Below, in pieces: positions 1-64,000 of a stretch of DNA of 64,000 nucleotides (position 1 is its first letter; each line of letters opens with the position of its first letter). Source of the DNA: a bacterium (GTDB lineage: Bacteria > UBA8248); NCBI GenBank assembly GCA_965202625.1, contig CBDBBI010000010.1, positions 2,240,001 through 2,304,000 of the forward strand, in the 5' to 3' direction. The notes under the pieces are model-generated. The model was given only the letters and a program-made list of their open reading frames with translations, ran no database searches and was not told the origin of the DNA. The translations under genes and the position numbers were made by a program.

Positions 1-968
1 CGCCATTTGCGTCAGGTGCTGTCACGGGCGATTTGAAGGGGACTTCGAATCATGTCTATATCGGAGGGGATGCTTCCCAAAACCACAAGCCTTTCTTGTT
101 CTACGAGTTTCCAGCGGGTGGCACCGGAGGATTTAAGGAGGGCGACGGCAACAACGCTACCCGGAATTTCACCGAAGGGGACTTCGCTTCGATTCAATCC
201 ATCGAGGTCATTGAGCAGAGTCAACCCTTGCGGATAAGGGAACTCTCGTTGCGCACGGATTCAGGCGGGGCCGGAACCCATAGAGGCGGGCTGGGTCTGC
301 GTCGTGAAGTGGAAGTGCTGGCCGATAACGCCCTGCTGTCGATTTCCTCTGACAAGAACGTCATTCCTCCGTTCGGTATATTTGGAGGCAGGCCGGGGAA
401 ACCCAATCGATTTATCGTAAGAAGGGGCGTTGAAATCCTGATGCCCTCCGAAACGCCCGGCAAGGCGGCGGGTTTTCCTCTGCTTCGAGGCGATGTTCTT
501 GTCATGGAGACTTCTGGTGGAGGCGGTTTTGGGGATCCCCTTGAGCGGGATGACGCGTTGGTTCTCGCCGACGTGAGAGCCGGCTACGTGACGGAAGAGG
601 GAGCCAGGAAGGATTACGCCGTTCTCGTGCGAGAGGGAGTCGTGGATGGAGATAGGACGCGCGCCTCTCGGCGCGCTGCCCAAATTGCAAGGTGTTCCCT
701 GGGGGTAGTTCAAAAAAATGAAAAAAACCGGGCGGGTTCCCGCCGCAGATGTTATGCGAGTCCAGCAACGCTTGCGCGACGGAATCTCCGTGAGGGAGGT
801 TTGGTCGAGTTGAGCGGAAAATGGGGGGTTCCCCTCCGCGCCTGGATGGAGAAAGACGCGGCCCTGCCGGAGAACGCGATAGGTTTGGATGCGGTTGGCA
901 GGGCCATGCTCGATGCGGGAGAAGGAGAGGAAATTTTTTTGTCTTCCGTGGACGCATGGGCGGTTTGA
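1..968 (+). CDS. Hydantoinase B/5-oxoprolinase family protein, C-terminal part (5' end outside window)
   Basis: Motifs GGTGG..GDG, DSGGAGTHRGGLG and METSGGGGFGDPLERD...V..GYVT are typical of hydantoinase B; there is an extra C-terminal extension. Confidence 0.9.
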   Translation, partial: PFASGAVTGDLKGTSNHVYIGGDASQNHKPFLFYEFPAGGTGGFKEGDGNNATRNFTEGDFASIQSIEVIEQSQPLRIRELSLRTDSGGAGTHRGGLGLRREVEVLADNALLSISSDKNVIPPFGIFGGRPGKPNRFIVRRGVEILMPSETPGKAAGFPLLRGDVLVMETSGGGGFGDPLERDDALVLADVRAGYVTEEGARKDYAVLVREGVVDGDRTRASRRAAQIARCSLGVVQKNEKNRAGSRRRCYASPATLARRNLREGGLVELSGKWGVPLRAWMEKDAALPENAIGLDAVGRAMLDAGEGEEIFLSSVDAWAV

Positions 969-1044
969 TGAACTCTCCACTTGATAACGAGACGTTCTTG
1001 TCTGCGTGATTTTGAAGGGGGGCCTTATTATACAATCTTATCCA

Positions 1045-1067
1045 GCGAAGCTAGGGGTTAGCTTCGC
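1045..1067. repeat. Perfect 9-bp inverted repeat at the left edge of the R-M cassette
   Basis: GCGAAGCTA-GGGGT-TAGCTTCGC. Confidence 0.7.
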
Positions 1068-1197
1068 GAACTTCGCTCAAGAATAGCCGGCCGATAGAGG
1101 AAATTATGAGGTATCAAGTCGTTTTATGAAGGGTAAAACCTATTCGGCTTTCTTTTCTTTAGTCTAATTTTGACGCTCATCAAAATCGAAGGATTTC

Positions 1198-2960
<1,763 letters not shown>

Positions 2961-3106
2961 AATGATAAGCGCCCAAGAGGTCGGCCGGTTGGAGAATGCC
3001 GCCGCCAATACCGGGTACGCCGGAAGACATTTTAAGAGCGTCCCAGCTAGGTTATGGGTTTGGCTAAAATTTTCTATAAGCCCTTTTTGAAGGGGTAGGC
3101 AGCGAA

Positions 3107-5131
3107 TTGAGCCTCCTCGGGATAGACACCGGAGGAACTTTTACCGATCTGGTTTTCTATGATGAAGACGAGATGCGGATAAAAGTTTCCAAAATTCCCA
3201 CCATCCGGGGCAAAGAAGATGAGGTTTTTCTCAGGGCGGTTGAGGAGGTGGACGTCTCCTCGCTCATCAGAATTACGCATGGCACCACTGTGGGCACGAA
3301 TACGGTATTAGAGGGAACAGGAGCGCGTACCGCCATTTTGACGACGCGCGGTTTTCGCGACGTCTTGGAGATTGGCCGAACGCAGCGCCTCGTCCCCCGA
3401 ACCTTGTTTGATGCGAAGTTCGTTCGTCCCAAGCCCATCGTTGCCCGAGAGATGCGATTCGAAATGGAAGAGCGCGCCTTGGCCGACGGCCGCTTGCAAA
3501 CCCGCGTCAAGGAGGCGGACGTTGACAGGCAGGCCGAGCGGCTGAAGCAGCTTGGGGTTCAAGCCGTCGCTATTTGCTACTTACACGCCTACGTGAACGC
3601 AGAGAACGAAAGGCGGACGGCGGCGCAGCTCCAGAAAGTCTTGCCGAGCGTATATCTGTCGCTATCCCATGAGGTCGTGCCCGAATATCGTGAGTTTGAG
3701 CGTTTTTCAACGACGGCGCTGAACGCCTATCTCGGCCCCAGAATAAGAGATTATGCGAGCCGGCTGGATGGCGTGCTTCAGGAAAGAGGATGCCGCGCAT
3801 CCCTCTTCATCATGTCTTCCAACGGTGGAATGCTGGACGTCGAACGGGCCACCCGATTTCCCGTGCAGACGATACTCTCCGGCCCGGCGGGCGGGGTGGT
3901 GGGCGGGGTTGCCATCGCCGAGGCTCTGAACCTCAAGCATCTGATCACCTACGACATGGGGGGCACCAGCACGGACGTATGCCTTATTCGGGACCGCCAG
4001 CCCGTCATCAGCAGAAACAACTTGGTTGGCTCCTACCCTCTCAAAACCTCGCAACTCCAGATCAATACCGTAGGCGCTGGCGGGGGGAGCGTCGCATGGC
4101 GCGATGAGGACGGTGCGCTTCATATCGGACCCAGGAGCGCGGGCGCGCGCCCGGGTCCCGCCTGTTATGGGTTCGGCGGCGAGGAGCCGACGGTGACGGA
4201 TGCGAACGTGGTTTTGTCTCGCATCGGACCGCGTGCGCTTTTGGCTGGCGGGTTGAAGCTTTATCCTGAGAGGGCGAGACGCGCTCTTCAACTGCTGGCT
4301 GACGACCTGGGCGTCCACGACGCGGTTGCGATGGCGCGCGGGATCATCGACGTTGCCGTGGCGAAGATGGTGAGTTCGATTCGCGAGGTTTCCATTGAGC
4401 GTGGATTCGACCCGAGAGAACATGCGCTGCTCGCCTACGGCGGGGCGGGGCCGCTCCACGCCGCCCTCATAGCGCGGGAATTGGCCATTTCAAGCGTCGT
4501 CATCCCCCGGTTTCCGGGGAATTTCTCAGCCGTTGGCCTTCTGATGTCGGATGTCGTTCAAGAGAATGTCGAGACGCATTTCCTCGCACTGGAGGAAGCG
4601 GAGGAACGCTCCCTTGAGCGCATTTACGAGAGGCTGGCTGCGTCTTCTGCGAATCATCTCCGGGCAGCCGGCTTGAACGAGATTCGCAGCCTTCGCTACT
4701 TGGACGTTCGCTACGTCGGGCAGGCGTTTGAATTGACGATTCCGGTTCGGGAAACCGCCGGCTGGCTGAAGGCGTTGGCGGGGGAGTTTCACGCCCGATA
4801 CGAGCGGCGCTACGGGCATTCTCATCCCGAAGCGCCTTTGGAGATCGTCAGCTTGCGCGCCCGCATATCGGGGATGGTGGATAAGTTGAAGTGGGGGAGG
4901 TCGGCGGAGTCGCCAAGAGATTTGGGGAGCGCGTTGCGGGACAGGAGAGACGTCGTTTTTGAGGATAGCGTGCCGGATTGCCCCGTCTATCATCGAGATT
5001 CCCTGCCCATCCGCCAGGAAATACATGGCCCGGCGGTCATAGAGGAATACGGCTCGAACACCTTGGTGCCGCCCGGCTGGGTGGCGAGCCAGAATGCCGA
5101 GGCGCATCTTCATTTGCGGGCTATGGAATGA
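3107..5131 (+). CDS. Hydantoinase A/5-oxoprolinase family protein
   Basis: GIDTGGTFTD, HGTTVGTN, SGPAGG, DMGGTSTD, GAGGGS and GPACYG motifs; TTG start. Confidence 0.95.
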   Translation: MSLLGIDTGGTFTDLVFYDEDEMRIKVSKIPTIRGKEDEVFLRAVEEVDVSSLIRITHGTTVGTNTVLEGTGARTAILTTRGFRDVLEIGRTQRLVPRTLFDAKFVRPKPIVAREMRFEMEERALADGRLQTRVKEADVDRQAERLKQLGVQAVAICYLHAYVNAENERRTAAQLQKVLPSVYLSLSHEVVPEYREFERFSTTALNAYLGPRIRDYASRLDGVLQERGCRASLFIMSSNGGMLDVERATRFPVQTILSGPAGGVVGGVAIAEALNLKHLITYDMGGTSTDVCLIRDRQPVISRNNLVGSYPLKTSQLQINTVGAGGGSVAWRDEDGALHIGPRSAGARPGPACYGFGGEEPTVTDANVVLSRIGPRALLAGGLKLYPERARRALQLLADDLGVHDAVAMARGIIDVAVAKMVSSIREVSIERGFDPREHALLAYGGAGPLHAALIARELAISSVVIPRFPGNFSAVGLLMSDVVQENVETHFLALEEAEERSLERIYERLAASSANHLRAAGLNEIRSLRYLDVRYVGQAFELTIPVRETAGWLKALAGEFHARYERRYGHSHPEAPLEIVSLRARISGMVDKLKWGRSAESPRDLGSALRDRRDVVFEDSVPDCPVYHRDSLPIRQEIHGPAVIEEYGSNTLVPPGWVASQNAEAHLHLRAME

Positions 5132-5143
5132 CGCATCGAGGGG

Positions 5144-6091
5144 GTGCCCATGAATGGAGCGATGAAATACGGATATAGCCATGGAATGCAGCCGGGCGCC
5201 TTCCCCTCCCATCGGGATTTTTTCGCTTTCGTCGAGAGAGTGGAAAGGGCTGGCTTCGATTCTATCTGGATTGACGATCACATCGCGTTTCGCGGCAATT
5301 ATCTGGAGAGTCTCAGCGCGCTCGCCGCCGTGGCTGCTCGAACCGAACGAATCACCATCGGGAGCCTCGTCTACCTCCTGCCCCTGCGGCGACCACGGTC
5401 GATTATCTGAGCGGGGGCGGACGTTTCATCTTTGGAATCGGAATCGGGGGCGAGGAGACGAAGGAGTTCGACGCTTGCGGCGTGTCGAAAGCAGAGTGCG
5501 GTGCCCGCACGGATGAAGCCATATAGGTTTTGCGCAAATTGTGGTCGGGTGAGCCGACGAACTACCCGGGAGAGTTTTTTCGTTTTTCAGAGGCGCGGCA
5601 AAGCCCTACCCCTTCGAGCGCGGGTGGCCCGCCCGTTTGGGTGGGCGGCAGGAGCGAAGCCTCGCAAAGACGCGCCGCTGCTTTACGGGATGGCTACGTG
5701 CCCTATCTGTTTTCCCCATCGCGCTATGAGAGAGGGATTGAACCGAATTCGCCGCTGCGCCGCCGAGCGAGGAAGGGTGCTGGAGGATCCCCGAAAACCA
5801 TGGACGCCTGTCCTTCACCTGTTCGTCAACCTTCACGAAAAAGAGGACAAGGCGCTGGATGACGGCACCAGAAATCTCTCGATGCGATACGGGAGCAATA
5901 TGCGCGAGGCGGCGAAGAAGTATCTGCTCCATGGGCCGCTCGAGCGTTGCGCGGACGTGATACGCGCATTTTCGAAAGTGGGCGTGAGGCATTTTATCTT
6001 CAAGACGGCGGCGCCTGCCCATGAGGAGGTGGACCATATGGCGAGGCTGACGGAAGAACTCTTGCCGGTGGTGAGACGTCATGTCGGCTGA
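5144..6091 (+). pseudogene. LLM-class flavin-dependent oxidoreductase, disrupted
   Basis: Fragments GFDSIWIDDH, RITIGSLVYLLPLR, LSGGGRFIFGIGIG, PPVWVGG and GVRHFI lie in different frames. There is a deletion near 5395, a TAG at 5524-5526 and a frameshift near 5735. Confidence 0.85.
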
Positions 6092-7745
6092 GGCGAGCGG
6101 ACACGTCGATACGTTCGCGCGAGATAATCTTCCGCCCGCCTCTTTGTGGCCGGAGATGAATTATGGTGCCCTGCCGGAGTTGGCGGCGTATCCATCCCGA
6201 ATGAACGCCGGGGTGGAGCTCATAGACAAGGTGGCGGAGGACGCGCAGGGTGCTCGGCCCGCGATTTACTTTGGAGAGACCCTCCGGACGTATCAAACGC
6301 TTTTGGAGAGCGCGAATCGAATCGCCTCGGTGATGAGCGATCAGTTTGGTCTCGTGCCCGGAGGCCGGGTGCTTCTTCGCGCCTCGAATCACCCGATGCT
6401 CGTGGCTGCGTGTCTGGGGATTTTGAAAGCGGGCGGCGTCGTAGTTCCGACCATGCCGGTGATGCGCGAGCGCGAGTTGGTTTATGTGCTTGAAAAAGCC
6501 AGGGTCGAGTTCGCCATTTGCGACGCCCGATTGGGTGCGGACCTGATGGGTGCGGCGAAGTCTTCCGCCTCCCTTGGAGACGTCATTCGCTTCAACGACG
6601 ACGATTCCAGCAGCCTCGAAGCATTGATGACCCAGGCGTCGTCTGAATATCAGAACGTGGATACGGCCGCCGATGACGTCGCTCTCATTGGCTTTACGTC
6701 GGGCTCCACGGGAACCCCGAAAGGGACGATGCATTTTCATCGCGATTTGCTCGCCGCCGCGGATACTTTTCCCAAGTGCCTGTTTGGCCTCGGTCCCGAC
6801 GACGTCGTTTGTGGCAGCCCGCAGATCGCTTTTTTGTATGGCTTTTGCGCTTTCATAACAGATGCTTTGAGATTCGGCAGCTCCATGGTTTTGCTTGAAA
6901 GAGGAACTCCCCGTGATCTCCTGGAGGCCATCCAGAAATACAAGGCGACGGTGTGTTTCAGTACGCCCTCGGGCTATAAGCAGATGCTCGCTATCCTGGA
7001 TGAGCACGATTTGGGCAGCCTTCGCGTCTGCGTTGCGGGGGGAGAGCCTTTGGCCCCTTCCGTGTTCGGCGAATGGCGCGAGAGGACGGGGGTGGAGATC
7101 ATCAACGGCCTAGGTGTCTCCGAGCTGCTTCACATATTCGTTTCGGCCAGCGGCGAGGACATTCGTCCTGGAACGATTGGCCGGGCGGTGCCGGGCTATC
7201 AGGTTCGGGTCGTGGACGATGCGATGGAGGACGCAGCCCCGGAAGAAGTGGGGCAGTTGATTGTCAAGGGACCCACCGGATGTCGTTATCTCGATGATAT
7301 CGAAAGACAGCGGAATTACGTGCGCGATGGCTGGAACCTGACGGGAGACCTCTGCCGCGTCGATGAGGATGGGTATATTTTCTTCGAAGCGCGATCCGAC
7401 GATATGATCAACACCGGAGGATATAACGTATCCGGGCTGGAGGTAGAGGCCGTGCTGCTCGAACACCCGAGGGTGCGCGAGTGTGCCGTGGTGGGTTCGC
7501 CGAATCTCGAGCGAGGAGAAATCGTGAAGGCGTTTGTCGTTCTCGCGGAATCTTCGACCGCTGAAACCCCCGAGGGGCGGAATGAGACCATTGAGGAACT
7601 GCAGGATTTCGTGAAATCGCAGATTGCACCGTATAAGTATCCGAGAGCCGTGGAGTTCATCGCAAGCCTTCCCCTCACGCCCACGGGAAAGATACAAAGA
7701 GGCGCTTTGAGGAAATTGGAGATAGAGCGCAGCGCAGAAAGCTGA
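6081..7745 (+). CDS. Aryl-CoA ligase (2-aminobenzoate/benzoate-CoA ligase-like AMP-binding enzyme)
   Basis: N-terminal H.DTFARDNLPP, AMP-binding FTSGSTGTPKG, and YKYPR..EF...LP.T.TGK. Confidence 0.88.
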   Translation: MSAEASGHVDTFARDNLPPASLWPEMNYGALPELAAYPSRMNAGVELIDKVAEDAQGARPAIYFGETLRTYQTLLESANRIASVMSDQFGLVPGGRVLLRASNHPMLVAACLGILKAGGVVVPTMPVMRERELVYVLEKARVEFAICDARLGADLMGAAKSSASLGDVIRFNDDDSSSLEALMTQASSEYQNVDTAADDVALIGFTSGSTGTPKGTMHFHRDLLAAADTFPKCLFGLGPDDVVCGSPQIAFLYGFCAFITDALRFGSSMVLLERGTPRDLLEAIQKYKATVCFSTPSGYKQMLAILDEHDLGSLRVCVAGGEPLAPSVFGEWRERTGVEIINGLGVSELLHIFVSASGEDIRPGTIGRAVPGYQVRVVDDAMEDAAPEEVGQLIVKGPTGCRYLDDIERQRNYVRDGWNLTGDLCRVDEDGYIFFEARSDDMINTGGYNVSGLEVEAVLLEHPRVRECAVVGSPNLERGEIVKAFVVLAESSTAETPEGRNETIEELQDFVKSQIAPYKYPRAVEFIASLPLTPTGKIQRGALRKLEIERSAES

Positions 7746-7948
7746 ACGAGCGTCGTTCGCGTGGGAGACGCTGATGAGATTGTAGATTCTCGCCGCCCCG
7801 CAACGCCGGCGGGTTGCGCCAGCGTTGCGCGCGGCTTGGTAAACGCCTGTTGGCGTCTTTTTGGAGTGAATGTCGCCTCTTGGGAAAATCAGAGATGGAT
7901 TCTGATGCGAAAATGAGAGATAATAATCACTTACACATCAGAAGCGAT

Positions 7949-7979
7949 TTCTCATTTCGAGATTCACGCAAAATGAGAA
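7949..7979. promoter_or_regulatory. Inverted-repeat operator candidate upstream of the first tct operon
   Basis: TTCTCATTT-N13-AAATGAGAA, with a further AAAATGAGA half-site near 7910-7918. Confidence 0.45.
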
Positions 7980-8010
7980 GCGTGTCTTTTCCAGCCGAGG
8001 AGGGAAGAAT

Positions 8011-8979
8011 ATGAAAATGCGTCACGTCCTGTGGTCCATTCTGATATCTGCTTTCGCCGCTTTCTTTCCGTTGCAGCAGGCTTCGGCGGCCTACCCGGAG
8101 AAGCCGATTCAGTTTATCATTCCCTTTGGTGCGGGCGGCGGTGCGGACATCGAAGGTCGCCTGCTCGCCAAGGAGATGGCGAAAATCCTTGGCGTCCCCT
8201 TGGTGGCCATCAACAAGCCGGGAGCGGGCGGTGCCGTCACCTATACCTTCCTGAAAAATGCCAAGCCAGACGGCTATACGGTGGCCTGGAATTCAACGTC
8301 TATCCTCACCTCCACGAACATCGGCAACGTTCCGTGGGGCTACCAAGCCCTGGATCATATCGGGCGGGTCCACTTCCAGCCTCTGGTCGTGGCGGTGAAC
8401 TCCAAATCAAAATGGAAGACGGTCGCCGATTTTGTGAGCGATTGCAAGAAAAAGCCAAATACGCTCAAGGTTGGCCATGCGGGAACCGGAAGCACGACCC
8501 ATCTCACGGCCGTCGTCTTCACGAAGATGACCGGGTGTGAGGCCATCCTTATTCCTCTGGGCGTCAAGCGGCGCAACGCCGCGCTTCTGAGCGGGGAGGT
8601 TGACGCCATGGGAGCACCTCTTACGGGAGCGGTGCGTCTGTGGAAGGCGAAGAAGTTTCACATCCTCACCCATTTGACGGGGGAGCGTAACCAGACGATT
8701 GAGAGCGTGCCCACCATGAAAGAACTCGGATATGACATCTCCTTCGATCATTTTCGGGGTCTCAGCGTGCCTAAGGGGACGCCTGCGGAGGTGAAGGCGA
8801 AACTCGTGGACGCCATGACAAAAGCGGCGCGCTCGAAGGCTTTTGCGAATCTGGCGAAAACCAAGGGATTCACGATCGATCCGAGCGGGCCCGAGGTATT
8901 CGGAAAGATGCTCGCCGAGCGGGACAAGATTGTCGCTGATATCATGAAGGCTTCGGGCATCTACCGGTCCAACAAGTAG
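8011..8979 (+). CDS. tctC: Tripartite tricarboxylate transporter substrate-binding protein (TctC/Bug)
   Basis: Signal peptide, YPEKPI.FIIPF.AGG..D, NKPGAGG and PDGYT motifs. Confidence 0.93.
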   Translation: MKMRHVLWSILISAFAAFFPLQQASAAYPEKPIQFIIPFGAGGGADIEGRLLAKEMAKILGVPLVAINKPGAGGAVTYTFLKNAKPDGYTVAWNSTSILTSTNIGNVPWGYQALDHIGRVHFQPLVVAVNSKSKWKTVADFVSDCKKKPNTLKVGHAGTGSTTHLTAVVFTKMTGCEAILIPLGVKRRNAALLSGEVDAMGAPLTGAVRLWKAKKFHILTHLTGERNQTIESVPTMKELGYDISFDHFRGLSVPKGTPAEVKAKLVDAMTKAARSKAFANLAKTKGFTIDPSGPEVFGKMLAERDKIVADIMKASGIYRSNK

Positions 8980-9080
8980 CCGCGCGAGTCGCGCGCGCCA
9001 TATGGGGCCGCCTCCTTCTCTGGCGAGGGAGCGGCCCTCGTTTTGCGATTCCTTCTCTCTCGTGGAACGGGTTATATGCG

Positions 9081-9557
9081 ATGGGCTTAAGAAATATCGT
9101 CGGCGCGCTGGCCATCCTTGGTTTTACGCTCTACTATGGTGGTCTTGCCGCCCTGCTTCCAAAGCGAGCCACCACCGATGCGCCGGGGCCTCATTTTTTC
9201 CCCTACCTGATCACCGTCTCGATACTCTTTCTCACCGGAATGATCTTCCTCCAGGGGGTGAGAGGACTCAAAGGCTCCTCAGGCTTCGCCGACTTGATTC
9301 CCAAGAATTCCTCCGCGAATCAAAATTACAGCCTCGCGCGCGCGGCGGCTGGCCTGCTGCTCACGGGGCTCTATTTTCTTTCTCTTTCCACGTTTGGATT
9401 TTTTTGGGCGACCCCCTTCTTCTTCGCCGCTTTCATGTGGATAACGGGCGAGCGACGCCTTCAGGTTCTTCTCGCCCTTGCGATTGTCGTTCCGATGTTT
9501 TTGTTCTTTTTGTTTCGTGACCTTTTTCAACTTCCTCTGCCAAGGGGAAGTTTTTGA
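9081..9557 (+). CDS. tctB: TTT small membrane subunit TctB
   Basis: Hydrophobic, PGP.FFP motif, C-terminal F.LPLPRG; lies between tctC and tctA. Confidence 0.88.
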   Translation: MGLRNIVGALAILGFTLYYGGLAALLPKRATTDAPGPHFFPYLITVSILFLTGMIFLQGVRGLKGSSGFADLIPKNSSANQNYSLARAAAGLLLTGLYFLSLSTFGFFWATPFFFAAFMWITGERRLQVLLALAIVVPMFLFFLFRDLFQLPLPRGSF

Positions 9558-9569
9558 GGATGACGTCTG

Positions 9570-11084
9570 ATGAACGGTGACGTGCTCCAGGGTTTCTATC
9601 TCGCTCTCGCGCCGACGAGCATCCTGGCCACGGCCTTAGGCGCCCTGCATGGCCTCATATGCGGCATGATGCCGGGATTGACGACGAGCGCGGGCATCAT
9701 CATCCTTTTCCCCGTCACCTTCATTCTGGAGCCCACCACGGCCGTGGCACTTCTGCTCGGCGTCTTCGCGGGCGGAATGACGGGGGGAAGCTTCGCCGCC
9801 ATCCTCATCAACATTCCGGGCTCTCCGTCGGCTTCGGCCACCACGATGGATGGATACCCCCTCACCCAGAAGGGAGAGGCCGGCCGCGCGCTGGGGATTT
9901 CCATCGTCTCCAGCTTCACCGGCGGTGTTTTCAGTTTCTTCTGCCTCATGCTGATCGCTCCGCAACTCACGAAGGTGGCCCTCCAGTTCCAGGCGGCCGA
10001 CCTTTTCGGGCTCGTATTCTTCGGAATGTCGGTCATATCCGCCTTCGCGGCGAAATCGCTCGCAAAGGGGCTGTTGTCCACCTTCCTTGGCCTCATGATC
10101 GTGACGGTGGGGATGGATCCCCTCGTGGGAACGGCTCGCTTCACCTTTGGCAGTGCGAACATGCTCGCTGGAATCCATTTTATCCCCGCCCTCGTGGGCC
10201 TCTTCGCCATTCCGGAGATAGTGGCGAACCTCGCGGAAGGGAACATTCGCTCGGTTGCCTCAAGGTTCGGTCGCGTGTTGCCCAGTTGGGAGGACATCAA
10301 GCGAATCCGGCTTCCGGTGGCTATTGGCTCTGTCGTGGGTACTTTCGTCGGCATCCTGCCGGGAGCAGGTGGTCCGATAGCGGTTTTCGTGAGCTACGAC
10401 TACGCCCAGAAGGCCAGCAAGGAGCCGGAGCAATTCGGCAAGGGTTGCGTCGAGGGAGTGGCCGCTCCTGAATCGGCGAACAGCTCCATCGCCGGCGGCG
10501 CGCTCATTCCGATGATGACGCTCGGGATTCCTGGTGATCCGATAACCGCCATTCTCATCGGCGCCTTGCTGGTCCATGGAATGGCACCGGGACCGCTCCT
10601 TTTCGTGGAGCAGGGTTCTTTCGCGTTTTCCGTCCTTTTCTCGTATTTTATCGCGATATGCAGCACGGCCCTGGTCGCGTTCTTGGGGCTGCGGGTCATC
10701 GTGAAACTGCTGTCCATCCCCCGATCTCTCCTTCTGCCGATCATCGTCGCCCTGTGTGTTTTGGGGACGTATGCGCTGCGAAATTCGTTCTTCGATATCC
10801 ACGTCATGTTCTTTTTCGGTCTCGTGGCCCTCACCTTCAAGTGGCTCGACGTTCCCGTGGTGCCGCTCCTGCTCGCGCTCGTGCTGGGACGCCAGCTCGA
10901 GGAGCATTTGCGGGTCGCCCTCGCCGCGTCAAGAGGCGACGTTTCGGTTTTCTTCACCTCTCCGTGGTGTTTGTTTTTTCTCTGTCTCTCGTTCGTCTCG
11001 TTCGTCTGGCCGTTCTTTCTTGAATGGAGAATAAGGAATAGAGCGGCGAAGCAAGAGTCCCCCCCTGCGCCTTCTTCCGCTTAG
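9570..11084 (+). CDS. tctA: TTT large membrane subunit TctA
   Basis: G.MPGL, NIPGSP....T..DGYP, APESAN and TLGIPGD motifs. Confidence 0.95.
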   Translation: MNGDVLQGFYLALAPTSILATALGALHGLICGMMPGLTTSAGIIILFPVTFILEPTTAVALLLGVFAGGMTGGSFAAILINIPGSPSASATTMDGYPLTQKGEAGRALGISIVSSFTGGVFSFFCLMLIAPQLTKVALQFQAADLFGLVFFGMSVISAFAAKSLAKGLLSTFLGLMIVTVGMDPLVGTARFTFGSANMLAGIHFIPALVGLFAIPEIVANLAEGNIRSVASRFGRVLPSWEDIKRIRLPVAIGSVVGTFVGILPGAGGPIAVFVSYDYAQKASKEPEQFGKGCVEGVAAPESANSSIAGGALIPMMTLGIPGDPITAILIGALLVHGMAPGPLLFVEQGSFAFSVLFSYFIAICSTALVAFLGLRVIVKLLSIPRSLLLPIIVALCVLGTYALRNSFFDIHVMFFFGLVALTFKWLDVPVVPLLLALVLGRQLEEHLRVALAASRGDVSVFFTSPWCLFFLCLSFVSFVWPFFLEWRIRNRAAKQESPPAPSSA

Positions 11085-11199
11085 CGGGCGCTTTGGCCGG
11101 CTCATTTGCGGCTTGCATGGGAGCGGGGTTTTCGCCGTCCGTCGGGTCCGTTGATGGGTGGATGGTGAACCCGTACCAGGACGGCGTGCGCTGGCTGGG

Positions 11200-11706
11200 C
11201 GAGGAGCCACAACGCCGCGAGCCCTATGGGATTTCCATGAAGGGCGTGGGCTTCGTGCCCGAGGACAGGAGAATCTTTTTCGCCTGCGTGTGGAGGAAAA
11301 CGTTGAGGTTGGCGCGTTCAATCTGGACCGGTCTAGCCCCTGGACGCTCGGTCGCATATTATGGTCTTTTTTCTAAACGCGTTCCACTGAAAGTACACAA
11401 GGGAAACGAACTGAGGGGTGGGGAGCAGCAGATGCCGGCCATCGCCCGTGTCCCGATGGGCGCGCCCAAGCGCGTTGTAGGCGATGCGTCCTCTGAGGGT
11501 CTGGCGCCAGCCATCGGGAGGGGCGTGGGCGAGATGATCGGGGCGCTCCGGGACGAGGGGCTTGCCGTTCCCCTGGTGGAGCAAAACGCCCGCTTCTTTT
11601 GTCGGCTCTCTGAATTGCGTCTGCATCATCGGCGATGATCGGGTTTGTTTTCATGGCGCGGTGGCGCAACTTGAAGAGGAGGAAGAACGGAAATCGCGCT
11701 ATCTAG
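11200..11706 (+). pseudogene. Degenerate LivF-like branched-chain amino acid ABC ATPase remnant (approximate bounds)
   Basis: GVGFVPEDRRIF, VEENVEVG (other frame), decayed signature LRGGEQQMPAIAR, decayed Walker B (DASSEGLAP) and LVEQNA; no Walker A. Confidence 0.8.
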
Positions 11707-11753
11707 CCGTTTGATTTTCATTTTTCCGTCAATGGAAATGAGGAGGGTTTTGC

Positions 11754-12761
11754 ATGAACTCTCGCGTTGAATTCGGTTTGATCATGGCCTTGACCATCCG
11801 CGGGCTTGCCGTCGGAAACTTTGCCGACATGAGGGCGGTGGCGCAAGAGGCCGAGAGTCTCAGCTTTGACTCGGTATGGTTGTGCGATCACTTTTTAACA
11901 CTCGATCCGGGCGCATATGCGAAAGAAGCAGGTTTTGACGAGTCCGGAATGTCTGGGGGCGTCGGCTCCGGCTCCATCCCCCTGCTGGAGACCTGGACCG
12001 CGCTCAGCGCCCTCTCGCAGGTGACCGAAAAGGTTCGCCTCGGGACCAGTGTTCTGAGCAACTCCTACCGCATTCCCTCAGTGCTCGCGAAGATGGGCGC
12101 GACGCTGGACAATATCAGCGACGGGCGGCTCGATCTGGGCCTTGGCGCGGGCTGGATGCAGGAGGAGTATGAGGCTTACGGAATTCCCTTTCCCAGGGCT
12201 TCCGTTCGAATTGCGCAAATGGAGGAGGCCATTCAGTTGATCCGCAAGATTTGGACGGAGCCTTACCCCACGTTCGAGGGCGTGCACTACGCGATCAAAG
12301 GGGCGGTGTGCGACCCTCCCCCGATTCAAAAACCCTCGCCTCCCATATGGATCGGCGGCGAGGGACGAAAAGTTCTCAGGGTCGCGGCAAAGTACGCCGA
12401 TGGCTTCAACGTGCGCTGGTGGCCTCCTGAGCGCTACCGAGAGCGCAAAGAGGAGATTGACGCCCACTGCGAAGAGGCGGGGCGTGAGCCGGATGGGCTC
12501 AAGCGCTCTTTGATGTGCCTTCTTCTGCCCAGCCACGATCGCGCGCGCGTGGAGGCGGAAAAAAGGCGGTTTTCAGCCGTTCCGGAAACGGGTATAATCT
12601 CCGGCACACCTGAGGAATGCGTGGGACGAATTATGGAATATGTCCAAGCGGGCGTTCGACATTTTCTGTATACCATTCCCGATGTCGCGAAAATGGATAT
12701 GCTCCGCCTTGCGGGGGAGGAGATTCTGCCCGTTGTCAGGAGTTTATCGAACGGGGGGTGA
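11754..12761 (+). CDS. LLM-class flavin/F420-dependent oxidoreductase
   Basis: FDSVWLCDH, LETWTALSAL, DGRLDLGLGAGW and PPIWIGGEG. Confidence 0.92.
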   Translation: MNSRVEFGLIMALTIRGLAVGNFADMRAVAQEAESLSFDSVWLCDHFLTLDPGAYAKEAGFDESGMSGGVGSGSIPLLETWTALSALSQVTEKVRLGTSVLSNSYRIPSVLAKMGATLDNISDGRLDLGLGAGWMQEEYEAYGIPFPRASVRIAQMEEAIQLIRKIWTEPYPTFEGVHYAIKGAVCDPPPIQKPSPPIWIGGEGRKVLRVAAKYADGFNVRWWPPERYRERKEEIDAHCEEAGREPDGLKRSLMCLLLPSHDRARVEAEKRRFSAVPETGIISGTPEECVGRIMEYVQAGVRHFLYTIPDVAKMDMLRLAGEEILPVVRSLSNGG

Positions 12762-12791
12762 CGCCCTCTTGTCGAGCTGGGAGATTCTACA

Positions 12792-13487
12792 ATGTGTGAA
12801 AAACAAGGTCTGACCGGGTACTTGAAGCCCACGGAATTTATTGATTCGGGCAATCCGGACGTCGTTTCGAAGGCGCAAGAACTCACAGAAGGCTGCGCGA
12901 ACGATAAGGAGAAACTCGGCAAAATCTATTATTTCGTTCGCGATTTTCCCTACGACATTCTGGACTCGTTCCGCTACCTTGCTGAGGGGAAGCGGCGAGC
13001 GAGCGACGTACTGAACAACGGCAAGGCGTTTTGCATGGGCAAGGCCAGCATGTTCGCCGCCCTTTGCCGGGCCTCGGGCATTCCTTCTCGCATCGGCTTT
13101 CAGCAACTTCATTGCCCAGACAAGCCTTTCATGAATGAGGAAGTCGCCAAAATTTGGGGAGATCGCAAACTGCCGTGGCACTCGCTGGGGGAGGCGTATC
13201 TCAACGGCAAGTGGCTCAAGCTGGATGCTACCATCGACAAGACGTTCGCCGCGCGAAAAGGACGGGAATATTCCCGGGAATTCGACGGTGAGAACGATAT
13301 TCCCTCTGTGGAGGGGCCCCTCATTAAAGACCTCCCCAGCCACATGGACTACCCGAAAGACGTGGCCCATTGGTATGAGCAGGTTGCCAAGGACGTCGTC
13401 GCTTCCGTTGATGAGAACGTCGTTCATAAGGATGTTCTCAGCGACGAGGAATGGTCTGGTCCCGATGCGGGGATTTTGAAGAGATAG
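12792..13487 (+). CDS. Transglutaminase-like (Cys-His-Asp) protein
   Basis: YL.PT.FID, AFCMGKA..FAALCRA.GIP.R and WH...EAYLNGKW..LDAT. Confidence 0.88.
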   Translation: MCEKQGLTGYLKPTEFIDSGNPDVVSKAQELTEGCANDKEKLGKIYYFVRDFPYDILDSFRYLAEGKRRASDVLNNGKAFCMGKASMFAALCRASGIPSRIGFQQLHCPDKPFMNEEVAKIWGDRKLPWHSLGEAYLNGKWLKLDATIDKTFAARKGREYSREFDGENDIPSVEGPLIKDLPSHMDYPKDVAHWYEQVAKDVVASVDENVVHKDVLSDEEWSGPDAGILKR

Positions 13488-13541
13488 GCAGCCCCTCGGG
13501 CCACTTTGGTGGATAAAGTCGTTCTATAAAAGGAGCTTTGG

Positions 13542-15050
13542 ATGTCGCGTGACCTCGTGAGGGTGGCCGAGTTTCCGCTCACCCAGGAAATGGAGCAGCA
13601 GTATATCGACGGGAATTGGCTCAGGGGAGAGCGTGGCGAGCCGGTGGACGTGGTGAATCCATCGAATAACGAAACGATTTTTCAGTTGTTTCCGGCGTCG
13701 GATGCGCAAGTTGACCAAGCCGTTGACTCCTCCTGGCGGGCGTTTCGTGATGCGGTCTGGAGGCGTATGCCCGCTTTGGAGCGCGGGAAACTTATCAACA
13801 ACCTTGCTGTGCTGATGCGGGAGCACGCAGAAACTCTCGCTAGATTAGAATCCATCAACACAGGCATTCCCATTCGAGAGAGTCGCTTGGAATCCGCTTC
13901 CTCCGCGCGCCATTTTGAGTATTTCGCGGGATGGTCCGGAAAAGTCTCGGGCAGTGCCCAGCCCCTCATGAACGATCGGATTATGTATTCGGTGAGAGAG
14001 CCTTTGGGGGTGGTGGCCATCGTCGTTCCGTGGAATACTCCGCTGAAGCTCATGTCCCGTGGGCTGGCCGCTGCTTTGGCCTGCGGTAATACGGTGGTCA
14101 TCAAACCCTCCGCCGTCGCCCTCGCCTCGGTGCTGTATTTTGGAAAGCTGGTTGAAGAGGCGGGGTTTCCACCGGGGGTGATCAACATCGTGGTGGGTTC
14201 GGGACGATCGACGGGCGCGAAGCTCGTGGGTCATCCGGACGTCAGAAAAATCGTCTTCACCGGTGGCACCGAGGGCGGCCTCGAAGTTCTTGGGCTCGCC
14301 GCCTCGAACGTGACTCCCGTGTTGGCGGAGCTGGGCGGCAAGGGTCCCATCATCGTTTGTGAGGACGCCGACCTTGACGAGGCCGCAGATGGCGTGATGA
14401 GTCAAGCCTTCGCGCGCCAGGGCGAGGTTTGTTTCGCTGGGACCCGCCTCTTTCTACCAAGTTCCATTTGCACAGAGTTCCTCGATAAAATTATCGCTCG
14501 CGTCAGTGAGATACGCGTCGGCGACGCCATGGATGAGGAAACCAACATGGGGCCTCTCATTTCCCGTGACCACCTTGCTGACGTCGTTGGTTACGTCGAA
14601 TCCGCACTGGCGGAAGGGGCGTGCGTCGCTTGTGGAGGCGGCCGTGCAGTACTTGCGGGGCAGTCAGACGGGAATTTTATGCAGCCCACGGTTCTCACCG
14701 GTGTGGACCAGGGCATGCGGGTGGCGCGTGAGGAGATTTTTGGGCCCGTTCTCACGGTTCACGAGTTCCATTCTCTCGATGATGCGGTGCGAGACGCCAA
14801 CGCCACGGAATTTGGGTTGGCGAGTTACATCTGGACGAGCGACCTACGACGGGCGCATCAACTGGCTGCCGATTTGGATTGCGGGAACGTGTTCGTCAAC
14901 ACCTACCGCTATGGTTCTGAGATTCCTTTTGGCGGCGTGCGAAAGAGTGGCATTGGCAGAGAGCATGGGGAAGAGGCATTGCGAGAATATACCCATGTCA
15001 AGAGCGTCTGTATCGGGCTCTCAAAATGGCATTCTTGGAATCGTGATTGA
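13542..15050 (+). CDS. NAD(P)-dependent aldehyde dehydrogenase
   Basis: PWN, FTGGT, ELGGKGP, catalytic Cys in GEVCFAG, EEIFGPV and PFGG.K.SG.GRE. Confidence 0.95.
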   Translation: MSRDLVRVAEFPLTQEMEQQYIDGNWLRGERGEPVDVVNPSNNETIFQLFPASDAQVDQAVDSSWRAFRDAVWRRMPALERGKLINNLAVLMREHAETLARLESINTGIPIRESRLESASSARHFEYFAGWSGKVSGSAQPLMNDRIMYSVREPLGVVAIVVPWNTPLKLMSRGLAAALACGNTVVIKPSAVALASVLYFGKLVEEAGFPPGVINIVVGSGRSTGAKLVGHPDVRKIVFTGGTEGGLEVLGLAASNVTPVLAELGGKGPIIVCEDADLDEAADGVMSQAFARQGEVCFAGTRLFLPSSICTEFLDKIIARVSEIRVGDAMDEETNMGPLISRDHLADVVGYVESALAEGACVACGGGRAVLAGQSDGNFMQPTVLTGVDQGMRVAREEIFGPVLTVHEFHSLDDAVRDANATEFGLASYIWTSDLRRAHQLAADLDCGNVFVNTYRYGSEIPFGGVRKSGIGREHGEEALREYTHVKSVCIGLSKWHSWNRD

Positions 15051-15082
15051 CATGAAGACGTGAATTTCAAGGAGGATTTACA

Positions 15083-16045
15083 ATGCAGAACAAAGGTTGG
15101 CTGACTTGTGCGCTCACTTTCCTCGCCCTTGGCGTGTGCGCTGCACCCGCCTCGGCGGCATATCCGACGAAGGCGGTGGAGATGACCATCACTTTCAAGG
15201 CGGGTGGAGCGGCGGACATCTCTGGCCGCACCGTGGCGAAGGCGGCTGAAAAAGTGCTCGGGCAGCCGATAGTCGCCGTGAATCGCCCAGGTGCCGGAGG
15301 GACGATCGGCTTTGCGTATGTCAAGACCGCGCCGCCTAGCGGCTACAAGATTGGCTGGCTTTCGGCCTCGATTTTAACCGGCACGAACATGGGGCGCCTC
15401 CCCTACGATTATGACGCGTGGGATTACGTTTCCCGGGTCGTGTTCGAGGCGACCGCCATCGTCGTTCGGAGCGACTCCCCCTACAAAACGCTTCCTGATC
15501 TCGTGGAGGCGGCCAAGTCGAAAACCCTGAAAATTGGAAGCGCCGGTTCTGGCAGCTTTACGAGGCTGACTGCCTCGGCGCTGGCGAAAAAGGCGGGCTT
15601 CAAGTTTCGCCACATCCCCTTGGGAAAACGCCGCGTGCCCAGCCTCCTTGGTGGAGAGGTCGAAGCGATTTCGGTACATCCGCCTGAGGTCTTGGCCCTT
15701 CATAAGGCGGGCAAAGTTCGAATGCTGGCCGTTTCCTTCCCGAAGCGGCATCCTGCTTATCCGAACGTTCCACTGTTCAGCGAGCATGGGTGGGACGTTG
15801 GTTTTTATCAGTTCAGGGGTCTACACGTTCCCAAGGGAACGCCCGCCGAAGCGGTGCAAAAGCTCCACAAGGCCTTCGAGACGGCTTCTCGGGATCCAAA
15901 GGTTCTGGCCACCGCCGAGAAAAGAGGTTTTCTGGTTTCTTATATGGGGCCAAATGAATTCCCGGGCTTCGTGGCTGAGCAAAACGCACTGATAAGAGAC
16001 ATTGTGGTTTCTCTGGGATTGGACAAGAGAAAAAAGAAAAAATAA
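15083..16045 (+). CDS. tctC: TTT substrate-binding protein TctC
   Basis: Signal peptide, YPTK, AGG.AD and NRPGAGG motifs. Confidence 0.93.
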   Translation: MQNKGWLTCALTFLALGVCAAPASAAYPTKAVEMTITFKAGGAADISGRTVAKAAEKVLGQPIVAVNRPGAGGTIGFAYVKTAPPSGYKIGWLSASILTGTNMGRLPYDYDAWDYVSRVVFEATAIVVRSDSPYKTLPDLVEAAKSKTLKIGSAGSGSFTRLTASALAKKAGFKFRHIPLGKRRVPSLLGGEVEAISVHPPEVLALHKAGKVRMLAVSFPKRHPAYPNVPLFSEHGWDVGFYQFRGLHVPKGTPAEAVQKLHKAFETASRDPKVLATAEKRGFLVSYMGPNEFPGFVAEQNALIRDIVVSLGLDKRKKKK

Positions 16046-16096
16046 ACTTCATCGCATCTTTGCTGAGAGCAAGAGGCCATAGGGGATCCGGCGTTC

Positions 16097-16585
16097 ATGA
16101 TGGAAAATGACGGGGAAATCCGGCGATTGCGCGTTGGGCGCACCATCGTTCCGGCTCTTCAGATGGTTTTTTGTGTTGGGTATGGTTTCCTCATTCTTGA
16201 GTTGCCCCAGGAGCACGGAGAGGAATATCCTTCGGGGCCTTCTTTTATGCCTTGGTTGTGGGTGTTGTTGCTCATCACTCTCACTTTGCTCGAAATCGGC
16301 GCGACCTGCTTTGATGTGCGCGAGAAGAGGGCGCGTGTCTCCATCGCGCGCAAGAGCGTTCTCGACGCCCTGCTCCTCGTCTTGTTGTTGACGGGATTCG
16401 CGCTCTCTATTCAGCGAATTGGTTTCTTCTCCGCCGCCGCGGCGTTTCTCACCATCTCCACCTGGTGGAGTGGAGTCCGCGCCTGGGGAATCCTTCTCCC
16501 CTATGCCATCATCTTCGCCGCGTTAGTGAACTATATTTTTCACCATGTTCTTCAAGTTCCCTTGCCCCAGGAAGGGCTCTTCTGA
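16097..16585 (+). CDS. tctB: TTT small membrane subunit TctB
   Basis: Hydrophobic, GPSFMP and L.VPLP.G motifs; position between tctC and tctA. Confidence 0.85.
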   Translation: MMENDGEIRRLRVGRTIVPALQMVFCVGYGFLILELPQEHGEEYPSGPSFMPWLWVLLLITLTLLEIGATCFDVREKRARVSIARKSVLDALLLVLLLTGFALSIQRIGFFSAAAAFLTISTWWSGVRAWGILLPYAIIFAALVNYIFHHVLQVPLPQEGLF

Positions 16586-16587
16586 AG

Positions 16588-18078
16588 ATGAACCTCCTTG
16601 TGGATGGCCTCGTCCATGCACTTGCGTTGAAGCCTTTTTTGTTCGCCGTCTTGGGGAGTTTTTTGGGAATCATATTCGCGGCTATTCCTGGCCTCACGGT
16701 GAGCATGGGAATCATTCTCCTACTGCCTTTTACCTTTCACATGGCCGGCGCGACAGCAATGAGCCTTCTCGTAGGTGTTTTCGTCGGCGGAATGACGGGG
16801 GGGAGTATCTCGTCCATCTTGCTCAACATTCCGGGCAATCCCGCCGCTATCGTCACGAGTCTGGACGGATACCCGCTCGCCCAGAGCGGGAAGGCGGGAA
16901 TCGCGCTGGGGGTCGCTTTCTTCTCCAGTTTTTGGGGCGGGTTGTTCAGTCTCGTCTGCTTAGCGACCATCGCGCCTCAGTTGGCGGATTTTGCCCTGAA
17001 CTTCGGCGCGCCGGAGCTGGCGGCGCTGGTCTTACTGGGGCTTTGCCTCATTTGTGGGTTCGCCCAGACATCAATGAGCAAAGCGCTTATCTCGGGCACC
17101 TTGGGTTTGGTCTTCTCCACCGTCGGCATGGACCCGATTGACTCGATACCGCGTTTCACGTTTTCCGTCGTCCAGATTCAGCAAGGCGTCTCTTTTCTAC
17201 CAGTGATGATCGGACTTTTCGCGGTGCCTGAAATCATATCGGGCATGCGCGGCTCCGCCGTTTCTTTGCCGTGTTTCTCCACGCGCCTGCGGGATTTGTT
17301 GCCCGCGCCGGGAATCTTCCTTGGACTTTGGAGGACGCTCGCGCAATCCTCTCTCATCGGAACGGCCATAGGACTTTTGCCCGGAACGGGAAGTGCCGTC
17401 GCCGCCGTGTTGAGTTACAACACGGCCCAGCGCCGCTCCGCGGAGCCGGAATCGTTCGGCACGGGAAAACTGGAAGGCGTGTCCGCGCCCGAGGCCGCCA
17501 ACAGCGCCATGACGGGCGGCGCGATGATCCCGATGCTCACGCTGGGAATTCCTGGTGATCCTGTCACTGCCGTGATGCTCGGCGCACTCACGATCCAGGG
17601 TCTCGCCCCAGGTCCTCTCTTGTTTGAGACTCACAGCGGCTTTGTATTTTCCATATTCGGGTCTTTTTTCATCGCCTTGTTTTTGACCATCATCATTGCG
17701 TTGCTGGGCATCCGTTTGTTCGTCCAGGTGTTGCGCGTGCCCCCGGGACTCCTTTTTCCAAGCATCGCTGTGTTTTGCGTCGTCGGGGCGTTTGCGCTTC
17801 AGAACAGCTTTTTCGATGTGTTTTTGATGATTGGGTTCGGACTGCTCGGCTTTTTTATGCAAAAATTTGATTATCCCATCATGCCTTTGTTGCTGGCGAT
17901 CATCTTGGGTCCCGTTTTTGAGAAAAACGCCAGAGTGTCGCTTATCCTCTCGGATGGCGACCCCACCATTTTCGTCCGCAAGCCGATCAGTTTGGTGTTT
18001 CTGATCGTGTCTTTGCTCTACCTCATCAGCGTTTTTCTAAAACGAACCTCCTTTTTGCGGAAGCGAGAGCCCGCCTGA
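16588..18078 (+). CDS. tctA: TTT large membrane subunit TctA (start refined to ATG 16588)
   Basis: AIPGL, NIPGNP...DGYP, APEAANSA and TLGIPGD motifs. Confidence 0.95.
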   Translation: MNLLVDGLVHALALKPFLFAVLGSFLGIIFAAIPGLTVSMGIILLLPFTFHMAGATAMSLLVGVFVGGMTGGSISSILLNIPGNPAAIVTSLDGYPLAQSGKAGIALGVAFFSSFWGGLFSLVCLATIAPQLADFALNFGAPELAALVLLGLCLICGFAQTSMSKALISGTLGLVFSTVGMDPIDSIPRFTFSVVQIQQGVSFLPVMIGLFAVPEIISGMRGSAVSLPCFSTRLRDLLPAPGIFLGLWRTLAQSSLIGTAIGLLPGTGSAVAAVLSYNTAQRRSAEPESFGTGKLEGVSAPEAANSAMTGGAMIPMLTLGIPGDPVTAVMLGALTIQGLAPGPLLFETHSGFVFSIFGSFFIALFLTIIIALLGIRLFVQVLRVPPGLLFPSIAVFCVVGAFALQNSFFDVFLMIGFGLLGFFMQKFDYPIMPLLLAIILGPVFEKNARVSLILSDGDPTIFVRKPISLVFLIVSLLYLISVFLKRTSFLRKREPA

Positions 18079-18325
18079 TCCACCGGCCTTTTTCCAGGGT
18101 GTTTCAAGGGCGTTTATCGGGGGTATTTTCAGCGTTGCAAAGGCTGGTGAATCGGGGGGGATTTCGGGAGCGTTTATGGAGGGCGTTTTCGGCCTGTCGA
18201 TGCGCCTTTGAAGCAAGGGGTTTTCCGGGGTGCTGCGGGCGCGGGGCGCTCAAGTGGAGGAGCGGCGGTATCCGCCAGTTCGCGCTTCGTGAATTGCGGG
18301 GTTTTCAGGGTCGAGGCGGGGGTGC

Positions 18326-18845
18326 TCAGGCGTCCTCGTCTTCCTCTTCCTCGTCATCGGGTTCAAGGACGTGGGGAAACTTCGCGTAGAATTCCTCATC
18401 GCTCAGTCCCATGACCTCGTCATAGACTTGGCGCGCCTCGGTTCCGGGCCTGAGCGCGGCACTGGTGAGGGCTTGGTCCTGCATCTTCTTGGCGAGGTTC
18501 GAGATGCCGTGGGTCATGTTTGCCGTGGCCGCAATCACGGCCTTGTCCCACTGCGCCTCCGTGAACATCAGCAGTTTGACGTATTCGCGCGCCTCCGCGT
18601 GCACCTCTTCTTTTTCCGCATCGCTCATGCCGGCGTATTTGCAGCCGGGCCGCCTCCAGGGCTTTTTTCTGGCTCTCGGCGTCCTCCTTCAGGAATTTTG
18701 AGCCAGTCGCTCAATGTCGGCGACGAGTTCCTCTTCCGTTTCATGCCCTCGCCCAGACGTGCGACCCTGTCTCGTCTCCGTCCCGATACTGACGGCTATT
18801 CGTGCGCCGGCTTGGCGATGTAGGTTCCATGATCTCCACCGCCAT
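18326..18845 (-). CDS. Acidic hypothetical protein downstream of MuF, candidate immunity protein; intact ORF 18628-18326, 5' part apparently frameshifted
   Basis: AAGGAG RBS and TGATG coupling at 18847-18843. Plausible coding fragments (ETEEELVADIERLAQ, FLKEDAESQKKALEAARL) in shifting frames lead into MSDAEKEEVHAEARE...PDDEEEEDEDA. Confidence 0.55.
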
Positions 18846-21404
18846 CAGTCGATCTCCTTCATGTAGATTTTTAATTGCGCCGTCTTTCGGGCTTAATCCT
18901 TTCACCTCAAACCTCGTCCCGGAGGTGAAGAGGACCTCGCGCTCTCCGGGGAAAGCGGAAGCCCCGTTGATGCGCTTGCCGTGTCTGGATTGTACCACAA
19001 ATTCATGGGGTCCCCCAAACGCCGCCTCTCCGCTGTGGGAGGTGCTGAAAAAGCCCCGCTCCTCAAAAATTCCCCCCTTCTCGATTCCGTCAAGAACGTC
19101 ATCGGGCAGCGTCGTCCCGCGCTTCACCTCTCCGGCGTAGTCGGGCAGCTTGGCGAGGGCGTCCTTGAGGGTTTTTTCATAGTCGCGCACCGCGGCGATC
19201 TTCTTCTGGTCGCGGGAGCGCAGGGCGTCGTTCAGGGGCCCGTAGCCCCACTTCGAGTCGCTGGTTGTGTAGGCGTAGCGGGCCGCCATCTCTATATCGC
19301 TCAGGCCGTGGCGCTGCCCGTCCGGCATCCTGCCCCTGGCGGCGGAGAGAAAAGAGCGGAACTTCCGCCCCATCTGCTTTTTGAAGTTGCGGTGGGGCGC
19401 GGGGACGTTTTTGAGCGCTTCCATCGCCTTGCGGACTCTGGGTGCGATCTCGTTCTCCAGCAGGCGCGCGCGCCTTCGCAGGAGGTCGAGTATCGCGTCC
19501 CTGTCCGCTTTCGGGACGCCCTTCACGGCCGGAACGAGGTCGGCGAAGTCGTTCGTGCGCTCCCCGAGTTTTTTGATGTCCTCCATCTGGCGCAGGGCGC
19601 GGCGGCCGAGTTCGTCCGCGTCGATGAGGTCCGCCTTCTCGAATATCCGCACGTATGCGGGGTTGATGGAAGGGTTGCTGAAGCCGTCCCACTCGGCGAT
19701 TTTATGGAGGCGGTCCAACGGCTTGCGCCCCGCGCGTGCGCGGAACAGGAGGGAGCCGCCCTGGTCGATGCGGACGACCTTCTTTCCCGCTATGACGACG
19801 TTGTCGAGTTTGAGGCCCACCGCGTCCCAGTTGGCGAGCCAGACGTCGGCGGCAAAGCCATCCAGCACCTTGTTCGCGTGCGCTTTCGTCAACCTGTTCT
19901 TGCCGAGGGTTCCGGTGTTCTCGACGATCTCGCTGGCGATGGAGAGTTTCTTGCCCTCGCGGACGAGGGCGGAGGTCGGCGCCTCAAGCCCCAGCTCCCG
20001 ATAGATGCGGTTCGCCGCCGCCTCGGAGTAGGCCTGGGCGGGGTCGTCGTATTGCTTGACGTAGCGCTCCACCCCGTCCGCGCCCCGATAGAGTCCCCCC
20101 GGATTGCTGCCCTTCGGCCCCGAGATGCGCCGCTCCAGTGCGACTGCGGCGTCGAGTTCCGGTATGGCGCCCTTGCGCACCAGTTTGCCGTCGACGATCT
20201 CGGCCAGTTCCCGCTCCGCCGCCTCGAGCTCGTCCGCCGCCGCGCGTCTGAGCGACGTGAGATGAGTCGTGCGCCCATCCTCGGACGCCCGCACCGAGGC
20301 GCGCCAGAGCTTTTTGTCCTCCTCAAGGAAGGCGATCAGCGCCCTGTCGCTGTCGGCCGCCTGAAAGGCCCGGCCCTCATTCAGCATCCGCTGGACGCGG
20401 GCGTAGTCCTTCGCGCCCAGGTCCGGATGCCGCTTGCTTTGCTTCGCCGCCGTCTCCGCGCTCAGGCGCACAGCGCGGGATTTTATGCCCATCGTCCTGG
20501 CGATGTCGTCTCCGAGCGCTGCCACGGGCCAGTCGCCCGCGCTCTTGCCCGCAAGGTGCAAGCCAAACGCACGCCCCCCTTCGCCCTCAATGAAGTCCTG
20601 AGCGACGGCGGGCGCAAGGTCGGGCGCCGCGTCCATCCTGGAGATCGCGCGCTCCAGGGGGTCTTTCACCACGCCGGCAGGGGCACCACCCGCCTGTGCG
20701 CCCACGTTGTGATCCCAGCCGGAGTCGATTCCTTCCGGAACGCGGACGACCTCTCCCGTCCGGGAGTTCACGCGCGCCGACTTGCGGCGGCTGGGGCGCC
20801 GCTCGCTCGGTGCGAAGCCGAACTCCTCAAGGTCCGCATCCGAGAGCTGCATCACCGTGCACCGGCAGCCCCACCCGTTGGGCGGATAGTGCGTGCGCCA
20901 GAAGGGATCGTTCACAGGCAGGACGACGCCGTGCCAGGAGGCGTGCGCCGGTCGGGTCGAGGCGTCAAGAACCGCCGAGTAGCGCAGCCAGGGCGCGTTT
21001 TGCTTCTCCGCCTGTATGCGCCGCCACCGCCCGGCGGCGTAGGAGGTCCGCAGGTTCGTCTCGTAGATGACCCGCAACCGATGCGACGAGCCCAGCTGGA
21101 CGACGCGCGTCTTCCCCGTCAGCGGGTCTTTCATCTCCGCACGACCCCACCACCCGCGCTTGCGAAGCAACGGCTCCAGCGCATCCTGAAAATCCGCGAG
21201 AGAGCTCCCCTCGATTATCGCCCGATCCACCTCCGCCCGAACGTCGCCGAGAACGTCCATGCGCATCGCCTTCGCCACGCTGAACGCCCGCGCGTGCTCC
21301 GCAGCCTCCACGTCGCGCCAGTCAAATCCCACCGCGTAGCCCTTCGCGCGAAAAAAATCCACCGCCTCCCCAGGCGGAACGTCTAAAATCTCAGGCGCAG
21401 GCAT
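18741..21404 (-). CDS. MuF (Mu gpF/SPP1 gp7-like head morphogenesis) polymorphic toxin with PBECR-like region, HipA/PI3K-like kinase and ADP-ribosyltransferase
   Basis: MuF motifs AF.VAK, GWWG, RL..IY.TN..T.Y.AGR, TRP.H and YPPNGWGCRC. Kinase motifs GPKGSNPG, YVK, SEAAA, NWD..G...DN and IDQG. ART motifs YT...GY..LN.ALR, KRG, FFSTS and EREVLF..GTRFEV. Confidence 0.88.
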   Translation of the reverse strand: MPAPEILDVPPGEAVDFFRAKGYAVGFDWRDVEAAEHARAFSVAKAMRMDVLGDVRAEVDRAIIEGSSLADFQDALEPLLRKRGWWGRAEMKDPLTGKTRVVQLGSSHRLRVIYETNLRTSYAAGRWRRIQAEKQNAPWLRYSAVLDASTRPAHASWHGVVLPVNDPFWRTHYPPNGWGCRCTVMQLSDADLEEFGFAPSERRPSRRKSARVNSRTGEVVRVPEGIDSGWDHNVGAQAGGAPAGVVKDPLERAISRMDAAPDLAPAVAQDFIEGEGGRAFGLHLAGKSAGDWPVAALGDDIARTMGIKSRAVRLSAETAAKQSKRHPDLGAKDYARVQRMLNEGRAFQAADSDRALIAFLEEDKKLWRASVRASEDGRTTHLTSLRRAAADELEAAERELAEIVDGKLVRKGAIPELDAAVALERRISGPKGSNPGGLYRGADGVERYVKQYDDPAQAYSEAAANRIYRELGLEAPTSALVREGKKLSIASEIVENTGTLGKNRLTKAHANKVLDGFAADVWLANWDAVGLKLDNVVIAGKKVVRIDQGGSLLFRARAGRKPLDRLHKIAEWDGFSNPSINPAYVRIFEKADLIDADELGRRALRQMEDIKKLGERTNDFADLVPAVKGVPKADRDAILDLLRRRARLLENEIAPRVRKAMEALKNVPAPHRNFKKQMGRKFRSFLSAARGRMPDGQRHGLSDIEMAARYAYTTSDSKWGYGPLNDALRSRDQKKIAAVRDYEKTLKDALAKLPDYAGEVKRGTTLPDDVLDGIEKGGIFEERGFFSTSHSGEAAFGGPHEFVVQSRHGKRINGASAFPGEREVLFTSGTRFEVKGLSPKDGAIKNLHEGDRLMAVEIMEPTSPSRRTNSRQYRDGDETGSHVWARA

Positions 21405-21422
21405 CGCCGCACTCGCCCTAAT

Positions 21423-21520
21423 CTACCCACCCGCCTCGTTCTCCGAATCCATGAGTCCCGCACGTCCGGAAAGAGCCGCGGAGAACGACAGCCGCGTCAG
21501 ACGATCTACCACTTCCGCGA
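21423..21520 (-). pseudogene. 3' stub of a Mu gp29/DUF935-like portal gene
   Basis: Reads EVVDRLTRLSFSAALSGRAGLMDSENEAGG* just upstream of muF, resembling the L..L.R..F.A.L.GR C-terminus of Mu-type portals; there is no start codon. Confidence 0.5.
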
Positions 21521-21612
21521 GGAAGCAGGAAATATATCGAATTTTTCCTGAAAATCTCTCTTTTTTATTGTGAAAAACGGAAAATAAGTATATCTTTTTT
21601 TGTGTAATATAG

Positions 21613-21641
21613 ATTATATGAGTATTAAACGCTCATATAAT
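21613..21641. promoter_or_regulatory. HAIR-like (HspR-type) inverted-repeat operator upstream of hsp20
   Basis: ATTATATGAG-TATTAAACG-CTCATATAAT; the core TGAGT-N7-GCTCA resembles HAIR (CTTGAGT-N7-ACTCAAG). Confidence 0.6.
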
Positions 21642-21696
21642 TGGGCCGGGGGGTGCGGGGTTCCCCTAAATTCACTTTCATCATAAGGAGCGGAAA

Positions 21697-22113
21697 ATGA
21701 CCAGTTTGATGAGTCGCGCTTCGTTTCACGATGTGCTCAACCGTATGCTTGAGGACTCCTTCGCCAGGCCTTTCCGCCAGGACGCCGAGGAGGAGATTCT
21801 ACCTATCGACATCGCACAAACGGATAAGGATGTCGTCGTGCGTGCGTCGCTTCCGGGGTTTAGGAAAGAGGATATCGACCTTCGGATTGAAAAGGGTGTT
21901 CTCTCCATCAAGGCGACGAAACAAACGGAGAAAGAAATTGAAGATGAAAAATACTATCGCCGCGAGCGTTTCATGGGCTCTTTGAGCCGGCGGGTCGTTT
22001 TGCCTGGTATCGTGCAGAACTACGAATCGAGTGCGGAACTCAAGGATGGCGTCCTCACGCTTCGGGTACCCATAGCCGAGGTGAGCAAACCGAGGCAGAT
22101 TGCGGTTCAGTAG
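21697..22113 (+). CDS. Hsp20/alpha-crystallin small heat-shock protein
   Basis: PIDI..T, A.LPG..KEDI, RRER..G...R...LP and A.LKDGVLTL.VP; AAGGAG RBS. Confidence 0.95.
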   Translation: MTSLMSRASFHDVLNRMLEDSFARPFRQDAEEEILPIDIAQTDKDVVVRASLPGFRKEDIDLRIEKGVLSIKATKQTEKEIEDEKYYRRERFMGSLSRRVVLPGIVQNYESSAELKDGVLTLRVPIAEVSKPRQIAVQ

Positions 22114-22858
22114 ATCGAGCGTCCCAGGCCGGTCCCCGGCGTCAAGCCGGGGACCGGAAAACGTCGGGTATCCGCACTTTTCGCTTCGCCGAGGAAACAC
22201 ATGGACGATGCTCGGAATTCGCGCAACGCCCATGTGCCGCCACGACCTGCCTTCCACTCATATTCAGTCGTCATCACGCGGCGACATGTGTCTATCCATG
22301 ATTCGTATCTTCTGTCTGCCTCGCACCGCCTGGTTGTCTGGTGAGTGAGGTGCTTAACTTAGCGCGCCCTCTGATCAGATGGTGGATATGGCGACTGTGC
22401 CGTGAGGAAGTTTTGCTTTGATCGCTGTTTTGTATCTTTGCCGGGAGGGAGGAAATGGCCGCTCGGCTTTGAACGCGCAGGGCGCGGTTCCCCCTATTAT
22501 TTCCTCGTCAAGGTGAGGTGAGTGGGTGTTTCCGCTTTTTCTACCGTGTCGAGGGTGCGACAGGCTTCGACGATTTTCGTGAAGCGCCGCGCCGGAATGG
22601 CGCGGCCGGGGACGCTGGTTCACGGACTGATGGATTCTCCATAGGTTTTGAGGGAAACGTATTTTGAGGTCTGGAACGCCGCCTGAAAAATGCTTTATGG
22701 CCAGGAAGCGATTCCGCTTAGAGAGTTCTCGCTTTTGGCGAAGGGGGTTTTTCGCCTCCCTTCGTTCAGGCGGTGAAGCGGAAATCTTCCCTCTGGCAAG
22801 AGAAAGCGAGACGCTCCTCTTTCCCGTTGCGTGATTCTGAAAGGCTCAGCAGATAGGC

Positions 22859-25177
22859 CTATCCTGAGAGCGGACCAAAATCAGGCGGGGGAATGCGGCG
22901 CCTTGAGGCCGCCTCATAGGCCGAGGCGATCTGGAGGAGCGCGTCTTCCCTGCCGGGTTCGGCGCGAAACACGAGGGAGAACGGCAAACCTGGTTCCGGG
23001 ATGGTGTTTGCCTGGTCGTTGGGGGCGGGGACGAATCGGGTCCCGTCCTCGTTCAGTTCAAAAACAGGGTCATAGGTCGTCCGCACGTAGCCTGCCGGCA
23101 CGAGTACCTCCGTCAGGCCGGCGTTCGGGCCGCTTTGCGACTCAGGTCTCGAGTTCAGCAGGAGGCCCGGTTGGCTCGCGCCCCCGATGATGGCGGGCGG
23201 AAGCGGTGTGTGCAGTCGCACGAGGGCGTCGAGCCTATTTTCGAGGATGACCATCATGTCCACGCGGCGGAGAAGCTCGCGCAGCATGATGCGCTCGTTC
23301 ACCCCCTGCCGATTCCCGTGCGGATTGCGCGGATCGTCCACTTCTTCCCAGTTTTTGAAGGCGGCGCGCTGGTCGTCTCCCCAGAACTTCGAGCGCGCGT
23401 TCAACTCGGAAAAGCCGGTGATGGTCTCGGTGAATCCACGTGCTTTCCAGTCCTCGGCTCGGCGCGAGAGGTATTGATGAATGTGGTAGCGAAACGTCAT
23501 GGCGAGTTCTTGTTGCTGGACGGTGGCGAGGTCTAGGTTGACGGGCGGTTCGACTCTGCCCTCGGCCATGTCGAGCATATAGTCTATCGGCAGCATGTCG
23601 CCTGTCCCAAAAAATTTCCCCGGTGTGAATTCGGTTGGGACGATGGCCTCTGCAAACTCCCGGAAAAGGGGTTCTCCTTCTGGAGTGAGCCGAAACATGA
23701 TGTCTGGCATGAATATGGGAACGAGTCTGGCCAGCGCGCGCCTGAAGTCCGTTTTCATGGTCTCGACCTCGGGGTCGCTCTTCCACAGCGGGTCGGTGGA
23801 TTCGAGGAGCGTCGCCCCGAGATTTGCGCCAATGATGCTTTTGATCTCCTTGGCCGCAGCGGTGACGATCGGCTCTTCAGATTTTGACCCTCTCGGATAC
23901 ACCATTGATTCACGAATGATCCCGATGCGCATTCCCTTGAGCGCGTCTGCCTCGCCGCTCATTCGCGCGTGCTTCGAATAGGGCGTTTCCAGGACGGAGG
24001 AACGGGGCACCGTCGTGAAGGGATCGCGCGGGTCGTAGTAGCCGTTCTCCGGGTCCTTGAGGGCGTCGAGTATCTTGGCGCAATCGCCGATGGTTCGTGC
24101 CATGATACCGCTCCTGTCGCAGTAGATGTCCGCCCCGATGGCGCCGCCGTCGAAGCCGAGCATCGCCTTGTGGGGCAGAATCAGCGCGACGGCGTTGTGA
24201 TTCGAAGGTCCCCGACAGGAGGCTCTCGTCTCCTCACCCAAGCTCGCCATCACCATGTTGGTGCTCACCGAGAGCGCGGAACCCGAACTCGAGCCGAGCG
24301 AGGCCGCGCGCGTGGTGTCATAGGGGTTCGATGGATTCCCGCCCCAAGAGCTGCGCTGGTAGCCCAGGACGGAAGGCAGCGCCTTATCGGGTTCGTGCTG
24401 CCCGCCCGGATCGCCGGCGCGTCCGTTGTATTCCGTGCTGACGGCCTTGGCGAAGATGATGGCGCCCTTGTTTCTCAATTGCTCGATCAGCACGTGGTCG
24501 CGCGCGGGAAAATCGATGTCGTAGCGCGCGTCTCCACCGCCCGTTGAGCGCATGTCCTTGGCGTCGAAAGGGTCCTTGAAGGAGAATACCATGCCGTACA
24601 TCGACATTTTTTCAAGATCGGGCCTTGTTCCATGCGCGGCGTCGAGCTCCGTCGCACGCTCGAGCGCGTCGGGGTAGTGCCGGAAAACCTCGCAGACGGG
24701 AGGCGCGCCCGGCGGCAGCGGGCCTTCGGAAGGATGCCTGTCGAAGTCGCCCCGGCAGGTGACGGAGCGCTCGCCGCGGATGTTGAGGGTGGCGAGGGCG
24801 TTGACTTGGCCGGCGTCTGGAATTCCGATGATCATCCCGTACTGCTGCTGGACATCCGGATCCGATGCCGTCGGCTCCATGCGTCCGAACTCAAGGGGTG
24901 GCCCCTGGTATTTGTCGAGATCGGGCAGCACGTCTGCGGCCTTCACGCTCTCCCTTGGAAAGCGAAGCGGCGCTTTCGCGCGCACAGCACCCCTAGCTTC
25001 GGGAACCGGGGCGCCATCCTCAGTCACGAGCATACTGGCCACGCCGTTATACGCGCGAACGCGCTCAATGTAGCGCTTGACCACATCGGCGCAGGTCGTT
25101 CGTCCAGCCTGGATTGCGGTATGGAGCTCCTTGATGGTCGCTTCTTCTAAGCGAAACGCCCCGTTTTTATCTCCCAT
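22859..25177 (-). CDS. Long amidase-signature family protein
   Basis: F.LEEATI..LH.AI..G, KDPFD..DMRSTGG, NPYD...GSSSGS, ASCRGP and LL.IASAYE; start refined to the ATG following AAAGGA. Confidence 0.85.
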   Translation of the reverse strand: MGDKNGAFRLEEATIKELHTAIQAGRTTCADVVKRYIERVRAYNGVASMLVTEDGAPVPEARGAVRAKAPLRFPRESVKAADVLPDLDKYQGPPLEFGRMEPTASDPDVQQQYGMIIGIPDAGQVNALATLNIRGERSVTCRGDFDRHPSEGPLPPGAPPVCEVFRHYPDALERATELDAAHGTRPDLEKMSMYGMVFSFKDPFDAKDMRSTGGGDARYDIDFPARDHVLIEQLRNKGAIIFAKAVSTEYNGRAGDPGGQHEPDKALPSVLGYQRSSWGGNPSNPYDTTRAASLGSSSGSALSVSTNMVMASLGEETRASCRGPSNHNAVALILPHKAMLGFDGGAIGADIYCDRSGIMARTIGDCAKILDALKDPENGYYDPRDPFTTVPRSSVLETPYSKHARMSGEADALKGMRIGIIRESMVYPRGSKSEEPIVTAAAKEIKSIIGANLGATLLESTDPLWKSDPEVETMKTDFRRALARLVPIFMPDIMFRLTPEGEPLFREFAEAIVPTEFTPGKFFGTGDMLPIDYMLDMAEGRVEPPVNLDLATVQQQELAMTFRYHIHQYLSRRAEDWKARGFTETITGFSELNARSKFWGDDQRAAFKNWEEVDDPRNPHGNRQGVNERIMLRELLRRVDMMVILENRLDALVRLHTPLPPAIIGGASQPGLLLNSRPESQSGPNAGLTEVLVPAGYVRTTYDPVFELNEDGTRFVPAPNDQANTIPEPGLPFSLVFRAEPGREDALLQIASAYEAASRRRIPPPDFGPLSG

Positions 25178-25503
25178 GACGCATCCTTTCATGTCCCCCC
25201 ACCTTCTCGCTCTCATTCCGCCGGGCGAGGCGTATCAACTTGAGATGATTTCAAAATACTATGGGGGATCTTCGGTTTTCGCAATGTCTGATGGAGGCGC
25301 TCCAAAGCACTCCGCCCCTGCCTATTTCGGCACAATGGTCCGCGTCTTTGCTGCGGCGTTTTTCGCACCGCCGTGTTCTGGTTTCGCCATATGATTTCCT
25401 CGTCAATCAAAAAACGATAAGCAAGTGGTATTTTTCGCAAAACGAGTAAGAATATGCGATGCTTCGCTGAAGCGAAAAAGAACCGGCGAAAGGAGACTTC
25501 AGA

Positions 25504-27114
25504 TTGAAAGACGGTTTGAAGACGGACTTGGACGTCCTCATCGTGGGGGCCGGCATAGCCGGGCTGTTCATGCTCTACCGGCTGCGCTCTAGGGGCTTCA
25601 AGGCGCGGATATACGAGTCGGGCAGCGACGTGGGCGGCACCTGGTATTGGAATCGTTACCCGGGAGCGCGGTGCGACACAGAGAGCGTTCAGTATTCCTA
25701 TCAATTCTCGAAAGAACTCCAGCAGGAATGGGTGTGGAGCGAACGATATGCGAGCCAGCCGGAGATTTTGCGCTACATCCGCCATGTGGCCGAGCGCTTT
25801 GATTTGAGGCGGGACATCGTCTTTAACACGCGGGTCGCGTCCGCCGTATTCGATGAGAATGTGAACCATTGGGTGGTCGAGATCGAGAGCGACGAGCGAA
25901 TCTCTGCCGCCTTCTGCGTGATGGCCACTGGGTGTCTCTCCTCGCCCAACCTGCCCGCTTTTCCGGGACTTAAGTCCTTTGGCGGTCCTGTTTTTCACAC
26001 CGGTCTCTGGCCGCATGAGAAGGTTGATTTCTCGGGAAAGCGCGTAGGCGTCATCGGCACTGGGTCGTCGGCGATGCAGTCCATCCCCATCATCGCGCGC
26101 GAAGCGTCGGAGCTGCTCGTCTTTCAAAGGACGGCGCATTACGCCGTGCCCGCACACAATGTCCCCCTGAGCGAGGAGCGGCTTCGAGAAGTGAAGGCGA
26201 ACTACGTCCGGATACGGGAAAAGGCCCGGCAATCGCCTACGGGTTTTGACCAGACGTTCAACGACAAGGCCGCTCTGGAAGTCAGCGAGGATGAGCGTCA
26301 GCGCGAATATGAGAGACGCTGGGCACACGGAGGACTGCCCTTCCTCGCCGCTTTCACGGATTTGCGATCCAGCGAGGAGGCGAACCGGACGGCGGGTGAA
26401 TTCGTCCGAAACAAGATTCGGAAAATCGTGAACGATCCGCAAATTGCGGAGCTGCTTTGCCCGCAGACGGTCATTGGATGCAAACGGTTGTGCGTGGACA
26501 CGGGGTATTACAAAACCTATAACCGCCCGAATGTCTCCCTGGTGGACGTGAGCGAATCGCCCATTGAGCGAATCACGTCCGAAGGGGTGATGGTGGCGGG
26601 AGAGATACATGCAATCGACATGCTCATTCTAGCCACCGGATTTGACGCTATGACGGGAACGTTGCTGAAGATCGACGTCCGGGGTCGCTCCGGGCAGACC
26701 CTGCGAGAGAAATGGAAGGAGGGGCCGCGCACGTATTTAGGCCTTATGACGTCAAGCTTCCCGAATATGTTCACCATCACAGGTCCGGGAAGCCCCTCGG
26801 TTCTGACGAACATGCAAACTTCCATAGACCATCATGTCGAGTGGATCGGCGCGTGTCTCGTGTTTTTGCGCGAGCGGGGATTGAGTGCCATTGAGGCGTC
26901 CTCGGAAGCGGAGGACGCTTGGGTGGCGCATAACAACGAGGAGGCTGTGAAAACGCTGCGCTACCGCTGCACCTCTTGGTATCTGGGAGCGAACATACCG
27001 GGCAAGCCGCGCGTGTTCATGCCGTACATCGCCGGATTCGACTTGTATGCGAGAAAATGCGCGCAAATCGTGGAGGCGGGATACGAAGGGTTTCATCTAA
27101 TTTCGCAATCATAG
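25504..27114 (+). CDS. Type I Baeyer-Villiger monooxygenase (cyclohexanone/phenylacetone monooxygenase family)
   Basis: GAGIAG, GGTWYWNRYPGARCD, fingerprint FGGPVFHTGLWP and GTGSS. Confidence 0.96.
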   Translation: MKDGLKTDLDVLIVGAGIAGLFMLYRLRSRGFKARIYESGSDVGGTWYWNRYPGARCDTESVQYSYQFSKELQQEWVWSERYASQPEILRYIRHVAERFDLRRDIVFNTRVASAVFDENVNHWVVEIESDERISAAFCVMATGCLSSPNLPAFPGLKSFGGPVFHTGLWPHEKVDFSGKRVGVIGTGSSAMQSIPIIAREASELLVFQRTAHYAVPAHNVPLSEERLREVKANYVRIREKARQSPTGFDQTFNDKAALEVSEDERQREYERRWAHGGLPFLAAFTDLRSSEEANRTAGEFVRNKIRKIVNDPQIAELLCPQTVIGCKRLCVDTGYYKTYNRPNVSLVDVSESPIERITSEGVMVAGEIHAIDMLILATGFDAMTGTLLKIDVRGRSGQTLREKWKEGPRTYLGLMTSSFPNMFTITGPGSPSVLTNMQTSIDHHVEWIGACLVFLRERGLSAIEASSEAEDAWVAHNNEEAVKTLRYRCTSWYLGANIPGKPRVFMPYIAGFDLYARKCAQIVEAGYEGFHLISQS

Positions 27115-27185
27115 AATGCGCAGCCGAATGGAACCATGAGGATCGTCCGATTAGGAATGTGGGAGCAAAGGCACTTGCATTTTAC

Positions 27186-27219
27186 GTAGGTATGAGAGAT
27201 ATGATAGTAACATACCTAC
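27186..27219. promoter_or_regulatory. Inverted-repeat operator candidate overlapping the ABC operon promoter
   Basis: GTAGGTATG-N16-CATACCTAC flanking a TATGAT -10-like hexamer (27200-27205). Confidence 0.5.
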
Positions 27220-27256
27220 ACCTGAGCACTGTAATCACGATTGATGGGGTCTTCGT

Positions 27257-28351
27257 ATGGCGGAAGTAGTCGTAAGGGACTTGGTAAAACGTTTTGGTTC
27301 GGAAACCTTGGCGGTGGACCACATCAGTTTTACTGTGGGTGAGGGAGAATTTGTGACTTTACTGGGTCCCAGCGGATGCGGAAAGACAACGACGCTTCGC
27401 TGCATCGCGGGGCTCGAGACCCCTGATGAGGGAGATATCCTCATCGCTGACGAAGTATTCACTTCCAGCCACAATGGCGTTTGCCTGCCGCCCGAGAAGC
27501 GGCGGCTCGGCATGGTGTTTCAGTCTTACGCCATATGGCCCCATATGTCGGTTTCCGAAAATGTGGCCTACGGCATCCAGGCACAGGGGGCGAATCGCGC
27601 GGAAGTGAGCGAAAAGGTCACCAAGGCACTCGAGCTTGTCGGCTTGGATGGTTTAGGTGAGAGAAACGCCACCAAACTCTCCGGCGGCCAACAACAGCGC
27701 GTATCCCTGGCGCGCGCGTTGGCCTACAACCCCCGTGTTCTTCTTTTCGACGAGCCGCTGAGCAACCTTGACGCAAAACTGCGAGAACGCATGCGGGTCG
27801 AGTTGGCGAGTTTGATAAAAGAGCTGAAATTGACGGCCATTTACGTGACCCATGACCAGGCCGAAGCCATGGTCATGAGTGATCGGATCATCGTCATGAA
27901 AGACGGAAAAATACAACAGGAAGGGGATCCGCACTCCACGTATAATGAGCCGGTCAATAGTTTCGTGGCCGATTTCATCGGCGTGACGAACATCCTTGCA
28001 GGCAAGGCCGGTGAACAGGAGAACGGCAAGGGTCTTTGGGTGGAAGTGCCGGCTCTTGAATCGAAAATCCTTTGCGCCAAGGGAATTGAGCGTGAGGTTC
28101 TGGTTGGTTCCGATTTGCTGGTTACCGTGCGTCCTGAATACATCGAATTCGAAGAAAGCGGGTCGAACGATAAAAACGTTTTAAGGGGCCACGTGAGAGA
28201 TGCAGTTTATCTGGGGCAATCCTGGGATTGTCTGATTCAATCGGGCGGATCGGAGTTGAGGGTGCACGTTCGTGGAGATGCGGAAATTCGGATTGGTCAT
28301 CCCGTCACCATGACCATACCTCCTTCAAGATGTGTGGTGTTGAGCGATTGA
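27257..28351 (+). CDS. ABC transporter ATP-binding protein (FbpC/PotA-like)
   Basis: GPSGCGKT, LSGGQQQR, DEPLSNLD and a C-terminal TOBE-like region. Confidence 0.95.
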   Translation: MAEVVVRDLVKRFGSETLAVDHISFTVGEGEFVTLLGPSGCGKTTTLRCIAGLETPDEGDILIADEVFTSSHNGVCLPPEKRRLGMVFQSYAIWPHMSVSENVAYGIQAQGANRAEVSEKVTKALELVGLDGLGERNATKLSGGQQQRVSLARALAYNPRVLLFDEPLSNLDAKLRERMRVELASLIKELKLTAIYVTHDQAEAMVMSDRIIVMKDGKIQQEGDPHSTYNEPVNSFVADFIGVTNILAGKAGEQENGKGLWVEVPALESKILCAKGIEREVLVGSDLLVTVRPEYIEFEESGSNDKNVLRGHVRDAVYLGQSWDCLIQSGGSELRVHVRGDAEIRIGHPVTMTIPPSRCVVLSD

Positions 28352-28427
28352 GAGAGGGCATGCCGAAGGGGTTTCCTGCGCGAAGCCAGTTTCATCTTTA
28401 CCTTTTATTTTTTATTTTGGAGGAAGG

Positions 28428-29573
28428 TTGATGAAAACAAGATCGATTTTCTGGTTGGGAATGGTGGTATTTCTGATAGGTATGTTTACGCTGAATGGAA
28501 CTGCCTGCGCCGCGGAGGCGCCCATCTTGAAAGAACTGCAAGGTGCGGAAAAAGCCCGCGTCATGAAGTTGATTCGAGGAGCCAGAAAGGAGGGGGCTTT
28601 TTCCTGGGCCACGAATCTCGCCCCCGTGAAAGCGGCCAAGGCGATGGAGAAGGCCTTCAAGGAACTCTATGGACTGCCGAAGGTGAAGTTTCGTTTCGCC
28701 AACAGGCGCTCGGGGACGCTCATCAAGCGTTTCGAGCAGGAAATCAAGGCGAACAAGCTCTCTGTTGATGTGGTTGTGCTCGCCGCGGCCTCTTGGCTGC
28801 ATTCAATGAAGCGTCGTGGGAATTTGATGAAATATGTCTCACCGGAAGATAAGCATTATAACCTGGCGGAGAAAGCGAATATGAACGGCGGCGGCTATTG
28901 GGTGGCCGATGCGCAAATCAACACCATGTCCGTAAACCGTGATTTGGCGGGCAACGTCAAACTGACCAGTTGGTATGATCTGCTGAAACCGGAATTCAAG
29001 GGGAAAGTGCTGGTCGGTGATGCGAGGCCTTCCGAGACATATACACTTTGGTACAAGGGACTTCGAGAGCGCTTGCCGAAAAGTTTCTTCTTGAAGTTGA
29101 GCGCTGCGAAAGCGGGTGTGATGGCGAGGGGCTCCGCGCAGAGGCGCTCCATCATGGCAGGGGAGTATTGGCTCGGAACGACGATTATGGCCAGGCACAA
29201 CTGGATTGCGAAGAAAGCCGGCGTGAAAATGGATCCCATCTACCCCAAAGAAGGCGTAGTGGCGCTTCCCATCGGCTCTGTGATCATGGCGAAAGCGAAG
29301 AATCCCAATATGGCGAAACTTTTTGTCGATTACTGGAGGAGTGTGAGAGGGCATCACATGCTCCTGAATTATAATCCGCTGAATTCCGGAAGACCGCTTC
29401 CACCGCATAAGGACGCGAAAATCAACAAACTCATCTTGGCGAAAGACGGAATTGCGCCTCCCATAGACAAGATCAATGTCATCCCGACCGACTGGAGCAA
29501 GGTCACGCCCGCCGATGTGAAGAAATGGAAGGCGGAATTTATCGAAGTTTTCGGTTCGGGGACGAAAAAATAA
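28428..29573 (+). CDS. ABC transporter substrate-binding protein
   Basis: Signal peptide, A.KEG, SW.DLL.PEFKGK and A.NPN.AKLF.D. Confidence 0.88.
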   Translation: MMKTRSIFWLGMVVFLIGMFTLNGTACAAEAPILKELQGAEKARVMKLIRGARKEGAFSWATNLAPVKAAKAMEKAFKELYGLPKVKFRFANRRSGTLIKRFEQEIKANKLSVDVVVLAAASWLHSMKRRGNLMKYVSPEDKHYNLAEKANMNGGGYWVADAQINTMSVNRDLAGNVKLTSWYDLLKPEFKGKVLVGDARPSETYTLWYKGLRERLPKSFFLKLSAAKAGVMARGSAQRRSIMAGEYWLGTTIMARHNWIAKKAGVKMDPIYPKEGVVALPIGSVIMAKAKNPNMAKLFVDYWRSVRGHHMLLNYNPLNSGRPLPPHKDAKINKLILAKDGIAPPIDKINVIPTDWSKVTPADVKKWKAEFIEVFGSGTKK

Positions 29574-29602
29574 TGACGAGGAATGCCTGAGGGGGCCGGG
29601 AA

Positions 29603-31363
29603 TTGAGCACCTCGCCCAAAACGGTGTTGGAGGCTGGAGCGGCGGAAGGACAATCAGCCGCTCTGGCCACCGCTCCACTGGGGCGTTTTTTCAATTCTGA
29701 AAATACGCTGAAGCTGGGCTCCTTGGGTCTGCTCACCATACTTGCCATCGTGCCGGTAAGCGTTTTCCTGTACAGTGCATTCGTGACCCACCCTGAAGCC
29801 GGAAAATCCATATTCACATTTATGAACTTCACGAAAACGTTCACCACTTCCGAGGTAATGGACGCTTCGCTGAATACCTTGATCATCGCGCTGGGAACGT
29901 CCGTTTTTTCTTGTTTGACGGGCGTTTCACTCGCTTGGTTTCACGCGCGTACCGATATGCCTTTCAGAGCGTCTTTGGAGGCGTTGACCTTGATTCCCTT
30001 TTTCCTGTCTTCTTTTTTAGGGGCCGTCGCCTGGTGGGCACTCGCCGCCCCGAGGACGGGCATGCTGAATCGCTGGATGATCGATATCTTCGGGTTGTCG
30101 ACCCCGCCATTCAACATTTATTCGATGGGCGGAATCGTCATGGTGTTGGCGTTGTTCTATACGCCCTATATGTATCTTTTTACGATAGGTTCCCTGAATC
30201 GGATGGACCCCGCCCTTGAGGAATCCGCGCGGGTATGCGGAACCGGCGTTTTGCGCACGGCCTTGAGAATAACGATTCCGCTATCCACGCCCGCGATGCT
30301 CTCCGGAGCGATCATTGTTTTCGTGGTGAGCATGGGGGTGTTCGGCGTGCCCAGCTTGTTGGGCCCTATCGCAAGGATATCAACGCTGTCGACAATCATC
30401 TATACGAAGATGGAAGAATATCCCCTGGATATTGGCGGGGCGGCCGCCCTGGGAAGCATCTTGATGGTATTCACCGCTCTGGGGCTTTACCTTCAGAGAA
30501 AGATCATAGCCCCGAGAAGTTACGTGACCGTAACAGGGAAAGGGTACCGTCCCAGCCGCGTTTCTTTGGGCAATTGGAAATACCTCGCGCTCGGCATCAA
30601 TTTTCTATACGTTCTATTGGCGGTCATCCTCCCACTGGGAGCGCTCTTGCTGGCGTCGTTCAATCGCGCCTGGCTGGGCGGATTCCGGTGGAGCCAGCTT
30701 TCCATCTACAACTGGGCTTATGTCTTGTTTGAATACGAGTATGCCATTCAGGCGACCAAAAACAGTCTTCTCCTGGGGCTGGTGGGAGGATTCATCACGG
30801 TGGTTCTTTGTACCTTCCTGTCCATGGTCATTCTCAGGGGCAAGAACAAGAAATTGAGCGGCGTGGTTGATTACCTTAGCACCCTGCCTATCGGCGTCCC
30901 GGGTCTTATCATGGGTATGGCTTTTCTCATCACGTGGATCAAAACGCCGCTTTATGGCTTCCCCCTGCTCTTGCTCATGATGGCGTATATGACGCGCTAT
31001 CTGCCTTATGGTCTGAGAACGATATCTTCGGTACTTCAATCATTGAGTTCCGAGCTCGAGGAGAGCGCCAGAATCTGCGGGTCCTCGTTCGTTGCGACGA
31101 TAAAGAAAATAACGGTGCCGTTGTTGAAACCGGGTATTTTCGCGGCCTATCTGATGCTGTTCATCATGTTCATAAGGGAGTTGCCGGTGTCTGTGCTCCT
31201 GGCGACAGAAGACAGCGCTCCCATGGCGGTGGCACTCTACATCTTGCAGGAAAACGAGGCTTTGGGCGTTGTGGCGGCATTCGCGCTTGTTCAGACGATT
31301 CTGCTCCTGGTGGGCACGATTATTTTCCGAAAACTCGGAAGCATGGAAAAGCTGTCGGTTTAG
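29603..31363 (+). CDS. ABC transporter permease, FbpB-like fused double permease
   Basis: Two EAA-like loops (LEESARVCG and LEESARICG) and multiple TM segments. Confidence 0.92.
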   Translation: MSTSPKTVLEAGAAEGQSAALATAPLGRFFNSENTLKLGSLGLLTILAIVPVSVFLYSAFVTHPEAGKSIFTFMNFTKTFTTSEVMDASLNTLIIALGTSVFSCLTGVSLAWFHARTDMPFRASLEALTLIPFFLSSFLGAVAWWALAAPRTGMLNRWMIDIFGLSTPPFNIYSMGGIVMVLALFYTPYMYLFTIGSLNRMDPALEESARVCGTGVLRTALRITIPLSTPAMLSGAIIVFVVSMGVFGVPSLLGPIARISTLSTIIYTKMEEYPLDIGGAAALGSILMVFTALGLYLQRKIIAPRSYVTVTGKGYRPSRVSLGNWKYLALGINFLYVLLAVILPLGALLLASFNRAWLGGFRWSQLSIYNWAYVLFEYEYAIQATKNSLLLGLVGGFITVVLCTFLSMVILRGKNKKLSGVVDYLSTLPIGVPGLIMGMAFLITWIKTPLYGFPLLLLMMAYMTRYLPYGLRTISSVLQSLSSELEESARICGSSFVATIKKITVPLLKPGIFAAYLMLFIMFIRELPVSVLLATEDSAPMAVALYILQENEALGVVAAFALVQTILLLVGTIIFRKLGSMEKLSV

Positions 31364-31454
31364 ACGAAGAGGAAAAATCTCTGGGCCGGAGAAGTGTCGA
31401 AGCGTCGCAGAACGCATGGGTTCAGTCCCAGCAGTGCCTGGTGAGAGAGGTCAA

Positions 31455-32360
31455 TTGAAGATCAAGGGTATGGTGGGTGCGCCCACGACGGCGTTCAAAG
31501 CGGATGGGAGCGTTGATTATGATACTTTTGGGAAGCAGGTGAATTTTCTGATCGAGCAAGGTTTCTCTTTCATCGCCCATCCCATGCACATCGGAGAATC
31601 CCTGAATCTGAGTGAGCGGGAGCGCAAGGAACTGGCGAAATGTCTGGTGAAGGCGGCGGCGGGCCGCGTTCCCGTATTCGTGAACGTGAGTGTCCCAGGA
31701 ACGGACAACTGTGTCGATTTGGCGAAACATGCCGAGACGATAGGCGCGGAGGGGATCGTCGTCTTGTCGCCCTATCACTGGGCGCCTGCGTCCGAGGCCC
31801 ATTTGGCCCATTTCTTGACGATAGGCGGATGCGCGGAGGTTGCGATGATCGCCTATAACAACCCCGGAAAGATTGGGGTGTCCATCGCCCACGACACGTT
31901 GCGGGAGATGGTCGAGAGGCTACCGAACCTTCACGCGCTGAAAGACGCCAGTTTCGACATGAACTATTTTACGGGCGCGTGCCTGATAGCGTCCGAGGCA
32001 AGAGCGGATTTCTCCGTCCTCACTGGGATAGAGTGGCTCCTCACGTCGGTTCCGGTTGGCGGGTCGGGTGCGTTCTCCAATTGTGGCGAGGTCTCCCCCC
32101 GACTGGTTCTCTCTCTTTTTGACGCCTGTGCGTCGGGGGACTACGAAGAAGCGCTTCCTTTACAATATAAAATGGGTGCCCTTCTGAAGTTGTTGCAGAC
32201 GAACTATCCCGCGACGGTGAAGTATGCGATGTCGCTCATGGGCCGATCCGTCGGGGAGACGCGAAAACCCATTTTGCCCCTTGACGCTGACGCCAAGGTC
32301 CGCGCGAGAAAGACGCTCGAATCACTCGGCGTTTTGGAGAGCGAGCCGAGAGGCTGGTAG
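31455..32360 (+). CDS. DHDPS/NAL-family class I aldolase
   Basis: T.F..DG.VD, GE...LS..ER, YNNP and Schiff-base Lys in LKDAS; start probably TTG 31455 (alternatively ATG 31416). Confidence 0.9.
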   Translation: MKIKGMVGAPTTAFKADGSVDYDTFGKQVNFLIEQGFSFIAHPMHIGESLNLSERERKELAKCLVKAAAGRVPVFVNVSVPGTDNCVDLAKHAETIGAEGIVVLSPYHWAPASEAHLAHFLTIGGCAEVAMIAYNNPGKIGVSIAHDTLREMVERLPNLHALKDASFDMNYFTGACLIASEARADFSVLTGIEWLLTSVPVGGSGAFSNCGEVSPRLVLSLFDACASGDYEEALPLQYKMGALLKLLQTNYPATVKYAMSLMGRSVGETRKPILPLDADAKVRARKTLESLGVLESEPRGW

Positions 32361-32409
32361 CTCCAGGCGTTCTGGTTTCGCCCGCCCGCATTTTTTCGCA
32401 TGCAGATCA

Positions 32410-32549
32410 AGGCCAGGAGAGCTGCCCCTTGCCGCGTTGGCGATGGATGCGACGACGTATAAGGTATTCAGACAGGCGGGCGGCGTGATGTTCGAGTTCT
32501 GACCCAGCCAGAAGACGAGCATGTGCACGACGATGGGAGGAACGACCAA
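32410..32549 (-). pseudogene. Short remnant of a TRAP 4TM/12TM fused permease
   Basis: VVPPIVVHMLVFWLGQNSNITPPACL...ASIA resembles the conserved AHM.IFW....SNITPPVC segment of TRAP fusion permeases; the rest of the gene is absent. Confidence 0.55.
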
Positions 32550-32910
32550 AACGAGAGAGGAGGCTGTGATGGAGGAACTCCATCCCCAGAAAGAGAGACG
32601 TTGCCTTTATCAGTAAAAGGGTGGATGGGAGGCTTCCGCCCAGTAGGGCCAAGAGCGAAGAGCGCATCTGGAGACAGACGTCGGTGGGGTGCGCCATACC
32701 TACGCTGATTCCTCCAGCGGCGGCAGCCGAACTAGACGAGTAGAGCGTTTTGTGCGCTGGCGGTCAAAACCGACGGGGCTTCAAGGGACGGCCCTCAAGC
32801 GAAAAAAGTCTTGCGTCCCCGGACGTGCCCGCCACGAATTGACAGGGTTCGCGCGAGTTTCTAAATTTTCGTGATACGATCCCTTGTTTTGTCCTGCGAG
32901 GAGACGCGCG

Positions 32911-34698
32911 TTGCCCCGAATGAATGGCGGCCAAATCATCGTCGATTATCTGATCCAGGAACGCGTCCCCTATGTCTTTGGTCTGTGCGGACATGGGAAC
33001 ATCAGTTTTTTGGACGCGCTATATGAACGCGCCGATGAAATCAAGACGCTCTCCGTGCGCCATGAGTCGCTGTGCGGCTTCATGGCCGATGTATATTACC
33101 GGGTGGCGAATCGACCGGTGGCGACGTTCACCTCCTGCGGGCCGGGTTCCGCCAACATGCCGATCTCTCTGGCCAACGCTTTTTTTGATTCGGTTCCGTT
33201 TCTGGCCGTGACCGGAAACGTCCCCACGAGTCAGTTCAACCGCGGGGCGTTTCAGGAAACCTATCGCCACTATCAAGCGGATTTCCCCTCGACCGTGCAG
33301 GCGTATTGTAAGCGGGTGTATCAGCCGACGCGGGCGGAGATGGTGCCGCAGTTCACGCGCCAGGCGTGGAAGACGATGATGACTGGAAGAGCCGGCCCCG
33401 TTGTGCTCGACGTGCCCTTCGACGTTTTCAAGGAGGAAGCCGAAGTAGAGATGCCGCAGGCCGCCGCGTGGAACGGGAACGTCTCCTGCCGTTGCGGGGC
33501 GGATCCCGTAGGGGTGAAAAGAGCCGTCGAGATGCTTTTGTCCGCCGAGCGGCCGGTGATGTTGGTGGGCCAAGGCGTTAAATACAGCGGCGCGGCGGCG
33601 GAGATGGTCGCGCTCGCTGAAAGATTGAGGATTCCCGTCGCGTGCTCGGCAAGCGGGATGGGGGCCATCGACGCAGACCATCCCTTGTCCTTGGGCCTCA
33701 TCGCCAGAAACGGGACCTATCCGGCGAACCACGCCGCGCGGCAGGCCGACGTTTTACTGGCGCTCGGTGTGCGTTTCGACGACCGCACCTCAAGCAGTTG
33801 GCTGCCTGGATATTCGTTCAACATTCCGCCGACGAAGCTGATTCACGTGGATATCGACCCCGAGGAAATCGCGCGCAACTATCCCGTGGCCCTGGGTCTC
33901 ATGGCGGATGTGGGCGCTTTTCTGAACCAGGTGAAAGAAGCGCTGAACGCTTCAGGGGAAATAGAGATTCCAGGTGCCCGGGCGAGATGGCTTCGCGAGA
34001 TCGATGGCTGGCGAAACGAGTGGGAGGAGTTCACGGCTCTTGGCTATCGGGAGGACACTGAGCCCATCCACCCCCAGCAGGCGGCCCGTGAGATCGACAA
34101 GGCTTTGCCTGATGACGCCATCCTTGTCAGCGACGTTGGCGTTCACCACAACTGGCTGATTCAGTTTTGCCGTCCCAAGGGGCCGCAATCGTTGATCGGC
34201 TCCATGGGTTTTGGCGCTATGGGTTTCGGCGTGGCGGGTGTGCTGGGAGCGAAGCTGGCGGCGCCAGACAGATCTTGCGTCTCGGTATGCGGGGATGGCG
34301 CTTTTGCCATGCACCTGAGCGCCATCGCCACGGCGGTGGAATACGGCATTCCCGCCGTCTGGATCGTCTGGAACAATTACGCTTTCGCCTCCATCCGAGG
34401 GCTTCAGCGTGGCTATCTGGACGGTCGTGAGCTGGCCACCGATTTTCAGGAACACGATTCCGCCGCGCCCTACAATCCCGATTTCGTCGCTATGGCGGAG
34501 GCGGCGGGCGTTGCGGGAGTGCGGGTGAACAAGGCGGCCGATTTGAGCGAAGCCGTGGAGGAAGCGTTGAAAGCGGAGCGCCCCTACGTGATCGACGCGA
34601 ACGTTCAGGGAGAGGAAAACCCCGCCGGCGCCGGCGTCTGGGAATTGCCCGGCCTGGGGCGCGGAGAGCCCGGAATTGGCGCGCGGACGGTTTTATAG
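32911..34698 (+). CDS. ThDP-dependent enzyme (acetolactate synthase-like superfamily)
   Basis: FGLCGHGN, VRHE, GPG..N and the ThDP motif GDG...WNN. Confidence 0.92.
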   Translation: MPRMNGGQIIVDYLIQERVPYVFGLCGHGNISFLDALYERADEIKTLSVRHESLCGFMADVYYRVANRPVATFTSCGPGSANMPISLANAFFDSVPFLAVTGNVPTSQFNRGAFQETYRHYQADFPSTVQAYCKRVYQPTRAEMVPQFTRQAWKTMMTGRAGPVVLDVPFDVFKEEAEVEMPQAAAWNGNVSCRCGADPVGVKRAVEMLLSAERPVMLVGQGVKYSGAAAEMVALAERLRIPVACSASGMGAIDADHPLSLGLIARNGTYPANHAARQADVLLALGVRFDDRTSSSWLPGYSFNIPPTKLIHVDIDPEEIARNYPVALGLMADVGAFLNQVKEALNASGEIEIPGARARWLREIDGWRNEWEEFTALGYREDTEPIHPQQAAREIDKALPDDAILVSDVGVHHNWLIQFCRPKGPQSLIGSMGFGAMGFGVAGVLGAKLAAPDRSCVSVCGDGAFAMHLSAIATAVEYGIPAVWIVWNNYAFASIRGLQRGYLDGRELATDFQEHDSAAPYNPDFVAMAEAAGVAGVRVNKAADLSEAVEEALKAERPYVIDANVQGEENPAGAGVWELPGLGRGEPGIGARTVL

Positions 34699-34782
34699 GG
34701 TGAATGCGCGATGATCCGAGACGATGCGGCTTGGGCCTTCTTCAATGAGGGAGAGTTGAAAGCTCGCGGGAGGAAACGGGCG

Positions 34783-35406
34783 ATGAGCGATGAGGCGCGG
34801 TTGCGCGCGGCGGCGGACAAACTGGAGATGATGGAGACGTCCATGTTTTCCCACTTTTGTCGGGACGCGGGCGACTGGGAGAATCTGCTGGATTGCTTCC
34901 ATCCGGACGCGGATATCACCACCTCGTGGTTCTCGGGCAACGCGCACGAGTTCATTCGGGATTCGCGCCGGATGATGAGCGGCCATCACGCGGAGGATTC
35001 TCAAAAGCACGTCGCCGGCACCGCGTGGGCGCGGGTGGGCGGTGCGCGCGGGGTTTGCGAGTACTACCTCGTCCTGCATCAAAGAAGGGCGATCGATGGC
35101 TATGACTTTGACTTCTCGACCTGGAGCAGCGTGCTGGATTTGCATGAGCATAAGGATGGGCGGTGGCGCGTCATCAAGCGCACGATGATATACGAGAAGG
35201 ACCGGATGGACCCTTACAGGCCGGGCGAGGTTCCAGCGTCTTATTTTCAGGCGATGGACCTCACTCCTTATCCGAAAGCGCTTCGCTATCACTGCTGGCG
35301 CAACGCGAAGTTCAGCGGGCACTTTCCGACGGAGAATCTCGTGCTTGAGAACACCGAACGGGCGCGCCGAATCAGAGAAGAGGCGCGCCAGTGGGTGAAA
35401 GGATAG
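34783..35406 (+). CDS. SnoaL/NTF2-like family protein
   Basis: RD.GDW..L..CFHPDA, D......DG.WR...R..IYEKD; GGAGG RBS before 34783. Confidence 0.8.
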   Translation: MSDEARLRAAADKLEMMETSMFSHFCRDAGDWENLLDCFHPDADITTSWFSGNAHEFIRDSRRMMSGHHAEDSQKHVAGTAWARVGGARGVCEYYLVLHQRRAIDGYDFDFSTWSSVLDLHEHKDGRWRVIKRTMIYEKDRMDPYRPGEVPASYFQAMDLTPYPKALRYHCWRNAKFSGHFPTENLVLENTERARRIREEARQWVKG

Positions 35407-35553
35407 AGAAGACCGCGCCGTAGCGCGCGATTCACGTCCCGCCTCAAACCTTCGCAATCCCCATAGCGAAAAATTCCAAAAGAGACTTCTTTCTACACGC
35501 TTGAGAAATAATTTTTTAGTGAATAAAATTTTTGTAATTTCCATCAAAAAAAC

Positions 35554-35582
35554 TTGACAATATAATAAATTTTTAATATATT
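35554..35582 (+). promoter_or_regulatory. Near-consensus sigma70 promoter for the GHKL island
   Basis: TTGACA (35554-35559), 17-bp spacer, TATATT (35577-35582), with an AT-rich upstream region. Confidence 0.75.
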
Positions 35583-35629
35583 TTTTAGATAGAAATACGC
35601 TTATTATTCCTTGCGATAAAGGAGAAAAA

Positions 35630-35896
35630 ATGGATATTTCTTCTCAGAAAATTAAAGGAGTTGAATCAATAAAATTTCCATCAAAGAGAGAAAAATTTAG
35701 AACCCTGGCAGAAAAACGAACCATCAACGCGCTCAAAGCCATTCGGGTGATCAGCAAGTTGGGCAATCGCAATGCTTATGACTACGACGAAACGGATGTC
35801 AGGAAGATTGTCAAAGCACTCAAAGGTGAAATTGACGCATTAGAGGTTCGTATGAAGAACAACAAGGGTTCTGATGAGGTTAATTTCACTCTCTAA
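35630..35896 (+). CDS. Small basic helical hypothetical protein (88 aa)
   Basis: AAGGAG RBS; sequence KREKFRTLAEKRT..ALKAIR.I.KLGNR.AYDY...DV.KI..AL; first gene of the island operon. Confidence 0.85.
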   Translation: MDISSQKIKGVESIKFPSKREKFRTLAEKRTINALKAIRVISKLGNRNAYDYDETDVRKIVKALKGEIDALEVRMKNNKGSDEVNFTL

Positions 35897-35916
35897 ATTC
35901 GGAGGTTAGGGAAGAG

Positions 35917-38406
35917 ATGAAAGACAATTATATATTGTGTCTTGATCTGCTTTCTTGCAACAGCGAAGATAATTTTATTGCATTACTTAAAACGGAAGGA
36001 TATTGGGACATACCGGAACTGTGGCGTCATTACGGCGATGTTGAAAATAATTGGGGCCAAAGTGGTAGTCAGCAGAATTTGGCCGAGACTGCTCTGGCCG
36101 AGAAAATTGTTAACTCCGTCGATGCTCGACTTATCAATGAATGCTATGAGCACGGAATGGAGCCCACCGATCCTCAAGCTCCGCAGTCGGTCCAAGCAGC
36201 CATCGCACGTTTTTTTGAAGATGGTTCAGGCGATAGGACTGTAACTGGCGGCTTGATCGAAAATTGGGGACATCCTCGAATCCGGGAGATTGCGGAGGGG
36301 ATCACTTTATGTGTTACAGGCACCCGGCCTGAGTCCCTCAACATCACGATTGCAGATTGCGGCGAAGGGCAGACTCCCACTCGTCTCCCGGATACGATTT
36401 TATCCCTTAGTAAAAACAACAAACTGTATATCCCCTTTGTTCAAGGGCAGTTCAATCAAGGTGGGAGTGGAGCGCTTCGCTTTTGTGGAAAGCATAGCCT
36501 TCAACTTGTAGTGAGTAGGCGTAATCCTAAACTATTGAAGGAGAGCAGCACCGCGCGCGCGAGAGAGTGGGGTTTTACCATCGTGCGAAGAGAACGCCCT
36601 TCTGGAAATCGAAAAAACTCTAAATACACTTATCTAGCACCCGTAGGTGTTGACAAAGAGAATAACCCTCATCGTGGTGATGTCTTGTCGTTTTCGGCCA
36701 AGAGCTTTCCGATATTCCCGAACGACAATGGACCGTATGCGCGAGAAACAGGGTATGGAACTGCCATTAAAATGTTCAATTACCGTTTTGTAGGTGAGAA
36801 ATCGAACATATTGCGGGGTAAGAGCTTGCTTAGCCGTCTCGATCTCTTGCTGCCGAAAATTGCTTTACCTGTCCGATTATATGAGTACAGGACGAACAAG
36901 AAAGGCGAATTTCTCGATATTGGAAGCCGGCGAACGACCCTCTCTGGGTTGTTGCGTCGTCTGATCGACAACGAAAAAAATGTTGAGGATGGTTTTCCGA
37001 TTGCCGTCCCCCTCCATTTTGAAGGAGAGAAGTTGGTCGTGCACATTTTTGCCTTCAGGCCAGGTGGAGCGCGCAGCTATCGTAGGCGCGAGGGTGTTGT
37101 TTTCATGCGCAACGGTCAAACTCAGGGCAACCTACCAAAGGATTTTTTCCGGCGCGATGCCGTGAAGATGAAACCTCTCGCCGATGACCTTTTGGTTTTT
37201 GTCGATTGTGATGAGTTGAGCAACTTCGTCCGTGAATATCTGTTTATGACGAATCGTACCCAGCTTGTCGATAACAAATTCAAAAAAGATTTAGTCGATA
37301 ATCTGCAGAAGACCATCCACGATTGCACAGAGCTAAAAGAGCTTCGACATCAAAGGCAGAAAGAGCGGACGAGCGAACAATTGAAGAACGAGCAGCCATT
37401 TACTGATGTTTTGCAAGCCTTGATTAAGAACTCACCGAACCTTAGGACACTACTCGAGTTGGGAGAGCGGATATCCGCGCCTTTCGACACTCGGCCGACG
37501 AAATCCGACCCGGAAGGAGAATTTCAAGGCGAATTCTATCCTACTTATTTTAAGACAAAGCGCATTAATTACGGGACAATACATAAGCGTCCCTGCCCTA
37601 TCAACCAGGGAATGCGGTTTAATTTCGAGACGGATGCGCGCGATGATTACTTTACGCGCTTTGCAGAGTGTGGTTCATTCGAGCTAACATGGATTGGTAA
37701 AGACGGTAACGAACGGAAAACCAGTTGGCGGGGTCCGAAGTTGAAGAGTGGATCTTCAACTGTAACATTAGTTTTGCCTGACGATGTGGCCGTTGGTGAT
37801 GAGATCGAGTTTATCGCACGAGTGAGGGATTCTTTCCGAAAGTTTGAAAATCGCTTTATCGTCAATGTGAAGCCGAAGTCAAAGCCCAAAGATAATCCTA
37901 ATCCCCCCGCCCCTAAGCCTGCACCTCCTGGTTCAGAGGACGGAAAGCGGCGTGAAGGCCCCTTATCCCTTGCTCTACCCAGAATCAAACGTGTTTATCG
38001 AGAGCAGTGGGATGAGAACGATTTCGATGAACTTACCGCTATGAAGGTAGAGTGTGTCGACTATACGAAAGACGAAAAAACGGAAATCTATGAATTCAAG
38101 GTGAACATGGACAACATCCCTCTCGCAAACGAGGCTACTCGAAAGCACTTGGATGTTAACCAATATGAAGTGCTGCGCCAGCGGTTTCTTTATGCGAATG
38201 TCCTGATAGGTTTATCACTTTTGCATGATGAGAAGCAAAGTCGCCTCCAACCAGAAGACGAGGGGGATATGCGTCAGGAGCATATAGAGGCTCGCATTGA
38301 CAGGACATGCCGTGCGTTGGCGCCTTTCTTGCCTGCGATTTTTTCTCTTGGGACGGGTGAGCTGGGAGCCGACGATCGGATCGATGGTTTAGAGGAAGCT
38401 GTATAG
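35917..38406 (+). CDS. GHKL (MORC/MutL/HtpG-like) ATPase-domain protein, 829 aa
   Basis: Bergerat-fold motifs EKIVNSVDA, IADCGEG, QGQFNQGGSG and GTAI; Pro-rich linker; C-terminal helical domain; GGAGG RBS. Confidence 0.82.
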   Translation: MKDNYILCLDLLSCNSEDNFIALLKTEGYWDIPELWRHYGDVENNWGQSGSQQNLAETALAEKIVNSVDARLINECYEHGMEPTDPQAPQSVQAAIARFFEDGSGDRTVTGGLIENWGHPRIREIAEGITLCVTGTRPESLNITIADCGEGQTPTRLPDTILSLSKNNKLYIPFVQGQFNQGGSGALRFCGKHSLQLVVSRRNPKLLKESSTARAREWGFTIVRRERPSGNRKNSKYTYLAPVGVDKENNPHRGDVLSFSAKSFPIFPNDNGPYARETGYGTAIKMFNYRFVGEKSNILRGKSLLSRLDLLLPKIALPVRLYEYRTNKKGEFLDIGSRRTTLSGLLRRLIDNEKNVEDGFPIAVPLHFEGEKLVVHIFAFRPGGARSYRRREGVVFMRNGQTQGNLPKDFFRRDAVKMKPLADDLLVFVDCDELSNFVREYLFMTNRTQLVDNKFKKDLVDNLQKTIHDCTELKELRHQRQKERTSEQLKNEQPFTDVLQALIKNSPNLRTLLELGERISAPFDTRPTKSDPEGEFQGEFYPTYFKTKRINYGTIHKRPCPINQGMRFNFETDARDDYFTRFAECGSFELTWIGKDGNERKTSWRGPKLKSGSSTVTLVLPDDVAVGDEIEFIARVRDSFRKFENRFIVNVKPKSKPKDNPNPPAPKPAPPGSEDGKRREGPLSLALPRIKRVYREQWDENDFDELTAMKVECVDYTKDEKTEIYEFKVNMDNIPLANEATRKHLDVNQYEVLRQRFLYANVLIGLSLLHDEKQSRLQPEDEGDMRQEHIEARIDRTCRALAPFLPAIFSLGTGELGADDRIDGLEEAV

Positions 38407-38408
38407 CT

Positions 38409-39614
38409 TTATTGTGTCCGATGGACAAGAACGACCTCTCGTGAGCCGGGAGAGCGTGATTTTTGTTGAGCGTGCCATTTGCGATTAGGCACATCGCGCC
38501 AAAGACGGCCATCCCTCGCGTTGATGTTCCAAGGTAATTCCTCGCGCAATCCGCAGTCATCCATCACTTCAAGGTATTGCGAAAGTTGCCATCCCGCCTC
38601 TGAGAACCCGACCATCTGGACAATGGTCGTTTCTGGTCCGGCTATCCGCGCGATGGATCGAAAGGATTCTTTTAGGTTCTCAAAGTATGATCTTAGTTTC
38701 GAGTTCTTTCTGTTTCCCATTGTATAGTAGGCTGATCCGTTGCCATCGAGTGTGTTCGCGATCCAAAAAGGCGCGGACGACTCACGCCGTCCGTCCACTT
38801 GCCAACGGTGATAAAGAATATGAATACCGGGATAAGGAGGCGAAGTGACGATGAGCCTAGGTGGGGATATTTGTTTTACAATGTTTTCGGCTTCTGCTCC
38901 GGCGGCGCTCCTATTTAAGCACATTGCTCGCGACTCTAGTGTGTTGCTTGAGCCATTGATTTTCCTGCGAAACGTTAGAGCATCCTCTAACATCGCCCCA
39001 GCTCGTCGCTGAAGTTCTACACGAAAGCTTGCAATTGAGGGACGTATTTTTCGAGCATCAAGCGCCCATTGTGCTGTGCGTAGCACGACACAGCGAGCGA
39101 GGGTACGTGCGCCCTGACATCGAAGTCGTTTCACGGAAGCCAAGCATTGTTCAATCGCTTTGCGGAGTCTCCAAAACTCGTGACCCCCAAGGTTTTTGTA
39201 ATAACCCGCATCGGCGTAGGTAGTGAAGCGAAAACCTGCCGCGTGCATGTTCACAACACCTGGCATGCGCATCATCCATCGCTTAAACGCGCCGACATCC
39301 TGAGTGGTTAAGATGAGAGTCTTCGCTTCGCAAATAAACGTTGCTAGCGAGCTAACGTCAATGCCGAGCGCGTTGCGTCCTGAAGCCAAGGCTTCAACGA
39401 GCGTGGTGCCACCGCCGACGAAAGGGTCAACAACCCAATCCCCTGGTTTTGAAAATGCTTTAATCACCGCCTGCACAAATGTGGGTGAGAATCTAGCGGG
39501 ATAACGATAGAAGCCATGAGTGAGTCCCGACACACGTTTGGGGCATCGCGCCGCTAGAATAATTTTCTCGATGCTCGCTTGCACATGTTTTGATTCTAGA
39601 TTGAATGCGCTCAT
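38409..39614 (-). CDS. DNA amino-methyltransferase, probably N4-cytosine (FGG before SPPY)
   Basis: THGFYRYPARFSP, V.DPFVGGGTT.VEA...GR...GID and IVTSPPY. Confidence 0.88.
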   Translation of the reverse strand: MSAFNLESKHVQASIEKIILAARCPKRVSGLTHGFYRYPARFSPTFVQAVIKAFSKPGDWVVDPFVGGGTTLVEALASGRNALGIDVSSLATFICEAKTLILTTQDVGAFKRWMMRMPGVVNMHAAGFRFTTYADAGYYKNLGGHEFWRLRKAIEQCLASVKRLRCQGARTLARCVVLRTAQWALDARKIRPSIASFRVELQRRAGAMLEDALTFRRKINGSSNTLESRAMCLNRSAAGAEAENIVKQISPPRLIVTSPPYPGIHILYHRWQVDGRRESSAPFWIANTLDGNGSAYYTMGNRKNSKLRSYFENLKESFRSIARIAGPETTIVQMVGFSEAGWQLSQYLEVMDDCGLREELPWNINARDGRLWRDVPNRKWHAQQKSRSPGSREVVLVHRTQ

Positions 39615-39681
39615 TTTCCCGTTCGTTCTGTTCGCCGTCGCAAGCGGATTTAGGCGGAAGAAACTCGTTTTTTCTAAAGCC

Positions 39682-40839
39682 TCACAACAACCCTATGTAA
39701 ATTCGTCTCATGTCCTCGGCGTCGGCGGGTACGGGGTTCGTCGCCACGGTGTGGCTGGCGGCCGCCTCGCGCGCCATGCGCTCCAGGTATTCCTCCTTCG
39801 CGCCGAGGGTGGCGAGCGATTCAGGAATTCCGATATCATCCGCTAGGGAGCGAACGCGCGCGATGGCGAGTTCCGCGTCTTGCGTCCCATCTTTTTTCAC
39901 CGCGTTCGGGTCGGCCAGAAGCGGGGTGAGACGCGCGTATTTCTCGCGCATGGCGGACAAGTTGAACTGCATCACAGGGGCGAGGAGCACTCCGTTGGTG
40001 GTTCCGTGGTGGCCGCCGAAGAAGTGGAATACCGGATGCGTGAGTCCATGGACGATGCCCAGCCCGGTGTTGGTGAAGGCGGCACCCGCCAGACACGCCG
40101 ACAGCGCCAGAGGGTCGGCGGCGTCCGCGTCGGCGGGGTCGGCAACGAAGCGACGTGCGTTTTTGCCGATGAGGCCGATAGCCTGGAAGCAGAGCGCTTC
40201 CGTCCAGGGGTTGGCGCGCGGGGAGCCGAGGGATTCCACCGCGTGGGTGAGGGCGTCCATCAGCGCGCCGGCGGCGTAGAATTTTGGCAGCCCCGCGAGA
40301 AGGGACGAATCCACTACCGCCACGTCGGCGTAGAGCACGTCGCTGTGAACGCTCGCTTTGGTTCCCCGCTCGACGTCGGTGATGATGGCGCCGCGCGTCA
40401 CCTCGCTGCCCGTGCCCGCCGTAGTGGGTGCGGTGATGAAGGGCGGAATGCGTTTTATCACTTTGTCGGCCCCATAGTAGTCGCTCAGGCGTCCGCCGTT
40501 GGCGAGCAGTGCGCCCATCGCCTTGGCTGTGTCGATGACGCTTCCGCCGCCGGCGGCGATCATCCCCCGGCAGCCGTTCTCCTCGTAAAACGTCCGCGCG
40601 CGCGTGATGCTCCCATCCGACGGATTGGGCTCGACTTCTTCATACAGGCAGTATTCGACGCCTGCCTTTTCGAGTCCTCCCGTGATGGGGGAGAGCACAC
40701 CGGCTCGCGAAAGCCCAGGATCGGCGAGCAGCATGGGGCGTTTCATGCCCAGCTCCCTTGCTTCGGAGCCGATCTTCGCGGCCTCCCCTCGGCCGAAGCG
40801 CACGCGCGATACGGCACACGTGCGGAAAGGGTCGATCAT
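39682..40839 (-). CDS. Iron-containing alcohol dehydrogenase
   Basis: GGGSVID.AK, PTTAGTGSE, DALTHAVE and H.L.H....HHG. Confidence 0.95.
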   Translation of the reverse strand: MIDPFRTCAVSRVRFGRGEAAKIGSEARELGMKRPMLLADPGLSRAGVLSPITGGLEKAGVEYCLYEEVEPNPSDGSITRARTFYEENGCRGMIAAGGGSVIDTAKAMGALLANGGRLSDYYGADKVIKRIPPFITAPTTAGTGSEVTRGAIITDVERGTKASVHSDVLYADVAVVDSSLLAGLPKFYAAGALMDALTHAVESLGSPRANPWTEALCFQAIGLIGKNARRFVADPADADAADPLALSACLAGAAFTNTGLGIVHGLTHPVFHFFGGHHGTTNGVLLAPVMQFNLSAMREKYARLTPLLADPNAVKKDGTQDAELAIARVRSLADDIGIPESLATLGAKEEYLERMAREAAASHTVATNPVPADAEDMRRIYIGLL

Positions 40840-40957
40840 CGGGTTTTCTCCCTTCAGGGAATTTTGGCGGACTTAAGTACGAGAAGCGCATTCAGAATTC
40901 CACGCTCTTTCGCTTTCGGCAGCCTGTTTTGTTCTGTGCGGCGGAAACGTTTTGGCC

Positions 40958-41992
40958 TCAAGCGGACGCGGCGATTTTCGACTGGAGAAGCGCGTAGTTC
41001 GAGCGGCCCATCTCGATTTCGCCCGCATCGATCATTTTTGCGATCTCGTTCACGGCGTCGTTGCAGGGGGTGGGTATGCCGAGTTCTTTCGCCCTGCGCG
41101 ATACGAGACCGTTGATGTGCTCCATCTCGCTCTTGCGGCCCTTGATATGATCGTGAATCGGGGCGGTGCGGGAGCGAGTGCCCACGTGGCCCAACAGTGT
41201 CTTCATGGCCGTGATCAATACCTGATCGTCAGAGCCCGCGAAATCGTCCGCCGTCAAGCCGAACACGGGCTCCACCCCGTAGCCCAGGGCCGCGCCCACC
41301 TCCATCGCCTCCTTTCCGAGCTTCACGGAAACCTCGATGATTCCTGGCAAGTCCCTGGTCTCCGCGTTTTTGAGTCCCAGCAGGCCGAAAGGGCCCATCG
41401 TCATGCAGTTGGCGATTAGCTTCGTCCACTTCACGCCTTCGATGTTGGGAGTAATCTCGGTGACGCCGACGTTGGCCATGATGGAGCGCATTTCCTCTAC
41501 GCGCGGCGTGGCGGCCCCGTCCATCTCTCCCACGGCGAACCAGGTCCCGGCGCGGGTGGTGTTTCGCTGGACGAGCCCGGGAGTGAAAATTTCCGCCGAG
41601 AGCTCCACGCAGCATCCCACCACGCGCTCGCGCCCGATGATGGAGGAGATCGTCTCGTTGTTCATGCTGTTCTGCACTCCAAGGAACACGCCCTCGCTCT
41701 TGAGATAAGGCTTGATGAGCTCGCACGCCCACCAGGTGTCGAAGGATTTGACGATCAGCAAGACCACGTCAAACTCCATCCTAAGCGACGCGAGTTCGCA
41801 CAAATGGTGCGCACGCACGGACGTCTGCAAGTCCATATCGGACATCTGGACGCGAAGCCCCTTCTCTTTCATCGCTTCTACGTGCTGCGGCCATTGGTCG
41901 ATGATGGTGACGTCCAGTCCGGCGTCGGTCAGGTCGGCCGCCACGCTGCTGCCTATGGCCCCAGCACCCAGTACGGCAATTTTTTTGCTCAT
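40958..41992 (-). CDS. Ketopantoate reductase (PanE/ApbA) family protein
   Basis: GAGAIG, VKS.D, QN, KW.KL..N and GRKSE...ING. Confidence 0.9.
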   Translation of the reverse strand: MSKKIAVLGAGAIGSSVAADLTDAGLDVTIIDQWPQHVEAMKEKGLRVQMSDMDLQTSVRAHHLCELASLRMEFDVVLLIVKSFDTWWACELIKPYLKSEGVFLGVQNSMNNETISSIIGRERVVGCCVELSAEIFTPGLVQRNTTRAGTWFAVGEMDGAATPRVEEMRSIMANVGVTEITPNIEGVKWTKLIANCMTMGPFGLLGLKNAETRDLPGIIEVSVKLGKEAMEVGAALGYGVEPVFGLTADDFAGSDDQVLITAMKTLLGHVGTRSRTAPIHDHIKGRKSEMEHINGLVSRRAKELGIPTPCNDAVNEIAKMIDAGEIEMGRSNYALLQSKIAASA

Positions 41993-42280
41993 GTCCTCAC
42001 CTCGCCTTTCAGGGCTTTCGCCCGAGAGATGGATGCGTTCTTCAAGCGGTCCATCAAGTCAAAAATTCTCTCCGATCCGATACACGAATGACATGCAGTC
42101 CGTCTTTGAGGCGACGGCGTGCCTGGTTCTCAACGCTTGGATGAAAGACGCCATGGAATCTCTGACGTGTCCCTGAAAAGAGCGTCGCCGCAAGTGTTTT
42201 CGCGCATGGCGGCCCGTTCCCCGTCTTCGTCGTGCTCCGCGCCCTTTGTTGCCCGGCGCCTCCTTGCACTGGGGAGCGTC

Positions 42281-43456
42281 CTAGAAGTAAGACATGGCGC
42301 GGATGCGCTGGGCCTGGTTGGTGCCGGCCGAGTGCAGGAAGCTGACCACGTCGCGCAGATATTTTTCCATCGGCGCGTCTGTCATGTAGCCAGTTCCGCC
42401 CCAGACCTCCAGGGCGCGCGTGGCGATGCGAAGACCGGCCTCCGACGCGAAGGTCTTGGCCATGTAGCCGAGTTTCGGGTCGTATCCCTCTCGCATCGCC
42501 CGCCAGGCGGCGTAGTGCAGGGTTTGTCGGGCGGCCTGGTACTCGATGAAGCAATCCGCCAGCCCGAAGCCCACGCCCTGGTGTTCAATGATGGGCTTGC
42601 CGCCCTGCACCCTGGTTTTGGCGAATGCCAGGGCGTCTTCGTAAGCGGCACGAGCGGGCCCCAAGGCCGTGGCGGCGGATTCGATGACCGAGCCGCGCGA
42701 GAAGGGCCCGGAGCGGGCCACCACGCCTCCGCCTATCGGGGTGACGCGATACGCATCCGGAACGCGGCAGTCCTTAAGGATGATCTCGGCGTTTTGCGAG
42801 AGACGCTGGCCCATCTTCCCGTGAACCCGCCCGATGGAGAATCCCGCCATGTCCGGCGTGGCCATGAAATATGTGACGCCCTCCGAGACGCCGACGTTCG
42901 GATTCGTGCGGCAGACGAGCAGGTAGAGCTTGGCGACGCCGGCGTTGCTGATGTAGTGCTTTTTCCCGTTGATGATCCACGCATCGCCGTCGCGCTCGGC
43001 GCGCGTCCGGACGCCGAGTTCCGGCCCCTCCTCGGGAATGAAATTCTCTGAGCCTATTTCGGGTTCCGTCATCCCGACAGCGAGATGGAAGCGATGGTCG
43101 CCCAGAAATTCGGGCAGGAACTTCGCGCGCTGCGCCTCGTTCCAGACGGTGTCGAGGAAATGGATCACCTTCCAGGTTTGGTCGAAGGTGACGGCTACGC
43201 CCAAATCTCCCCAGCCGATTTCCTCCCCGACGACACACAGGGTCAATATGTCGGCCCCGTCGCCGCCCCTCTCCTCGGGAATGGGGAGAGTTCTCAGGCC
43301 GAGCCGGCTGCCCGTCTCCAGAAGGTCCCAAGGGAATCTCTCGCGCGGGTCCGTGAGCCGCTCGCGCTCTCGCACATGAGGGCGCAACTCGCTTCTCGCG
43401 TAGTCGCGCGCGCGTTTTTGCAGTTTCAGCTGGTGTTCGGTGAGGGTGAAATCCAT
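42281..43456 (-). CDS. Acyl-CoA dehydrogenase
   Basis: MTEPE.GS, INGKKHYISN, KMG.R, R.QGGKPI..HQ and GG.GY....PME...RD. Confidence 0.94.
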   Translation of the reverse strand: MDFTLTEHQLKLQKRARDYARSELRPHVRERERLTDPRERFPWDLLETGSRLGLRTLPIPEERGGDGADILTLCVVGEEIGWGDLGVAVTFDQTWKVIHFLDTVWNEAQRAKFLPEFLGDHRFHLAVGMTEPEIGSENFIPEEGPELGVRTRAERDGDAWIINGKKHYISNAGVAKLYLLVCRTNPNVGVSEGVTYFMATPDMAGFSIGRVHGKMGQRLSQNAEIILKDCRVPDAYRVTPIGGGVVARSGPFSRGSVIESAATALGPARAAYEDALAFAKTRVQGGKPIIEHQGVGFGLADCFIEYQAARQTLHYAAWRAMREGYDPKLGYMAKTFASEAGLRIATRALEVWGGTGYMTDAPMEKYLRDVVSFLHSAGTNQAQRIRAMSYF

Positions 43457-43481
43457 CGTGTTCCCCTGGGTGAGAATTTGT

Positions 43482-44516
43482 TTAGTTCATCACGATCGCC
43501 GCGCGGCCGATGATGCTTCCCGCCTCCAGGCGTTCGTGGACTTTTTCGGCCTCCTCCAGCCGGTAGGTCTCCGTGACCAGGGGCCAGACCTCTCCGCGCG
43601 CGCAGAGTGCCAGCGACTCTATGATCTCCTGCTTGGTGAAGGAGCGGCTGCCCATGATCTCGAGCTCCCCGTTCATGACGCGGCCGGCGGAGAGACGAAA
43701 CGCCCTGGGCGTGAAGCCGCCCAGCGTCACCAGGCGGCCTCCCTTGCTGAGGGCTTCGGCCGCGGCTTCGAGCGTGGCGTCCTGGGAGACGAAGTCCACC
43801 GCCACGTCCACGCCCGCCCCGTCCGTGAGCGCAAGCAGGGCCTCTTCGAGGTTCTCTTTTGACGCGTTGACGACGGCCTCCGCCCCGATCTCTTTGCACT
43901 TGGCCAGTTTTTCCTCGGAGACGTCCACGGCGATGACGCGCGCGTTCGCCCAGCGCGCCATCATCACCATGTGAATGCCCACGCCTCCGCCCGCCCCGAT
44001 GATGGCGACGGTCTCCATCGGCGCGACGCGCGCCCGGCGCACCACCTTGTAGGGGGTGGCGATGGCGTCGCAGATGACGGCCACCTCCGCCGGATGCGCC
44101 CGATGGTCGAGGCCGGCGGGCACGGGGACGTAGTTCCGCGCCGGCAGGTTCACGTATTCCGCGTAGCCGCCGTCGCGGTGCCTGCCGACGAAGCCGGCCA
44201 TGTTGTCGCACAGAGGCTCCCTGTTCACCCGGCACCAGCGGCACCGCCCGCACGTCAGATAGCAGTGAAAGGTGACGACGTCGCCCGCCTTCACGTTCTC
44301 CACCCCGCCGCCTGTCTCCACGATCTCGCCCACCACCTCGTGTCCGATGATGATGGGGTAATCGACCTCCACGCGGCCCGCTCGCGCGTGATGAATCGTG
44401 AGCCCCGAGCCGCAGGCGAGCACGCGCGCCACCGCCTCGCCCGCTCCGGGTTTCGGTTCGGGCACCTCTTCGAGAGAAAAAGGCGCGCCCCTCTCCCTGA
44501 GCACCATTGCTTTCAT
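43482..44516 (-). CDS. Zinc-dependent (MDR) alcohol dehydrogenase
   Basis: GHE..G, structural Zn motif CG.C.WC......LC and GAGGGVG. Confidence 0.93.
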   Translation of the reverse strand: MKAMVLRERGAPFSLEEVPEPKPGAGEAVARVLACGSGLTIHHARAGRVEVDYPIIIGHEVVGEIVETGGGVENVKAGDVVTFHCYLTCGRCRWCRVNREPLCDNMAGFVGRHRDGGYAEYVNLPARNYVPVPAGLDHRAHPAEVAVICDAIATPYKVVRRARVAPMETVAIIGAGGGVGIHMVMMARWANARVIAVDVSEEKLAKCKEIGAEAVVNASKENLEEALLALTDGAGVDVAVDFVSQDATLEAAAEALSKGGRLVTLGGFTPRAFRLSAGRVMNGELEIMGSRSFTKQEIIESLALCARGEVWPLVTETYRLEEAEKVHERLEAGSIIGRAAIVMN

Positions 44517-44828
44517 ACGGGCTCCCTCTCGCGCAGAACGCTGAGAAACGCGAAAGCGCATCGGCGGTGGGCGCAATATAGCGGCATTAGGGGGAAATGA
44601 CTAGAGCGCGCGCGTGAGAATGGGCGTGGTGGAGCCAATGCGCGCTTTCGCGTTTTCAAGGTTGTCGGTCGTCGTTTCTTTTGGAGTTTGCGCCGTCTTT
44701 TTTGTCCGCCAGAAAGGCGTCGTTTTTCCTGTAGGGGGTCCGTCGCAGACGGTCGTTTTCATCATGCAGAACGAAGCGTCCCGCCCGTCTTGTGCCTCAT
44801 CCGTATCAACAAGGGCAATTTCTCTACA

Positions 44829-45740
44829 TCAACCCGCCTCAAGGGCGGCGATGGATTTCGCGGCCCAGTCGCAGTCCACCTGGCGCGCCCACAGGTCCAT
44901 GAGCCGCCTGGTGATGGGGCCGGGCGCGCCATGCACCATTCTGACGCCGTCTATGGAGGAGACGGGAAGGATACAGATACTGTTTCCGGTGTGGAAGGCC
45001 TCATCGGCCACGAGCAGATCGTAGCGCGTGAGGTCGGTTTCTCGCACCGGAATGCGAAGCTCCTTCGCCATGTCGATGACGTGGGTGCGCGTGACGCCGA
45101 CCAGACAATTATGTGCCGCAGGCGTGAGGAGCTCGCCGTCTCGGACAAAAAAACAATTGTAGCTCGCCCCCTCGGCCACGAAGCCGTTCACGTCGAGCAT
45201 GATGGACCAACCCCCGGCCTCCTGTGCCTGGAACTCGGCCTGCACGTGATTCATCTTGCCCCCCACCTTGGCGCGCGGCTCGACGCACTCCGGCGGAATG
45301 CGGCGCACGCCCGTGACGACCGAGGGCACCCCCTCCCTGTAGCCCTGGGCATAGCGCGAATAATCCATCGGCAAGGTGAAGATGACCACGGTATGCGCGC
45401 CATGCGTGTGCGTGGCGGCGGAACTGACGCCGCCGCCCCGGGTCACCCAGTGGTTGATTCGGAATTCCTCCCCCTCCTCGTATGCGGGGCGGTTTCGCTC
45501 CACGAGCTCCAACGTGAGGGCTTCCATCTCGTCCGCGCTCATGCCGGGGTCGAGCCTCGCGTATCGGGAGGACAGATAGAGCCTGTCGATGTGCGCCCTG
45601 AGACGCCAGGGCTGGCCGTTGAAGGTGCGCGCAGCGTCATACACGCTGTCGCCATACAGGAAGCCGCGGTCCAGGATGGATATGCTCGCCTCTGATTCGG
45701 GAACGAAACGGCCTTTGACGTAGGTGATTCTCTCGCTCAT
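44829..45740 (-). CDS. Aminotransferase class IV (branched-chain/D-amino acid type)
   Basis: DRGFLYGD.V, H.DRL..S, EGA..N.F, L.GVTR and ADEAF.TG. Confidence 0.92.
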   Translation of the reverse strand: MSERITYVKGRFVPESEASISILDRGFLYGDSVYDAARTFNGQPWRLRAHIDRLYLSSRYARLDPGMSADEMEALTLELVERNRPAYEEGEEFRINHWVTRGGGVSSAATHTHGAHTVVIFTLPMDYSRYAQGYREGVPSVVTGVRRIPPECVEPRAKVGGKMNHVQAEFQAQEAGGWSIMLDVNGFVAEGASYNCFFVRDGELLTPAAHNCLVGVTRTHVIDMAKELRIPVRETDLTRYDLLVADEAFHTGNSICILPVSSIDGVRMVHGAPGPITRRLMDLWARQVDCDWAAKSIAALEAG

Positions 45741-46057
45741 TGTGCGTTCTCTCCTCATTTTGCGCACCGTATCATCCACGCGGCACATCGCCAAAGCGAC
45801 GCGCCTTTCAAAGAAGCCCCTGCGGACTCCTCCTCCTCTTCAGAGCCGGGCCAGACGGGACGGCTTTCCCATGGCCGTGAGATAGGAGTGGAGCGCACAG
45901 GTTTGCGGAATCGTTCATTTTCCCATCGCCGGCAAAAAAACTGAGCCCTCTTGCGCTGTTTGAGGCGCTCATTCGGGGCAGTCCGGATTTTGTCGCCATC
46001 ATGCCCCTCGCTTCACGTTCGGGCACTTGGGCTTCAGGACGGCGATTGCGCGCTGCC

Positions 46058-47215
46058 CTACATCATCCCCATGGCGGCGGAGCGCATGGCGTGGCCCAGG
46101 CCGAAGGAATGGGAGAAGCGCACGAGGTCGCGCAGCAGCCTTTCCATGGGCGCCTCCGTCATGTAGCCCGCTCCGCCCCAGACCTCCATGGAGCGTCGCG
46201 CGACGCGCTCGCAGACTTCAGTGGCCAGGGCCTTGGCGAGGAAGCTCTGCTTGGGGTCCGGATTTTCGCCCCTCTCCGCCGCCCAGGCAGCCGCCTGGAG
46301 GCTTCTTCTGGCGGCGTCGAGTTCCATCGCGTTGTCGCAAAGCATGAAGCCCACCGTCTGGTGTTCAATGATGGGCTTCCCCCCCTGGACGCGCTCGCGC
46401 GCGTGGCGCAGCGCTTGTTCGTCGGATTTTCTCGCCGTTCCGATGGCGGCGGCAGCCGGAAGGATGCGGGCGGCGTGCGTGGCGCTTCGCCATGCCTCCT
46501 CGGCGCAATCGACCCGTTGGCGAGGGCGGAGCGGCACGTTCTCGAAGTGGAGGTCAACGTCCGGACATGAGCGCATCCCCATCGAATCATGATAGTGGGC
46601 CACGCGGATTCCTCGTTCCTCCTGTTTGTCCAGCAGGAAAATCTGGCGACTGCCCTCGCGCGGCGCGGCAGACTCCAGAAGAAAAAAGCGGGCGGCCGCA
46701 CCGCCCGGCACGTGCGGGGCCACGCCGTGGAGGTGCGATTCTCGCTCCTCTCGCCTGATGGAGGCGACCTGAAGGCCATTTGTTGACTTGTAAGGTCTCT
46801 TCTCTTCCGGAGAAGGCGTTGGGCTGATTTGCGCGTGGCCCAGCCGAGATGCGTGGTCGTTCGTGAAGCGTTCTGCGAACGCCTTGCATCCGGCCGCATC
46901 CCACAGGCGGAATATGGCGTGGGCGAGTGCCCAATCCTGCGCGTGGATGACGCCGACGCCCAGGTCTCCCCAGCCGATTTCCTCTCCCACGAAACATAGA
47001 CTCAGCAAATCGACGCCCCCTCCGCCGTGGCTCTCCGGAAGGGGGAGGGTGCGCAGGCCCAATCGACTGCCCGTGATGAGAACTTCTTTCGGGAGACGGT
47101 TTTCTGGCCTTTCTTCCTGGTCAAGCGCGTCCGTGCGAGGGAGAATTTCCTGCCGTGCGAAATCTTTCGCCAACTGCTGAAGGGCGAGGCAAGCTTCTCC
47201 GGGGGCAAAATCCAT
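46058..47215 (-). CDS. Divergent acyl-CoA dehydrogenase-like protein
   Basis: Shares GEEIGWGDLGV, RVQGGKPIIEHQ and EVWGG.GYMT.APME with 42281-43456 but lacks the TEP..GS and NG.K..I.N motifs. Confidence 0.8.
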   Translation of the reverse strand: MDFAPGEACLALQQLAKDFARQEILPRTDALDQEERPENRLPKEVLITGSRLGLRTLPLPESHGGGGVDLLSLCFVGEEIGWGDLGVGVIHAQDWALAHAIFRLWDAAGCKAFAERFTNDHASRLGHAQISPTPSPEEKRPYKSTNGLQVASIRREERESHLHGVAPHVPGGAAARFFLLESAAPREGSRQIFLLDKQEERGIRVAHYHDSMGMRSCPDVDLHFENVPLRPRQRVDCAEEAWRSATHAARILPAAAAIGTARKSDEQALRHARERVQGGKPIIEHQTVGFMLCDNAMELDAARRSLQAAAWAAERGENPDPKQSFLAKALATEVCERVARRSMEVWGGAGYMTEAPMERLLRDLVRFSHSFGLGHAMRSAAMGMM

Positions 47216-47260
47216 GCGCTGAGACCTTTAACCTTTATGCGTGGAAGAAGCGGCGCAGAA

Positions 47261-48229
47261 TCAGTCAATGAGGCCCACGTTCTTCAGGTCTGAGGCCAAT
47301 TCCACCTTTTCGGTTTCGCTCAAGGGGATCATCGGCGCGCGCGAGGGGCCCCCGTGCATCCCCATCAGGCTCATCCAGTCCTTGAGTGCGGCGATGGGAA
47401 ACGCCCCCCGGTACCAGGGCGCCCAAATCCATTTCTCCGCCACGCGCCGCATCGGGTTCATGGAATCGCGCGCGGTCCAAGCTTCATCGAGGTTTCCCTC
47501 GTCGATGAGGTCCGTATATTTTTGCATGCCCAGGTTGCCGGCGCGCTGCAAGAGAAACGGGTCGGGCCCGCTCATGAAGGTTTGCTGCTTGTGATACGCC
47601 CGGTTGAAGAACCACTGGGTTTCCATCGGGTCGCTCACGACGATATCATCCCCCACGGTTTCTCGAACCTCGTCGCAGTGATATTTGGGCTGCGCGTTTT
47701 TGACGCAGCAGATGTTCTCGTTCTCGTCGACGAGTTGACGGATCAGGTTCGGCGAAAGCGAATAGCCGGCCGCCGCCGTGTTGAACAAGGACACGCCGAT
47801 TTCGACGTTGGCGCAAAATTCCTTGAAATACGCGCGAACGCGATCGGGAATTCCCTGCGCGCCCAGGTAAGGATTCGCCAGAATCGCGTAGGCGGCGCCC
47901 GCCTCTATCGCCGCTTCCGTCAGCTCTATCGCCTCTTTCGCCGAGGTGTGGCCGGTATGTGCGATGATGGGGACGTCCCCCGCCTCGTCGCAGGCGATTT
48001 CCTGGCTGCGCAGACGCTCTTCTTTCGTGAGGCACCAGAATTCGCCGATCATTCCGCCGATGAAAAAGCCTTTGATCTGGAGGTTGTCGATGTAGTGCCG
48101 GATGTCGGCGCGAAAACCCGCCTCGTCAACGTTGTCGTTCTCATCGAATGGATAGGGTATGGCCGCCCAGATTCCCCTCATGTTCTCCTTGCAGTATGCG
48201 CGCGCGTCTGACTTTTTGTAGCCGGGCAT
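47261..48229 (-). CDS. DHDPS/NAL-family aldolase
   Basis: GIWAA...PF, GEFW.LT..ER and Schiff-base Lys in CVKNA. Confidence 0.87.
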   Translation of the reverse strand: MPGYKKSDARAYCKENMRGIWAAIPYPFDENDNVDEAGFRADIRHYIDNLQIKGFFIGGMIGEFWCLTKEERLRSQEIACDEAGDVPIIAHTGHTSAKEAIELTEAAIEAGAAYAILANPYLGAQGIPDRVRAYFKEFCANVEIGVSLFNTAAAGYSLSPNLIRQLVDENENICCVKNAQPKYHCDEVRETVGDDIVVSDPMETQWFFNRAYHKQQTFMSGPDPFLLQRAGNLGMQKYTDLIDEGNLDEAWTARDSMNPMRRVAEKWIWAPWYRGAFPIAALKDWMSLMGMHGGPSRAPMIPLSETEKVELASDLKNVGLID

Positions 48230-48277
48230 CGAAGTCTCCTTTTCTCCTCGTGTATGGTTGAGAGATGCTATCACATT

Positions 48278-49471
48278 CTACCATTCATCCTCACCGACGG
48301 GAGCCAGCAGGGGCGCGGCTTTCAGTTTGACCGCCTCGTTTGTGCCGAAGCCGTGCAGGTAGCTCAGCACGTCGCGCCAGCATTTCTCGGGCGTTGGCCT
48401 GTCGTCGTGGTGGGCGGCGCCCGCCTTTCCCCAAATCTCCATCGCCATGCGGCACACCTTGATGCCCGCCTCGGAGGCGAACACCTTGGACATCAGGCGC
48501 CGCTTCGGGTCGTCCGTCGGTTTTTCCGCGTGCCACGCCGCCGAATAGAGGTAGGTCCTCGACGCTTCGATGAGCATATACATCTCGGCGAGCACCATAC
48601 GCGCCCACTGCTCCTCTATGGCGCCGGTCTGCTGGGCCGCCGCGCGGGCGAGGTCATACGCCAGACGGGATGGGCCCATCACCGGTATGAGCGCACCGCT
48701 CACCATCCGGCGCAAGATGGAGAGACCGCCGTTCCATTCGCCGAAAAGGTTGTGAGCGGGCACCCGACATTCCCGCAAAACGAGTTCGCCGTTTTGCAGG
48801 AGGCGTCTTCCCAGTTTGGAGTGCGCCTCTCCGATTTCGAAGCCCTCCGTATCGCGCGGCACGAGAAAGCAGGTGAGTCCTTCGCTCATCTTTTTCCCGG
48901 GCGCGGTTCGCGCGAATATGAAGTAGTATTTCGCCAGCCCCCCGTTTGAAATGTAGTGTTTCGTTCCGTTGAGGAGGTAAAAGTCGCCCTCTCTTCGCGC
49001 CGTCATGCGCGGGCCGGCACCCGGCGCATCGTGCATGAGAAAGGTATCGGTTCCGCTTTGCGGCTCCGTGGTCGCGAGGGCGAGCAGGGCTCTCGGGTCG
49101 TTCAGAAAATCCTCGAGATAGAGGTCGCGTTGCTCCTGCGAGGTCTCGTTCGTGAGCAGCTGCGTGAACTTGTAGGTTTGGTCCATCGAGACGGCGACGC
49201 CCAGATCCCCATAGGCGATCTCCTCCGCCACCATGGCTTGGACCAGGTGGCGCGCCCCGAAGCCGCCGAACTCCTCAGGCACGGTGAGCGTCCTCAGGCC
49301 CGCGGCGTCGATTTTCTCGGCCACGCTCCAGGGATACGCCTCGCCGGGTGGGTAGTTTCTGTCTCTCGCCGCAGCGATGGGGAGGAGGTCCTTCCGGGCG
49401 ATCTCTCGCGCCCGGCGCACCATTTCGGATTCTTCAGCGGATAAGTCCGGCCTCATGGCGTTTGAACGCAT
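48278..49471 (-). CDS. Acyl-CoA dehydrogenase
   Basis: EEIAYGDLG, TTEP.SGTD, LNGTKHYISN, KLG.R and EK.WRD. Confidence 0.92.
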   Translation of the reverse strand: MRSNAMRPDLSAEESEMVRRAREIARKDLLPIAAARDRNYPPGEAYPWSVAEKIDAAGLRTLTVPEEFGGFGARHLVQAMVAEEIAYGDLGVAVSMDQTYKFTQLLTNETSQEQRDLYLEDFLNDPRALLALATTEPQSGTDTFLMHDAPGAGPRMTARREGDFYLLNGTKHYISNGGLAKYYFIFARTAPGKKMSEGLTCFLVPRDTEGFEIGEAHSKLGRRLLQNGELVLRECRVPAHNLFGEWNGGLSILRRMVSGALIPVMGPSRLAYDLARAAAQQTGAIEEQWARMVLAEMYMLIEASRTYLYSAAWHAEKPTDDPKRRLMSKVFASEAGIKVCRMAMEIWGKAGAAHHDDRPTPEKCWRDVLSYLHGFGTNEAVKLKAAPLLAPVGEDEW

Positions 49472-49951
49472 CCTTCGGGAAAAGGGCGCTGGACGATGAT
49501 TTGCCCGACTTTGCGGGCGAACGCCGCGCTTGAGCGTCTGATTTTACGGCGCGGGCAGAATATCGGTAATATCCGGACTGTCGGATACGAGACTTGACAT
49601 CGCCCGCAGTGAAGCCGCAACCGAATCGAAGGTGAGCAAAACCAATTCGTCCGGGTTCACGACGAACACCTGGAATTCTCGCAAGGCGGGCAGGTTTGCG
49701 CGCCCGGCCCGGTCTTTGATTGGATGAACATCACATTATATCCTCATTTCCGCTTACGGTAGCAGCGCGCGCCTAGAGCAGTCAAACATGATAGGGGCGC
49801 CGACGGCGGCATGGGAAATGCGTTTGGGAATTTTCGCCACAGCAATAGGGATAGACTGTTTTACGATGCGGGTGAGCGGAGATGATGCGTCCGAATGGAT
49901 GAGATAAGATGGCGCACTCGTCTTTTGTCGGCAAAGATAAGGAGGAGAACG

Positions 49952-50671
49952 ATGGCGTATCGAATCGAGACGACCAAGGTGGAAGGCAGCGCGATGGAGG
50001 TTTTTTTGTATGAGCCTGAGGGGGCGGGTCCGCATCCAGGGCTTGTGCTTTGCCAGCATATACCGGGCCATCAAGGAATCGAGAAAGACCCTTTCACGCT
50101 GAAAACGGCGACGCGCTACGCCGGGAACGGCTACGCCGTGTCGGTTCCGTTTTTGTATCACTGGTGGTCGAAGGATGAGGGAATGCAAATCAAGCGCGAG
50201 GAATTCAACGACGCGAAGACGGTTCTGGATCTCAAGGCGGGATTTGACGCACTGGCCGCCCTGGAGAGCGTGGACGCGGACAGAATCGGTATCGTCGGAC
50301 ATTGTTGGGGTGGGCGCGTGAGCTGGCTGGGGGCGTGTATGGATTCTCGGTATCGGGCGTGTGCTGTTTTCTACGGGGGCGGGGTGAAAGAGGTGCGCGG
50401 CGAGGGGAATCCGCCCGCCATCGCGCTGATCTCCCGCATCTCCTGCCCCCTCATCGGTGTCTTTGGAAACGAGGATCAAAATCCCTCGCCCGAGGACGTG
50501 GACGATTACGAAGAAGCTCTCAGAAACGCGGGGGTCGCGTATGTCTTTCATCGCTACGACGGGGCGGGACACGCCTTTCAGTGGGAGGATAATCCGGAGC
50601 GTTTTCGCGCGGAGCAAAGCGAGGATTCATGGGCGAAGACGCTGGCTTTTTTCGATGAGAAACTGAAATGA
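49952..50671 (+). CDS. Dienelactone hydrolase family protein
   Basis: Nucleophile GHCWGG, G..D and Y.GAGHAF; AGGAGGAG RBS before 49952. Confidence 0.93.
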   Translation: MAYRIETTKVEGSAMEVFLYEPEGAGPHPGLVLCQHIPGHQGIEKDPFTLKTATRYAGNGYAVSVPFLYHWWSKDEGMQIKREEFNDAKTVLDLKAGFDALAALESVDADRIGIVGHCWGGRVSWLGACMDSRYRACAVFYGGGVKEVRGEGNPPAIALISRISCPLIGVFGNEDQNPSPEDVDDYEEALRNAGVAYVFHRYDGAGHAFQWEDNPERFRAEQSEDSWAKTLAFFDEKLK

Positions 50672-50969
50672 GTGGATGAAAAAATCGCCGGGAAGGCCGA
50701 CGGGAAAAGACGCACACCGCCGCCCGCTCGCTCATGGATTCCCTTAAGCCTCAAGGGATATTCAATGCCGCACGCCGCCGCATCTACGGATGGTTCCTCC
50801 TTTACGCACTTCTCGCATAGGCTTCGCCCGAAAGCCTTGAATCGATGATGAATGATTGCGAGGGCGGCTGGCCGGGTGTTTTCATTGTAGCGCGAAAGAC
50901 GCCGGTAGAAAGCGGCTTACGGGCTTGTAAGCGTGTCTGAGCGATTTTTACAAAATGGAGGGTGCGTGG

Positions 50970-51959
50970 ATGCCAAAGGTGATTCTTTTTGATGAGACGG
51001 GCGGTGCGGACGTGCTCCGCGTGGCGGAGGCGCCTGTCGCCGAACCGGGGGAGGGCGAGGTGCGCATCAAAGTGGCGGCCATCGGGATCAACCGGGCGGA
51101 AGTGATGTTTCGTGAAGGGCAATACCATGAGAAGCCCCAATTTCCCTCCCGCCTTGGCTATGAGGCGTCAGGGACGATTGACGCCCTTGGCGCAGGCGTT
51201 GCGGGTTGGGCGGTCGGGGAGCGCGTGAGCACGATTCCTTCGTTTTCGATTGGAAAATACGGGGTTTATGGCGAGCAGGCGATTGTGCCTGCCTACGCCG
51301 CCGCCCGATATCCTGATCGCTTGACGCCCGTCCAGGGCGCCGCCATCTGGATGCCATACACGACCGCCTACGGCGCGCTCGTCGAATACGGGGGAGTGGG
51401 GGAGGCGGACACCGCGCTGATTACCGCGGCGAGCAGCAGCGTCGGCTTGGCGGCGATTCAAATCGCGAAATCGGCGGGCGCCCGGGTGATCGCCACCACG
51501 CGGGGAGCGGAAAAGAGGGATTTTCTCCTGCAGGCGGGCGCGGACGGCGTCGTCGTTACAGACGACGTGGATTTGGCCGATGTGGTGATGGAGGCGACGG
51601 ACAGCGTGGGGGCGACCATCATATTCGACCCCGTCGTGGGACCTTTTTTGCCAAAACTCGCAGCAGCCGCCGCGCCCCGGGCCACAATCTTCGTATACGG
51701 CGTCCTGGCGCCCGCGGATGCGGTCTTTCCCTTGTTTCCGTCTCTGGCGAAAGGCTTGACGTTCCGGGGCTACACGCTGATGGAGATCACGAAAGACGCC
51801 GAGAAAAGAGAGCGGGCGAAGAAATTCATCTATCAGGGGCTGGAGTCCGGCGTCCTCTCTCCCGTCATCGACAGGACGTTTCCGCTTGAGGAAATGGCGC
51901 AGGCCCATCGCTACATGGAGTCGAACCGGCAGATGGGCAAAATCGTCGTCGAGGCGTAA
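50970..51959 (+). CDS. MDR-family NADPH:quinone oxidoreductase-like protein
   Basis: GINRA, LGYE.SG, AASSSVG and AH.YMESN...GKIV; no Zn ligands. Confidence 0.92.
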   Translation: MPKVILFDETGGADVLRVAEAPVAEPGEGEVRIKVAAIGINRAEVMFREGQYHEKPQFPSRLGYEASGTIDALGAGVAGWAVGERVSTIPSFSIGKYGVYGEQAIVPAYAAARYPDRLTPVQGAAIWMPYTTAYGALVEYGGVGEADTALITAASSSVGLAAIQIAKSAGARVIATTRGAEKRDFLLQAGADGVVVTDDVDLADVVMEATDSVGATIIFDPVVGPFLPKLAAAAAPRATIFVYGVLAPADAVFPLFPSLAKGLTFRGYTLMEITKDAEKRERAKKFIYQGLESGVLSPVIDRTFPLEEMAQAHRYMESNRQMGKIVVEA

Positions 51960-51977
51960 GCGCGCGGCGCGGTGGAA

Positions 51978-53633
51978 TCACCTGAATGGGTGGAGGTGGG
52001 AGTAGCTCATCTCCGGGCTCGTGATGAACTCCAGGAGGGCGGCCTCGCCTTCTTGCGTTTTTCGCCTCGCCTCCAGAAAGGCCGCGCCGACTTCCCGGGG
52101 GTCCTCCACGCGCTTTGCCCATCCGCCCAGTGCTCTTGCGATGTCGGCGTATTCGCCTCCTACGTCGCGCGTGCTGTATTTCTCGTGGGAGAGCATCATG
52201 TGGTTCGTCTCCACCGCCATCGTAGAGTTTTTGAGCACCACCGTGCAGATGGGGAGGTTCGAGCGCACCGCGGTCTCGAAGTCCATTCCCGTCATGCCGA
52301 ACGCCGCGTCGCCCATGAAGTTCAGGCAGAATTTATCGGGCGCCGCCAGCTTGGCGCCCATGGCGAGGCCGAGTCCCGTGCCGAGTTGATGGGATTTTCC
52401 CCAGCCCAGATAGGACCTTGGCCCATCGGACTGATAAAAGGGCAGCACCTCGTATCGCGGATTTCCAGAGTCGTGGGTGACGATGGCCTCCGAGGGCGGG
52501 ATGTTCCGCGTCAACTCTCCGATAACGCGGTAGGGGTTGACGGGGACTTCGTCAGAGGTGAGTTTTGGCCGCCATTCGTCAAGCCAGGCCTTACGCGCCC
52601 GCGCCACTTGGTCTTTCACCCCCTCACGCTCCTCCGCTCTCGCGCTCCCCGCGCTTTCGGCGCAGCAGTCGAGGAACTGGCGAAGGAGGAGTTTCGCGTC
52701 CCCGAGCACGGGATGATCCGCGGAATAATTCTTGTTGAGGTCCACGGGGTCGTTTGTCGCGTGGATGATCTTTTTTCCGGCGGGTATGGGCGTGGCGAGT
52801 CCATGGTTGGTGAGGCTTGTGCCGACGGCGAACAGGAGGTCCGCGTCCTTGAGGAAATGATAGGCGGGGCCGGCCATGACGCTCGAGCCGACGCCGAGGG
52901 CCAGGGGATGGCTTTTCTCGGAGATCGCGCTTTTCCCCTCCATGGTGGTCATCACGGGAATTTGCAGAAGCGCGGCCAGCTCCTCCAGCGCATCCGTGGC
53001 CTGCGCGTAGAGGACGCCCGCCCCTGCGAGGATGACGGGTCGCTTCGCCTTGAGCAGCGCTTGGGCGGCGCTCTCGACGTCTTTTGGGTCCCCCTGGGCG
53101 CGCGCTGGCCGCACCGGCGCATAGCCGCGGAGCAGGTCTTCACTTACATCAGCGTTGGCGACGTCCACCGGCAGCTCCACGAGCACGGGACCCGGGCGTC
53201 CGTTCTTCAGCGCGCTGAAGGCGCGGCGCATGGCGTCCGCCGCGCGTTCGGGCACGTTGATTTGCTCCGCCGATTTCGTGACCGAGGCGTATGTGCGAAC
53301 GGAGCTGAACATCGGGAACACGCGGTCCCGCTCTCTGGTGTGGCCGAGGGGCAGCAGGAGGATGGGCGTGGAATCCGAGAAGGCGGTGGAGACGCCCGGA
53401 AACGCGTTTTCCGCCCCTGGTCCATACTGCATGGCGAAGACGGCGGGCGTGGAGCCGTTGGTGACGCGGGCGAAGCCATCGGCGATGCCTACCCCCACGC
53501 GCTCCTGGCGGCAGACGATGGGCTGAATCCCGACCTTGGCTGCGGCCTCGATCAAAACGGTGGTGGGATAGCAGCTGAGGTATCTCACCCCTTCGCGCTT
53601 GAGGATTTGAGCGATGACGTCAACCACGCGCAT
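51978..53633 (-). CDS. ThDP-dependent enzyme
   Basis: RQER.G..IADG, QYGPG.EN, GRPGPV.VE.P and GDAAFGM...N; start refined by a GGGAG RBS. Confidence 0.92.
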   Translation of the reverse strand: MRVVDVIAQILKREGVRYLSCYPTTVLIEAAAKVGIQPIVCRQERVGVGIADGFARVTNGSTPAVFAMQYGPGAENAFPGVSTAFSDSTPILLLPLGHTRERDRVFPMFSSVRTYASVTKSAEQINVPERAADAMRRAFSALKNGRPGPVLVELPVDVANADVSEDLLRGYAPVRPARAQGDPKDVESAAQALLKAKRPVILAGAGVLYAQATDALEELAALLQIPVMTTMEGKSAISEKSHPLALGVGSSVMAGPAYHFLKDADLLFAVGTSLTNHGLATPIPAGKKIIHATNDPVDLNKNYSADHPVLGDAKLLLRQFLDCCAESAGSARAEEREGVKDQVARARKAWLDEWRPKLTSDEVPVNPYRVIGELTRNIPPSEAIVTHDSGNPRYEVLPFYQSDGPRSYLGWGKSHQLGTGLGLAMGAKLAAPDKFCLNFMGDAAFGMTGMDFETAVRSNLPICTVVLKNSTMAVETNHMMLSHEKYSTRDVGGEYADIARALGGWAKRVEDPREVGAAFLEARRKTQEGEAALLEFITSPEMSYSHLHPFR

Positions 53634-53834
53634 GTGCATTCTCCCGCTGTCTGGATGCGTTTCGTCGTCCGGTGCGTATTCGGATTTTCTCACAAGTTGG
53701 CGCGCAAGGAAATTTGCGTCTCCAGGAGCAGTGCTTCTGCCGATTTTCGATACAATGCGCCTTGGCCAACTCGTGAGGAATTCCTGGGGCGATCCCGCGT
53801 CGTTCCCCGTTTTGTGAGAGAAAGGGAGCCGGGC

Positions 53835-54260
53835 CATCGCGAATCGAGAGGCAACGATATACCAAGTGAAAGACCACGTCGCTTATCTGACCCTGCATCG
53901 GCCGGAGAAGAAAAACCCCATTAACCACGCCATACGAAAAGAGGTGCAGGACGCGTATGCGGATATGAAGCACAATCCGGATATCTGGGTGGCCATCATC
54001 ACGGGGGCGAGCGACGTTTTTTGCTCGGGCAAGGATATTTTGGCAAAAGCCCCCCTGAGAACGATGGCCGCGTGATGTCGAACGACGCACTTTACCTGTA
54101 TCGCAGGTATCTATACAAACCTATTATCTGCGCGATTAACGGACCTTGCCTGGCCCAGAGCGCGGGCTTCCGAGGGCTTCGCGCTGAACGCGGACGTTCT
54201 GGTTTTCTCCGAGCGGGCGTCCATGGGCTGGCCGCAGGTGGCGGGGCGAATGACGCCGCC
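53835..54260 (+). pseudogene. Enoyl-CoA hydratase/isomerase (crotonase) remnant (approximate bounds)
   Basis: VAYLTL.RPEK.N and IITGA..FCSG.D, then KPIICAING.C in another frame; truncated. Confidence 0.82.
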
Positions 54261-54301
54261 GTGGTTTTTCCGTATTTCTCAACGCCAGGAGGCGAGGACG
54301 A

Positions 54302-55330
54302 ATGACGAAACCTGTGGTTTGGGTAGGCACCCCCTTCATATTGAATTTTGAGAATCCCATGGCCATGTTCCAACCTCTGACGGATGAGGGGCTGGAAGTT
54401 CGCCTGGACGAGTGCCGGGGCTATATGCCGGAGGAGGACGTGATCGCCGGCCTGGCAGACGTCACTGCGGTCATCGCCGGAGCGGAACCTTACACCAGGC
54501 GCGTCATGGACCACGCCCCGCATTTGGGAATCATCGCGCGCGCCGGAGTGGGAGTGAACAACGTTGACGTTGCGGCGGCCACGGAGAAGGGGATTCTCGT
54601 CACGAACGCGGCGGGGCAAAATTCCAGGTCGGTGGCGGAGCACCTGTTCGGCTTGATGCTCTCAGCCTGCCGGCGCATCGGCTGGTTGGACGCCAACGTT
54701 CGCAAAGGCCTTTGGCGAGAGATTCAGCCGCCGATGCGTCCCCTGAATGGAATGACGCTCGGAATACTCGGGTTCGGGAACATTGGCAAGGAAGTGGCGC
54801 GAAGGGCGGTCGCCTTTGAGATGAACGTGATCGCCCACGACGTCGCACAGGATGAGGAGGCGGCGAATGCGCTGGGCGTTCGCTTCGTGCGCCTGGAGGA
54901 GTTGGCCAGGGAGTCGGATTACCTCACGTGCCACGTTCCCTTGACGCCGGATACGAAGCACATCATCAATGGAGAGATTTTTCGCCTCATGAAGCCGGAC
55001 GCCTTCGTGTTCAACACTTCAAGGGGTCCCGTCTTCGACATCGACGCACTCGCCCAGGCGCTTCAAGACGGCGTCATTCGGGGTGCGGGGGTTGACGTGT
55101 TTCCCGAGGAGCCGCCTGACTGCGCGCACCCCCTTTTCGCACTCGAGAACGTCGTCTTGACGCCGCACCTCGGCGGCCGGGGCGAGGAGGCGATACGCGA
55201 CACCCTCCGCCACGCGACGAGATGCGTTCTGGATTTCTTTCAGGGGAGAAAGCCCTCTAGGCTCCTCAACCTCGAAGCATACGAAGCTTCCGCACGTGAA
55301 GGTGGAATTTCTCGTGAAAGTGGAATTTGA
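54302..55330 (+). CDS. D-isomer-specific 2-hydroxyacid dehydrogenase (SerA-like, no ACT domain)
   Basis: R.GVG..N.D, GFGNIG, NTSRG, DVF.EEP and TPH.G. Confidence 0.93.
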   Translation: MTKPVVWVGTPFILNFENPMAMFQPLTDEGLEVRLDECRGYMPEEDVIAGLADVTAVIAGAEPYTRRVMDHAPHLGIIARAGVGVNNVDVAAATEKGILVTNAAGQNSRSVAEHLFGLMLSACRRIGWLDANVRKGLWREIQPPMRPLNGMTLGILGFGNIGKEVARRAVAFEMNVIAHDVAQDEEAANALGVRFVRLEELARESDYLTCHVPLTPDTKHIINGEIFRLMKPDAFVFNTSRGPVFDIDALAQALQDGVIRGAGVDVFPEEPPDCAHPLFALENVVLTPHLGGRGEEAIRDTLRHATRCVLDFFQGRKPSRLLNLEAYEASAREGGISRESGI

Positions 55331-55476
55331 CGCCCCTAATCCCTAGCTAGTAATGTGATATGAATTTGTTTCGTCAATGTGCGTTTATCGGGCGGGAGAC
55401 GCAGTTTGGAGCCTTGGTGCGCCCGATGCCGCGCATATCCCTTCTAGCGCAGAAAGAGTCAGGAGAGCGCGTGAAT

Positions 55477-56241
55477 ATGAACGAGAGAGCGGCGGCGTGC
55501 CTCACGGGCAAGGATCGCCTCATCGTGGCGCTTGACGTTCCGACCCACGAGCAAGCCCTTGCGGTGGTGGACGCGCTGGATAACGTGTCGTTTTTCAAGG
55601 TGGGTCTTGAACTCTTCCTTGCGGGCGACCTGCTCGGCTTCATACAGAAAATTCAGGAGAAGCGCTCAGGCGAGGGCGGCGTATTCGTTGACCTCAAATT
55701 ATCCGGCGACATCGGCAACACGATTTCCAGATTCGTATGTGCTTCCCAAGCGCTTAACGTCAAGTTCATCACGCTGGTCGAGTCGGTGCCCTATGCTCTC
55801 ACGGTGGCGACCATCAAAGCCGCACTGGACGCGCGCGGCGCGCATCAGCGCGATCCGAGATTGCTGATGGTCCCCCTGCTCTCCAGCCTCGATAGTGTGG
55901 ATTTGGGGGGAGCCGACGCGACGGCGCACATTCTCACGCGCGGGAAAAAGTTGCTGGATGATGGATGCGACGGGTTGATCGTCTCCGGCACGGCCATAGA
56001 AAACTGCCGCAAGAGGTTTCCTGACGCGGTTATCGTAAGCCCTGGAATCAGACCGGCGTCGGCGTCGGCGGATGACCACAAGCGGTGCGCGACTCCGAGG
56101 GATGCGATTCGTCGGGGTGCCGATTATCTCGTGGTGGGCCGACCGATATTGAACGCGCCAGGCGGAGACCGGCGGGGCGCCGCGCAAAAAATCATTGACG
56201 AGGTGGACGAGGCGCTTGAAAAACTGCCCGTGAGCGTGTGA
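55477..56241 (+). CDS. pyrF: Orotidine-5'-phosphate decarboxylase-like protein
   Basis: LIVALD, FKVG.EL, DLK...DI.NT, PGIRP and GADYLVVGRPI; the active-site loop is atypical. Confidence 0.82.
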   Translation: MNERAAACLTGKDRLIVALDVPTHEQALAVVDALDNVSFFKVGLELFLAGDLLGFIQKIQEKRSGEGGVFVDLKLSGDIGNTISRFVCASQALNVKFITLVESVPYALTVATIKAALDARGAHQRDPRLLMVPLLSSLDSVDLGGADATAHILTRGKKLLDDGCDGLIVSGTAIENCRKRFPDAVIVSPGIRPASASADDHKRCATPRDAIRRGADYLVVGRPILNAPGGDRRGAAQKIIDEVDEALEKLPVSV

Positions 56242-56353
56242 CCGATGAAGACGCGCCCCCGCGGCGGGGAGGGATTCCGGGTGTTTCGCCATGTCTCCGA
56301 AAGCGGGGGAGCGGAGGACGAGGCTTGAGCAGAAAACTTCTTTGTCGTCTCTC

Positions 56354-56812
56354 CTACAAAGCGCCGTTGATGGCGTAGTTCAAAATTCTCACCACCTGTT
56401 CCGGTTCTTCCGCCACGGCCATGGCGGCGGCGTCCACCTCCTTGAGCGCGTGGGCGTGCCCCGCCCCGTGCAGGGTGATGAGGGCTTTTCCAAGTGCCGC
56501 CGCGTAGCCTGCGTCAAAGGCGGCGTTCCATTGTTTGTATTTCTCTCCGAAGCGAACGACCACGACGTCCGCTTTTTCGATCAGAGTGCGCGTTCTGATG
56601 GCGTTGACGCCGGCGCCCTTGCTGTCTTTCCAAAACGGTTTTTCCTCATCGCCCAGAATGGACGTCCCGCAGTTGTCGCTGGCGTCATGGTCCGTGACGG
56701 GGCCCGTAAAGGTGACCGGCAACCCCGCTTTCTGCGCACCCTTCTGGATTCTCTCTCGCCAATCTGTATGGACTTCGCCCGAGAGATACACGCTCCAGCT
56801 GGCCTGCGACAT
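56354..56812 (-). CDS. ytoQ: YtoQ family protein (nucleoside 2-deoxyribosyltransferase-like fold)
   Basis: VYLSGE.H.DWR, P.TDH..SD.CG, RFGEKYKQWNAAFDAG and H.LKEVD; AAGGAGG RBS. Confidence 0.9.
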   Translation of the reverse strand: MSQASWSVYLSGEVHTDWRERIQKGAQKAGLPVTFTGPVTDHDASDNCGTSILGDEEKPFWKDSKGAGVNAIRTRTLIEKADVVVVRFGEKYKQWNAAFDAGYAAALGKALITLHGAGHAHALKEVDAAAMAVAEEPEQVVRILNYAINGAL

Positions 56813-56882
56813 GGCGATGCCCTCCTTGTCCCGGAAAACGAACAGTGTTGAAAGATAGGGTTTCTTGCTTCGGGCGACATGG

Positions 56883-56911
56883 AAAACCCCGGCCTGTAAA
56901 GGCCGGGGTTT
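56883..56911 (-). terminator. Intrinsic terminator (possibly bidirectional)
   Basis: AAACCCCGGCCT-GTAA-AGGCCGGGGTTT, with T-runs on both strands. Confidence 0.75.
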
Positions 56912-56984
56912 CACCTTTCGGTGGCCTGGTGGGGATTCGCCTGGGCGAAAGAAAACCCGGGAATCTCCTCAGGGTCCCTCTCCC

Positions 56985-57023
56985 CTAGGCGCCAGCCACC
57001 TCGTCCCTACAGTCTATTTTCAT
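56985..57023 (-). CDS. Small ORF MKIDCRDEVAGA
   Basis: ATG 4 nt after a 16-nt perfect complement of the 16S rRNA 3' end; TAG at 56987-56985. Confidence 0.6.
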   Translation of the reverse strand: MKIDCRDEVAGA

Positions 57024-57055
57024 AATAGGATCACCTCCTTTCTGACGTACCTGTA

Positions 57056-57084
57056 ATGATGCCAAAAGTGCGAAGGAAAGTCAA
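57056..57084 (-). promoter_or_regulatory. Sigma70-like promoter for the small-ORF transcript
   Basis: TTGACT, 17-bp spacer, CATCAT, with an extended -10 TG. Confidence 0.55.
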
Positions 57085-57152
57085 CGCGGGATAGGAACTG
57101 CGCCTGACATCCCTCCGCCGTCCGTGATATACACGTTTCGCGTAGCCGATGC

Positions 57153-57245
57153 GGAGAGGTGTCCGAGAGGCCGAAGGAGTACGACTGGAAATCGTATAGG
57201 TGCCCACAAGGTGCCTCGAGGGTTCGAATCCCTCCCTCTCCGCCA
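57153..57245 (+). tRNA. tRNA-Ser (anticodon GGA)
   Basis: Acceptor stem GGAGAGG/CCTCTCC, anticodon arm TACGA-CTGGAAA-TCGTA, long variable arm, GGTTCGAATCC T-arm, discriminator G and encoded CCA. Confidence 0.97.
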
Positions 57246-57704
57246 CCTTTGGCGGCCAATGTATTATATCAAAACTTCTCGCAGCCCTTGCGGCGGATGC
57301 GGATGCCCCCTCGCCGCCATCACGCTCGACAACCTGCTTTGAACGCCTTTTGCAACGCCCTTGCACAGCCGTTTTATGAGCCGTTTACGCCCCGAAAAAC
57401 GGTTTTTTTCCAGGCGGTTCGCAATGATTTTTGTTTGGCTACGTTCGCAAGGGAAATTGCGTTTGGTCGCACAGGGAAAAAATCTCGCGACAGCCCATGC
57501 TCCAGGGAAAGCGCGAGGATCACCTCGTTTAAAGGACCGCTCCCAGAAGGATTAAAACAACCCACCGGGTGCGCGAGACGAAAGTGTTCGCGCGAGAAGG
57601 GCGGGCGTATGAGAGCCGCCCTTCGGTTCGCGTGTCCTCCCCGCGTGCCCATCCATCGGCGCGGGCCGCCTGAAGACGAGCGGATGCGACCGAGAATGGA
57701 ATCC

Positions 57705-58871
57705 CTAACGCTCGTCAATCGGCGTGTAGGGCGACTCCAGGTCGCCGACGTAGACCGCGCGAGGTCTGAAGAGCCGGTTGTCCGGCAGATATTCGAGAAT
57801 CCGCGCGGACCATCCGGCGATGCGCGGCACGGCGAAGATAGGCGTGAACATGTCCGTGTCGATTCCCATGGCGTTGTAGATGACGCCCGAGAAGAAATCG
57901 ACGTTGGGGAAGATGCCTTTGCCGCCCAGATCCGCCACGACCAGGGCTTCGAGCTTCTTCGCTATCTCGTAGAGATGCGCTGTGCCGGCGCGCTCGGCGA
58001 ATTCCCTGGCGACGGGGTCGAACAGCCGCGCCCTCGGGTCGTAGGCCTTATAGACGCGGTGTCCAAAGCCCATCACCTTCACCTTCTTCTCTTTCGCCGC
58101 CTTGAACCATTCCTCCGTAGTGGCGGGGTCCCCGATTTCTAGGAACGTGCGCAGTGTGGCTTCGTTTGCCCCGCCGTGCAGGGGCCCCTTGAGCGACCCG
58201 ATGCCGGCGACGATGGAGCTGTAAAAATCCGTGAGGGAGCTGTTCGTCACCATGGCGGAGAAAGTGGAGGCGTTCATGCCGTGCTCGGCGTGAATGATGA
58301 GCGCCATGTCCATCACCTCCGCCGTGCGCGCGTCGGGCGCCGCGCCCGTCATCATTCTCAAAAAATCCTCGGACAATCCCTTCGAGGGGTCCGGCTCCAG
58401 AATGGATTCGTTCCTTCTCGTCCTCTGAATGGCTGCCACAAGGGTGGGAAACTGCGCCGTCAGCGTGAGCGCGATGTCGAAATCATTCTCCACGCTCACG
58501 TCAAATTCCTCGGGGTTCAGACAGCCCAGCATGGAGACGGCGGTGCGCAGCGTGCTCATGGGATGGCATCTTGGGGCGAGTTGCGCGATCAGGTCTTTTA
58601 CTTCCGCCGGAACGCTTCGGCGCGAGGCTAAATCCGCGTTGAAGGCTTCGAGCTCCGAACCGGTGGGCAGCTTCCCGTAAAGCAGCAAATAGGCCGTTTC
58701 CTCATACCCTCCGCCTCCGGCGCAGAGATCGTCAATGCTGTATCCACGATAGATCAGTTTCCCGTTCGCTCCATCCACGTAGCTGATGGCGCTTTCGTTC
58801 GTGATGGCCCCCTCAAGACCTTTCTTGAATTCCACGCTTCCGACAAACTGGCGAGGTTTTTCTTCAGCCAT
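57705..58871 (-). CDS. Citrate (or 2-methylcitrate) synthase, short dimeric type
   Basis: GLEG, L.YRGY, HAEHGMNAST, GPLHGGAN, GFGHRVYK..DPR and PNVDF. Confidence 0.95.
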   Translation of the reverse strand: MAEEKPRQFVGSVEFKKGLEGAITNESAISYVDGANGKLIYRGYSIDDLCAGGGGYEETAYLLLYGKLPTGSELEAFNADLASRRSVPAEVKDLIAQLAPRCHPMSTLRTAVSMLGCLNPEEFDVSVENDFDIALTLTAQFPTLVAAIQRTRRNESILEPDPSKGLSEDFLRMMTGAAPDARTAEVMDMALIIHAEHGMNASTFSAMVTNSSLTDFYSSIVAGIGSLKGPLHGGANEATLRTFLEIGDPATTEEWFKAAKEKKVKVMGFGHRVYKAYDPRARLFDPVAREFAERAGTAHLYEIAKKLEALVVADLGGKGIFPNVDFFSGVIYNAMGIDTDMFTPIFAVPRIAGWSARILEYLPDNRLFRPRAVYVGDLESPYTPIDER

Positions 58872-58913
58872 GGGCGTCTCCATACGCAAAGTGATAAAAG
58901 AGCGTCAAAAATT

Positions 58914-58945
58914 CATTTTCATATAAAGGAGTTTATATGAAAATG
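58914..58945. promoter_or_regulatory. Perfect 14-bp-arm palindrome upstream of citrate synthase
   Basis: CATTTTCATATAAA-GGAG-TTTATATGAAAATG. Confidence 0.6.
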
Positions 58946-59379
58946 CGTTTCCCCATGCGTTTCCCCACTAACTAACCGGCCTTGGTGAATCTCTTATTGC
59001 AGATCTTCACCGAACGTCCCATAAAGTTCTTTTATCGTCCAAGCAACGCTCCATGCGCTTTCGAATCAAACGACAATAATCCGCATGTATCTCTTGCCGC
59101 ATGTATCTTGAAGGCAAAGCAGCACCGGTCGTTCTGAGGACGCACTTCTCACGTTGTTCCCAAACCGGCAAACGGGCACCCAAAACGCCCCTTTTAGGAT
59201 AATTTCACCCATAATCTTTACCCAACTTTGAAGTAAAGAGTAAAAATTTTATTCTATGAGACAAGTATACTGTATACAAATATCAAATATCCTGCTTCAT
59301 CCAATCGGCACCAGACGGCGAAAACGACCCCAAAACCGCATTCCCAAACATTCCCGTCTCCCCTGCTCGGCGCGAGAGC

Positions 59380-60237
59380 TCATCCGCTCAGGGCGAGGGC
59401 GAGCTCGCGCACTATCTTGGCGGCGGCTATCGCACTCGCCCCGGAAGCGTCCCATTCGGGTGTCAGCTCCACGACGTCGGCCCCGATGATCTGGGCGCCG
59501 GAATCGTTCAGGACCAAGAGGCAGTCGCTCAACTCCGCAAAGCGGACGCCGCCGGGCTCGGGGTTTGTGGTTCCGGGCACCTCCGCCGGATCCAGGACGT
59601 CCACGTCGATGGTGATATAGACCGCGCGCGCGCCTACGTCCTCCAAAGCGGATTCCACGTTCTGCGGCGTGAGGGGGCGCATCGTCCCGTTTGCTCTCAT
59701 CCACCGAAACTCCTCCCGCGTCCCCGAGCGGACGCCGAACTGATACATTCCGCCCACCCCGCCCAAATTGAGGATGCGCCGCGCCACGCAGGCGTGGGAG
59801 AGGCGCTCTCCCAGATACGCCTCTCTCAGGTCAGCGTGCGCGTCCCATTGAAAAACGATGAGTTCCGGAAAAAACTCCAGCGCCGCCTGGACCAGAGGCA
59901 GGCTGACCGAATGATCTCCTCCCAAGGCGATCAGGCGCTTGCCGTCGCGGAACGTCTTCGCCGCCGCCGCCCGGATGGACGCCAGGGCGGAGGGGATTGC
60001 GTCGCAGGAGAGATCAAGGTCGCCAAGATCGCACAGGGATACCTCGCTCAGGTCCTTGTCCAGGCGCGGGCTGTAACTCTCCAGACTCTCGGACGCGCTT
60101 CTCATGGCCTCGGGGCCAAGGCGCGCGCCTTTTCGAAAACTCGCCGCCCCGTCAAAAGGACATCCCAGAAGCGCGACGCGTGCCGACGCATACGATCTTT
60201 CTGCGCACAGGAAACAGGGCGCGTCCTCTCGCCCCAT
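59380..60237 (-). CDS. speB: Agmatinase
   Basis: GGDHS, DAHAD, DVDVLDP...PGT..PEPGG and D.VE; in an operon with speE. Confidence 0.95.
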   Translation of the reverse strand: MGREDAPCFLCAERSYASARVALLGCPFDGAASFRKGARLGPEAMRSASESLESYSPRLDKDLSEVSLCDLGDLDLSCDAIPSALASIRAAAAKTFRDGKRLIALGGDHSVSLPLVQAALEFFPELIVFQWDAHADLREAYLGERLSHACVARRILNLGGVGGMYQFGVRSGTREEFRWMRANGTMRPLTPQNVESALEDVGARAVYITIDVDVLDPAEVPGTTNPEPGGVRFAELSDCLLVLNDSGAQIIGADVVELTPEWDASGASAIAAAKIVRELALALSG

Positions 60238-61094
60238 CAGCGGAGAATCTCCGCCACATAGGGCGGAAGAACGAACGCGGCCTCGTGGACGGCGGGGGAA
60301 TAATAATGGGTATTCTCATGGGGGCGCAGCGCTCTGGGCCTTGCGTGACCTTGCGCTTTTGCGGATTTCGGCGCCAGTGCGAACGACCATATCCCCCCCG
60401 GGTAGGTTGGCGTGTTGGCCAGATAAAACGAGGCGCCCGGAAACACCCTTTTGATCCGCTTGCCGATTCTGCGCATTCGGCTCCCCTCGAATACCGGGCC
60501 CTGGGTTTGCGCGGCATACAGGCCGTGAGGCGCCAGGGAGCGCTTGGCCGCGCGGAGAAAAGAGGCTTTGGTCAGCGGGCTGGCCATGGCGACGGGATCG
60601 GTGGAATCCACGATGACGACGTCGAACGCCCTTTGATGACGTTCGATGAATTGCACTCCATCCTCAATCCGTATCTCCACCCGGGGGTCGTCCAGTTTGC
60701 CCGCGATCCCCGGCAAAAACTCGCGGCAACAATCCACCACCATCCCGTCAATCTCGACGAGCGTGACGCGATCGACCGTCTCGTGCCTGAGCACCTCCCG
60801 GACGCAGCCGCCATCTCCGCCCCCGATCACGAGAACGGCTCTGGGGCCGGAGTGCGTGCACATGGGCACGTGAACCAGCATCTCGTGATAGATGAACTCG
60901 TCGCGCTCGGTGGTCTGAATCGCGCCGTCGAGCACGAGTGCGCGACCGAAATCCTCTGTCTCCACCAGGGCGACTTCCTGATACGCGCTTTTCGCGGAGA
61001 AAAGGGTGCGCCGCACCTTGACGGCGAGGCCGGTGCCCGGCCCATGGTATTCGGTGAACCAGAACTCTCCCCCCCTGGGAGGGGAGGCGGGCAT
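60237..61094 (-). CDS. speE: Spermidine synthase (polyamine aminopropyltransferase)
   Basis: S.YQ, LDG..Q....DEFIYHEM..H, GGGDGG, VEID and DSTDP; start refined. Confidence 0.95.
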   Translation of the reverse strand: MPASPPRGGEFWFTEYHGPGTGLAVKVRRTLFSAKSAYQEVALVETEDFGRALVLDGAIQTTERDEFIYHEMLVHVPMCTHSGPRAVLVIGGGDGGCVREVLRHETVDRVTLVEIDGMVVDCCREFLPGIAGKLDDPRVEIRIEDGVQFIERHQRAFDVVIVDSTDPVAMASPLTKASFLRAAKRSLAPHGLYAAQTQGPVFEGSRMRRIGKRIKRVFPGASFYLANTPTYPGGIWSFALAPKSAKAQGHARPRALRPHENTHYYSPAVHEAAFVLPPYVAEILR

Positions 61095-61108
61095 AAAGGG
61101 GGTTTTTG

Positions 61109-61576
61109 TCAGTTCCAAAGAATCACGCCCGCAAAAGCGGCTCCCGTTTTCCGCACCACGTGCTCCGCGGCGACGCTCTTGATCTCCCTGATGCGTTTTC
61201 TGCGAAACTCCATGCCGTCCGCCGCCATGCGCCGGGCCCTCGCCTCCACCAGCGCGCGCGGAGCGAAGTTGTGGTATTCCATGATGAGTCCGCAATGCGC
61301 CTCATCCTCCGGTATGGCGATCGCCACCGCCGCCGTGAGCACCTGGCCCGGCGTCTCCGAGGTCACCGAAGCGTAGGCGGTCGGTGCCAGCGCGCCTTGA
61401 GGCAGCCGCTGCGTCTCCATCTCCTCGCACCCCGGCGGCAGAATGCTGCTCACGCGCACCAGGTTCGCGTTGCCCACGCCGGCGTCGATCAGCGCGAAAT
61501 CAAACGCGTTGAGCGCACTTGGTCCTTCCGCGCATCCATGGGCCATGAAATACTTCGTGGGCGTGGAGATGAGCAT
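61109..61576 (-). CDS. pdaD: Pyruvoyl-dependent arginine decarboxylase
   Basis: LNAFD.AL..AG.GN.NLV..SSILP, including the Ser-Ser cleavage site. Confidence 0.92.
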
Positions 61577-61617
61577 CGCTCACGCGCCTCCCCGACATGT
61601 GAAGAGAGAGGAGTTTT

Positions 61618-62010
61618 TCATTCCCCGCTCGAGACCAGGGGCGAACCCAGAGGCGCGCCGCGTCTCTCCATGACGCCGCGCGCCACCTCTGCCGTCTCGA
61701 CGCGCGCCGCGAGAAGCCGATTCTCCAGATGCCGCATGGCCGCCTCGGCATCCACCTCTCCGCAGGAGAAATAATCCACCGCGGCGTAGCGATGCTCCGG
61801 CCACGTATGCACCGCCAGGTGGCTCTCCTCCACGACGACCACTCCGCTCACGCCGTGCGGGCTGAACGCGTGAAACACGCTTTGCACGACGGTGGCCCCG
61901 CTCAGGTGAGCGGCCTCGTTCATCCACCGCTCGACCCGCTTCGGGTCGTTCAGCACATCCGCGTCGCAATCATAAAATTCCGCCAGAATGTGACGTCCCA
62001 AGGAGATCAA
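61618..62010 (-). CDS. speD: S-adenosylmethionine decarboxylase proenzyme (short class)
   Basis: GRH...E...C, F.P.GVSG....ESH...HTWPE..YAAVD.F.CG; TTG start after GGGAG. Confidence 0.94.
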
Positions 62011-62065
62011 AGCGCACTCTCCCTGCGCCTGGACGCGCGATGCGCCATTCCCGTATCTCCTCCGC

Positions 62066-62671
62066 CTAGAAGCTGGGAGGCGTGGATACCCACAGGAGCC
62101 GCGCCCGCTTCTGGTAGGGGTTCGCCACCTGATGGGTTCTGTCGGAAACGAAGGAAAACCACTCGCCGCTCTTCGCCACCCCGAATTGCTCCCCATGTCT
62201 GATCTGCACCTTGCCCTTCAGAACGTAGCCAAACTCCTCGCCCGCATGGGCGTCCTCCTGAATCGACTCGCCGGACGCGATGGTCACGAGTGCGGGCTCC
62301 ATGCCGCGACTCGCCGTCCCCGGCACCATCAGCTGAAACGCCTGAATTTCAGGATAGGTCGTCGCGCTGCGGCAGTCCGCCGCGCCAAAAACGATGCGCC
62401 CCTCCTGCCGTCCCTGAAAAAACCGAACGATGTCGGTGTCGAGTGCCTCCAGAATTTCCAACAGACTCTCAAGCGAAGGCGAGGTGAGGTCGCGCTCGAG
62501 TTGAGAGATAAACCCTTTGGTGAGATTCGAGCGATGCGCCAGCTCCTCCTGCGTGAGTCCATGGGAGCGGCGCAAATCCCGAATGCGCACCCCGACGCGG
62601 AGCAGGCTCTCTACGGAGCGGCTCGTCCCGACTTTCGGTGCGCGCTCTTTTTCCGTCCGGCTCCACTCCAT
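62066..62671 (-). CDS. XRE HTH plus cupin transcriptional regulator (PuuR-like)
   Basis: [23 protein letters not shown] and [10 protein letters not shown]; first gene of the polyamine operon. Confidence 0.92.
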
Positions 62672-63072
62672 CGCCAGGCCCAACAGCAGAACCTCCCGAC
62701 GCCCATGATCCAGGGGCGGAAAAAGCACCGCGCTCCCGAAGCGGCGGCTCCGCCCCGCGCCGACTCGTTTTCGAGAAAAGCGGAGTCTCGCTCAAGTCGG
62801 CTGTTTAGTAAAGTATGATTCAAAAAAATTGTTTCTTAAACCGTGAAAGGGAGAACGTTATATTTTTTTCACTCCCCACGTCAATAATTTTCGCACCGCC
62901 TGCGGCATAGGGAAACCCCCTCTCCGGGCTGGCGACACAAGACCGCCGCGCGCGCCTCCCCTCTGGATGACGACCTTCCGGAGTTTTGCTATTGTATAGA
63001 TGCGTTTTTCAGTCGGGAGGAGAGAGAGCGTTCGCGTCCCATTCATCACCTATCGCTTTCATGGAGGGAAGG

Positions 63073-63327
63073 ATGGCAGCCCATATCGAAGTCTATACCA
63101 CCGAGCCTTGCACCTTTTGCGCCGCAGCGAAAAATCTCCTGAAAAAACGGGGACTTGCGTGGACAGAACATCTGGTGTTCGGCGGGACGCCCGAATGGGA
63201 GACTATGCGGGAGCGCACCAGCGGAAAATCCGTGCCCCAGATCATCATCAACGACGAGGTCATCGGCGGATTTCCGCAGCTCCAGGCGTATGACAAGGAA
63301 GGAAGACTGGGCACGCTCGCGGGATAG
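63073..63327 (+). CDS. Glutaredoxin (GrxC-like)
   Basis: CTFC active site and SVPQI.I....IGG. Confidence 0.9.
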   Translation: MAAHIEVYTTEPCTFCAAAKNLLKKRGLAWTEHLVFGGTPEWETMRERTSGKSVPQIIINDEVIGGFPQLQAYDKEGRLGTLAG

Positions 63328-63505
63328 AGGCTTTCGGGCACCTCGCGGGAGGGCGACTGGGACGCGATTTTTTTCGCCTCTCTCCGGCTGAGGGACGCCT
63401 CTTCATTTCGTGAAAAGCGAGGGATATTCTCCGCGCTCCCAGCGCGAACGCCCCCCTTTGGGAGAGGAGGAGGGGCGCGGCCTCTCAGGACGTAAGGAAA
63501 ACGCG

Positions 63506-64000
63506 ATGCCGCTCATGAGCCCTGACGAATATAAAAGAAGCCTGCGCGATGGCCGGATGGTCTATTACCGGGGCGCGCGCGTGGAGGACGTCGCCTCCCA
63601 TCCCGTCATCGGGGTGGCGGTGAATCACGCCGCCATAGATTACGAGATGGCGGAGAACGAAGAGGCGCTCGCGCTGGTCGAGGGTGCGGACGGCCCCTAT
63701 TCGCGCTACTATCATGTCCCGCAAAGCGCTGACGATTTGCTCAAGCGCAGCTCTCTCATCGAACGCGCCACGGCACTGGGCGGTGGCCTCGTAGTCCTCA
63801 TCAAGGAAATTGGCAGCGACGCGCTCTTCGCCCTGCGCCTTCTCGCCTCCTACATGGACAAGAACAAGGGGACAAACTACCTCGCTCGCGTCCAGAAGTT
63901 CCACGAACACTGCCGGAACAACGACCTGGCCGTCGCCGTCGCCCAAACGGACGCCAAAGGGGACAGGGGGAAGGTCCCCGGCCAGCAGTCCCATTCGGAT
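63506..64000 (+). CDS. HpaB/4-hydroxybutyryl-CoA dehydratase family flavoprotein, N-terminal part (runs off window)
   Basis: Manual translation MPLMSPDEYKRSLRDGR.VYY.G.RVEDV..HP...AQTDAKGDR; AAGGA RBS; absent from the ORF track because it has no stop codon in the window. Confidence 0.88.
   Translation, partial: MPLMSPDEYKRSLRDGRMVYYRGARVEDVASHPVIGVAVNHAAIDYEMAENEEALALVEGADGPYSRYYHVPQSADDLLKRSSLIERATALGGGLVVLIKEIGSDALFALRLLASYMDKNKGTNYLARVQKFHEHCRNNDLAVAVAQTDAKGDRGKVPGQQSHSD

Follow-up and report, generated by a model that had tools for sequence, protein, structure and literature searches.

MuF polymorphic toxins (Jamet et al. 2017, PMC5576092; Bxa, PMC11699363; Apk2; EFV) are described as having a common N-terminal MuF domain, a C-terminal enzymatic toxin and a small ORF downstream, and the available text of Jamet et al. 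(2017) places them exclusively in phages and prophages (PMC5576092). Bxa of Bacteroides is reported to be an arginine ADP-ribosyltransferase (ART) that adjacent immunity proteins neutralise (PMC11699363). Polyvalent proteins, as outlined by Iyer et al. (2017, PMC5512222), combine several effector domains with MuF or portal in a single polypeptide, for which packaging and injection are predicted; the same account describes a PBECR/MuF-C domain following MuF, as well as a truncated Ser/Thr/Tyr kinase found mainly in Verrucomicrobia, Chlamydia and Bacteroidetes and defined by a conserved His...Asp phosphotransfer motif and the loss of the whole C-terminal subdomain. Alt of phage T4, as summarised there, is a head-packaged, injected ART of the R-S-E type that modifies host proteins (PMC5512222). 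Phages are presumed to inject MuF-fused toxins and polyvalent proteins as cargo along with their DNA; the three or four tested so far (EFV, Apk2, Bxa) are each single-enzyme.

The window analysed here, a stretch of 64,000 nucleotides from a bacterium of the UBA8248 lineage, a member of a sponge-associated community (contig CBDBBI010000010.1), encodes a protein (P0001) that is a variant of these known MuF/polyvalent effectors. By sequence it follows the layout of a MuF polymorphic toxin, with MuF, a predicted C-terminal toxin domain and then a small ORF, and like the polyvalent proteins it has at least two effector domains in one chain, the element context being lost for this copy. It differs from the MuF polymorphic toxins in having two tandem enzymes, one of them kinase-like, and in that no ADP-ribosylhydrolase gene lies nearby, and from the toxins of Jamet et al. 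in lying outside any temperate phage or prophage. It shares an R-S-E ART with Alt, which has no MuF domain, and a search of phages with the kinase domain returned no T4-like phage. The pairing of kinase and ART itself was not found described in the available text of the literature searched (including PMC5512222, PMC9503650, PMC3482391, PMC5576092 and PMC11699363), in keeping with an earlier sequence-only reading that knew of no characterised example; in PMC5576092 and PMC11699363, as available, the word "kinase" does not occur.

Domain Architecture

The ORF proposed by that reading is genuine, an intact single frame with no internal stop over 887 aa, and the order of its four parts (MuF, PBECR-like, kinase, ART) stands, the second part as MuF-C homology only (Table 1). 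The motifs that it had named fall where it placed them, with the Gly-rich loop G429–G437 at 20094–20120, N525-W-D527...D534-N535 at 19800–19832 and E821-R-E823-V-L at 18930–18944. A promoter scan gave one site (0.6 expected), which falls within the ORF, and 12 terminator-like sites were found (5.2 expected), none informatively positioned.

Table 1. Features of the P0001 locus (positions are those of the window)
Feature	Positions	Strand	Residues or length	Basis
Foreign island between tctA and hsp20	18086..21570			Similarity break versus same-genus genomes, GC
Conserved small acidic ORF, candidate immunity/inhibitor	18326..18628	(-)	100 aa	Downstream of ART, conserved
P0001 ORF: MuF, MuF-C-like, atypical kinase, ART	18741..21404	(-)	887 aa	
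R-S-ExE ADP-ribosyltransferase (R762, S787-T-S, E821-x-E823)	18870..19316	(-)	697–845	Pfam, Tre1 alignment
Atypical protein-kinase-like domain	19329..20177	(-)	~410–692	AlphaFold2, Foldseek, VIA-align, motifs
MuF-C-like region (PBECR/MuF_C a lead only)	20187..20525	(-)	~294–406	BLASTP homology
MuF (Phage_Mu_F) domain	20850..21245	(-)	54–185	Pfam, TIGR01641, PHROG 220

The MuF domain matches Phage_Mu_F (PF04233) at 86.4 bits (cut-off 29.6) and TIGR01641 (SPP1 gp7 head morphogenesis) at 55 bits (cut-off 39.65); PHROG 220 ("minor head protein and DNA pilot") spans residues 5–377. The region behind it is 30% identical over 118 aa to residues 279–394 of the MuF protein of a Helicobacter Mu-like prophage (BLASTP). 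Searches with this region returned P0001 alone at near lengths and one 149-aa protein at shorter lengths; P0231 is a stand-alone homologue of that length. The region has no Pfam match, the PBECR/MuF_C families PF18810, PF18812 and PF18819 included; its Atlas look-alikes carry PBECR2, MuF_C or PBECR3, with scores (0.83–0.86) under the trust level, and an AlphaFold2 model of residues 236–430 built on a two-sequence alignment is unusable (pLDDT 46.3). The earlier label "PBECR-like" is thus borne out in part: the region is homologous to the C-terminal domain found in Mu-type MuF proteins, with PBECR as a lead.

Kinase-Like Domain

The domain has a Gly-rich loop (residues 429–437), K450, E461, N525-W-D527, N535 and D547 of an IDQG motif. 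Three alignments, of 68, 33 and 14 relatives, show no variation at K450, E461, N525, D527, N535 or D547. K450, E461, D527, N535 and D547 would be the ATP-binding Lys, the helix-C Glu, the catalytic Asp, the metal Asn and the metal Asp, respectively. An AlphaFold2 model of residues 400–700 (pLDDT 93.4, pTM 0.91) has a bilobal kinase fold, with helices running on to residue ~692, and matches kinases exclusively; the top Foldseek rows are all kinases, at probability 1.00. The model agrees with the HipA/PI3K-like fold proposed earlier, its nearest neighbours being CtkA, CotH, HipA and PI4K-II.

Kinase catalytic loops usually have the spacing D-x-H/K-x-x-N. The loop here, N-W-D...N, is unlike it, and the domain belongs to no Pfam family, with no match to the HipA models (PF07804 and PF20613) at E values up to 1. 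A profile of 14 of the kinase domains retrieved no kinase from PDB sequences; the link to kinases is through structure and motifs. The domain also differs from the kinase of Iyer et al. (2017) in its N525-W-D527 loop without His, in its helices up to residue ~692 and in the R-S-ExE ART that follows.

By VIA-align, the Z scores are 16.4 for CtkA, 14.4 for CotH, 13.9 for HipA, 13.6 for MavQ, 13.3 for PI4K-II alpha and 11.8 for actin-fragmin kinase; in the last five, the catalytic-loop Asp/Asn and an IDxG-type metal-binding Asp correspond in kind to those of P0001. CtkA (JHP940; PDB 3akj–3akl), the best match (rmsd 3.6 over 217 residues, TM ~0.5), is described as a Ser/Thr kinase that Helicobacter pylori carries on its tfs3 conjugative element (PMC5536186). 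Like the kinase family found here, it is carried by a mobile element; it is, however, a stand-alone protein, with ~15% identity and no match at the sequence level.

The structural neighbours include both protein kinases and lipid kinases (PI4K-II alpha and MavQ, Z 13.3–13.6), and we consider it somewhat unlikely that the domain is other than a protein kinase, whether a kinase of lipids or small molecules, a different ATP-dependent transferase or an adaptor without catalysis that positions the ART. Such a role would suit a domain that has no assigned sequence family and whose multi-copy relative P0127 touches the Pfam APH and HipA models. A relative of 3416 aa with five kinase repeats attains HipA_C at 1.7e-18 and HipA_2 at 6.5e-12, in both cases only as summed scores. 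Yet the best structural matches (CtkA, CotH, HipA, actin-fragmin kinase and Fam20C) are protein kinases, and the strict conservation of K, E, D, N and D speaks for a catalytic domain.

ADP-Ribosyltransferase and Small Downstream ORF

The C-terminal enzyme was proposed from the outset to be an R-S-ExE ART, and the comparisons made here continue to support that prediction. Pfam ART (PF01129, residues 697–844) and ADPrib_exo_Tox (PF03496, residues 775–839) both match above cut-off, and R762, S787, E821 and E823 are invariant in a 33-sequence alignment. The best sequence match in the PDB is the type VI secretion (T6SS) ADP-ribosyltransferase Tre1 of Serratia proteamaculans (6drh/6dre; phmmer, E 2.7e-17 over residues 701–843), with RGTTLP, STS and E-x-E in register with 6drh. 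Tre1 is a T6SS effector linked to PAAR, and its immunity protein is an ADP-ribosylhydrolase; the ART of P0001 instead shares its chain with MuF and a kinase and has as partner a 100-aa acidic protein of no family.

The small acidic ORF has no match to a known family, and an Atlas search with it gave no usable match. Weaker relatives with a K-M-x-D-Q-A...L core lie directly behind the ART gene in loci L003, L004, L006, L008, L009, L010, L011, L028 and L029. Of 12 close genomic loci 9 keep the ORF, as do the 2 closest among 80 viral loci. From its position and conservation, its product is a candidate immunity protein or inhibitor, which most likely would neutralise one of the enzymes inside the cell that makes them.

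Distribution and Context of Relatives

The kinase domain is carried by 4183 cluster representatives and occurs in 173 IMG/VR stretches and 20 isolated phage records, the hosts of the isolated phages including Pseudomonas, Yersinia, Aeromonas, Escherichia and Gordonia. Culturable phages with the cassette include Jeremy and Dolphis of Pseudomonas, fHe-Yen8-01 of Yersinia and GodonK of Gordonia. The architecture is thus widespread and no rarity. Among 165 proteins with at least 170 aa beyond the kinase, an ART follows directly in 93 by a plain profile and in 129 by an iterated one, and in most close relatives the order, kinase then ART, is constant and the two domains lie close together. Among 80 loci of more distant viral relatives, 39 have an ART, but only 28 have it behind the kinase within a single ORF, and NUDIX, Zeta toxin and GNAT occur as alternative partners; the pairing is therefore frequent, not obligate. 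An atypical kinase fold without a Pfam family is thus one of the commoner phage cargo domains, and its usual place directly before an arginine-type ART provides a testable pair in culturable phages, with which to ask how phosphorylation might contribute beyond ADP-ribosylation when a host is taken over.

The fixed order and closeness of the two domains would also suit coupled chemistry, in which kinase and ART are steps of one reaction on one substrate and not independent effectors; phosphorylation might prime or lock an ADP-ribose mark, or both enzymes might act on an NAD-derived small molecule. NUDIX, the other frequent partner, is another ADP-ribose/NAD enzyme, which fits this idea. The plant effector HopAG1 may combine ART, kinase and NUDIX in one protein. 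In the available text of Hulin (2023, PMC9963460), HopAG1 is named with ART and NUDIX only. We regard coupling as distinctly unlikely: the kinase is also found with Zeta toxin or GNAT, or without a recognisable ART, and the literature searched yielded no precedent for an ADP-ribose kinase.

Several relatives sit in phage head modules. In L004, portal is followed by MuF-kinase-ART, protease and major head protein; in L011, the order is TerL, portal and MuF-kinase-ART; and L028 and L029 have TerL, portal, MuF-kinase-ART and a small ORF. L008 encodes a 1286-aa portal-MuF-kinase-ART fusion, and in L007 the kinase-ART is a separate gene, placed after TerS, TerL, portal and MuF and before scaffold, major head and sheath genes. 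For a 2146-aa homologue in Yersinia phage fHe-Yen8-01, the depositors' annotation notes an association with the phage particle. From these head modules and the depositors' annotation, delivery in the capsid can fairly be inferred for the family.

Proposed Role

P0001 is probably a phage head protein with a kinase-ART cassette that has been stranded in this genome as an intact, recently acquired relic. The ORF would be a Mu-type head-morphogenesis protein (MuF and its usual C-terminal domain) fused to a cassette of two enzymes, in which an atypical kinase-like domain precedes a mono-ADP-ribosyltransferase of the arginine type (R-S-ExE). Its native setting would be the head module of tailed phages, Mu-like ones among them. 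There the MuF part may tether the enzymes inside the capsid, from which they would enter the next host with the DNA. Both activities are predicted from fold, motifs and invariant catalytic residues: the kinase would phosphorylate host targets using ATP, and the ART would ADP-ribosylate arginines of host proteins using NAD+, so that host physiology could be bent early in infection. The small acidic protein travels with the cassette and would most likely protect the producing cell. In this genome the cassette seems to be stranded beside a copy that is already broken.

Genomic Setting

P0001 is flanked by tctCBA, hsp20 and an amidase gene, and these neighbours are housekeeping genes; it is not beside a portal gene or in a head module. 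Similarity to three same-genus genomes ends at ~18085 and restarts at ~21571, delimiting an island of 3.5 kb with only two genes, the enzyme fusion and the small acidic ORF, and with a GC content of 0.62–0.63 against 0.56–0.59 in the flanks. In two of the three genomes a metE-like gene occupies the site, and the island appears, from this comparison, to have replaced such a gene between tctA and hsp20. None of 40 related genomes yielded a match to the kinase domain.

No match to Mu gpT, HK97 Phage_capsid, Terminase_6N or TerL_ATPase was detected in the genome, which is 99.7% complete, and none of the head proteins of related prophages matched except half a portal gene 185 kb away; these searches covered four Pfam families and 16 query proteins, and a capsid of an unrelated kind would escape them. 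With no whole portal, capsid or terminase gene found, no resident phage would be able to deliver P0001 in its capsid. Its MuF domain and the head-module contexts of the family would suit a literal reading in which P0001 belongs to the virions of a resident prophage and is carried by the genome's own capsids, but the missing head genes, the housekeeping neighbours and the small size of the island make this extremely improbable. The sequence-only reading of a capsid-delivered dual effector therefore holds in part: the architecture, the predicted kinase fold, the R-S-ExE ART and the lack of a characterised example stand, and capsid delivery is not borne out at this locus. It fits the family and not the locus because P0001 lies in an orphan island in a genome without detectable capsid or terminase genes.

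The genome holds a second, broken copy of P0001. Between the two copies, nucleotide identity is 87% over a stretch that takes in kinase, ART and small ORF and runs on for another 240 bp, the ORF after the second copy being 81% identical to the small acidic ORF; their MuF parts are only 70% identical, and the MuF-C-like part is missing from the second copy. The pattern of identity suggests that kinase, ART and small ORF move as a cassette between different MuF backbones.

An intact ORF of 2.66 kb in a compact, two-gene island, retained while its paralogue is broken, could also mean that the host keeps P0001 for its own use, as a capsid-independent chromosomal toxin-immunity or anti-phage abortive module. 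The small ORF is likewise retained beside the orphan copies here and in L003, and RNA-library contigs of one study span it together with the 3′ end of the ART gene. These contigs come from a single study and are no proof of transcription; none of those compared covers the body of the ORF (19000–21400), and the metatranscriptome data are uninformative on expression. We consider such domestication unlikely: no PADLOC model matched P0001, the small ORF, Hsp20 or the amidase, it is hard to see what a capsid-tethering MuF domain would do apart from a virion, and there is no sign of long retention, since the kinase domain was found in none of the 40 relatives. Very unlikely, in our judgement, is a combined proposal in which kinase-like domain, ART and small acidic protein form a conserved three-part module, both enzymes act on the same substrate (leaving a combined phospho-/ADP-ribosyl mark or a modified NAD-derived product) and stranded copies are kept as capsid-independent toxin-immunity or defence modules. 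A phage weapon left by itself in a chromosome, as this cassette can be, is one that a bacterium could re-use.

One DNA contig leaves out 20107–20870; it has only 25 letters on one side of the joint, the shorter, and may simply stem from the second copy.

Domain Architecture of the Long MuF Gene

The long protein of the window (P0001) carries, in order, a MuF domain, a MuF-C-like stretch, an atypical kinase and an ADP-ribosyltransferase (ART). The sequence-only reading had described this gene and its domains, and both are confirmed: the MuF and ART models lie above their Pfam cut-offs, the kinase fold is supported by a structure model, and every motif coordinate of that reading is correct.

Positions and properties of the features discussed in the text
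Feature	Position	Strand	Remarks
Long ORF (P0001)	18741-21404	minus	Intact, 887 residues
Phage_Mu_F domain	residues 54-185		Pfam, 86.4 bits (cut-off 29.6)
ADP-ribosyltransferase, two models	residues 697-844 and 775-839		Pfam, both above cut-off
Small acidic ORF	18326-18628	minus	100 aa, downstream of the long gene
Bridging frame	18627-18743	minus	38 codons, ATGA overlaps at both ends
Foreign segment	18086-21570		About 3.5 kb
tctCBA set	15083-18078		Adjoins the foreign segment
Second tctA gene	9570-11084		A few kb from the tctCBA set
Copy 2 (L002, L018, L019)	C10:2074340-2076513		185 kb from the window copy, broken into three reading frames

P0001 also matches TIGR01641 (minor capsid protein) in NCBIfam and, far below its cut-off, the XopAI model; residues 5-377 are covered by PHROG 220 ("minor head protein and DNA pilot"). 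Among PDB sequences, the ART region (residues 701-843) matches Tre1 (6drh/6dre, E 2.7e-17), followed by XopAI, Vis and Lmo0066. The alignment with Tre1 brings all three motifs into register (Arg in RGTTLP, S-T-S, E-x-E), and the ART would be expected to have arginine specificity.

The stretch between MuF and kinase had been called PBECR-like. Residues 236-430 have no Pfam match even at E 10, and the structure model of this stretch is unusable (pLDDT 46). The sole homologue in a collection of 5.8 billion proteins (P0231, 149 aa, 48% identity) stands alone and comes from another genome, so the domain also exists as a separate gene. The phage matches obtained with tblastn are two Helicobacter prophages. 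In these, 118 aa align at 30% identity with residues 279-394, the C-terminal domain, of a MuF protein 394 aa long, whose gene has Portal_Mu on one side and a gene for virion morphogenesis on the other; the C-terminal domain of such proteins was classed as PBECR by Iyer et al. 2017 (PMC5512222). Look-alikes in the Atlas carry PBECR2, MuF_C or PBECR3, with scores of 0.83-0.86 that serve as leads only. P0001 thus reads as a full-length Mu-type MuF protein, with a C-terminal domain possibly of the PBECR kind, to which a kinase-ART unit was added. The stretch is absent from most relatives and from copy 2, a second MuF-kinase-ART gene in the same genome.

An Atypical Kinase Domain

None of Pfam, PHROGs, NCBIfam and PADLOC assigns a name to residues about 410-692. 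Residues 400-700 used as query retrieved 107 protein clusters, mostly MuF-X-ART proteins of about 690 aa; in an alignment of 68 of these, K450, E461, N525, D527, G530, N535, D547, G549, R555 and R645 are invariant. AlphaFold2 supplied with the alignment of 68 relatives gave a confident model (pLDDT 93.4, pTM 0.91), for which the top Foldseek matches in the PDB are exclusively kinases: CtkA of H. pylori (TM about 0.5), actin-fragmin kinase and RIPK2. VIA-align, a structure search independent of Foldseek, returned CtkA (Z 16.4, rmsd 3.6 over 217 residues), CotH (Z 14.4), HipA (Z 13.9), MavQ (Z 13.6), PI4K-II alpha (Z 13.3), actin-fragmin kinase (Z 11.8) and the Fam20 and Rio kinases (Z 11-12). 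The earlier label "HipA/PI3K-like" is fair. Because a profile of 14 kinase domains found no kinase among PDB sequences, the assignment depends on fold and invariant residues. The predicted roles are ATP lysine for K450, helix-C glutamate for E461, catalytic aspartate for D527, metal asparagine for N535 and DFG-like aspartate for D547 (in IDQG); D534 is not invariant. The enzyme may phosphorylate protein; protein, lipid and small molecule are all compatible with the data as its substrate class.

Distribution and Gene Context of the Kinase-ART Pair

The kinase domain (residues 425-695) was found by HMMER in 4183 proteins at E <= 0.001 among 1.84 billion cluster representatives (2343 at <= 1e-10 and 366 at <= 1e-30), the longest of 3673 aa. 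Among 230 proteins examined, 140 carry an ART (profile built from close ARTs) and 83 a MuF domain. In 165 of them the chain runs on for 170 residues or more past the kinase; a plain profile finds an ART there in 93, and a profile iterated for six rounds in 129, though this iteration had not converged and could drift. Pfam recognized ART in 15 of 33 representatives and MuF in 12, whereas NUDIX and a portal domain each occurred once; 36 proteins with no detected ART yielded NUDIX (five), Zeta toxin, GNAT, DUF3626 and an intein (one each), and otherwise nothing. Relatives are encoded on 173 IMG/VR stretches; in the 80 examined, an ART follows within the same ORF in 28, a same-strand ART is present in 39 and MuF in 21. 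Twenty isolated phage records also contain the domain, usually inside genes with no annotation beyond ADP-ribosyltransferase or hypothetical. One of these, Yersinia phage fHe-Yen8-01, for which a literature search gave nothing specific, has it within a 2146-aa "ADP-ribosyltransferase toxin" that is particle-associated according to the depositors' note. From these counts, the pairing is frequent, ordered (kinase, then ART) and widespread, yet not obligate. Several kinase domains and several ARTs occur per chain in P0127 (3416 aa), P0119 (3673 aa) and P0116 (2951 aa), and a single Micromonospora ORF of about 5050 aa (L014, 3725-18886) contains the kinase domain.

PHROG scans of eight related genomic loci revealed a true head module in L004 (portal, MuF-kinase-ART, protease, virion protein, major head protein), a separate kinase-ART gene in L007 (TerS, TerL, portal, MuF, kinase-ART, scaffold, major head, sheath), and TerL, portal and MuF-kinase-ART in L011. 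L008 and L009 are reduced remnants in non-phage surroundings (a portal-MuF-kinase-ART fusion or an 891-aa form, the small ORF and a neck protein), L003 has kinase-ART alone, and L010 and L012 contain fragments. At 60% identity, the nearest two viral contigs encode TerL, portal, a 701-aa MuF-kinase-ART protein and the small ORF; homologues of their particular head proteins are recognizable in 17 of the 80 viral loci. These contexts suggest that the family is cargo of tailed phages, packaged in the head and injected: a two-enzyme effector of the MuF or polyvalent type, which in the Mu-like clade would be accompanied by a small neutralizing protein.

MuF toxins have been described with single toxin domains (PMC5576092; PMC11699363), unlike P0001 with its kinase and ART. 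Polyvalent proteins have been described with a different, truncated kinase and H-Y-D ARTs, and R-S-E ARTs are explicitly said to be absent from genuine polyvalent proteins (PMC5512222); P0001, in contrast, has an R-S-ExE ART after an atypical kinase. Alt/VIP2 ARTs fused to MuF were noted in a 2022 survey of viral NAD/ADP-ribose systems, whose nine "kinase" or "MuF" passages make no mention of a fused kinase (PMC9503650). Literature searches for the kinase-ART pairing gave nothing specific; supplementary files or figures of the papers cited here might list the architecture.

A Candidate Neutralizing Protein

Pfam, PHROGs, NCBIfam, PADLOC and the Atlas all leave the small ORF without a family. 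Its counterpart in copy 2 is intact (98 aa, 81% identical), and weaker relatives with a K-M-x-D-Q-A...L core lie directly 3′ of the ART gene or overlap its end in L003, L004, L006, L008, L009, L010, L011, L028 and L029. It is present at nine of 12 close genomic loci (window, copy 2 and L003-L012), missing from L005 (where the contig ends), L007 and L012, and in two of the 80 viral loci, the two closest. Its position is like that of the immunity genes adjacent to Bxa and Apk2 (PMC11699363) and of the small ORFs that follow 89% of MuF toxin genes (Jamet et al., PMC5576092); by this analogy, it is a candidate neutralizing protein in the Mu-like clade.

The small ORF starts 112 nt past the long-gene stop in the window and overlaps the long gene in copy 2. 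Several indels separate the two copies in the tail after the ART domain, so the window protein ends about 38 codons sooner; its four domains are untouched. Compared with copy 2, the bridging frame is a shifted remnant of a longer C-terminal tail.

A Stranded Cassette

Marker genes put the completeness of the window's genome at 99.7%, and MuF matches it twice. Copy 2 has half a Portal_Mu gene before it and its small ORF after it; its other neighbors are cellular (clamp loader, guanylate kinase). Searches of the genome for Mu-like gpT, Phage_capsid, Terminase_6N and TerL_ATPase found none, and queries with 16 proteins from the heads and tails of related prophages recovered only the half-portal beside copy 2. 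The kinase domain was detected in none of 40 related genomes, 22 of them of the same genus. The sequence-only reading had proposed capsid delivery of a two-enzyme effector: a two-enzyme cargo fits the family, given its relatives in head modules, but for the window copy, its own genome encodes no capsid that could deliver it. This copy is a young relic, or else a module that its host has started to retain, and the chief interest of the locus is as a case of a stranded cassette.

On one side of the island are an aldehyde dehydrogenase gene and tctC, tctB and tctA; on the other are hsp20 and a gene for an amidase. tctA and hsp20 are also neighbors, 1.6-3.75 kb apart, in three same-genus genomes (L108 in G002, L109 in G019 and L110 in G007); the gap holds a metE-like gene (about 380 aa) in two and, in the third, a metE-like gene interrupted by a 496-aa methyltransferase-like ORF. 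Since likeness to the window ends at about 18085 and restarts at about 21571, the foreign segment spans about 3.5 kb and comprises just two genes; its GC content is 0.62-0.63, versus 0.56-0.59 beside it. Foreign DNA may insert preferentially in the tctA-hsp20 gap. Between the two copies, DNA from the kinase through 240 bp past the small ORF is 87% identical and the MuF part only 70%, a pattern that looks like exchange of a cassette between different MuF backbones.

The 73 nt at the island's end (18086-18158) recur at C10:2805586-2805657 (88% identity), directly adjoined by a 40-nt match to in-gene positions 20622-20661, and partly at C10:844288-844326; this stretch may be a small repeat involved in rearrangement. 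The second tctA gene probably belongs to another tctCBA set, which would begin near 8011, and tctA paralogues are many in the genus (5-11 matches per genome). Positions 17000-22300 are mostly present in contigs of runs labeled as sponge metagenomes (X4, X8, X9 and X10), with 95-100% likeness. In one marine metatranscriptome study, RNA-library contigs span hsp20 and positions 18200-18950; a contig among them has 15 small gaps and so derives from a variant or from copy 2.

Follow-up and report, generated by a model that had tools for sequence, protein, structure and literature searches.

A probable restriction-modification-like frame, carried by a putatively mobile cassette of three genes and built like the controller-regulated systems, was found in a low-GC island of a bacterial genome. 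It comprises a small basic protein, a large protein that by its predicted fold is a GHKL ATPase, and a convergent DNA methyltransferase. The fuller reading, in which the ATPase acts within this frame as a methylation-gated clamp without a nuclease of its own, is put forward tentatively.

Organization of the locus

The window is the whole stretch of DNA that was analysed, 64,000 nt in length (CBDBBI010000010.1:2240001-2304000, GCA_965202625.1), and all coordinates are counted along it. The features of the island are the following:

35533..35540, plus strand: half-site TGTAATTT of a conserved palindromic element, candidate operator, 14 nt 5' of the -35 hexamer
35554..35582, plus strand: sigma-70-like promoter TTGACA-17-TATATT of the small-protein/GHKL operon, by consensus match only (11/12)
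35630..35896, plus strand: gene for an 88-aa basic helical protein (open reading frame), proposed controller or DNA-binding partner
35917..38406, plus strand: gene for an 829-aa GHKL ATPase (open reading frame, predicted fold, invariant ATP-binding motifs)
37549..38403, plus strand: C-terminal third of the GHKL protein, residues 545-829 (conservation)
38409..39614, minus strand: gene for a 401-aa N4/N6-type DNA methyltransferase, convergent with the GHKL gene (Pfam, PADLOC and PDB matches)

The first-pass annotation had described an AT-richer island among catabolic genes, holding three intact reading frames behind a near-consensus sigma70 promoter, with two opposed stop codons 2 bp apart, and each of these points agrees with the present analysis. 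The GC content is 0.33 at 35500-35999 and 0.47-0.53 at 36000-39499, against 0.57-0.70 in the flanks, whose genes code for a TPP enzyme, a SnoaL-like protein and an Fe-alcohol dehydrogenase. Each of the three genes aligns with its homologues over the full length, and the TAG of the GHKL gene (38404-38406) is separated by 2 bp from the methylase stop (38409-38411). The nearest neighbouring genes cover their Pfam models in full, and two more distant reading frames have partial coverage (Amidase 22-246 of 445, DHDPS 2-183 of 289). The promoter ahead of the small gene agrees with the consensus at 11 of 12 positions; the region shows no general excess of promoter-like sites (5 seen, 4.7 expected).

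The GHKL ATPase

The structure model of the 829-aa protein has a pLDDT of 90.6 and a pTM of 0.90, and is divided into these parts:

Residues 1-30: N-terminal helices
Residues about 36-300: Bergerat ATPase domain
Residues about 304-450: S5-type transducer
Residues 454-514: helical region
Residues 545-652: all-beta domain
Residues 655-688: Pro-rich linker
Residues 689-815: alpha/beta and helical C-terminal domain

In a Foldseek search against the PDB, the predicted structure matched HtpG/Hsp90, Topo VI-B, the GyrB 43K fragment and MORC4 (7k7t, TM normalised to target 0.51) with a probability of 1.00 and E values of 8e-12 to 1e-9. On the strength of this confident model and its matches, the large protein is a GHKL ATPase of the GHL branch with a transducer domain, and the earlier assignment to a GHKL/MORC-like ATPase is backed by the predicted fold. 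All four GHKL motifs named in that assignment are present: E62-x3-N66-x2-D69, D147-x-G149-x-G151, G177...G182-G183-x-G185 and G281-T282. Across 129 family members, E62, N66 and D69 of motif I (ExxxNxxD) are invariant, as are D147 and G151 of motif II (DxGxG; G149 at 0.99) and G177 and G182 of the glycine-rich motif III (G185 at 0.91), with G281 at 0.99 and T282 at 0.77 in motif IV (GT). The window's protein has N446-R-T-Q449 where the family has S-R-D-R. The Pro-rich linker, also noted earlier, contains 10 Pro in residues 655-690 and has low pLDDT.

Sequence models do not recognise this protein. Pfam, NCBIfam and PADLOC gave no match for it (Pfam and PADLOC at E up to 1), and neither the window's protein nor any of 49 relatives reached the gathering score of HATPase_c or HATPase_c_3. 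For HATPase_c_3, 7 of the 49 gave sub-threshold matches (best 1e-4, 22.7 bits, the cut-off being 25), and the window's protein gave none. The family consists of 2549 clusters at 50% identity, every one unnamed.

The methyltransferase and conservation of the cassette

The convergent gene had been described as an FGG...SPPY methyltransferase, and it encodes, on the minus strand, FVGGG at residue 65 and SPPY at residue 258, with motif I (DPFVGGGT, residues 63-70) preceding motif IV (SPPY, 258-261). Both motifs are retained in 25/25 full-length homologues. Pfam N6_N4_Mtase matches residues 36-88 (5.5e-16), PDB methylases are also matched, and 62 PADLOC models match the protein, all 25 of those listed being Type II methylase (MTase_II). 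The SPPY motif presumably favours N4-methylcytosine as the product.

In 24 of the 42 loci fetched, the GHKL gene is full-length, lies in a single frame and shows at least 50% identity. All 24 carry a homologue of the small gene directly 5' of the GHKL gene and a convergent methylase downstream, in hosts that include Alpha- and Gammaproteobacteria, Nitrospirales, Phycisphaeraceae, Cyanobacteria and Oceanobacillus; the three families thus do co-occur elsewhere, with the same layout and in several phyla. Variations among the 24 are a methylase cut by the contig end (L008), extra reading frames (L026) and an inserted gene pair (L020), which consists of a NotI-family endonuclease and a D12 methylase within the cassette and resembles a self-standing restriction-modification pair. 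Across the 24 loci, the identity of the methylase to that of the window rises and falls with that of the GHKL protein (r = 0.84). A horizontally mobile element, rather than a housekeeping locus, is indicated by the patchy spread over phyla (50-67% identity) and by the low GC of the island.

An intact GHKL gene without the methylase was never seen among the loci examined. In L017 the methylase has decayed, L022 has none, and in L028 the contig stops 279 bases past the match with no methylase in view; the GHKL gene is frameshifted in 3/3 of these loci. Some of the frameshifts may be assembly errors, since all three loci come from one long-read MAG series. The layout and the decay pattern fit the methylation-linked role proposed earlier. 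The ATPase would be toxic without the methylase.

The small protein and its upstream element

As first noted, the 88-aa protein is basic (pI 9.8), with 20 Lys and Arg against 13 Asp and Glu, and it lacks His and Cys. Pfam searches of this family's members detected neither a helix-turn-helix nor another DNA-binding family, the sole signal being a sub-threshold HepT-like match in 9/28 members. Just 5' of the small-protein/GHKL operon lies a palindrome whose family form is TGTAA-A/T-TTACA (TGTAAATTACA type), present in 14 of the 24 loci, window counted, between positions -400 and -360 relative to the GHKL start. This zone adds up to 984 nt and holds 17 matches, against 9 in 324,926 nt elsewhere, and the near-invariant columns of the upstream alignment all fall within the element and none outside it. 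Its conservation immediately ahead of the operon suggests that the small protein is a controller encoded by the cassette; the element could also be residual promoter homology or a site for some other protein.

Esp1396I and some other controller-regulated type II systems have their small gene in an operon with the effector, convergent with the methylase. The cassette resembles these systems in having the small gene and the effector in one operon and a separately transcribed, convergent methylase; in its conserved palindrome beside the operon promoter; in its apparently mobile, low-GC character; and in the decay of the effector gene at loci with a decayed or unseen methylase. It differs from them in that the gene at the restriction position codes for an ATPase of 829 aa in which no nuclease is recognisable, and the small protein, unlike C proteins, has no helix-turn-helix family match.

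The C-terminal third and the nature of the effector

Conserved positions in the C-terminal third of the ATPase include T572, D573, Y578, F579, R581, D638, P688, W698, N730, D732 and N733. The YEFKVNMDN stretch pointed out in the first reading is present, with N730 at 0.98 and N733 at 1.00 in the family alignment. The acidic residues are less constant (D573 0.93, D638 0.94, D732 0.90), and only P542, P688 and N733 are invariant in the final 380 residues of the 129 members, which contain no invariant Asp, Glu, His or Cys. When 16 C-terminal parts from all clades were searched with Pfam, nothing recurrent or above threshold was found (11 empty, 5 with single unrelated weak matches). The C-terminal third has no match among PDB sequences, and the shorter proteins that resemble it are same-family fragments and nothing else. 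The absence of a visible nuclease, reported at first sight, extends to family searches: no known nuclease domain was detectable in the GHKL protein with Pfam, NCBIfam, PADLOC or PDB sequences.

The lack of an invariant acidic, His or Cys residue and of a C-terminal Pfam match, together with the separate PLD nuclease-helicase that accompanies one clade, favours an effector free of nuclease, and a clamp-type effector is here preferred to direct cleavage. In the proposed mechanism, the methyltransferase would mark the host's own DNA, and the GHKL/S5 ATPase would take the "restriction" position as a methylation-gated effector. As in other GHL proteins, its C-terminal region would serve for dimerisation, and ATP binding would close the ATPase domains and clamp DNA that lacks the mark, in line with the GHL clamp architecture as summarised in the Tiamat preprint (10.64898/2026.09.30.754977) and PMC2292703. 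Unmethylated DNA would then be blocked or entrapped, possibly with a readout through the methylase. The small basic protein may bind the TGTAAATTACA-type element by the promoter and thereby set when the ATPase is expressed once the cassette has entered a new host.

Within the same restriction-modification-like frame, a less likely reading, although the best-placed of the alternatives, is an ATP-dependent restriction endonuclease in which a cryptic nuclease or nickase, located in the all-beta domain (545-652), the NMDN domain (689-776) or both, would cut unmethylated DNA upon clamp closure. GHKL proteins with nucleases have precedents in the MutL C-terminal endonuclease and the restriction-endonuclease fold of paraMORC3, as given in PMC2292703, and in VcSduA with DUF4263 (PMC12137116) and Tiamat (10.64898/2026.09.30.754977), as outlined in those sources. 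A minimal cassette needs some effector, and the failure to find an intact GHKL gene where the methylase is missing is also in keeping with a nuclease. The polar cluster T572, D573, R581, D638, N730, D732 and N733 is conserved, and D573, D638, D732 and N730/N733 could form an unrecognised active site. However, these C-terminal acidic residues vary while ATPase residues are 100% invariant, Asn replaces D573 in some close relatives, there is no conserved His, Cys or Lys constellation, and the Pfam and PDB results and the separate PLD nuclease-helicase of the Acidimicrobiia relatives also weigh against it.

Genomic neighbourhoods of distant relatives

More distant GHKL relatives are found beside DNA-modification and defence genes. 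These include, in L032, L033 and L042, an Eco57I/DrmMI-like methylase and a PLD-SNF2 helicase, the helicase beside the Acidimicrobiia relatives being matched by the PADLOC C3a139 and DrmD models; DndB with a homologous methylase (L027); and a 944-aa N6_N4 methylase in a locus that also holds a PDDEXK_9 ATPase (L030). Other relatives adjoin SspBCD phosphorothioation genes and, on plasmids, SspC and PAPS-reductase/DUF4007 genes, and in other clades the neighbours are proteins of the SIR2 and DUF262 types and a second GHKL-like protein that carries the annotation "sensor histidine kinase". Eight of the relatives had no match in PADLOC-DB v2.0.0 at E up to 0.001.

These separate effectors (PLD-SNF2 helicase, SIR2, DUF262, the GHKL-like "sensor histidine kinase" and the PDDEXK_9 ATPase), along with the endonuclease inserted in L020, could mean that the cassette is an incomplete or dependent module, in which the ATPase and methylase sense and mark and a nuclease from the host or an unlinked partner kills. 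This is improbable: the three-gene unit moves intact between phyla with nothing else conserved alongside, so that a specific unlinked partner is unlikely and a universal host factor would be needed, and the L020 insert occurs in 1 of 24 loci and has the look of a pair in its own right. Least probable of all is a role outside defence, as a selfish methylase-linked addiction or as an epigenetic, DNA-repair or chromosome-organising module with a MutL/MORC-like ATPase on methylated host DNA: GHKL/S5 proteins such as MutL do serve methyl-directed repair, as described in PMC2292703, no phage-related trigger or effector was identified, and the window's island lies between catabolic flanks outside any obvious defence island, but the patchy cross-phylum distribution and the low-GC island indicate a mobile element, the Ssp, SIR2, DUF262, DndB and PLD-SNF2 neighbours of relatives are typical of defence loci, and addiction, being a property of restriction-modification systems themselves, is no alternative to them.

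Comparison with known systems

No named system in PADLOC-DB v2.0.0, including Tiamat, Shedu, Hma, DISARM, Ssp and the Dnd restriction parts, has a model that matches the GHKL protein at E up to 1, as a PADLOC check suggested by the first-pass annotation showed; the methylase is the only cassette protein matched, by generic Type II methylase models. The Acidimicrobiia relatives, with their PLD-SNF2 helicase and DrmMI/Eco57I-like methylase, recall DISARM class 1 and Hma, whereas the window's cassette has neither a helicase nor a PLD domain, none of the PADLOC Drm and Hma models matches its GHKL protein, and HmaC is given as a DUF499 ATPase, not GHKL (PMC11232893). Tiamat (10.64898/2026.09.30.754977) and the Shedu variant VcSduA (PMC12137116) also have an N-terminal GHKL ATPase, proposed in those sources as a DNA clamp that controls the effector. 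They differ in their PD-(D/E)xK nucleases (DUF3883 in Tiamat, DUF4263 in VcSduA) and in the DUF3684 of Tiamat, which are undetectable in the window's protein, and, as they are outlined there, in being single-gene systems with no dedicated methylase.

The closest theme is that of Iyer, Abhiman and Aravind, who in 2008 predicted methylase-linked GHKL ATPases in restriction-modification loci (PMC2292703). By that account, a minority of MORC/paraMORC neighbourhoods have methylases without a helicase, and some families have distinct C-terminal extensions. Shared features are the N-terminal GHKL and S5 transducer with intact ATP motifs, a sporadic, laterally mobile distribution and the DNA methylase linkage, and the cassette is seen as a variant of this theme, with paraMORC1-5 compared by description rather than by alignment. 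Unlike the MORC family proper, the window's family lacks the signature GhXhhpXXRhl in the S5 domain (0/129 members by regular expression, window included), and no Pfam HATPase_c model exceeds its threshold. The C-terminal modules described for paraMORC3 (restriction-endonuclease fold, E-D-ExK), paraMORC4 (TIR) and paraMORC5 (HxH) in PMC2292703 have no counterpart by Pfam nuclease or TIR match in the whole protein or its C-terminal parts, nor by an HxH in the window's protein. The part of the MORC/paraMORC account considered here (PMC2292703) makes no mention of a small upstream protein or a palindrome.

The claim that the system is undescribed therefore goes too far for its kind, which the part of PMC2292703 considered here already predicts; what appears to be new is this family, recognised by no Pfam model, and its minimal three-gene form.

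Organisation of the cassette

The window carries a cassette of three genes in 4.2 kb, formed by a small gene, a GHKL ATPase gene and a convergent DNA methyltransferase (methylase) gene. ORF calling confirmed the three positions reported in the first-pass annotation, and its promoter and the 2-bp separation of the convergent stop codons of the GHKL and methylase genes were both found again in the window sequence.

Features of the cassette in the window
35554-35582, promoter-like site TTGACA-17-TATATT, consensus match
35630-35896, + strand, small gene, 88 aa, ORF
35917-38406, + strand, GHKL gene, 829 aa, ORF
38409-39614, - strand, methylase gene, 401 aa, ORF

The AT-richer island amid catabolic genes that had been described from the sequence is borne out by the GC profile (0.33 at 35500-35999 and 0.47-0.53 up to 39499, with both flanks at 0.57-0.70), as well as by the flanking genes for a TPP enzyme, a SnoaL-like protein, an Fe-alcohol dehydrogenase and acyl-CoA dehydrogenases. 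No direct or inverted repeats were found flanking the island ends, no tRNA adjoins it, and the single Rfam match in 34500-40500 (flpD, E 0.036) was under the gathering score. Elsewhere in the window, an 887-aa ORF (18741-21404, - strand) has a Phage_Mu_F domain and a C-terminal ADP-ribosyltransferase domain, a MuF-type fusion, and comes after a long series of ORFs on the same strand (2040-18078), possibly a prophage.

The methylase matches N6_N4_Mtase (5.5e-16), many PADLOC Type II methylase models and several solved methylases, all of these matches being confined to the AdoMet-binding stretch (residues 36-90). Motif I (DPFVGGGT, 63-70) is found ahead of motif IV (SPPY, 258-261), and both are kept in 25 of 25 full-length homologues. 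The SPPY motif suggests N4-cytosine as the candidate modified base.

The large protein and its family

The 829-aa protein is, on its predicted fold, a GHKL ATPase that the domain libraries do not recognise. It had no match in Pfam, NCBIfam or PADLOC (v2.0.0) at E up to 1, a PDB sequence search with either the protein or the family profile as the query returned nothing relevant, and a search of a phage collection gave no match. At an E cut-off of 0.001, a word-indexed protein search yielded 1096 proteins, of which the 120 best are all 815-860 aa long, 54-67% identical and unnamed or 'hypothetical'. At the same cut-off, 1.84 billion cluster representatives searched with a profile yielded 2549 clusters (defined at 50% identity), including 870 at 1e-30 or better. 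HATPase_c_3 appeared below threshold in 7 of the 49 relatives scanned, with no other match.

With 18 close homologues the structure model was of poor quality (pLDDT 55.6); an alignment of 129 diverse members took the place of this set and gave a confident model (pLDDT 90.6, pTM 0.90). Foldseek matched this model in the PDB to HtpG/Hsp90, topoisomerase VI-B, the GyrB 43K fragment, ParE and human MORC4 (E 8e-12 to 1e-9, probability 1.00), and in a viral library to phage topoisomerase subunits, rIIA proteins and uncharacterised giant-virus proteins, the result lists being filled with GHKL proteins. The residues of the ATP-binding motifs (E62, N66 and D69; D147 and G151; G177 and G182) are invariant in the 129 members, as are K169, W218, P318 and R325 beyond these motifs. 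The GHKL call made from the sequence was right, its basis being the match of the predicted fold together with conservation across the family, and no database match.

Predicted architecture of the 829-aa protein, from the secondary structure of the model
Residues 1-30, N-terminal helices
Residues about 36-300, ATPase domain
Residues about 304-450, transducer
Residues 454-514, helical region
Residues 545-652, all-beta domain
Residues 655-688, disordered Pro-rich linker
Residues 689-815, alpha/beta plus helical C-terminal domain

At residues 446-449 (37252-37263) the window's protein has N-R-T-Q where the family has S-R-D-R (0.88-0.99 conserved), which is retained in the closest relatives of this protein.

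Co-occurrence of the three genes

The locus scan, with one genome per species, returned 42 loci holding relatives of the GHKL gene, 24 of which (L001-L016, L018-L021, L023-L026) have a full-length, single-frame gene of 50-67% identity. Co-occurrence of the three genes had been proposed as a check, and in all 24 of these loci the small gene precedes the GHKL gene on its strand and the convergent methylase follows downstream, including L008, in which the methylase is cut by the contig end. Two of them carry additional ORFs. In L020 (4221-5968) the small gene is separated from the GHKL gene by an inserted pair, a D12-class adenine methylase and a restriction endonuclease of the NotI family, in a cassette that is typical in other respects. 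In L026 (8626-11528) further ORFs, which have no Pfam match, separate the GHKL gene from the methylase; among them is another, divergent GHKL-like stretch, 27% identical to residues 17-325. The hosts of the intact cassettes belong to the Alpha- and Gammaproteobacteria, Nitrospirales and Phycisphaeraceae and also include a cyanobacterium and Oceanobacillus, and this spread over several phyla indicates that the three-gene unit moves horizontally. Identity to the window is correlated between the methylase and the GHKL protein over the 24 loci (r = 0.84).

In three further loci (L017, L022 and L028) the GHKL gene is broken over two or three frames. The methylase is fragmented in L017 and absent from the 6 kb downstream in L022, and in L028 none was seen before the contig end, 279 bases past the match. 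These three loci all come from one long-read MAG series, so assembly or sequencing errors may contribute to the frameshifts. No intact GHKL gene was seen without a methylase, as expected if the ATPase harms unmarked DNA.

The small protein and an upstream palindrome

The small protein had been described as basic, in agreement with its pI of 9.8, and has a conserved, Lys/Arg-rich helical core of 70 residues with neither His nor Cys in the protein. A HepT-like similarity was found below threshold in 9 of 28 members (best E 5e-4); a HepT/HEPN RNase was rejected on this sub-threshold score and because a protein with no histidine cannot carry the HEPN Rx4-6H site. Searches of the PDB and ESM Atlas gave nothing usable, the latter only unnamed clusters, and a complex prediction for the GHKL and small proteins (score 0.00) was uninformative either way.

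The upstream regions of the close loci have almost nothing in common except one short AT-rich palindrome, such as TGTAAATTACA in L001 and TGTAATTTAGAGGAAATTACA in L014, which provides the only near-invariant columns of the upstream alignment. The window carries its half-site TGTAATTT at 35533-35540, 14 nt upstream of the -35 hexamer. Among the 24 loci examined, which include the window and leave out L013 (no upstream sequence), 14 have this 8-mer or its complement beginning 360-400 nt ahead of the start of the GHKL gene. It occurs 17 times in 984 nt there, against 9 times in the 324,926 nt that make up the rest of these loci. Conservation across phyla suggests a cassette-encoded binding protein, for which the small basic protein is the obvious candidate, and the palindrome may be the operator of such a regulator; shared promoter ancestry is an alternative source of the conservation. 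An exact 13-nt direct repeat, AATTTCCATCAAA, is also present in the window, with one copy (35536-35548) overlapping the half-site and the other (35673-35685) within the coding sequence of the small gene, towards its 5' end, and may be due to chance in AT-rich DNA or be a second binding site.

Distant relatives

Relatives at 27-37% identity lack the small protein, yet they lie near DNA-modification genes. In L027 these are a homologous, convergent methylase (43% identity) and, upstream, a member of the DndB family; in L030 a 944-aa N6_N4 methylase is accompanied by a PDDEXK_9 AAA protein. In three Acidimicrobiia loci covered by the domain scan (L032, L033 and L042) the neighbours include a PLD-SNF2 helicase, convergent, and an Eco57I/DrmMI-like methylase, and ORFs alike in size and position are present in L034, L036 and L037. 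Three plasmid homologues (L043-L045) adjoin Ssp-type phosphorothioation genes, with SspC identified by PADLOC and PAPS-reductase-family, DUF4007 and cysteine-desulfurase-like genes by annotation, and their surroundings also include SIR2, DUF262 and 'sensor histidine kinase' genes. No modification gene was found among the neighbours scanned in L029 and L031, and the GHKL proteins of the distant relatives had no match among the PADLOC models. The Acidimicrobiia (L032-L038, L042) and plasmid loci may represent further uncharacterised modification-dependent systems.

Comparison with known systems

The closest description is that of MORC and paraMORC ATPases in restriction-modification loci, from comparative genomics in 2008 (PMC2292703), the available text of which mentions some neighbourhoods in which a methylase is linked but a helicase is missing, as well as families distinguished by their C-terminal extensions. 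MORC proper is ruled out by its signature motif, found in 0 of the 129 members, and the C-terminal hallmarks of paraMORC3, 4 and 5, as far as the available descriptions give them, are likewise absent here. The literature searched on GHKL proteins in defence gave only Tiamat and VcSduA, which in the accessible text are GHKL-nuclease fusions without a methylase (10.64898/2026.09.30.754977; PMC12137116); here, neither DUF3684 nor DUF3883 (Tiamat) nor DUF4263 (Shedu/VcSduA) is present. Hma was rejected since HmaC is described, in the text available, as a DUF499 ATPase (PMC11232893, PMC8565338), and the HEF_HK/Response_reg_2 elements since they carry, in the accessible part of their description, PF19191 (PMC8011034), with no match in this cassette.

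No paper in the full-text literature searched, which covered sources outside subscription journals, describes the three-gene cassette. The first-pass annotation had called the system undescribed; this appears to stand for the cassette itself, which that literature does not describe, but not for its kind, which was predicted computationally in 2008. Its reading was otherwise largely right and the finding is real: the cassette is best seen as a variant of a kind already foreseen by computation, built around a large protein family that has no name.

Proposed effector and mechanism

A restriction-modification-like frame is rather probable for the cassette. In this frame, the methylase would mark self DNA, the ATPase dimer, on ATP, would close around unmarked DNA, following the general GHL clamp model (in the available text of the Tiamat preprint, 10.64898/2026.09.30.754977, and of Iyer 2008, PMC2292703), and the small protein would govern expression of the operon. 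Within it, a nuclease-free clamp or block is a serious possibility, short of an even chance.

The absence of a visible nuclease, noted from the sequence, held up in searches of Pfam (16 C-terminal parts from all clades, with no recurrent or above-threshold match), PADLOC, NCBIfam and PDB sequences, the last also with the C-terminal third, and no nuclease was found in the GHKL protein. The ESM Atlas gave only unnamed clusters for the C-terminal part, shorter proteins matching residues 535-829 were only same-family fragments, and a search for longer, fused proteins found none, which is weak evidence. In the last 380 residues only P542, P688 and N733 are invariant, compared with 100% invariance of the ATPase residues, and the best-conserved acidic residues there (D573 0.93, D638 0.94 and D732 0.90) all fall short of it, D573 being replaced by N in some close relatives. 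The empty C-terminal searches, the lack of an invariant acidic residue and the separate PLD nuclease-helicase supplied in one related clade tilt towards an effector without a nuclease of its own. A cryptic nuclease with a novel active site in the GHKL protein is a doubtful alternative, which the lack of an invariant acidic residue in the C-terminal part and of Pfam and PDB sequence matches argues against. A nuclease acting in trans is improbable. A non-defence role has a slight chance.

Returning to the nuclease-free clamp, a broader reading is put forward tentatively, in which restriction by a MORC-like GHKL clamp is joined to a role of the family as a general ATP-driven read-out module. The partner methyltransferase would tell self from non-self, and the clamp would topologically trap or silence unmethylated incoming DNA without cutting it. 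The module would be plugged into at least three DNA-marking chemistries, namely the small N4/N6 methylase, the Eco57I-like methylase with the PLD-SNF2 helicase, and Ssp phosphorothioation.

Significance

A family of 2549 clusters is missed by Pfam, NCBIfam and PADLOC, and every naming source calls it hypothetical. The cassette offers a tractable minimal system for the role of a GHKL ATPase in methylation-based self/non-self discrimination, a role raised by comparative genomics in 2008 and, for MORC-like proteins, with no experimental answer in the literature searched. An effector without a nuclease would amount to restriction by non-degradative means and would provide a bacterial model of DNA clamping of the MORC type; a hidden nuclease would have a new fold and be coupled to a GHKL motor. 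With its links to DNA-modification modules of three kinds, the family may be a useful marker for further modification-dependent defence loci and, if the broader reading is true, it would be a prokaryotic counterpart of the methylation-linked MORC silencing of eukaryotes.

Follow-up and report, generated by a model that had tools for sequence, protein, structure and literature searches.

A conserved minus-strand unit with a 16-nt Shine-Dalgarno region, very probably an Ms_IGR-5-like, ribosome-engaged small mRNA

Results

A compact unit between tRNA-Ser and ytoQ

The window, by which we mean the whole 64,000-nt stretch of bacterial DNA analysed here, carries on its minus strand, at positions 57084-56883, a compact unit composed, in this order, of a promoter, a Shine-Dalgarno (SD) region, an ATG, a 12-codon ORF, a long hairpin and a terminator. 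Promoter search located a -35 hexamer, TTGACT (57079-57084), and, 17 nt from it, an extended -10 element, TG-G-CATCAT (57056-57064, with the hexamer at 57061-57056); TTGACT/CATCAT is the only promoter-like combination in the 56300-57800 interval, shuffled versions of which yielded 0.3 sites on average. The TTGAC is retained in 29 of 30 aligned relatives, the exception (L031) being truncated by the end of its contig, and the -10 site of relatives reads GATGAT, GATAAT or CATGAT at the same place. In that truncated copy (L031/L080, G033:C63) the contig starts 29 nt before the ATG, and the absence of an SD is probably an assembly-end artefact. Judging from the distance to the -10 hexamer, transcription is predicted to start at 57048-57050, and the predicted RNA is about 167 nt in length (roughly 165-167).

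The 16-nt SD region, AGAAAGGAGGTGATCC (57028-57043), was recognized by sequence match as complementary to the 16S rRNA 3′ tail over its entire free length. It is followed by the 12-codon ORF MKIDCRDEVAGA (56985-57023), delimited by translation and by comparison with relatives, in which the ATG occupies 57023-57021 and the TAG 56987-56985. In the minimum free energy (MFE) fold of the window's copy, the start codon is enclosed in a hairpin (57006-57030) formed by pairing of the SD 3′ end and the spacer with codons 5-7. Further downstream, RNAalifold supports a long hairpin (56920-57000), the 5′ strand of which consists of codons 8-12 and the stop codon (GGTGGC..GG/GCCTAGG), and the 3′ strand of which ends in CCAGGCCACC. 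The alignment reveals an unpaired AATCCCC motif (56931-56937), which is near-invariant in relatives and matches the AAUuCCcc consensus of the Rfam family Ms_IGR-5. Around this unpaired motif, the sequence CGAATCCC (56930-56938) has 8 nt identical to part of the T arm of the neighboring tRNA-Ser (57216-57235), which may be a matter of chance. The unit is closed by an intrinsic terminator (56883-56912), supported by folding and covariation, with a 12-pair stem in the fold of the window's copy and a T run after it.

An earlier note, made from the sequence alone, had described the unit as divergent from tRNA-Ser and located upstream of ytoQ, and both neighbors were confirmed: tRNA search placed tRNA-Ser(GGA) on the plus strand at 57153-57245, and the gene at 56354-56812, situated 3′ of the unit on the same minus strand, encodes a YtoQ protein (Pfam PF11071, E = 3.4e-66). 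The promoter, ORF and terminator listed in the same note are likewise all in place. A conserved CTGACA about 25 nt from the -35 of the unit, in the region 57085-57245, is probably the -35 element of the tRNA gene, and shared growth-rate control of the unit and the tRNA is a possibility.

Complementarity to the 16S rRNA tail

Every one of the 16 SD positions is Watson-Crick complementary to the 3′ tail of the host genome's own 16S rRNA, GGATCACCTCCTTTCT, which upholds the exact 16-nt match on which the earlier note was centered. The single 16S gene of this genome (C10:2185208-2186759) is some 110 kb distant and does not fall within the window, and there is indeed no further rRNA sequence in the vicinity of the 16-mer. 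When both strands of the 3.09-Mb genome were searched for maximal exact matches to the 16-mer, we found 818 at 8 nt, 223 at 9, 59 at 10 and 15 at 11, none at 12-15 nt, and two at the full 16 nt, namely the 16S gene and the SD of the unit. The gap between 11 and 16 nt makes this SD a five-base outlier rather than the upper end of a continuum of ribosome-binding strengths, and the restriction of the 16-mer to these two sites agrees with the view, voiced earlier, that so extreme an SD is not a chance product. Its 14-nt part, GAAAGGAGGTGRTC, occurs one to three times per genome in 35 of the 42 family genomes, three being the maximum in any of them, and in all four genomes checked the second site corresponded to the 16S 3′ end. 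The extra 14-mer in genome G015 (L225, G015:C64:478990-479250), an assembly of 8 Mb in 70 contigs, has a long CT-repeat next to it; the DNA around it looks repeat-rich and foreign, and possibly represents host DNA in the metagenome-assembled genome (MAG).

Substitutions of A to G within the SD of relatives, e.g. in G064, stay pairable with the unchanged 16S tail through G-U pairs. In ViennaRNA calculations, the duplex between the SD and the tail amounts to -28.4 kcal/mol, to be set against a cost of 6.0 kcal/mol for opening the SD, while the duplex of the 8-nt SD core yields only -13.1 kcal/mol. The AGAAAG portion of the SD is predicted to be unpaired (p = 0.86-0.98), being exposed in a hairpin loop.

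Since the plus strand at this point reads as a 16S 3′ end, and a tRNA gene is found 110 nt further on, one could think of a chance match or of a relic of an rRNA operon. No other rRNA sequence is present nearby, however, and promoter, ORF and terminator are conserved across the family and beyond, which refutes this explanation and leaves it practically without a chance of being correct.

Distribution in the lineage

All 22 genomes of the same genus contain the unit according to DNA search, as do most of the sister genera. Of 41 further family genomes, 37 returned full-length matches, one each, to a covariance model built from 29 copies of the unit. The four misses are G061, an assembly only 67% complete, G030, G032, and G024, in which the match was limited to a terminator-like piece. 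Two other families of the same order, represented by one genome each, yielded no covariance-model match, while in a sister family of the same class weaker full-length matches (E = 1e-9 to 3e-7) were found in five of seven genomes; the GTDB phylum in question is represented by just 51 species in the searched collection. The public records that bear this element consist of MAGs, which go under the labels Nitrospinota, Nitrospinaceae, Candidatus Tectomicrobia or just "bacterium". Secondary weak matches to the covariance model in G031, G025, G027 and G064 proved to be ordinary terminators at gene ends. The earlier view of the region as a self-contained, transcript-like unit under selection is upheld.

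RNA fold and covariation

Eight helices are backed by RNAalifold and by counts of pairs in 41 distinct sequences. Overall, 96.1% of cells in the consensus pairs are paired, 28 of 47 pairs show changes on both sides, none of 500 shuffles equalled these values, and controls slid along the alignment are 37-55% paired, figures to be read with the reservation that the alignment was fitted to the model's own structure, which biases it towards that structure, and that the sequences are relatives, so that the counts are not independent. Helix 1 joins the 5′ leader with the SD core, leaving AGAAAG in its loop; it shows little covariation and is lost in the sister family. In helices 2 and 3, the SD 3′ end, the spacer and the start region pair with codons 5-7, and seven of the eight pairs change on both sides. 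Helices 4-7 constitute the long hairpin, which is 94-97% paired with compensatory changes, and the 3′ strand of which has CCAGGYCACC at its end. The terminator forms helix 8, with a consensus of 13 pairs, 99.2% of cells paired, and compensatory changes in 9 of the 13.

These data allow an evaluation of the pairings that had been proposed from the single sequence. The main one, between GGTGGCTGG of the ORF and the downstream CCAGGCCACC, holds, and its variable pair appears as A-U in 26 sequences, G-C in 10 and G-U in 3. The GATTC/GAATC stem said to be enclosed by it is pairable, with 87% of family cells paired, but displays no covariation and would have to cross the consensus helices as a pseudoknot. 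The alternative CACC-GAAA-GGTG hairpin is a peculiarity of the host genome and is not conserved, as two of its four pairs are unpaired in 8-13 of 28 sequences. The GGTGG of the ORF has two CCACC partners in the host genome (56920-56929 vs 56928-56932); in the host MFE fold the first of them pairs with GGTGG and the second enters CACC-GAAA-GGTG, most relatives being limited to the second. The pseudoknot candidate between GGAGATTC of the apical loop and GAATCCCC has pair counts without covariation, and the energy of this duplex differs significantly from that of shuffled motifs in 18 of 40 own-lineage sequences and in 2 of 69 listed metagenome sequences, a comparison confounded by a second GAATC within the hairpin of one subfamily. 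A putative antiterminator, combining the 3′ strand of the hairpin with the terminator, was rejected by eye because its apparent co-variation broke down in L003 and L004.

The reading frame and its recurrence in metagenomes

A start codon after GGAGG, followed by an open frame, is present in all 39 distinct relatives listed. In the unit's own family the frame comprises 12 codons ending in TAG, and the peptide conforms to M[KRT]xxC[RSI][DGS]EV[AT]xx. The sister family has a frame of 14 codons (e.g. MKKSSCSDREVAEV), with two in-frame insertions and TGA at the same stop position; its loci (L091-L095) mostly start with TTG, or else with ATG, have GGGAAAGGAGGTGATC as their SD, and carry no tRNA within about 500 nt. 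Starts interchange between ATG, TTG and GTG, and stops between TAG, TGA and TAA at one fixed position, while ORF length varies only in whole codons (12, 13 or 14). The conserved residues are those encoded within helices 2-5, and synonymous alternatives to TGT, GAG and GTG were never seen in aligned relatives, whereas codons 3-4 and 11-12 are free to change. Although the consensus leaves the stop codon's A and G unpaired, stop codons alone are found there. This combination of helix-bound residues, free codons and fixed stops points to selection on the positions of initiation and termination and on the RNA fold, and we read the target of selection, as far as sequence comparison can tell, as ribosome docking plus a fixed start and stop, and not the peptide.

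Metagenomes were scanned with a pattern consisting of GAGGTGRCYG, a gap and AATYCC...CAG.YCRCC, with SD, start and stop left unspecified. There were at least 119 matches, 80 of which were examined as loci, with 77 evaluable and 3 cut by contig ends. In 71 of the 77 evaluable listed loci, 11-16 consecutive positions are pairable with the 16S tail, the remaining six lacking the design and representing chance matches. Among these 71 listed members, all 16 SD positions are pairable, G-U included, in 65; an ATG, TTG or GTG is situated 7-12 nt after GGAGG in 70; the frame has 12 codons in 40 loci, 13 in 16 and 14 in 14; 69 have TAG as their stop, and the distance of the stop from GAG is five codons in all 71. 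The TAG of the window's 12-codon ORF is also five codons from the conserved GAG, and the same test applied to the genome collection returned the SD, ATG, 12 codons and TAG in 23 of 23 evaluable loci. The N-terminal halves of metagenome subfamilies are wholly different (MIDLWTC.., MHSFRTG.., MNDDKCTVC.. vs MKIDCRDEVAGA). One subfamily of 13-14 codons (L105, L112, L130, L133 and L171, with M[IN]D..C.[VD]CEVAET) has, by eye, the same downstream neighbors, an opposite-strand M24-peptidase-like gene and an acyl-CoA carboxylase beta-like gene, and its hairpin harbors a second copy of GAATC that could compete for GGGGATTC.

It could be argued that the 12-residue peptide (MK..C[RS]DEV...) is itself the active product, and that the strong SD merely ensures its high expression: the frame is intact in all relatives, indels are in-frame, and C, E, V and [AT] are retained both in the lineage and in the sister family. 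However, the retained residues coincide with helices 2-5, where three codons never change synonymously, four other codons vary, and the N-terminal halves of other subfamilies are not only unrelated but in some cases devoid of Cys (e.g. MHSFRTGEVAVR). For comparison, the peptides of the alphaproteobacterial small mRNAs rreB and rreR are described, in passages of PMC5711450, as unstructured, and putative overproduction of the RreB peptide left growth unchanged. We therefore regard an active micropeptide as improbable, though the peptide may act as an effector within a given lineage. The resemblance of its C-terminus to SsrA-type degrons, mentioned in the earlier note, is not sustained either, as the last two residues vary freely (GA, GV, GT, AV, VV, AD, EV) and the N-terminal halves differ.

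Neighboring genes and the question of ytoQ

An upstream tRNA on the opposite strand is found in 21 of 21 family loci, some of which share genomes; it is tRNA-Ser(GGA) in 14 and tRNA-Cys(GCA) in 7, the latter being the neighbor in two genera and the former in most. No tRNA neighbor is present in the five 1.1-kb sister-family loci or in any of 60 metagenome loci. In a genus of low G+C content (L097, G026:C24; G+C of the element 0.42), the unit adjoins both tRNA-Ser and the SRP RNA gene.

On the downstream side, ytoQ is found in 10 of 11 same-genus loci, the exception being L021. No other-genus locus examined has it there, its place being taken by hemE-like or unrelated genes, once on the opposite strand. 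Inspection by eye of 15 metagenome loci, among the matches listed, did not reveal a protein neighbor common to the subfamilies. Such variation of neighbors indicates that the unit stands as a gene on its own instead of serving as a dedicated leader.

RNA-library evidence consisted of contigs assembled from four runs, which carry no information on strand, ends or level. Contigs from two runs of one study, identical at 99% or more, cover 56300-57022 and 56697-56993, bridging the terminator into ytoQ, while none of the contigs of the host organism in the four runs covers 57023-57150. Small shares in two sponge-labelled runs (X5 and X6) were traced to a piece of ytoQ and to tRNA look-alikes. As these contigs are without strand or ends, and DNA carry-over is possible, we do not take them as evidence of either a transcript or read-through.

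These observations bear on the suggestion that the unit serves as a leader or attenuator of ytoQ, acting through ribosome-dependent read-through of its terminator. The arrangement within the genus is suitable, with ytoQ on the same strand, starting about 70 nt past the terminator in the window and present in nearly all same-genus loci, and two RNA-library contigs from one study do span the terminator. Nevertheless, those contigs show neither a strand nor a single transcript, the gene downstream differs or is reversed in other genera, and the family is free-standing in other phyla, where it has no neighbor in common. Moreover, some 70 nt separate the G+C-rich terminator from the stop codon, too far for a terminating ribosome to reach. 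As a general role, attenuation of ytoQ, which the earlier note had entertained, is thus not borne out, the linkage being confined to one genus and the unit being closed by a strong conserved terminator, and we consider it very unlikely even for the window's own copy.

Relationship to the Rfam family Ms_IGR-5

At Rfam gathering thresholds, the window yielded tRNA only. At relaxed thresholds, the unit was aligned over the full length of RF02471 (Ms_IGR-5) with 26.6 bits, the gathering score being 45, and it is the best match to this model in the genome (E = 4.7e-4, with the next at E = 1.7). Other sub-threshold Rfam matches (rnk leader, DsrA, anti-hemB, sX4, Plastid-psbl-rps4) were discarded as terminator or tRNA look-alikes. 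When 14 related loci were scanned, RF02471 also matched 10 of them (E up to 0.1). A pair of these, from sister genera, exceed the 45-bit cut-off (L100 with 55.1 and L098 with 47.5), and three further loci reach 42-43.5 bits. The same two loci score 108.5 (L100) and 110.5 bits (L098) against model R1, and are therefore clear homologues of the window's copy. Because orthologues pass the cut-off, the window's copy can be viewed, by transitive homology, as a diverged member of Ms_IGR-5. In the alignment of the 55-bit copy to RF02471, the start coincides with UUG in the consensus and the stop with UAG, with 12 codons in both.

The earlier note could not assign the unit to a known family, a position that does not stand in view of the Rfam link to RF02471 and the design shared with the rre small mRNAs. 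Ms_IGR-5 corresponds to IGR-5, or ncMSMEG15794c, of M. smegmatis (mentioned in PMC10454040). Individual passages in the literature report its validation by RNA-seq in S. lividans (PMC8079986), its occurrence as a transcript unit in S. avermitilis (PMC8780764), and ribosome-protected reads on it in M. abscessus and M. smegmatis (PMC4974804). Our literature search, which had supplementary sRNA tables outside its scope, returned no functional study of Ms_IGR-5, its peptide or ncMSMEG15794c.

Discussion

A ribosome-engaged small mRNA

We are fairly confident, on the strength of the comparative data, that the unit belongs with the ribosome-engaged small mRNAs of the Ms_IGR-5 type. If the mechanism outlined below is included, the view of the unit as a free-standing, single-copy small mRNA/sRNA gene, a diverged member of the Ms_IGR-5 superfamily outside Actinobacteria, still appears to us on balance the better one, while for the individual steps of docking and unzipping the case is evenly poised.

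In this mechanism, the folded RNA would expose, out of the 16-nt SD, only AGAAAG, with the SD core, the SD 3′ end and the start region held in weak pairs. The 16S tail would seed on the exposed loop and zip up a 16-bp duplex, thereby opening the start region and docking the 30S subunit tightly. The ribosome would then translate the 12 codons while unzipping the long hairpin, as it must, given that the 5′ strand of this hairpin is made of codons 8-12 and the stop codon. Termination would occur at the fixed stop, nearly always UAG, nine bases after an SD-like GAGGUG, a spacing that resembles the one between the real SD and the start codon. By analogy with rreB, ribosome engagement would probably set the fate of the RNA, and its level or occupancy may report on, or tune, the pool of free ribosomes. 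We infer transcription, 30S binding, translation and any physiological effects of the unit.

Hahn et al. (RNA Biol 2017; PMC5711450) describe rreB of Bradyrhizobiaceae and rreR of Rhodobacterales, and in passages of that report rreB is an mRNA of 165 nt, carrying a 14-codon ORF and an SD of 17 nt that is unique, which co-sediments with 30S subunits, is weakly translated, being impeded by its long SD, and depends on its start codon for stability. We found no later functional study of rreB or of extended-SD small mRNAs in the literature.

Of the three readings offered in the earlier note, engagement of the ribosome or its 30S subunit is the best-supported, and that part of its first reading stands, while simple sequestration of 30S subunits does not fare as well. 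A trans-acting RNA or 30S sponge, titrating 30S subunits or pairing with mRNAs through AAUCCCC, with the ORF of secondary importance, would benefit from the extreme predicted affinity for the 16S tail, from the co-sedimentation of rreB with 30S and from the conserved single-stranded motif common to Ms_IGR-5. On the other hand, according to passages of PMC5711450 overexpressed rreB left growth unchanged, and its authors argue that rreB is far outnumbered by ribosomes, which makes sequestration doubtful as a purpose, and a pure sponge would have no need for the start and stop that are conserved here at fixed positions. We therefore consider a sponge or trans-acting RNA unlikely, if somewhat less so than an active peptide, and adhere to the ribosome-engaged small mRNA.

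Implications of a recurring design

A much bolder proposal, which we put forward only as a speculation that is most probably wrong, is that the Ms_IGR-5 superfamily, including the window's copy, is an ancient cross-phylum device for reading the state of the translation machinery. If this were true, the 16-nt SD would capture only those 30S subunits that have a free 3′ tail, the SD-like GAGGUG, placed at an invariant distance of nine bases before an almost invariant UAG, would re-engage the anti-SD on the terminating ribosome, and occupancy or decay of the RNA would report the supply of free 30S or RF1-dependent termination and recycling. The gene for RF2, with which such a device may be compared, senses its own product. 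In the present lineage, the back-to-back tRNA promoter would tie the device to growth-rate control.

Ms_IGR-5 is catalogued in Rfam as an actinobacterial sRNA, and rre has been described only from Alphaproteobacteria. Our data indicate that the design, with its four parts (an SD for the whole tail, a frame of 12-14 codons with a fixed stop, a hairpin unzipped by the ribosome, and a terminator), recurs beyond the actinobacterial Rfam family in at least an uncultured marine lineage with the label Nitrospinota and in unlabelled metagenome subfamilies, and such recurrence points to a basic interaction with the ribosome and not to a lineage-specific regulator. What is new here is not a class of RNA but a set of cross-lineage constraints, which specify the bases that pair and attach importance to start, stop and frame but not to the peptide. 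The unit is, in addition, a recognizable gene that standard annotation pipelines have overlooked.

Comparison with known systems

With leader-peptide attenuators the unit shares a short ORF laid over alternative pairings and followed by an intrinsic terminator before a gene. It differs from them in that the downstream gene is not conserved, there is no antiterminator backed by covariation, and the ORF lacks runs of regulatory codons; its SD, moreover, goes far beyond the needs of any leader.

The likeness to the rre small mRNAs is closer, although it derives from their description and not from sequence, and rre genes have been reported from Alphaproteobacteria alone. Both are RNAs of about 165 nt with their own promoter and terminator (predicted in our case), both possess a genome-unique 16-17-nt complement to the 16S tail, and in both only the 5′ bases of the SD are predicted to be single-stranded and could act as a seed; rreB, according to a passage in PMC5711450, also adjoins a tRNA gene, that of tRNA-Gly. 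The small ORF has 14-18 codons in rre and 12 in the unit. The complementarity ends four bases before the ATG in the unit, whereas in rre it runs into the GTG start codon's initial base, and binding to 30S was shown for rreB and is deduced for the unit.

Closest of all is Ms_IGR-5, from which the unit is nevertheless set apart in several respects. The host belongs to a different phylum, and the window's copy, with its 26.6 bits, remains below the cut-off of 45. All 16 positions of its SD are Watson-Crick matches, as compared with 13-15 matching positions in the listed metagenome members; the start is ATG, while TTG is common elsewhere; and the N-terminal codons are unrelated. A helix that Rfam draws between the 3′ part of the SD and codons 10-11 is absent here, where it would include two non-pairs, and the SD 3′ end pairs instead with codons 5-7, while the divergent tRNA of the present lineage is missing from 60 of 60 metagenome loci. 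Against these differences stand an alignment over the full length of the 184-position model, an SD that complements the 16S tail over 13-16 nt, aligned start and stop codons giving 12 codons, a GAGGUGRCYG at codons 8-11 whose pairing partner is a CAG.YCACC further downstream, a terminator preceded by an AAUYCC motif that is left unpaired, and a free-standing organization, predicted here from the conserved promoter and terminator.
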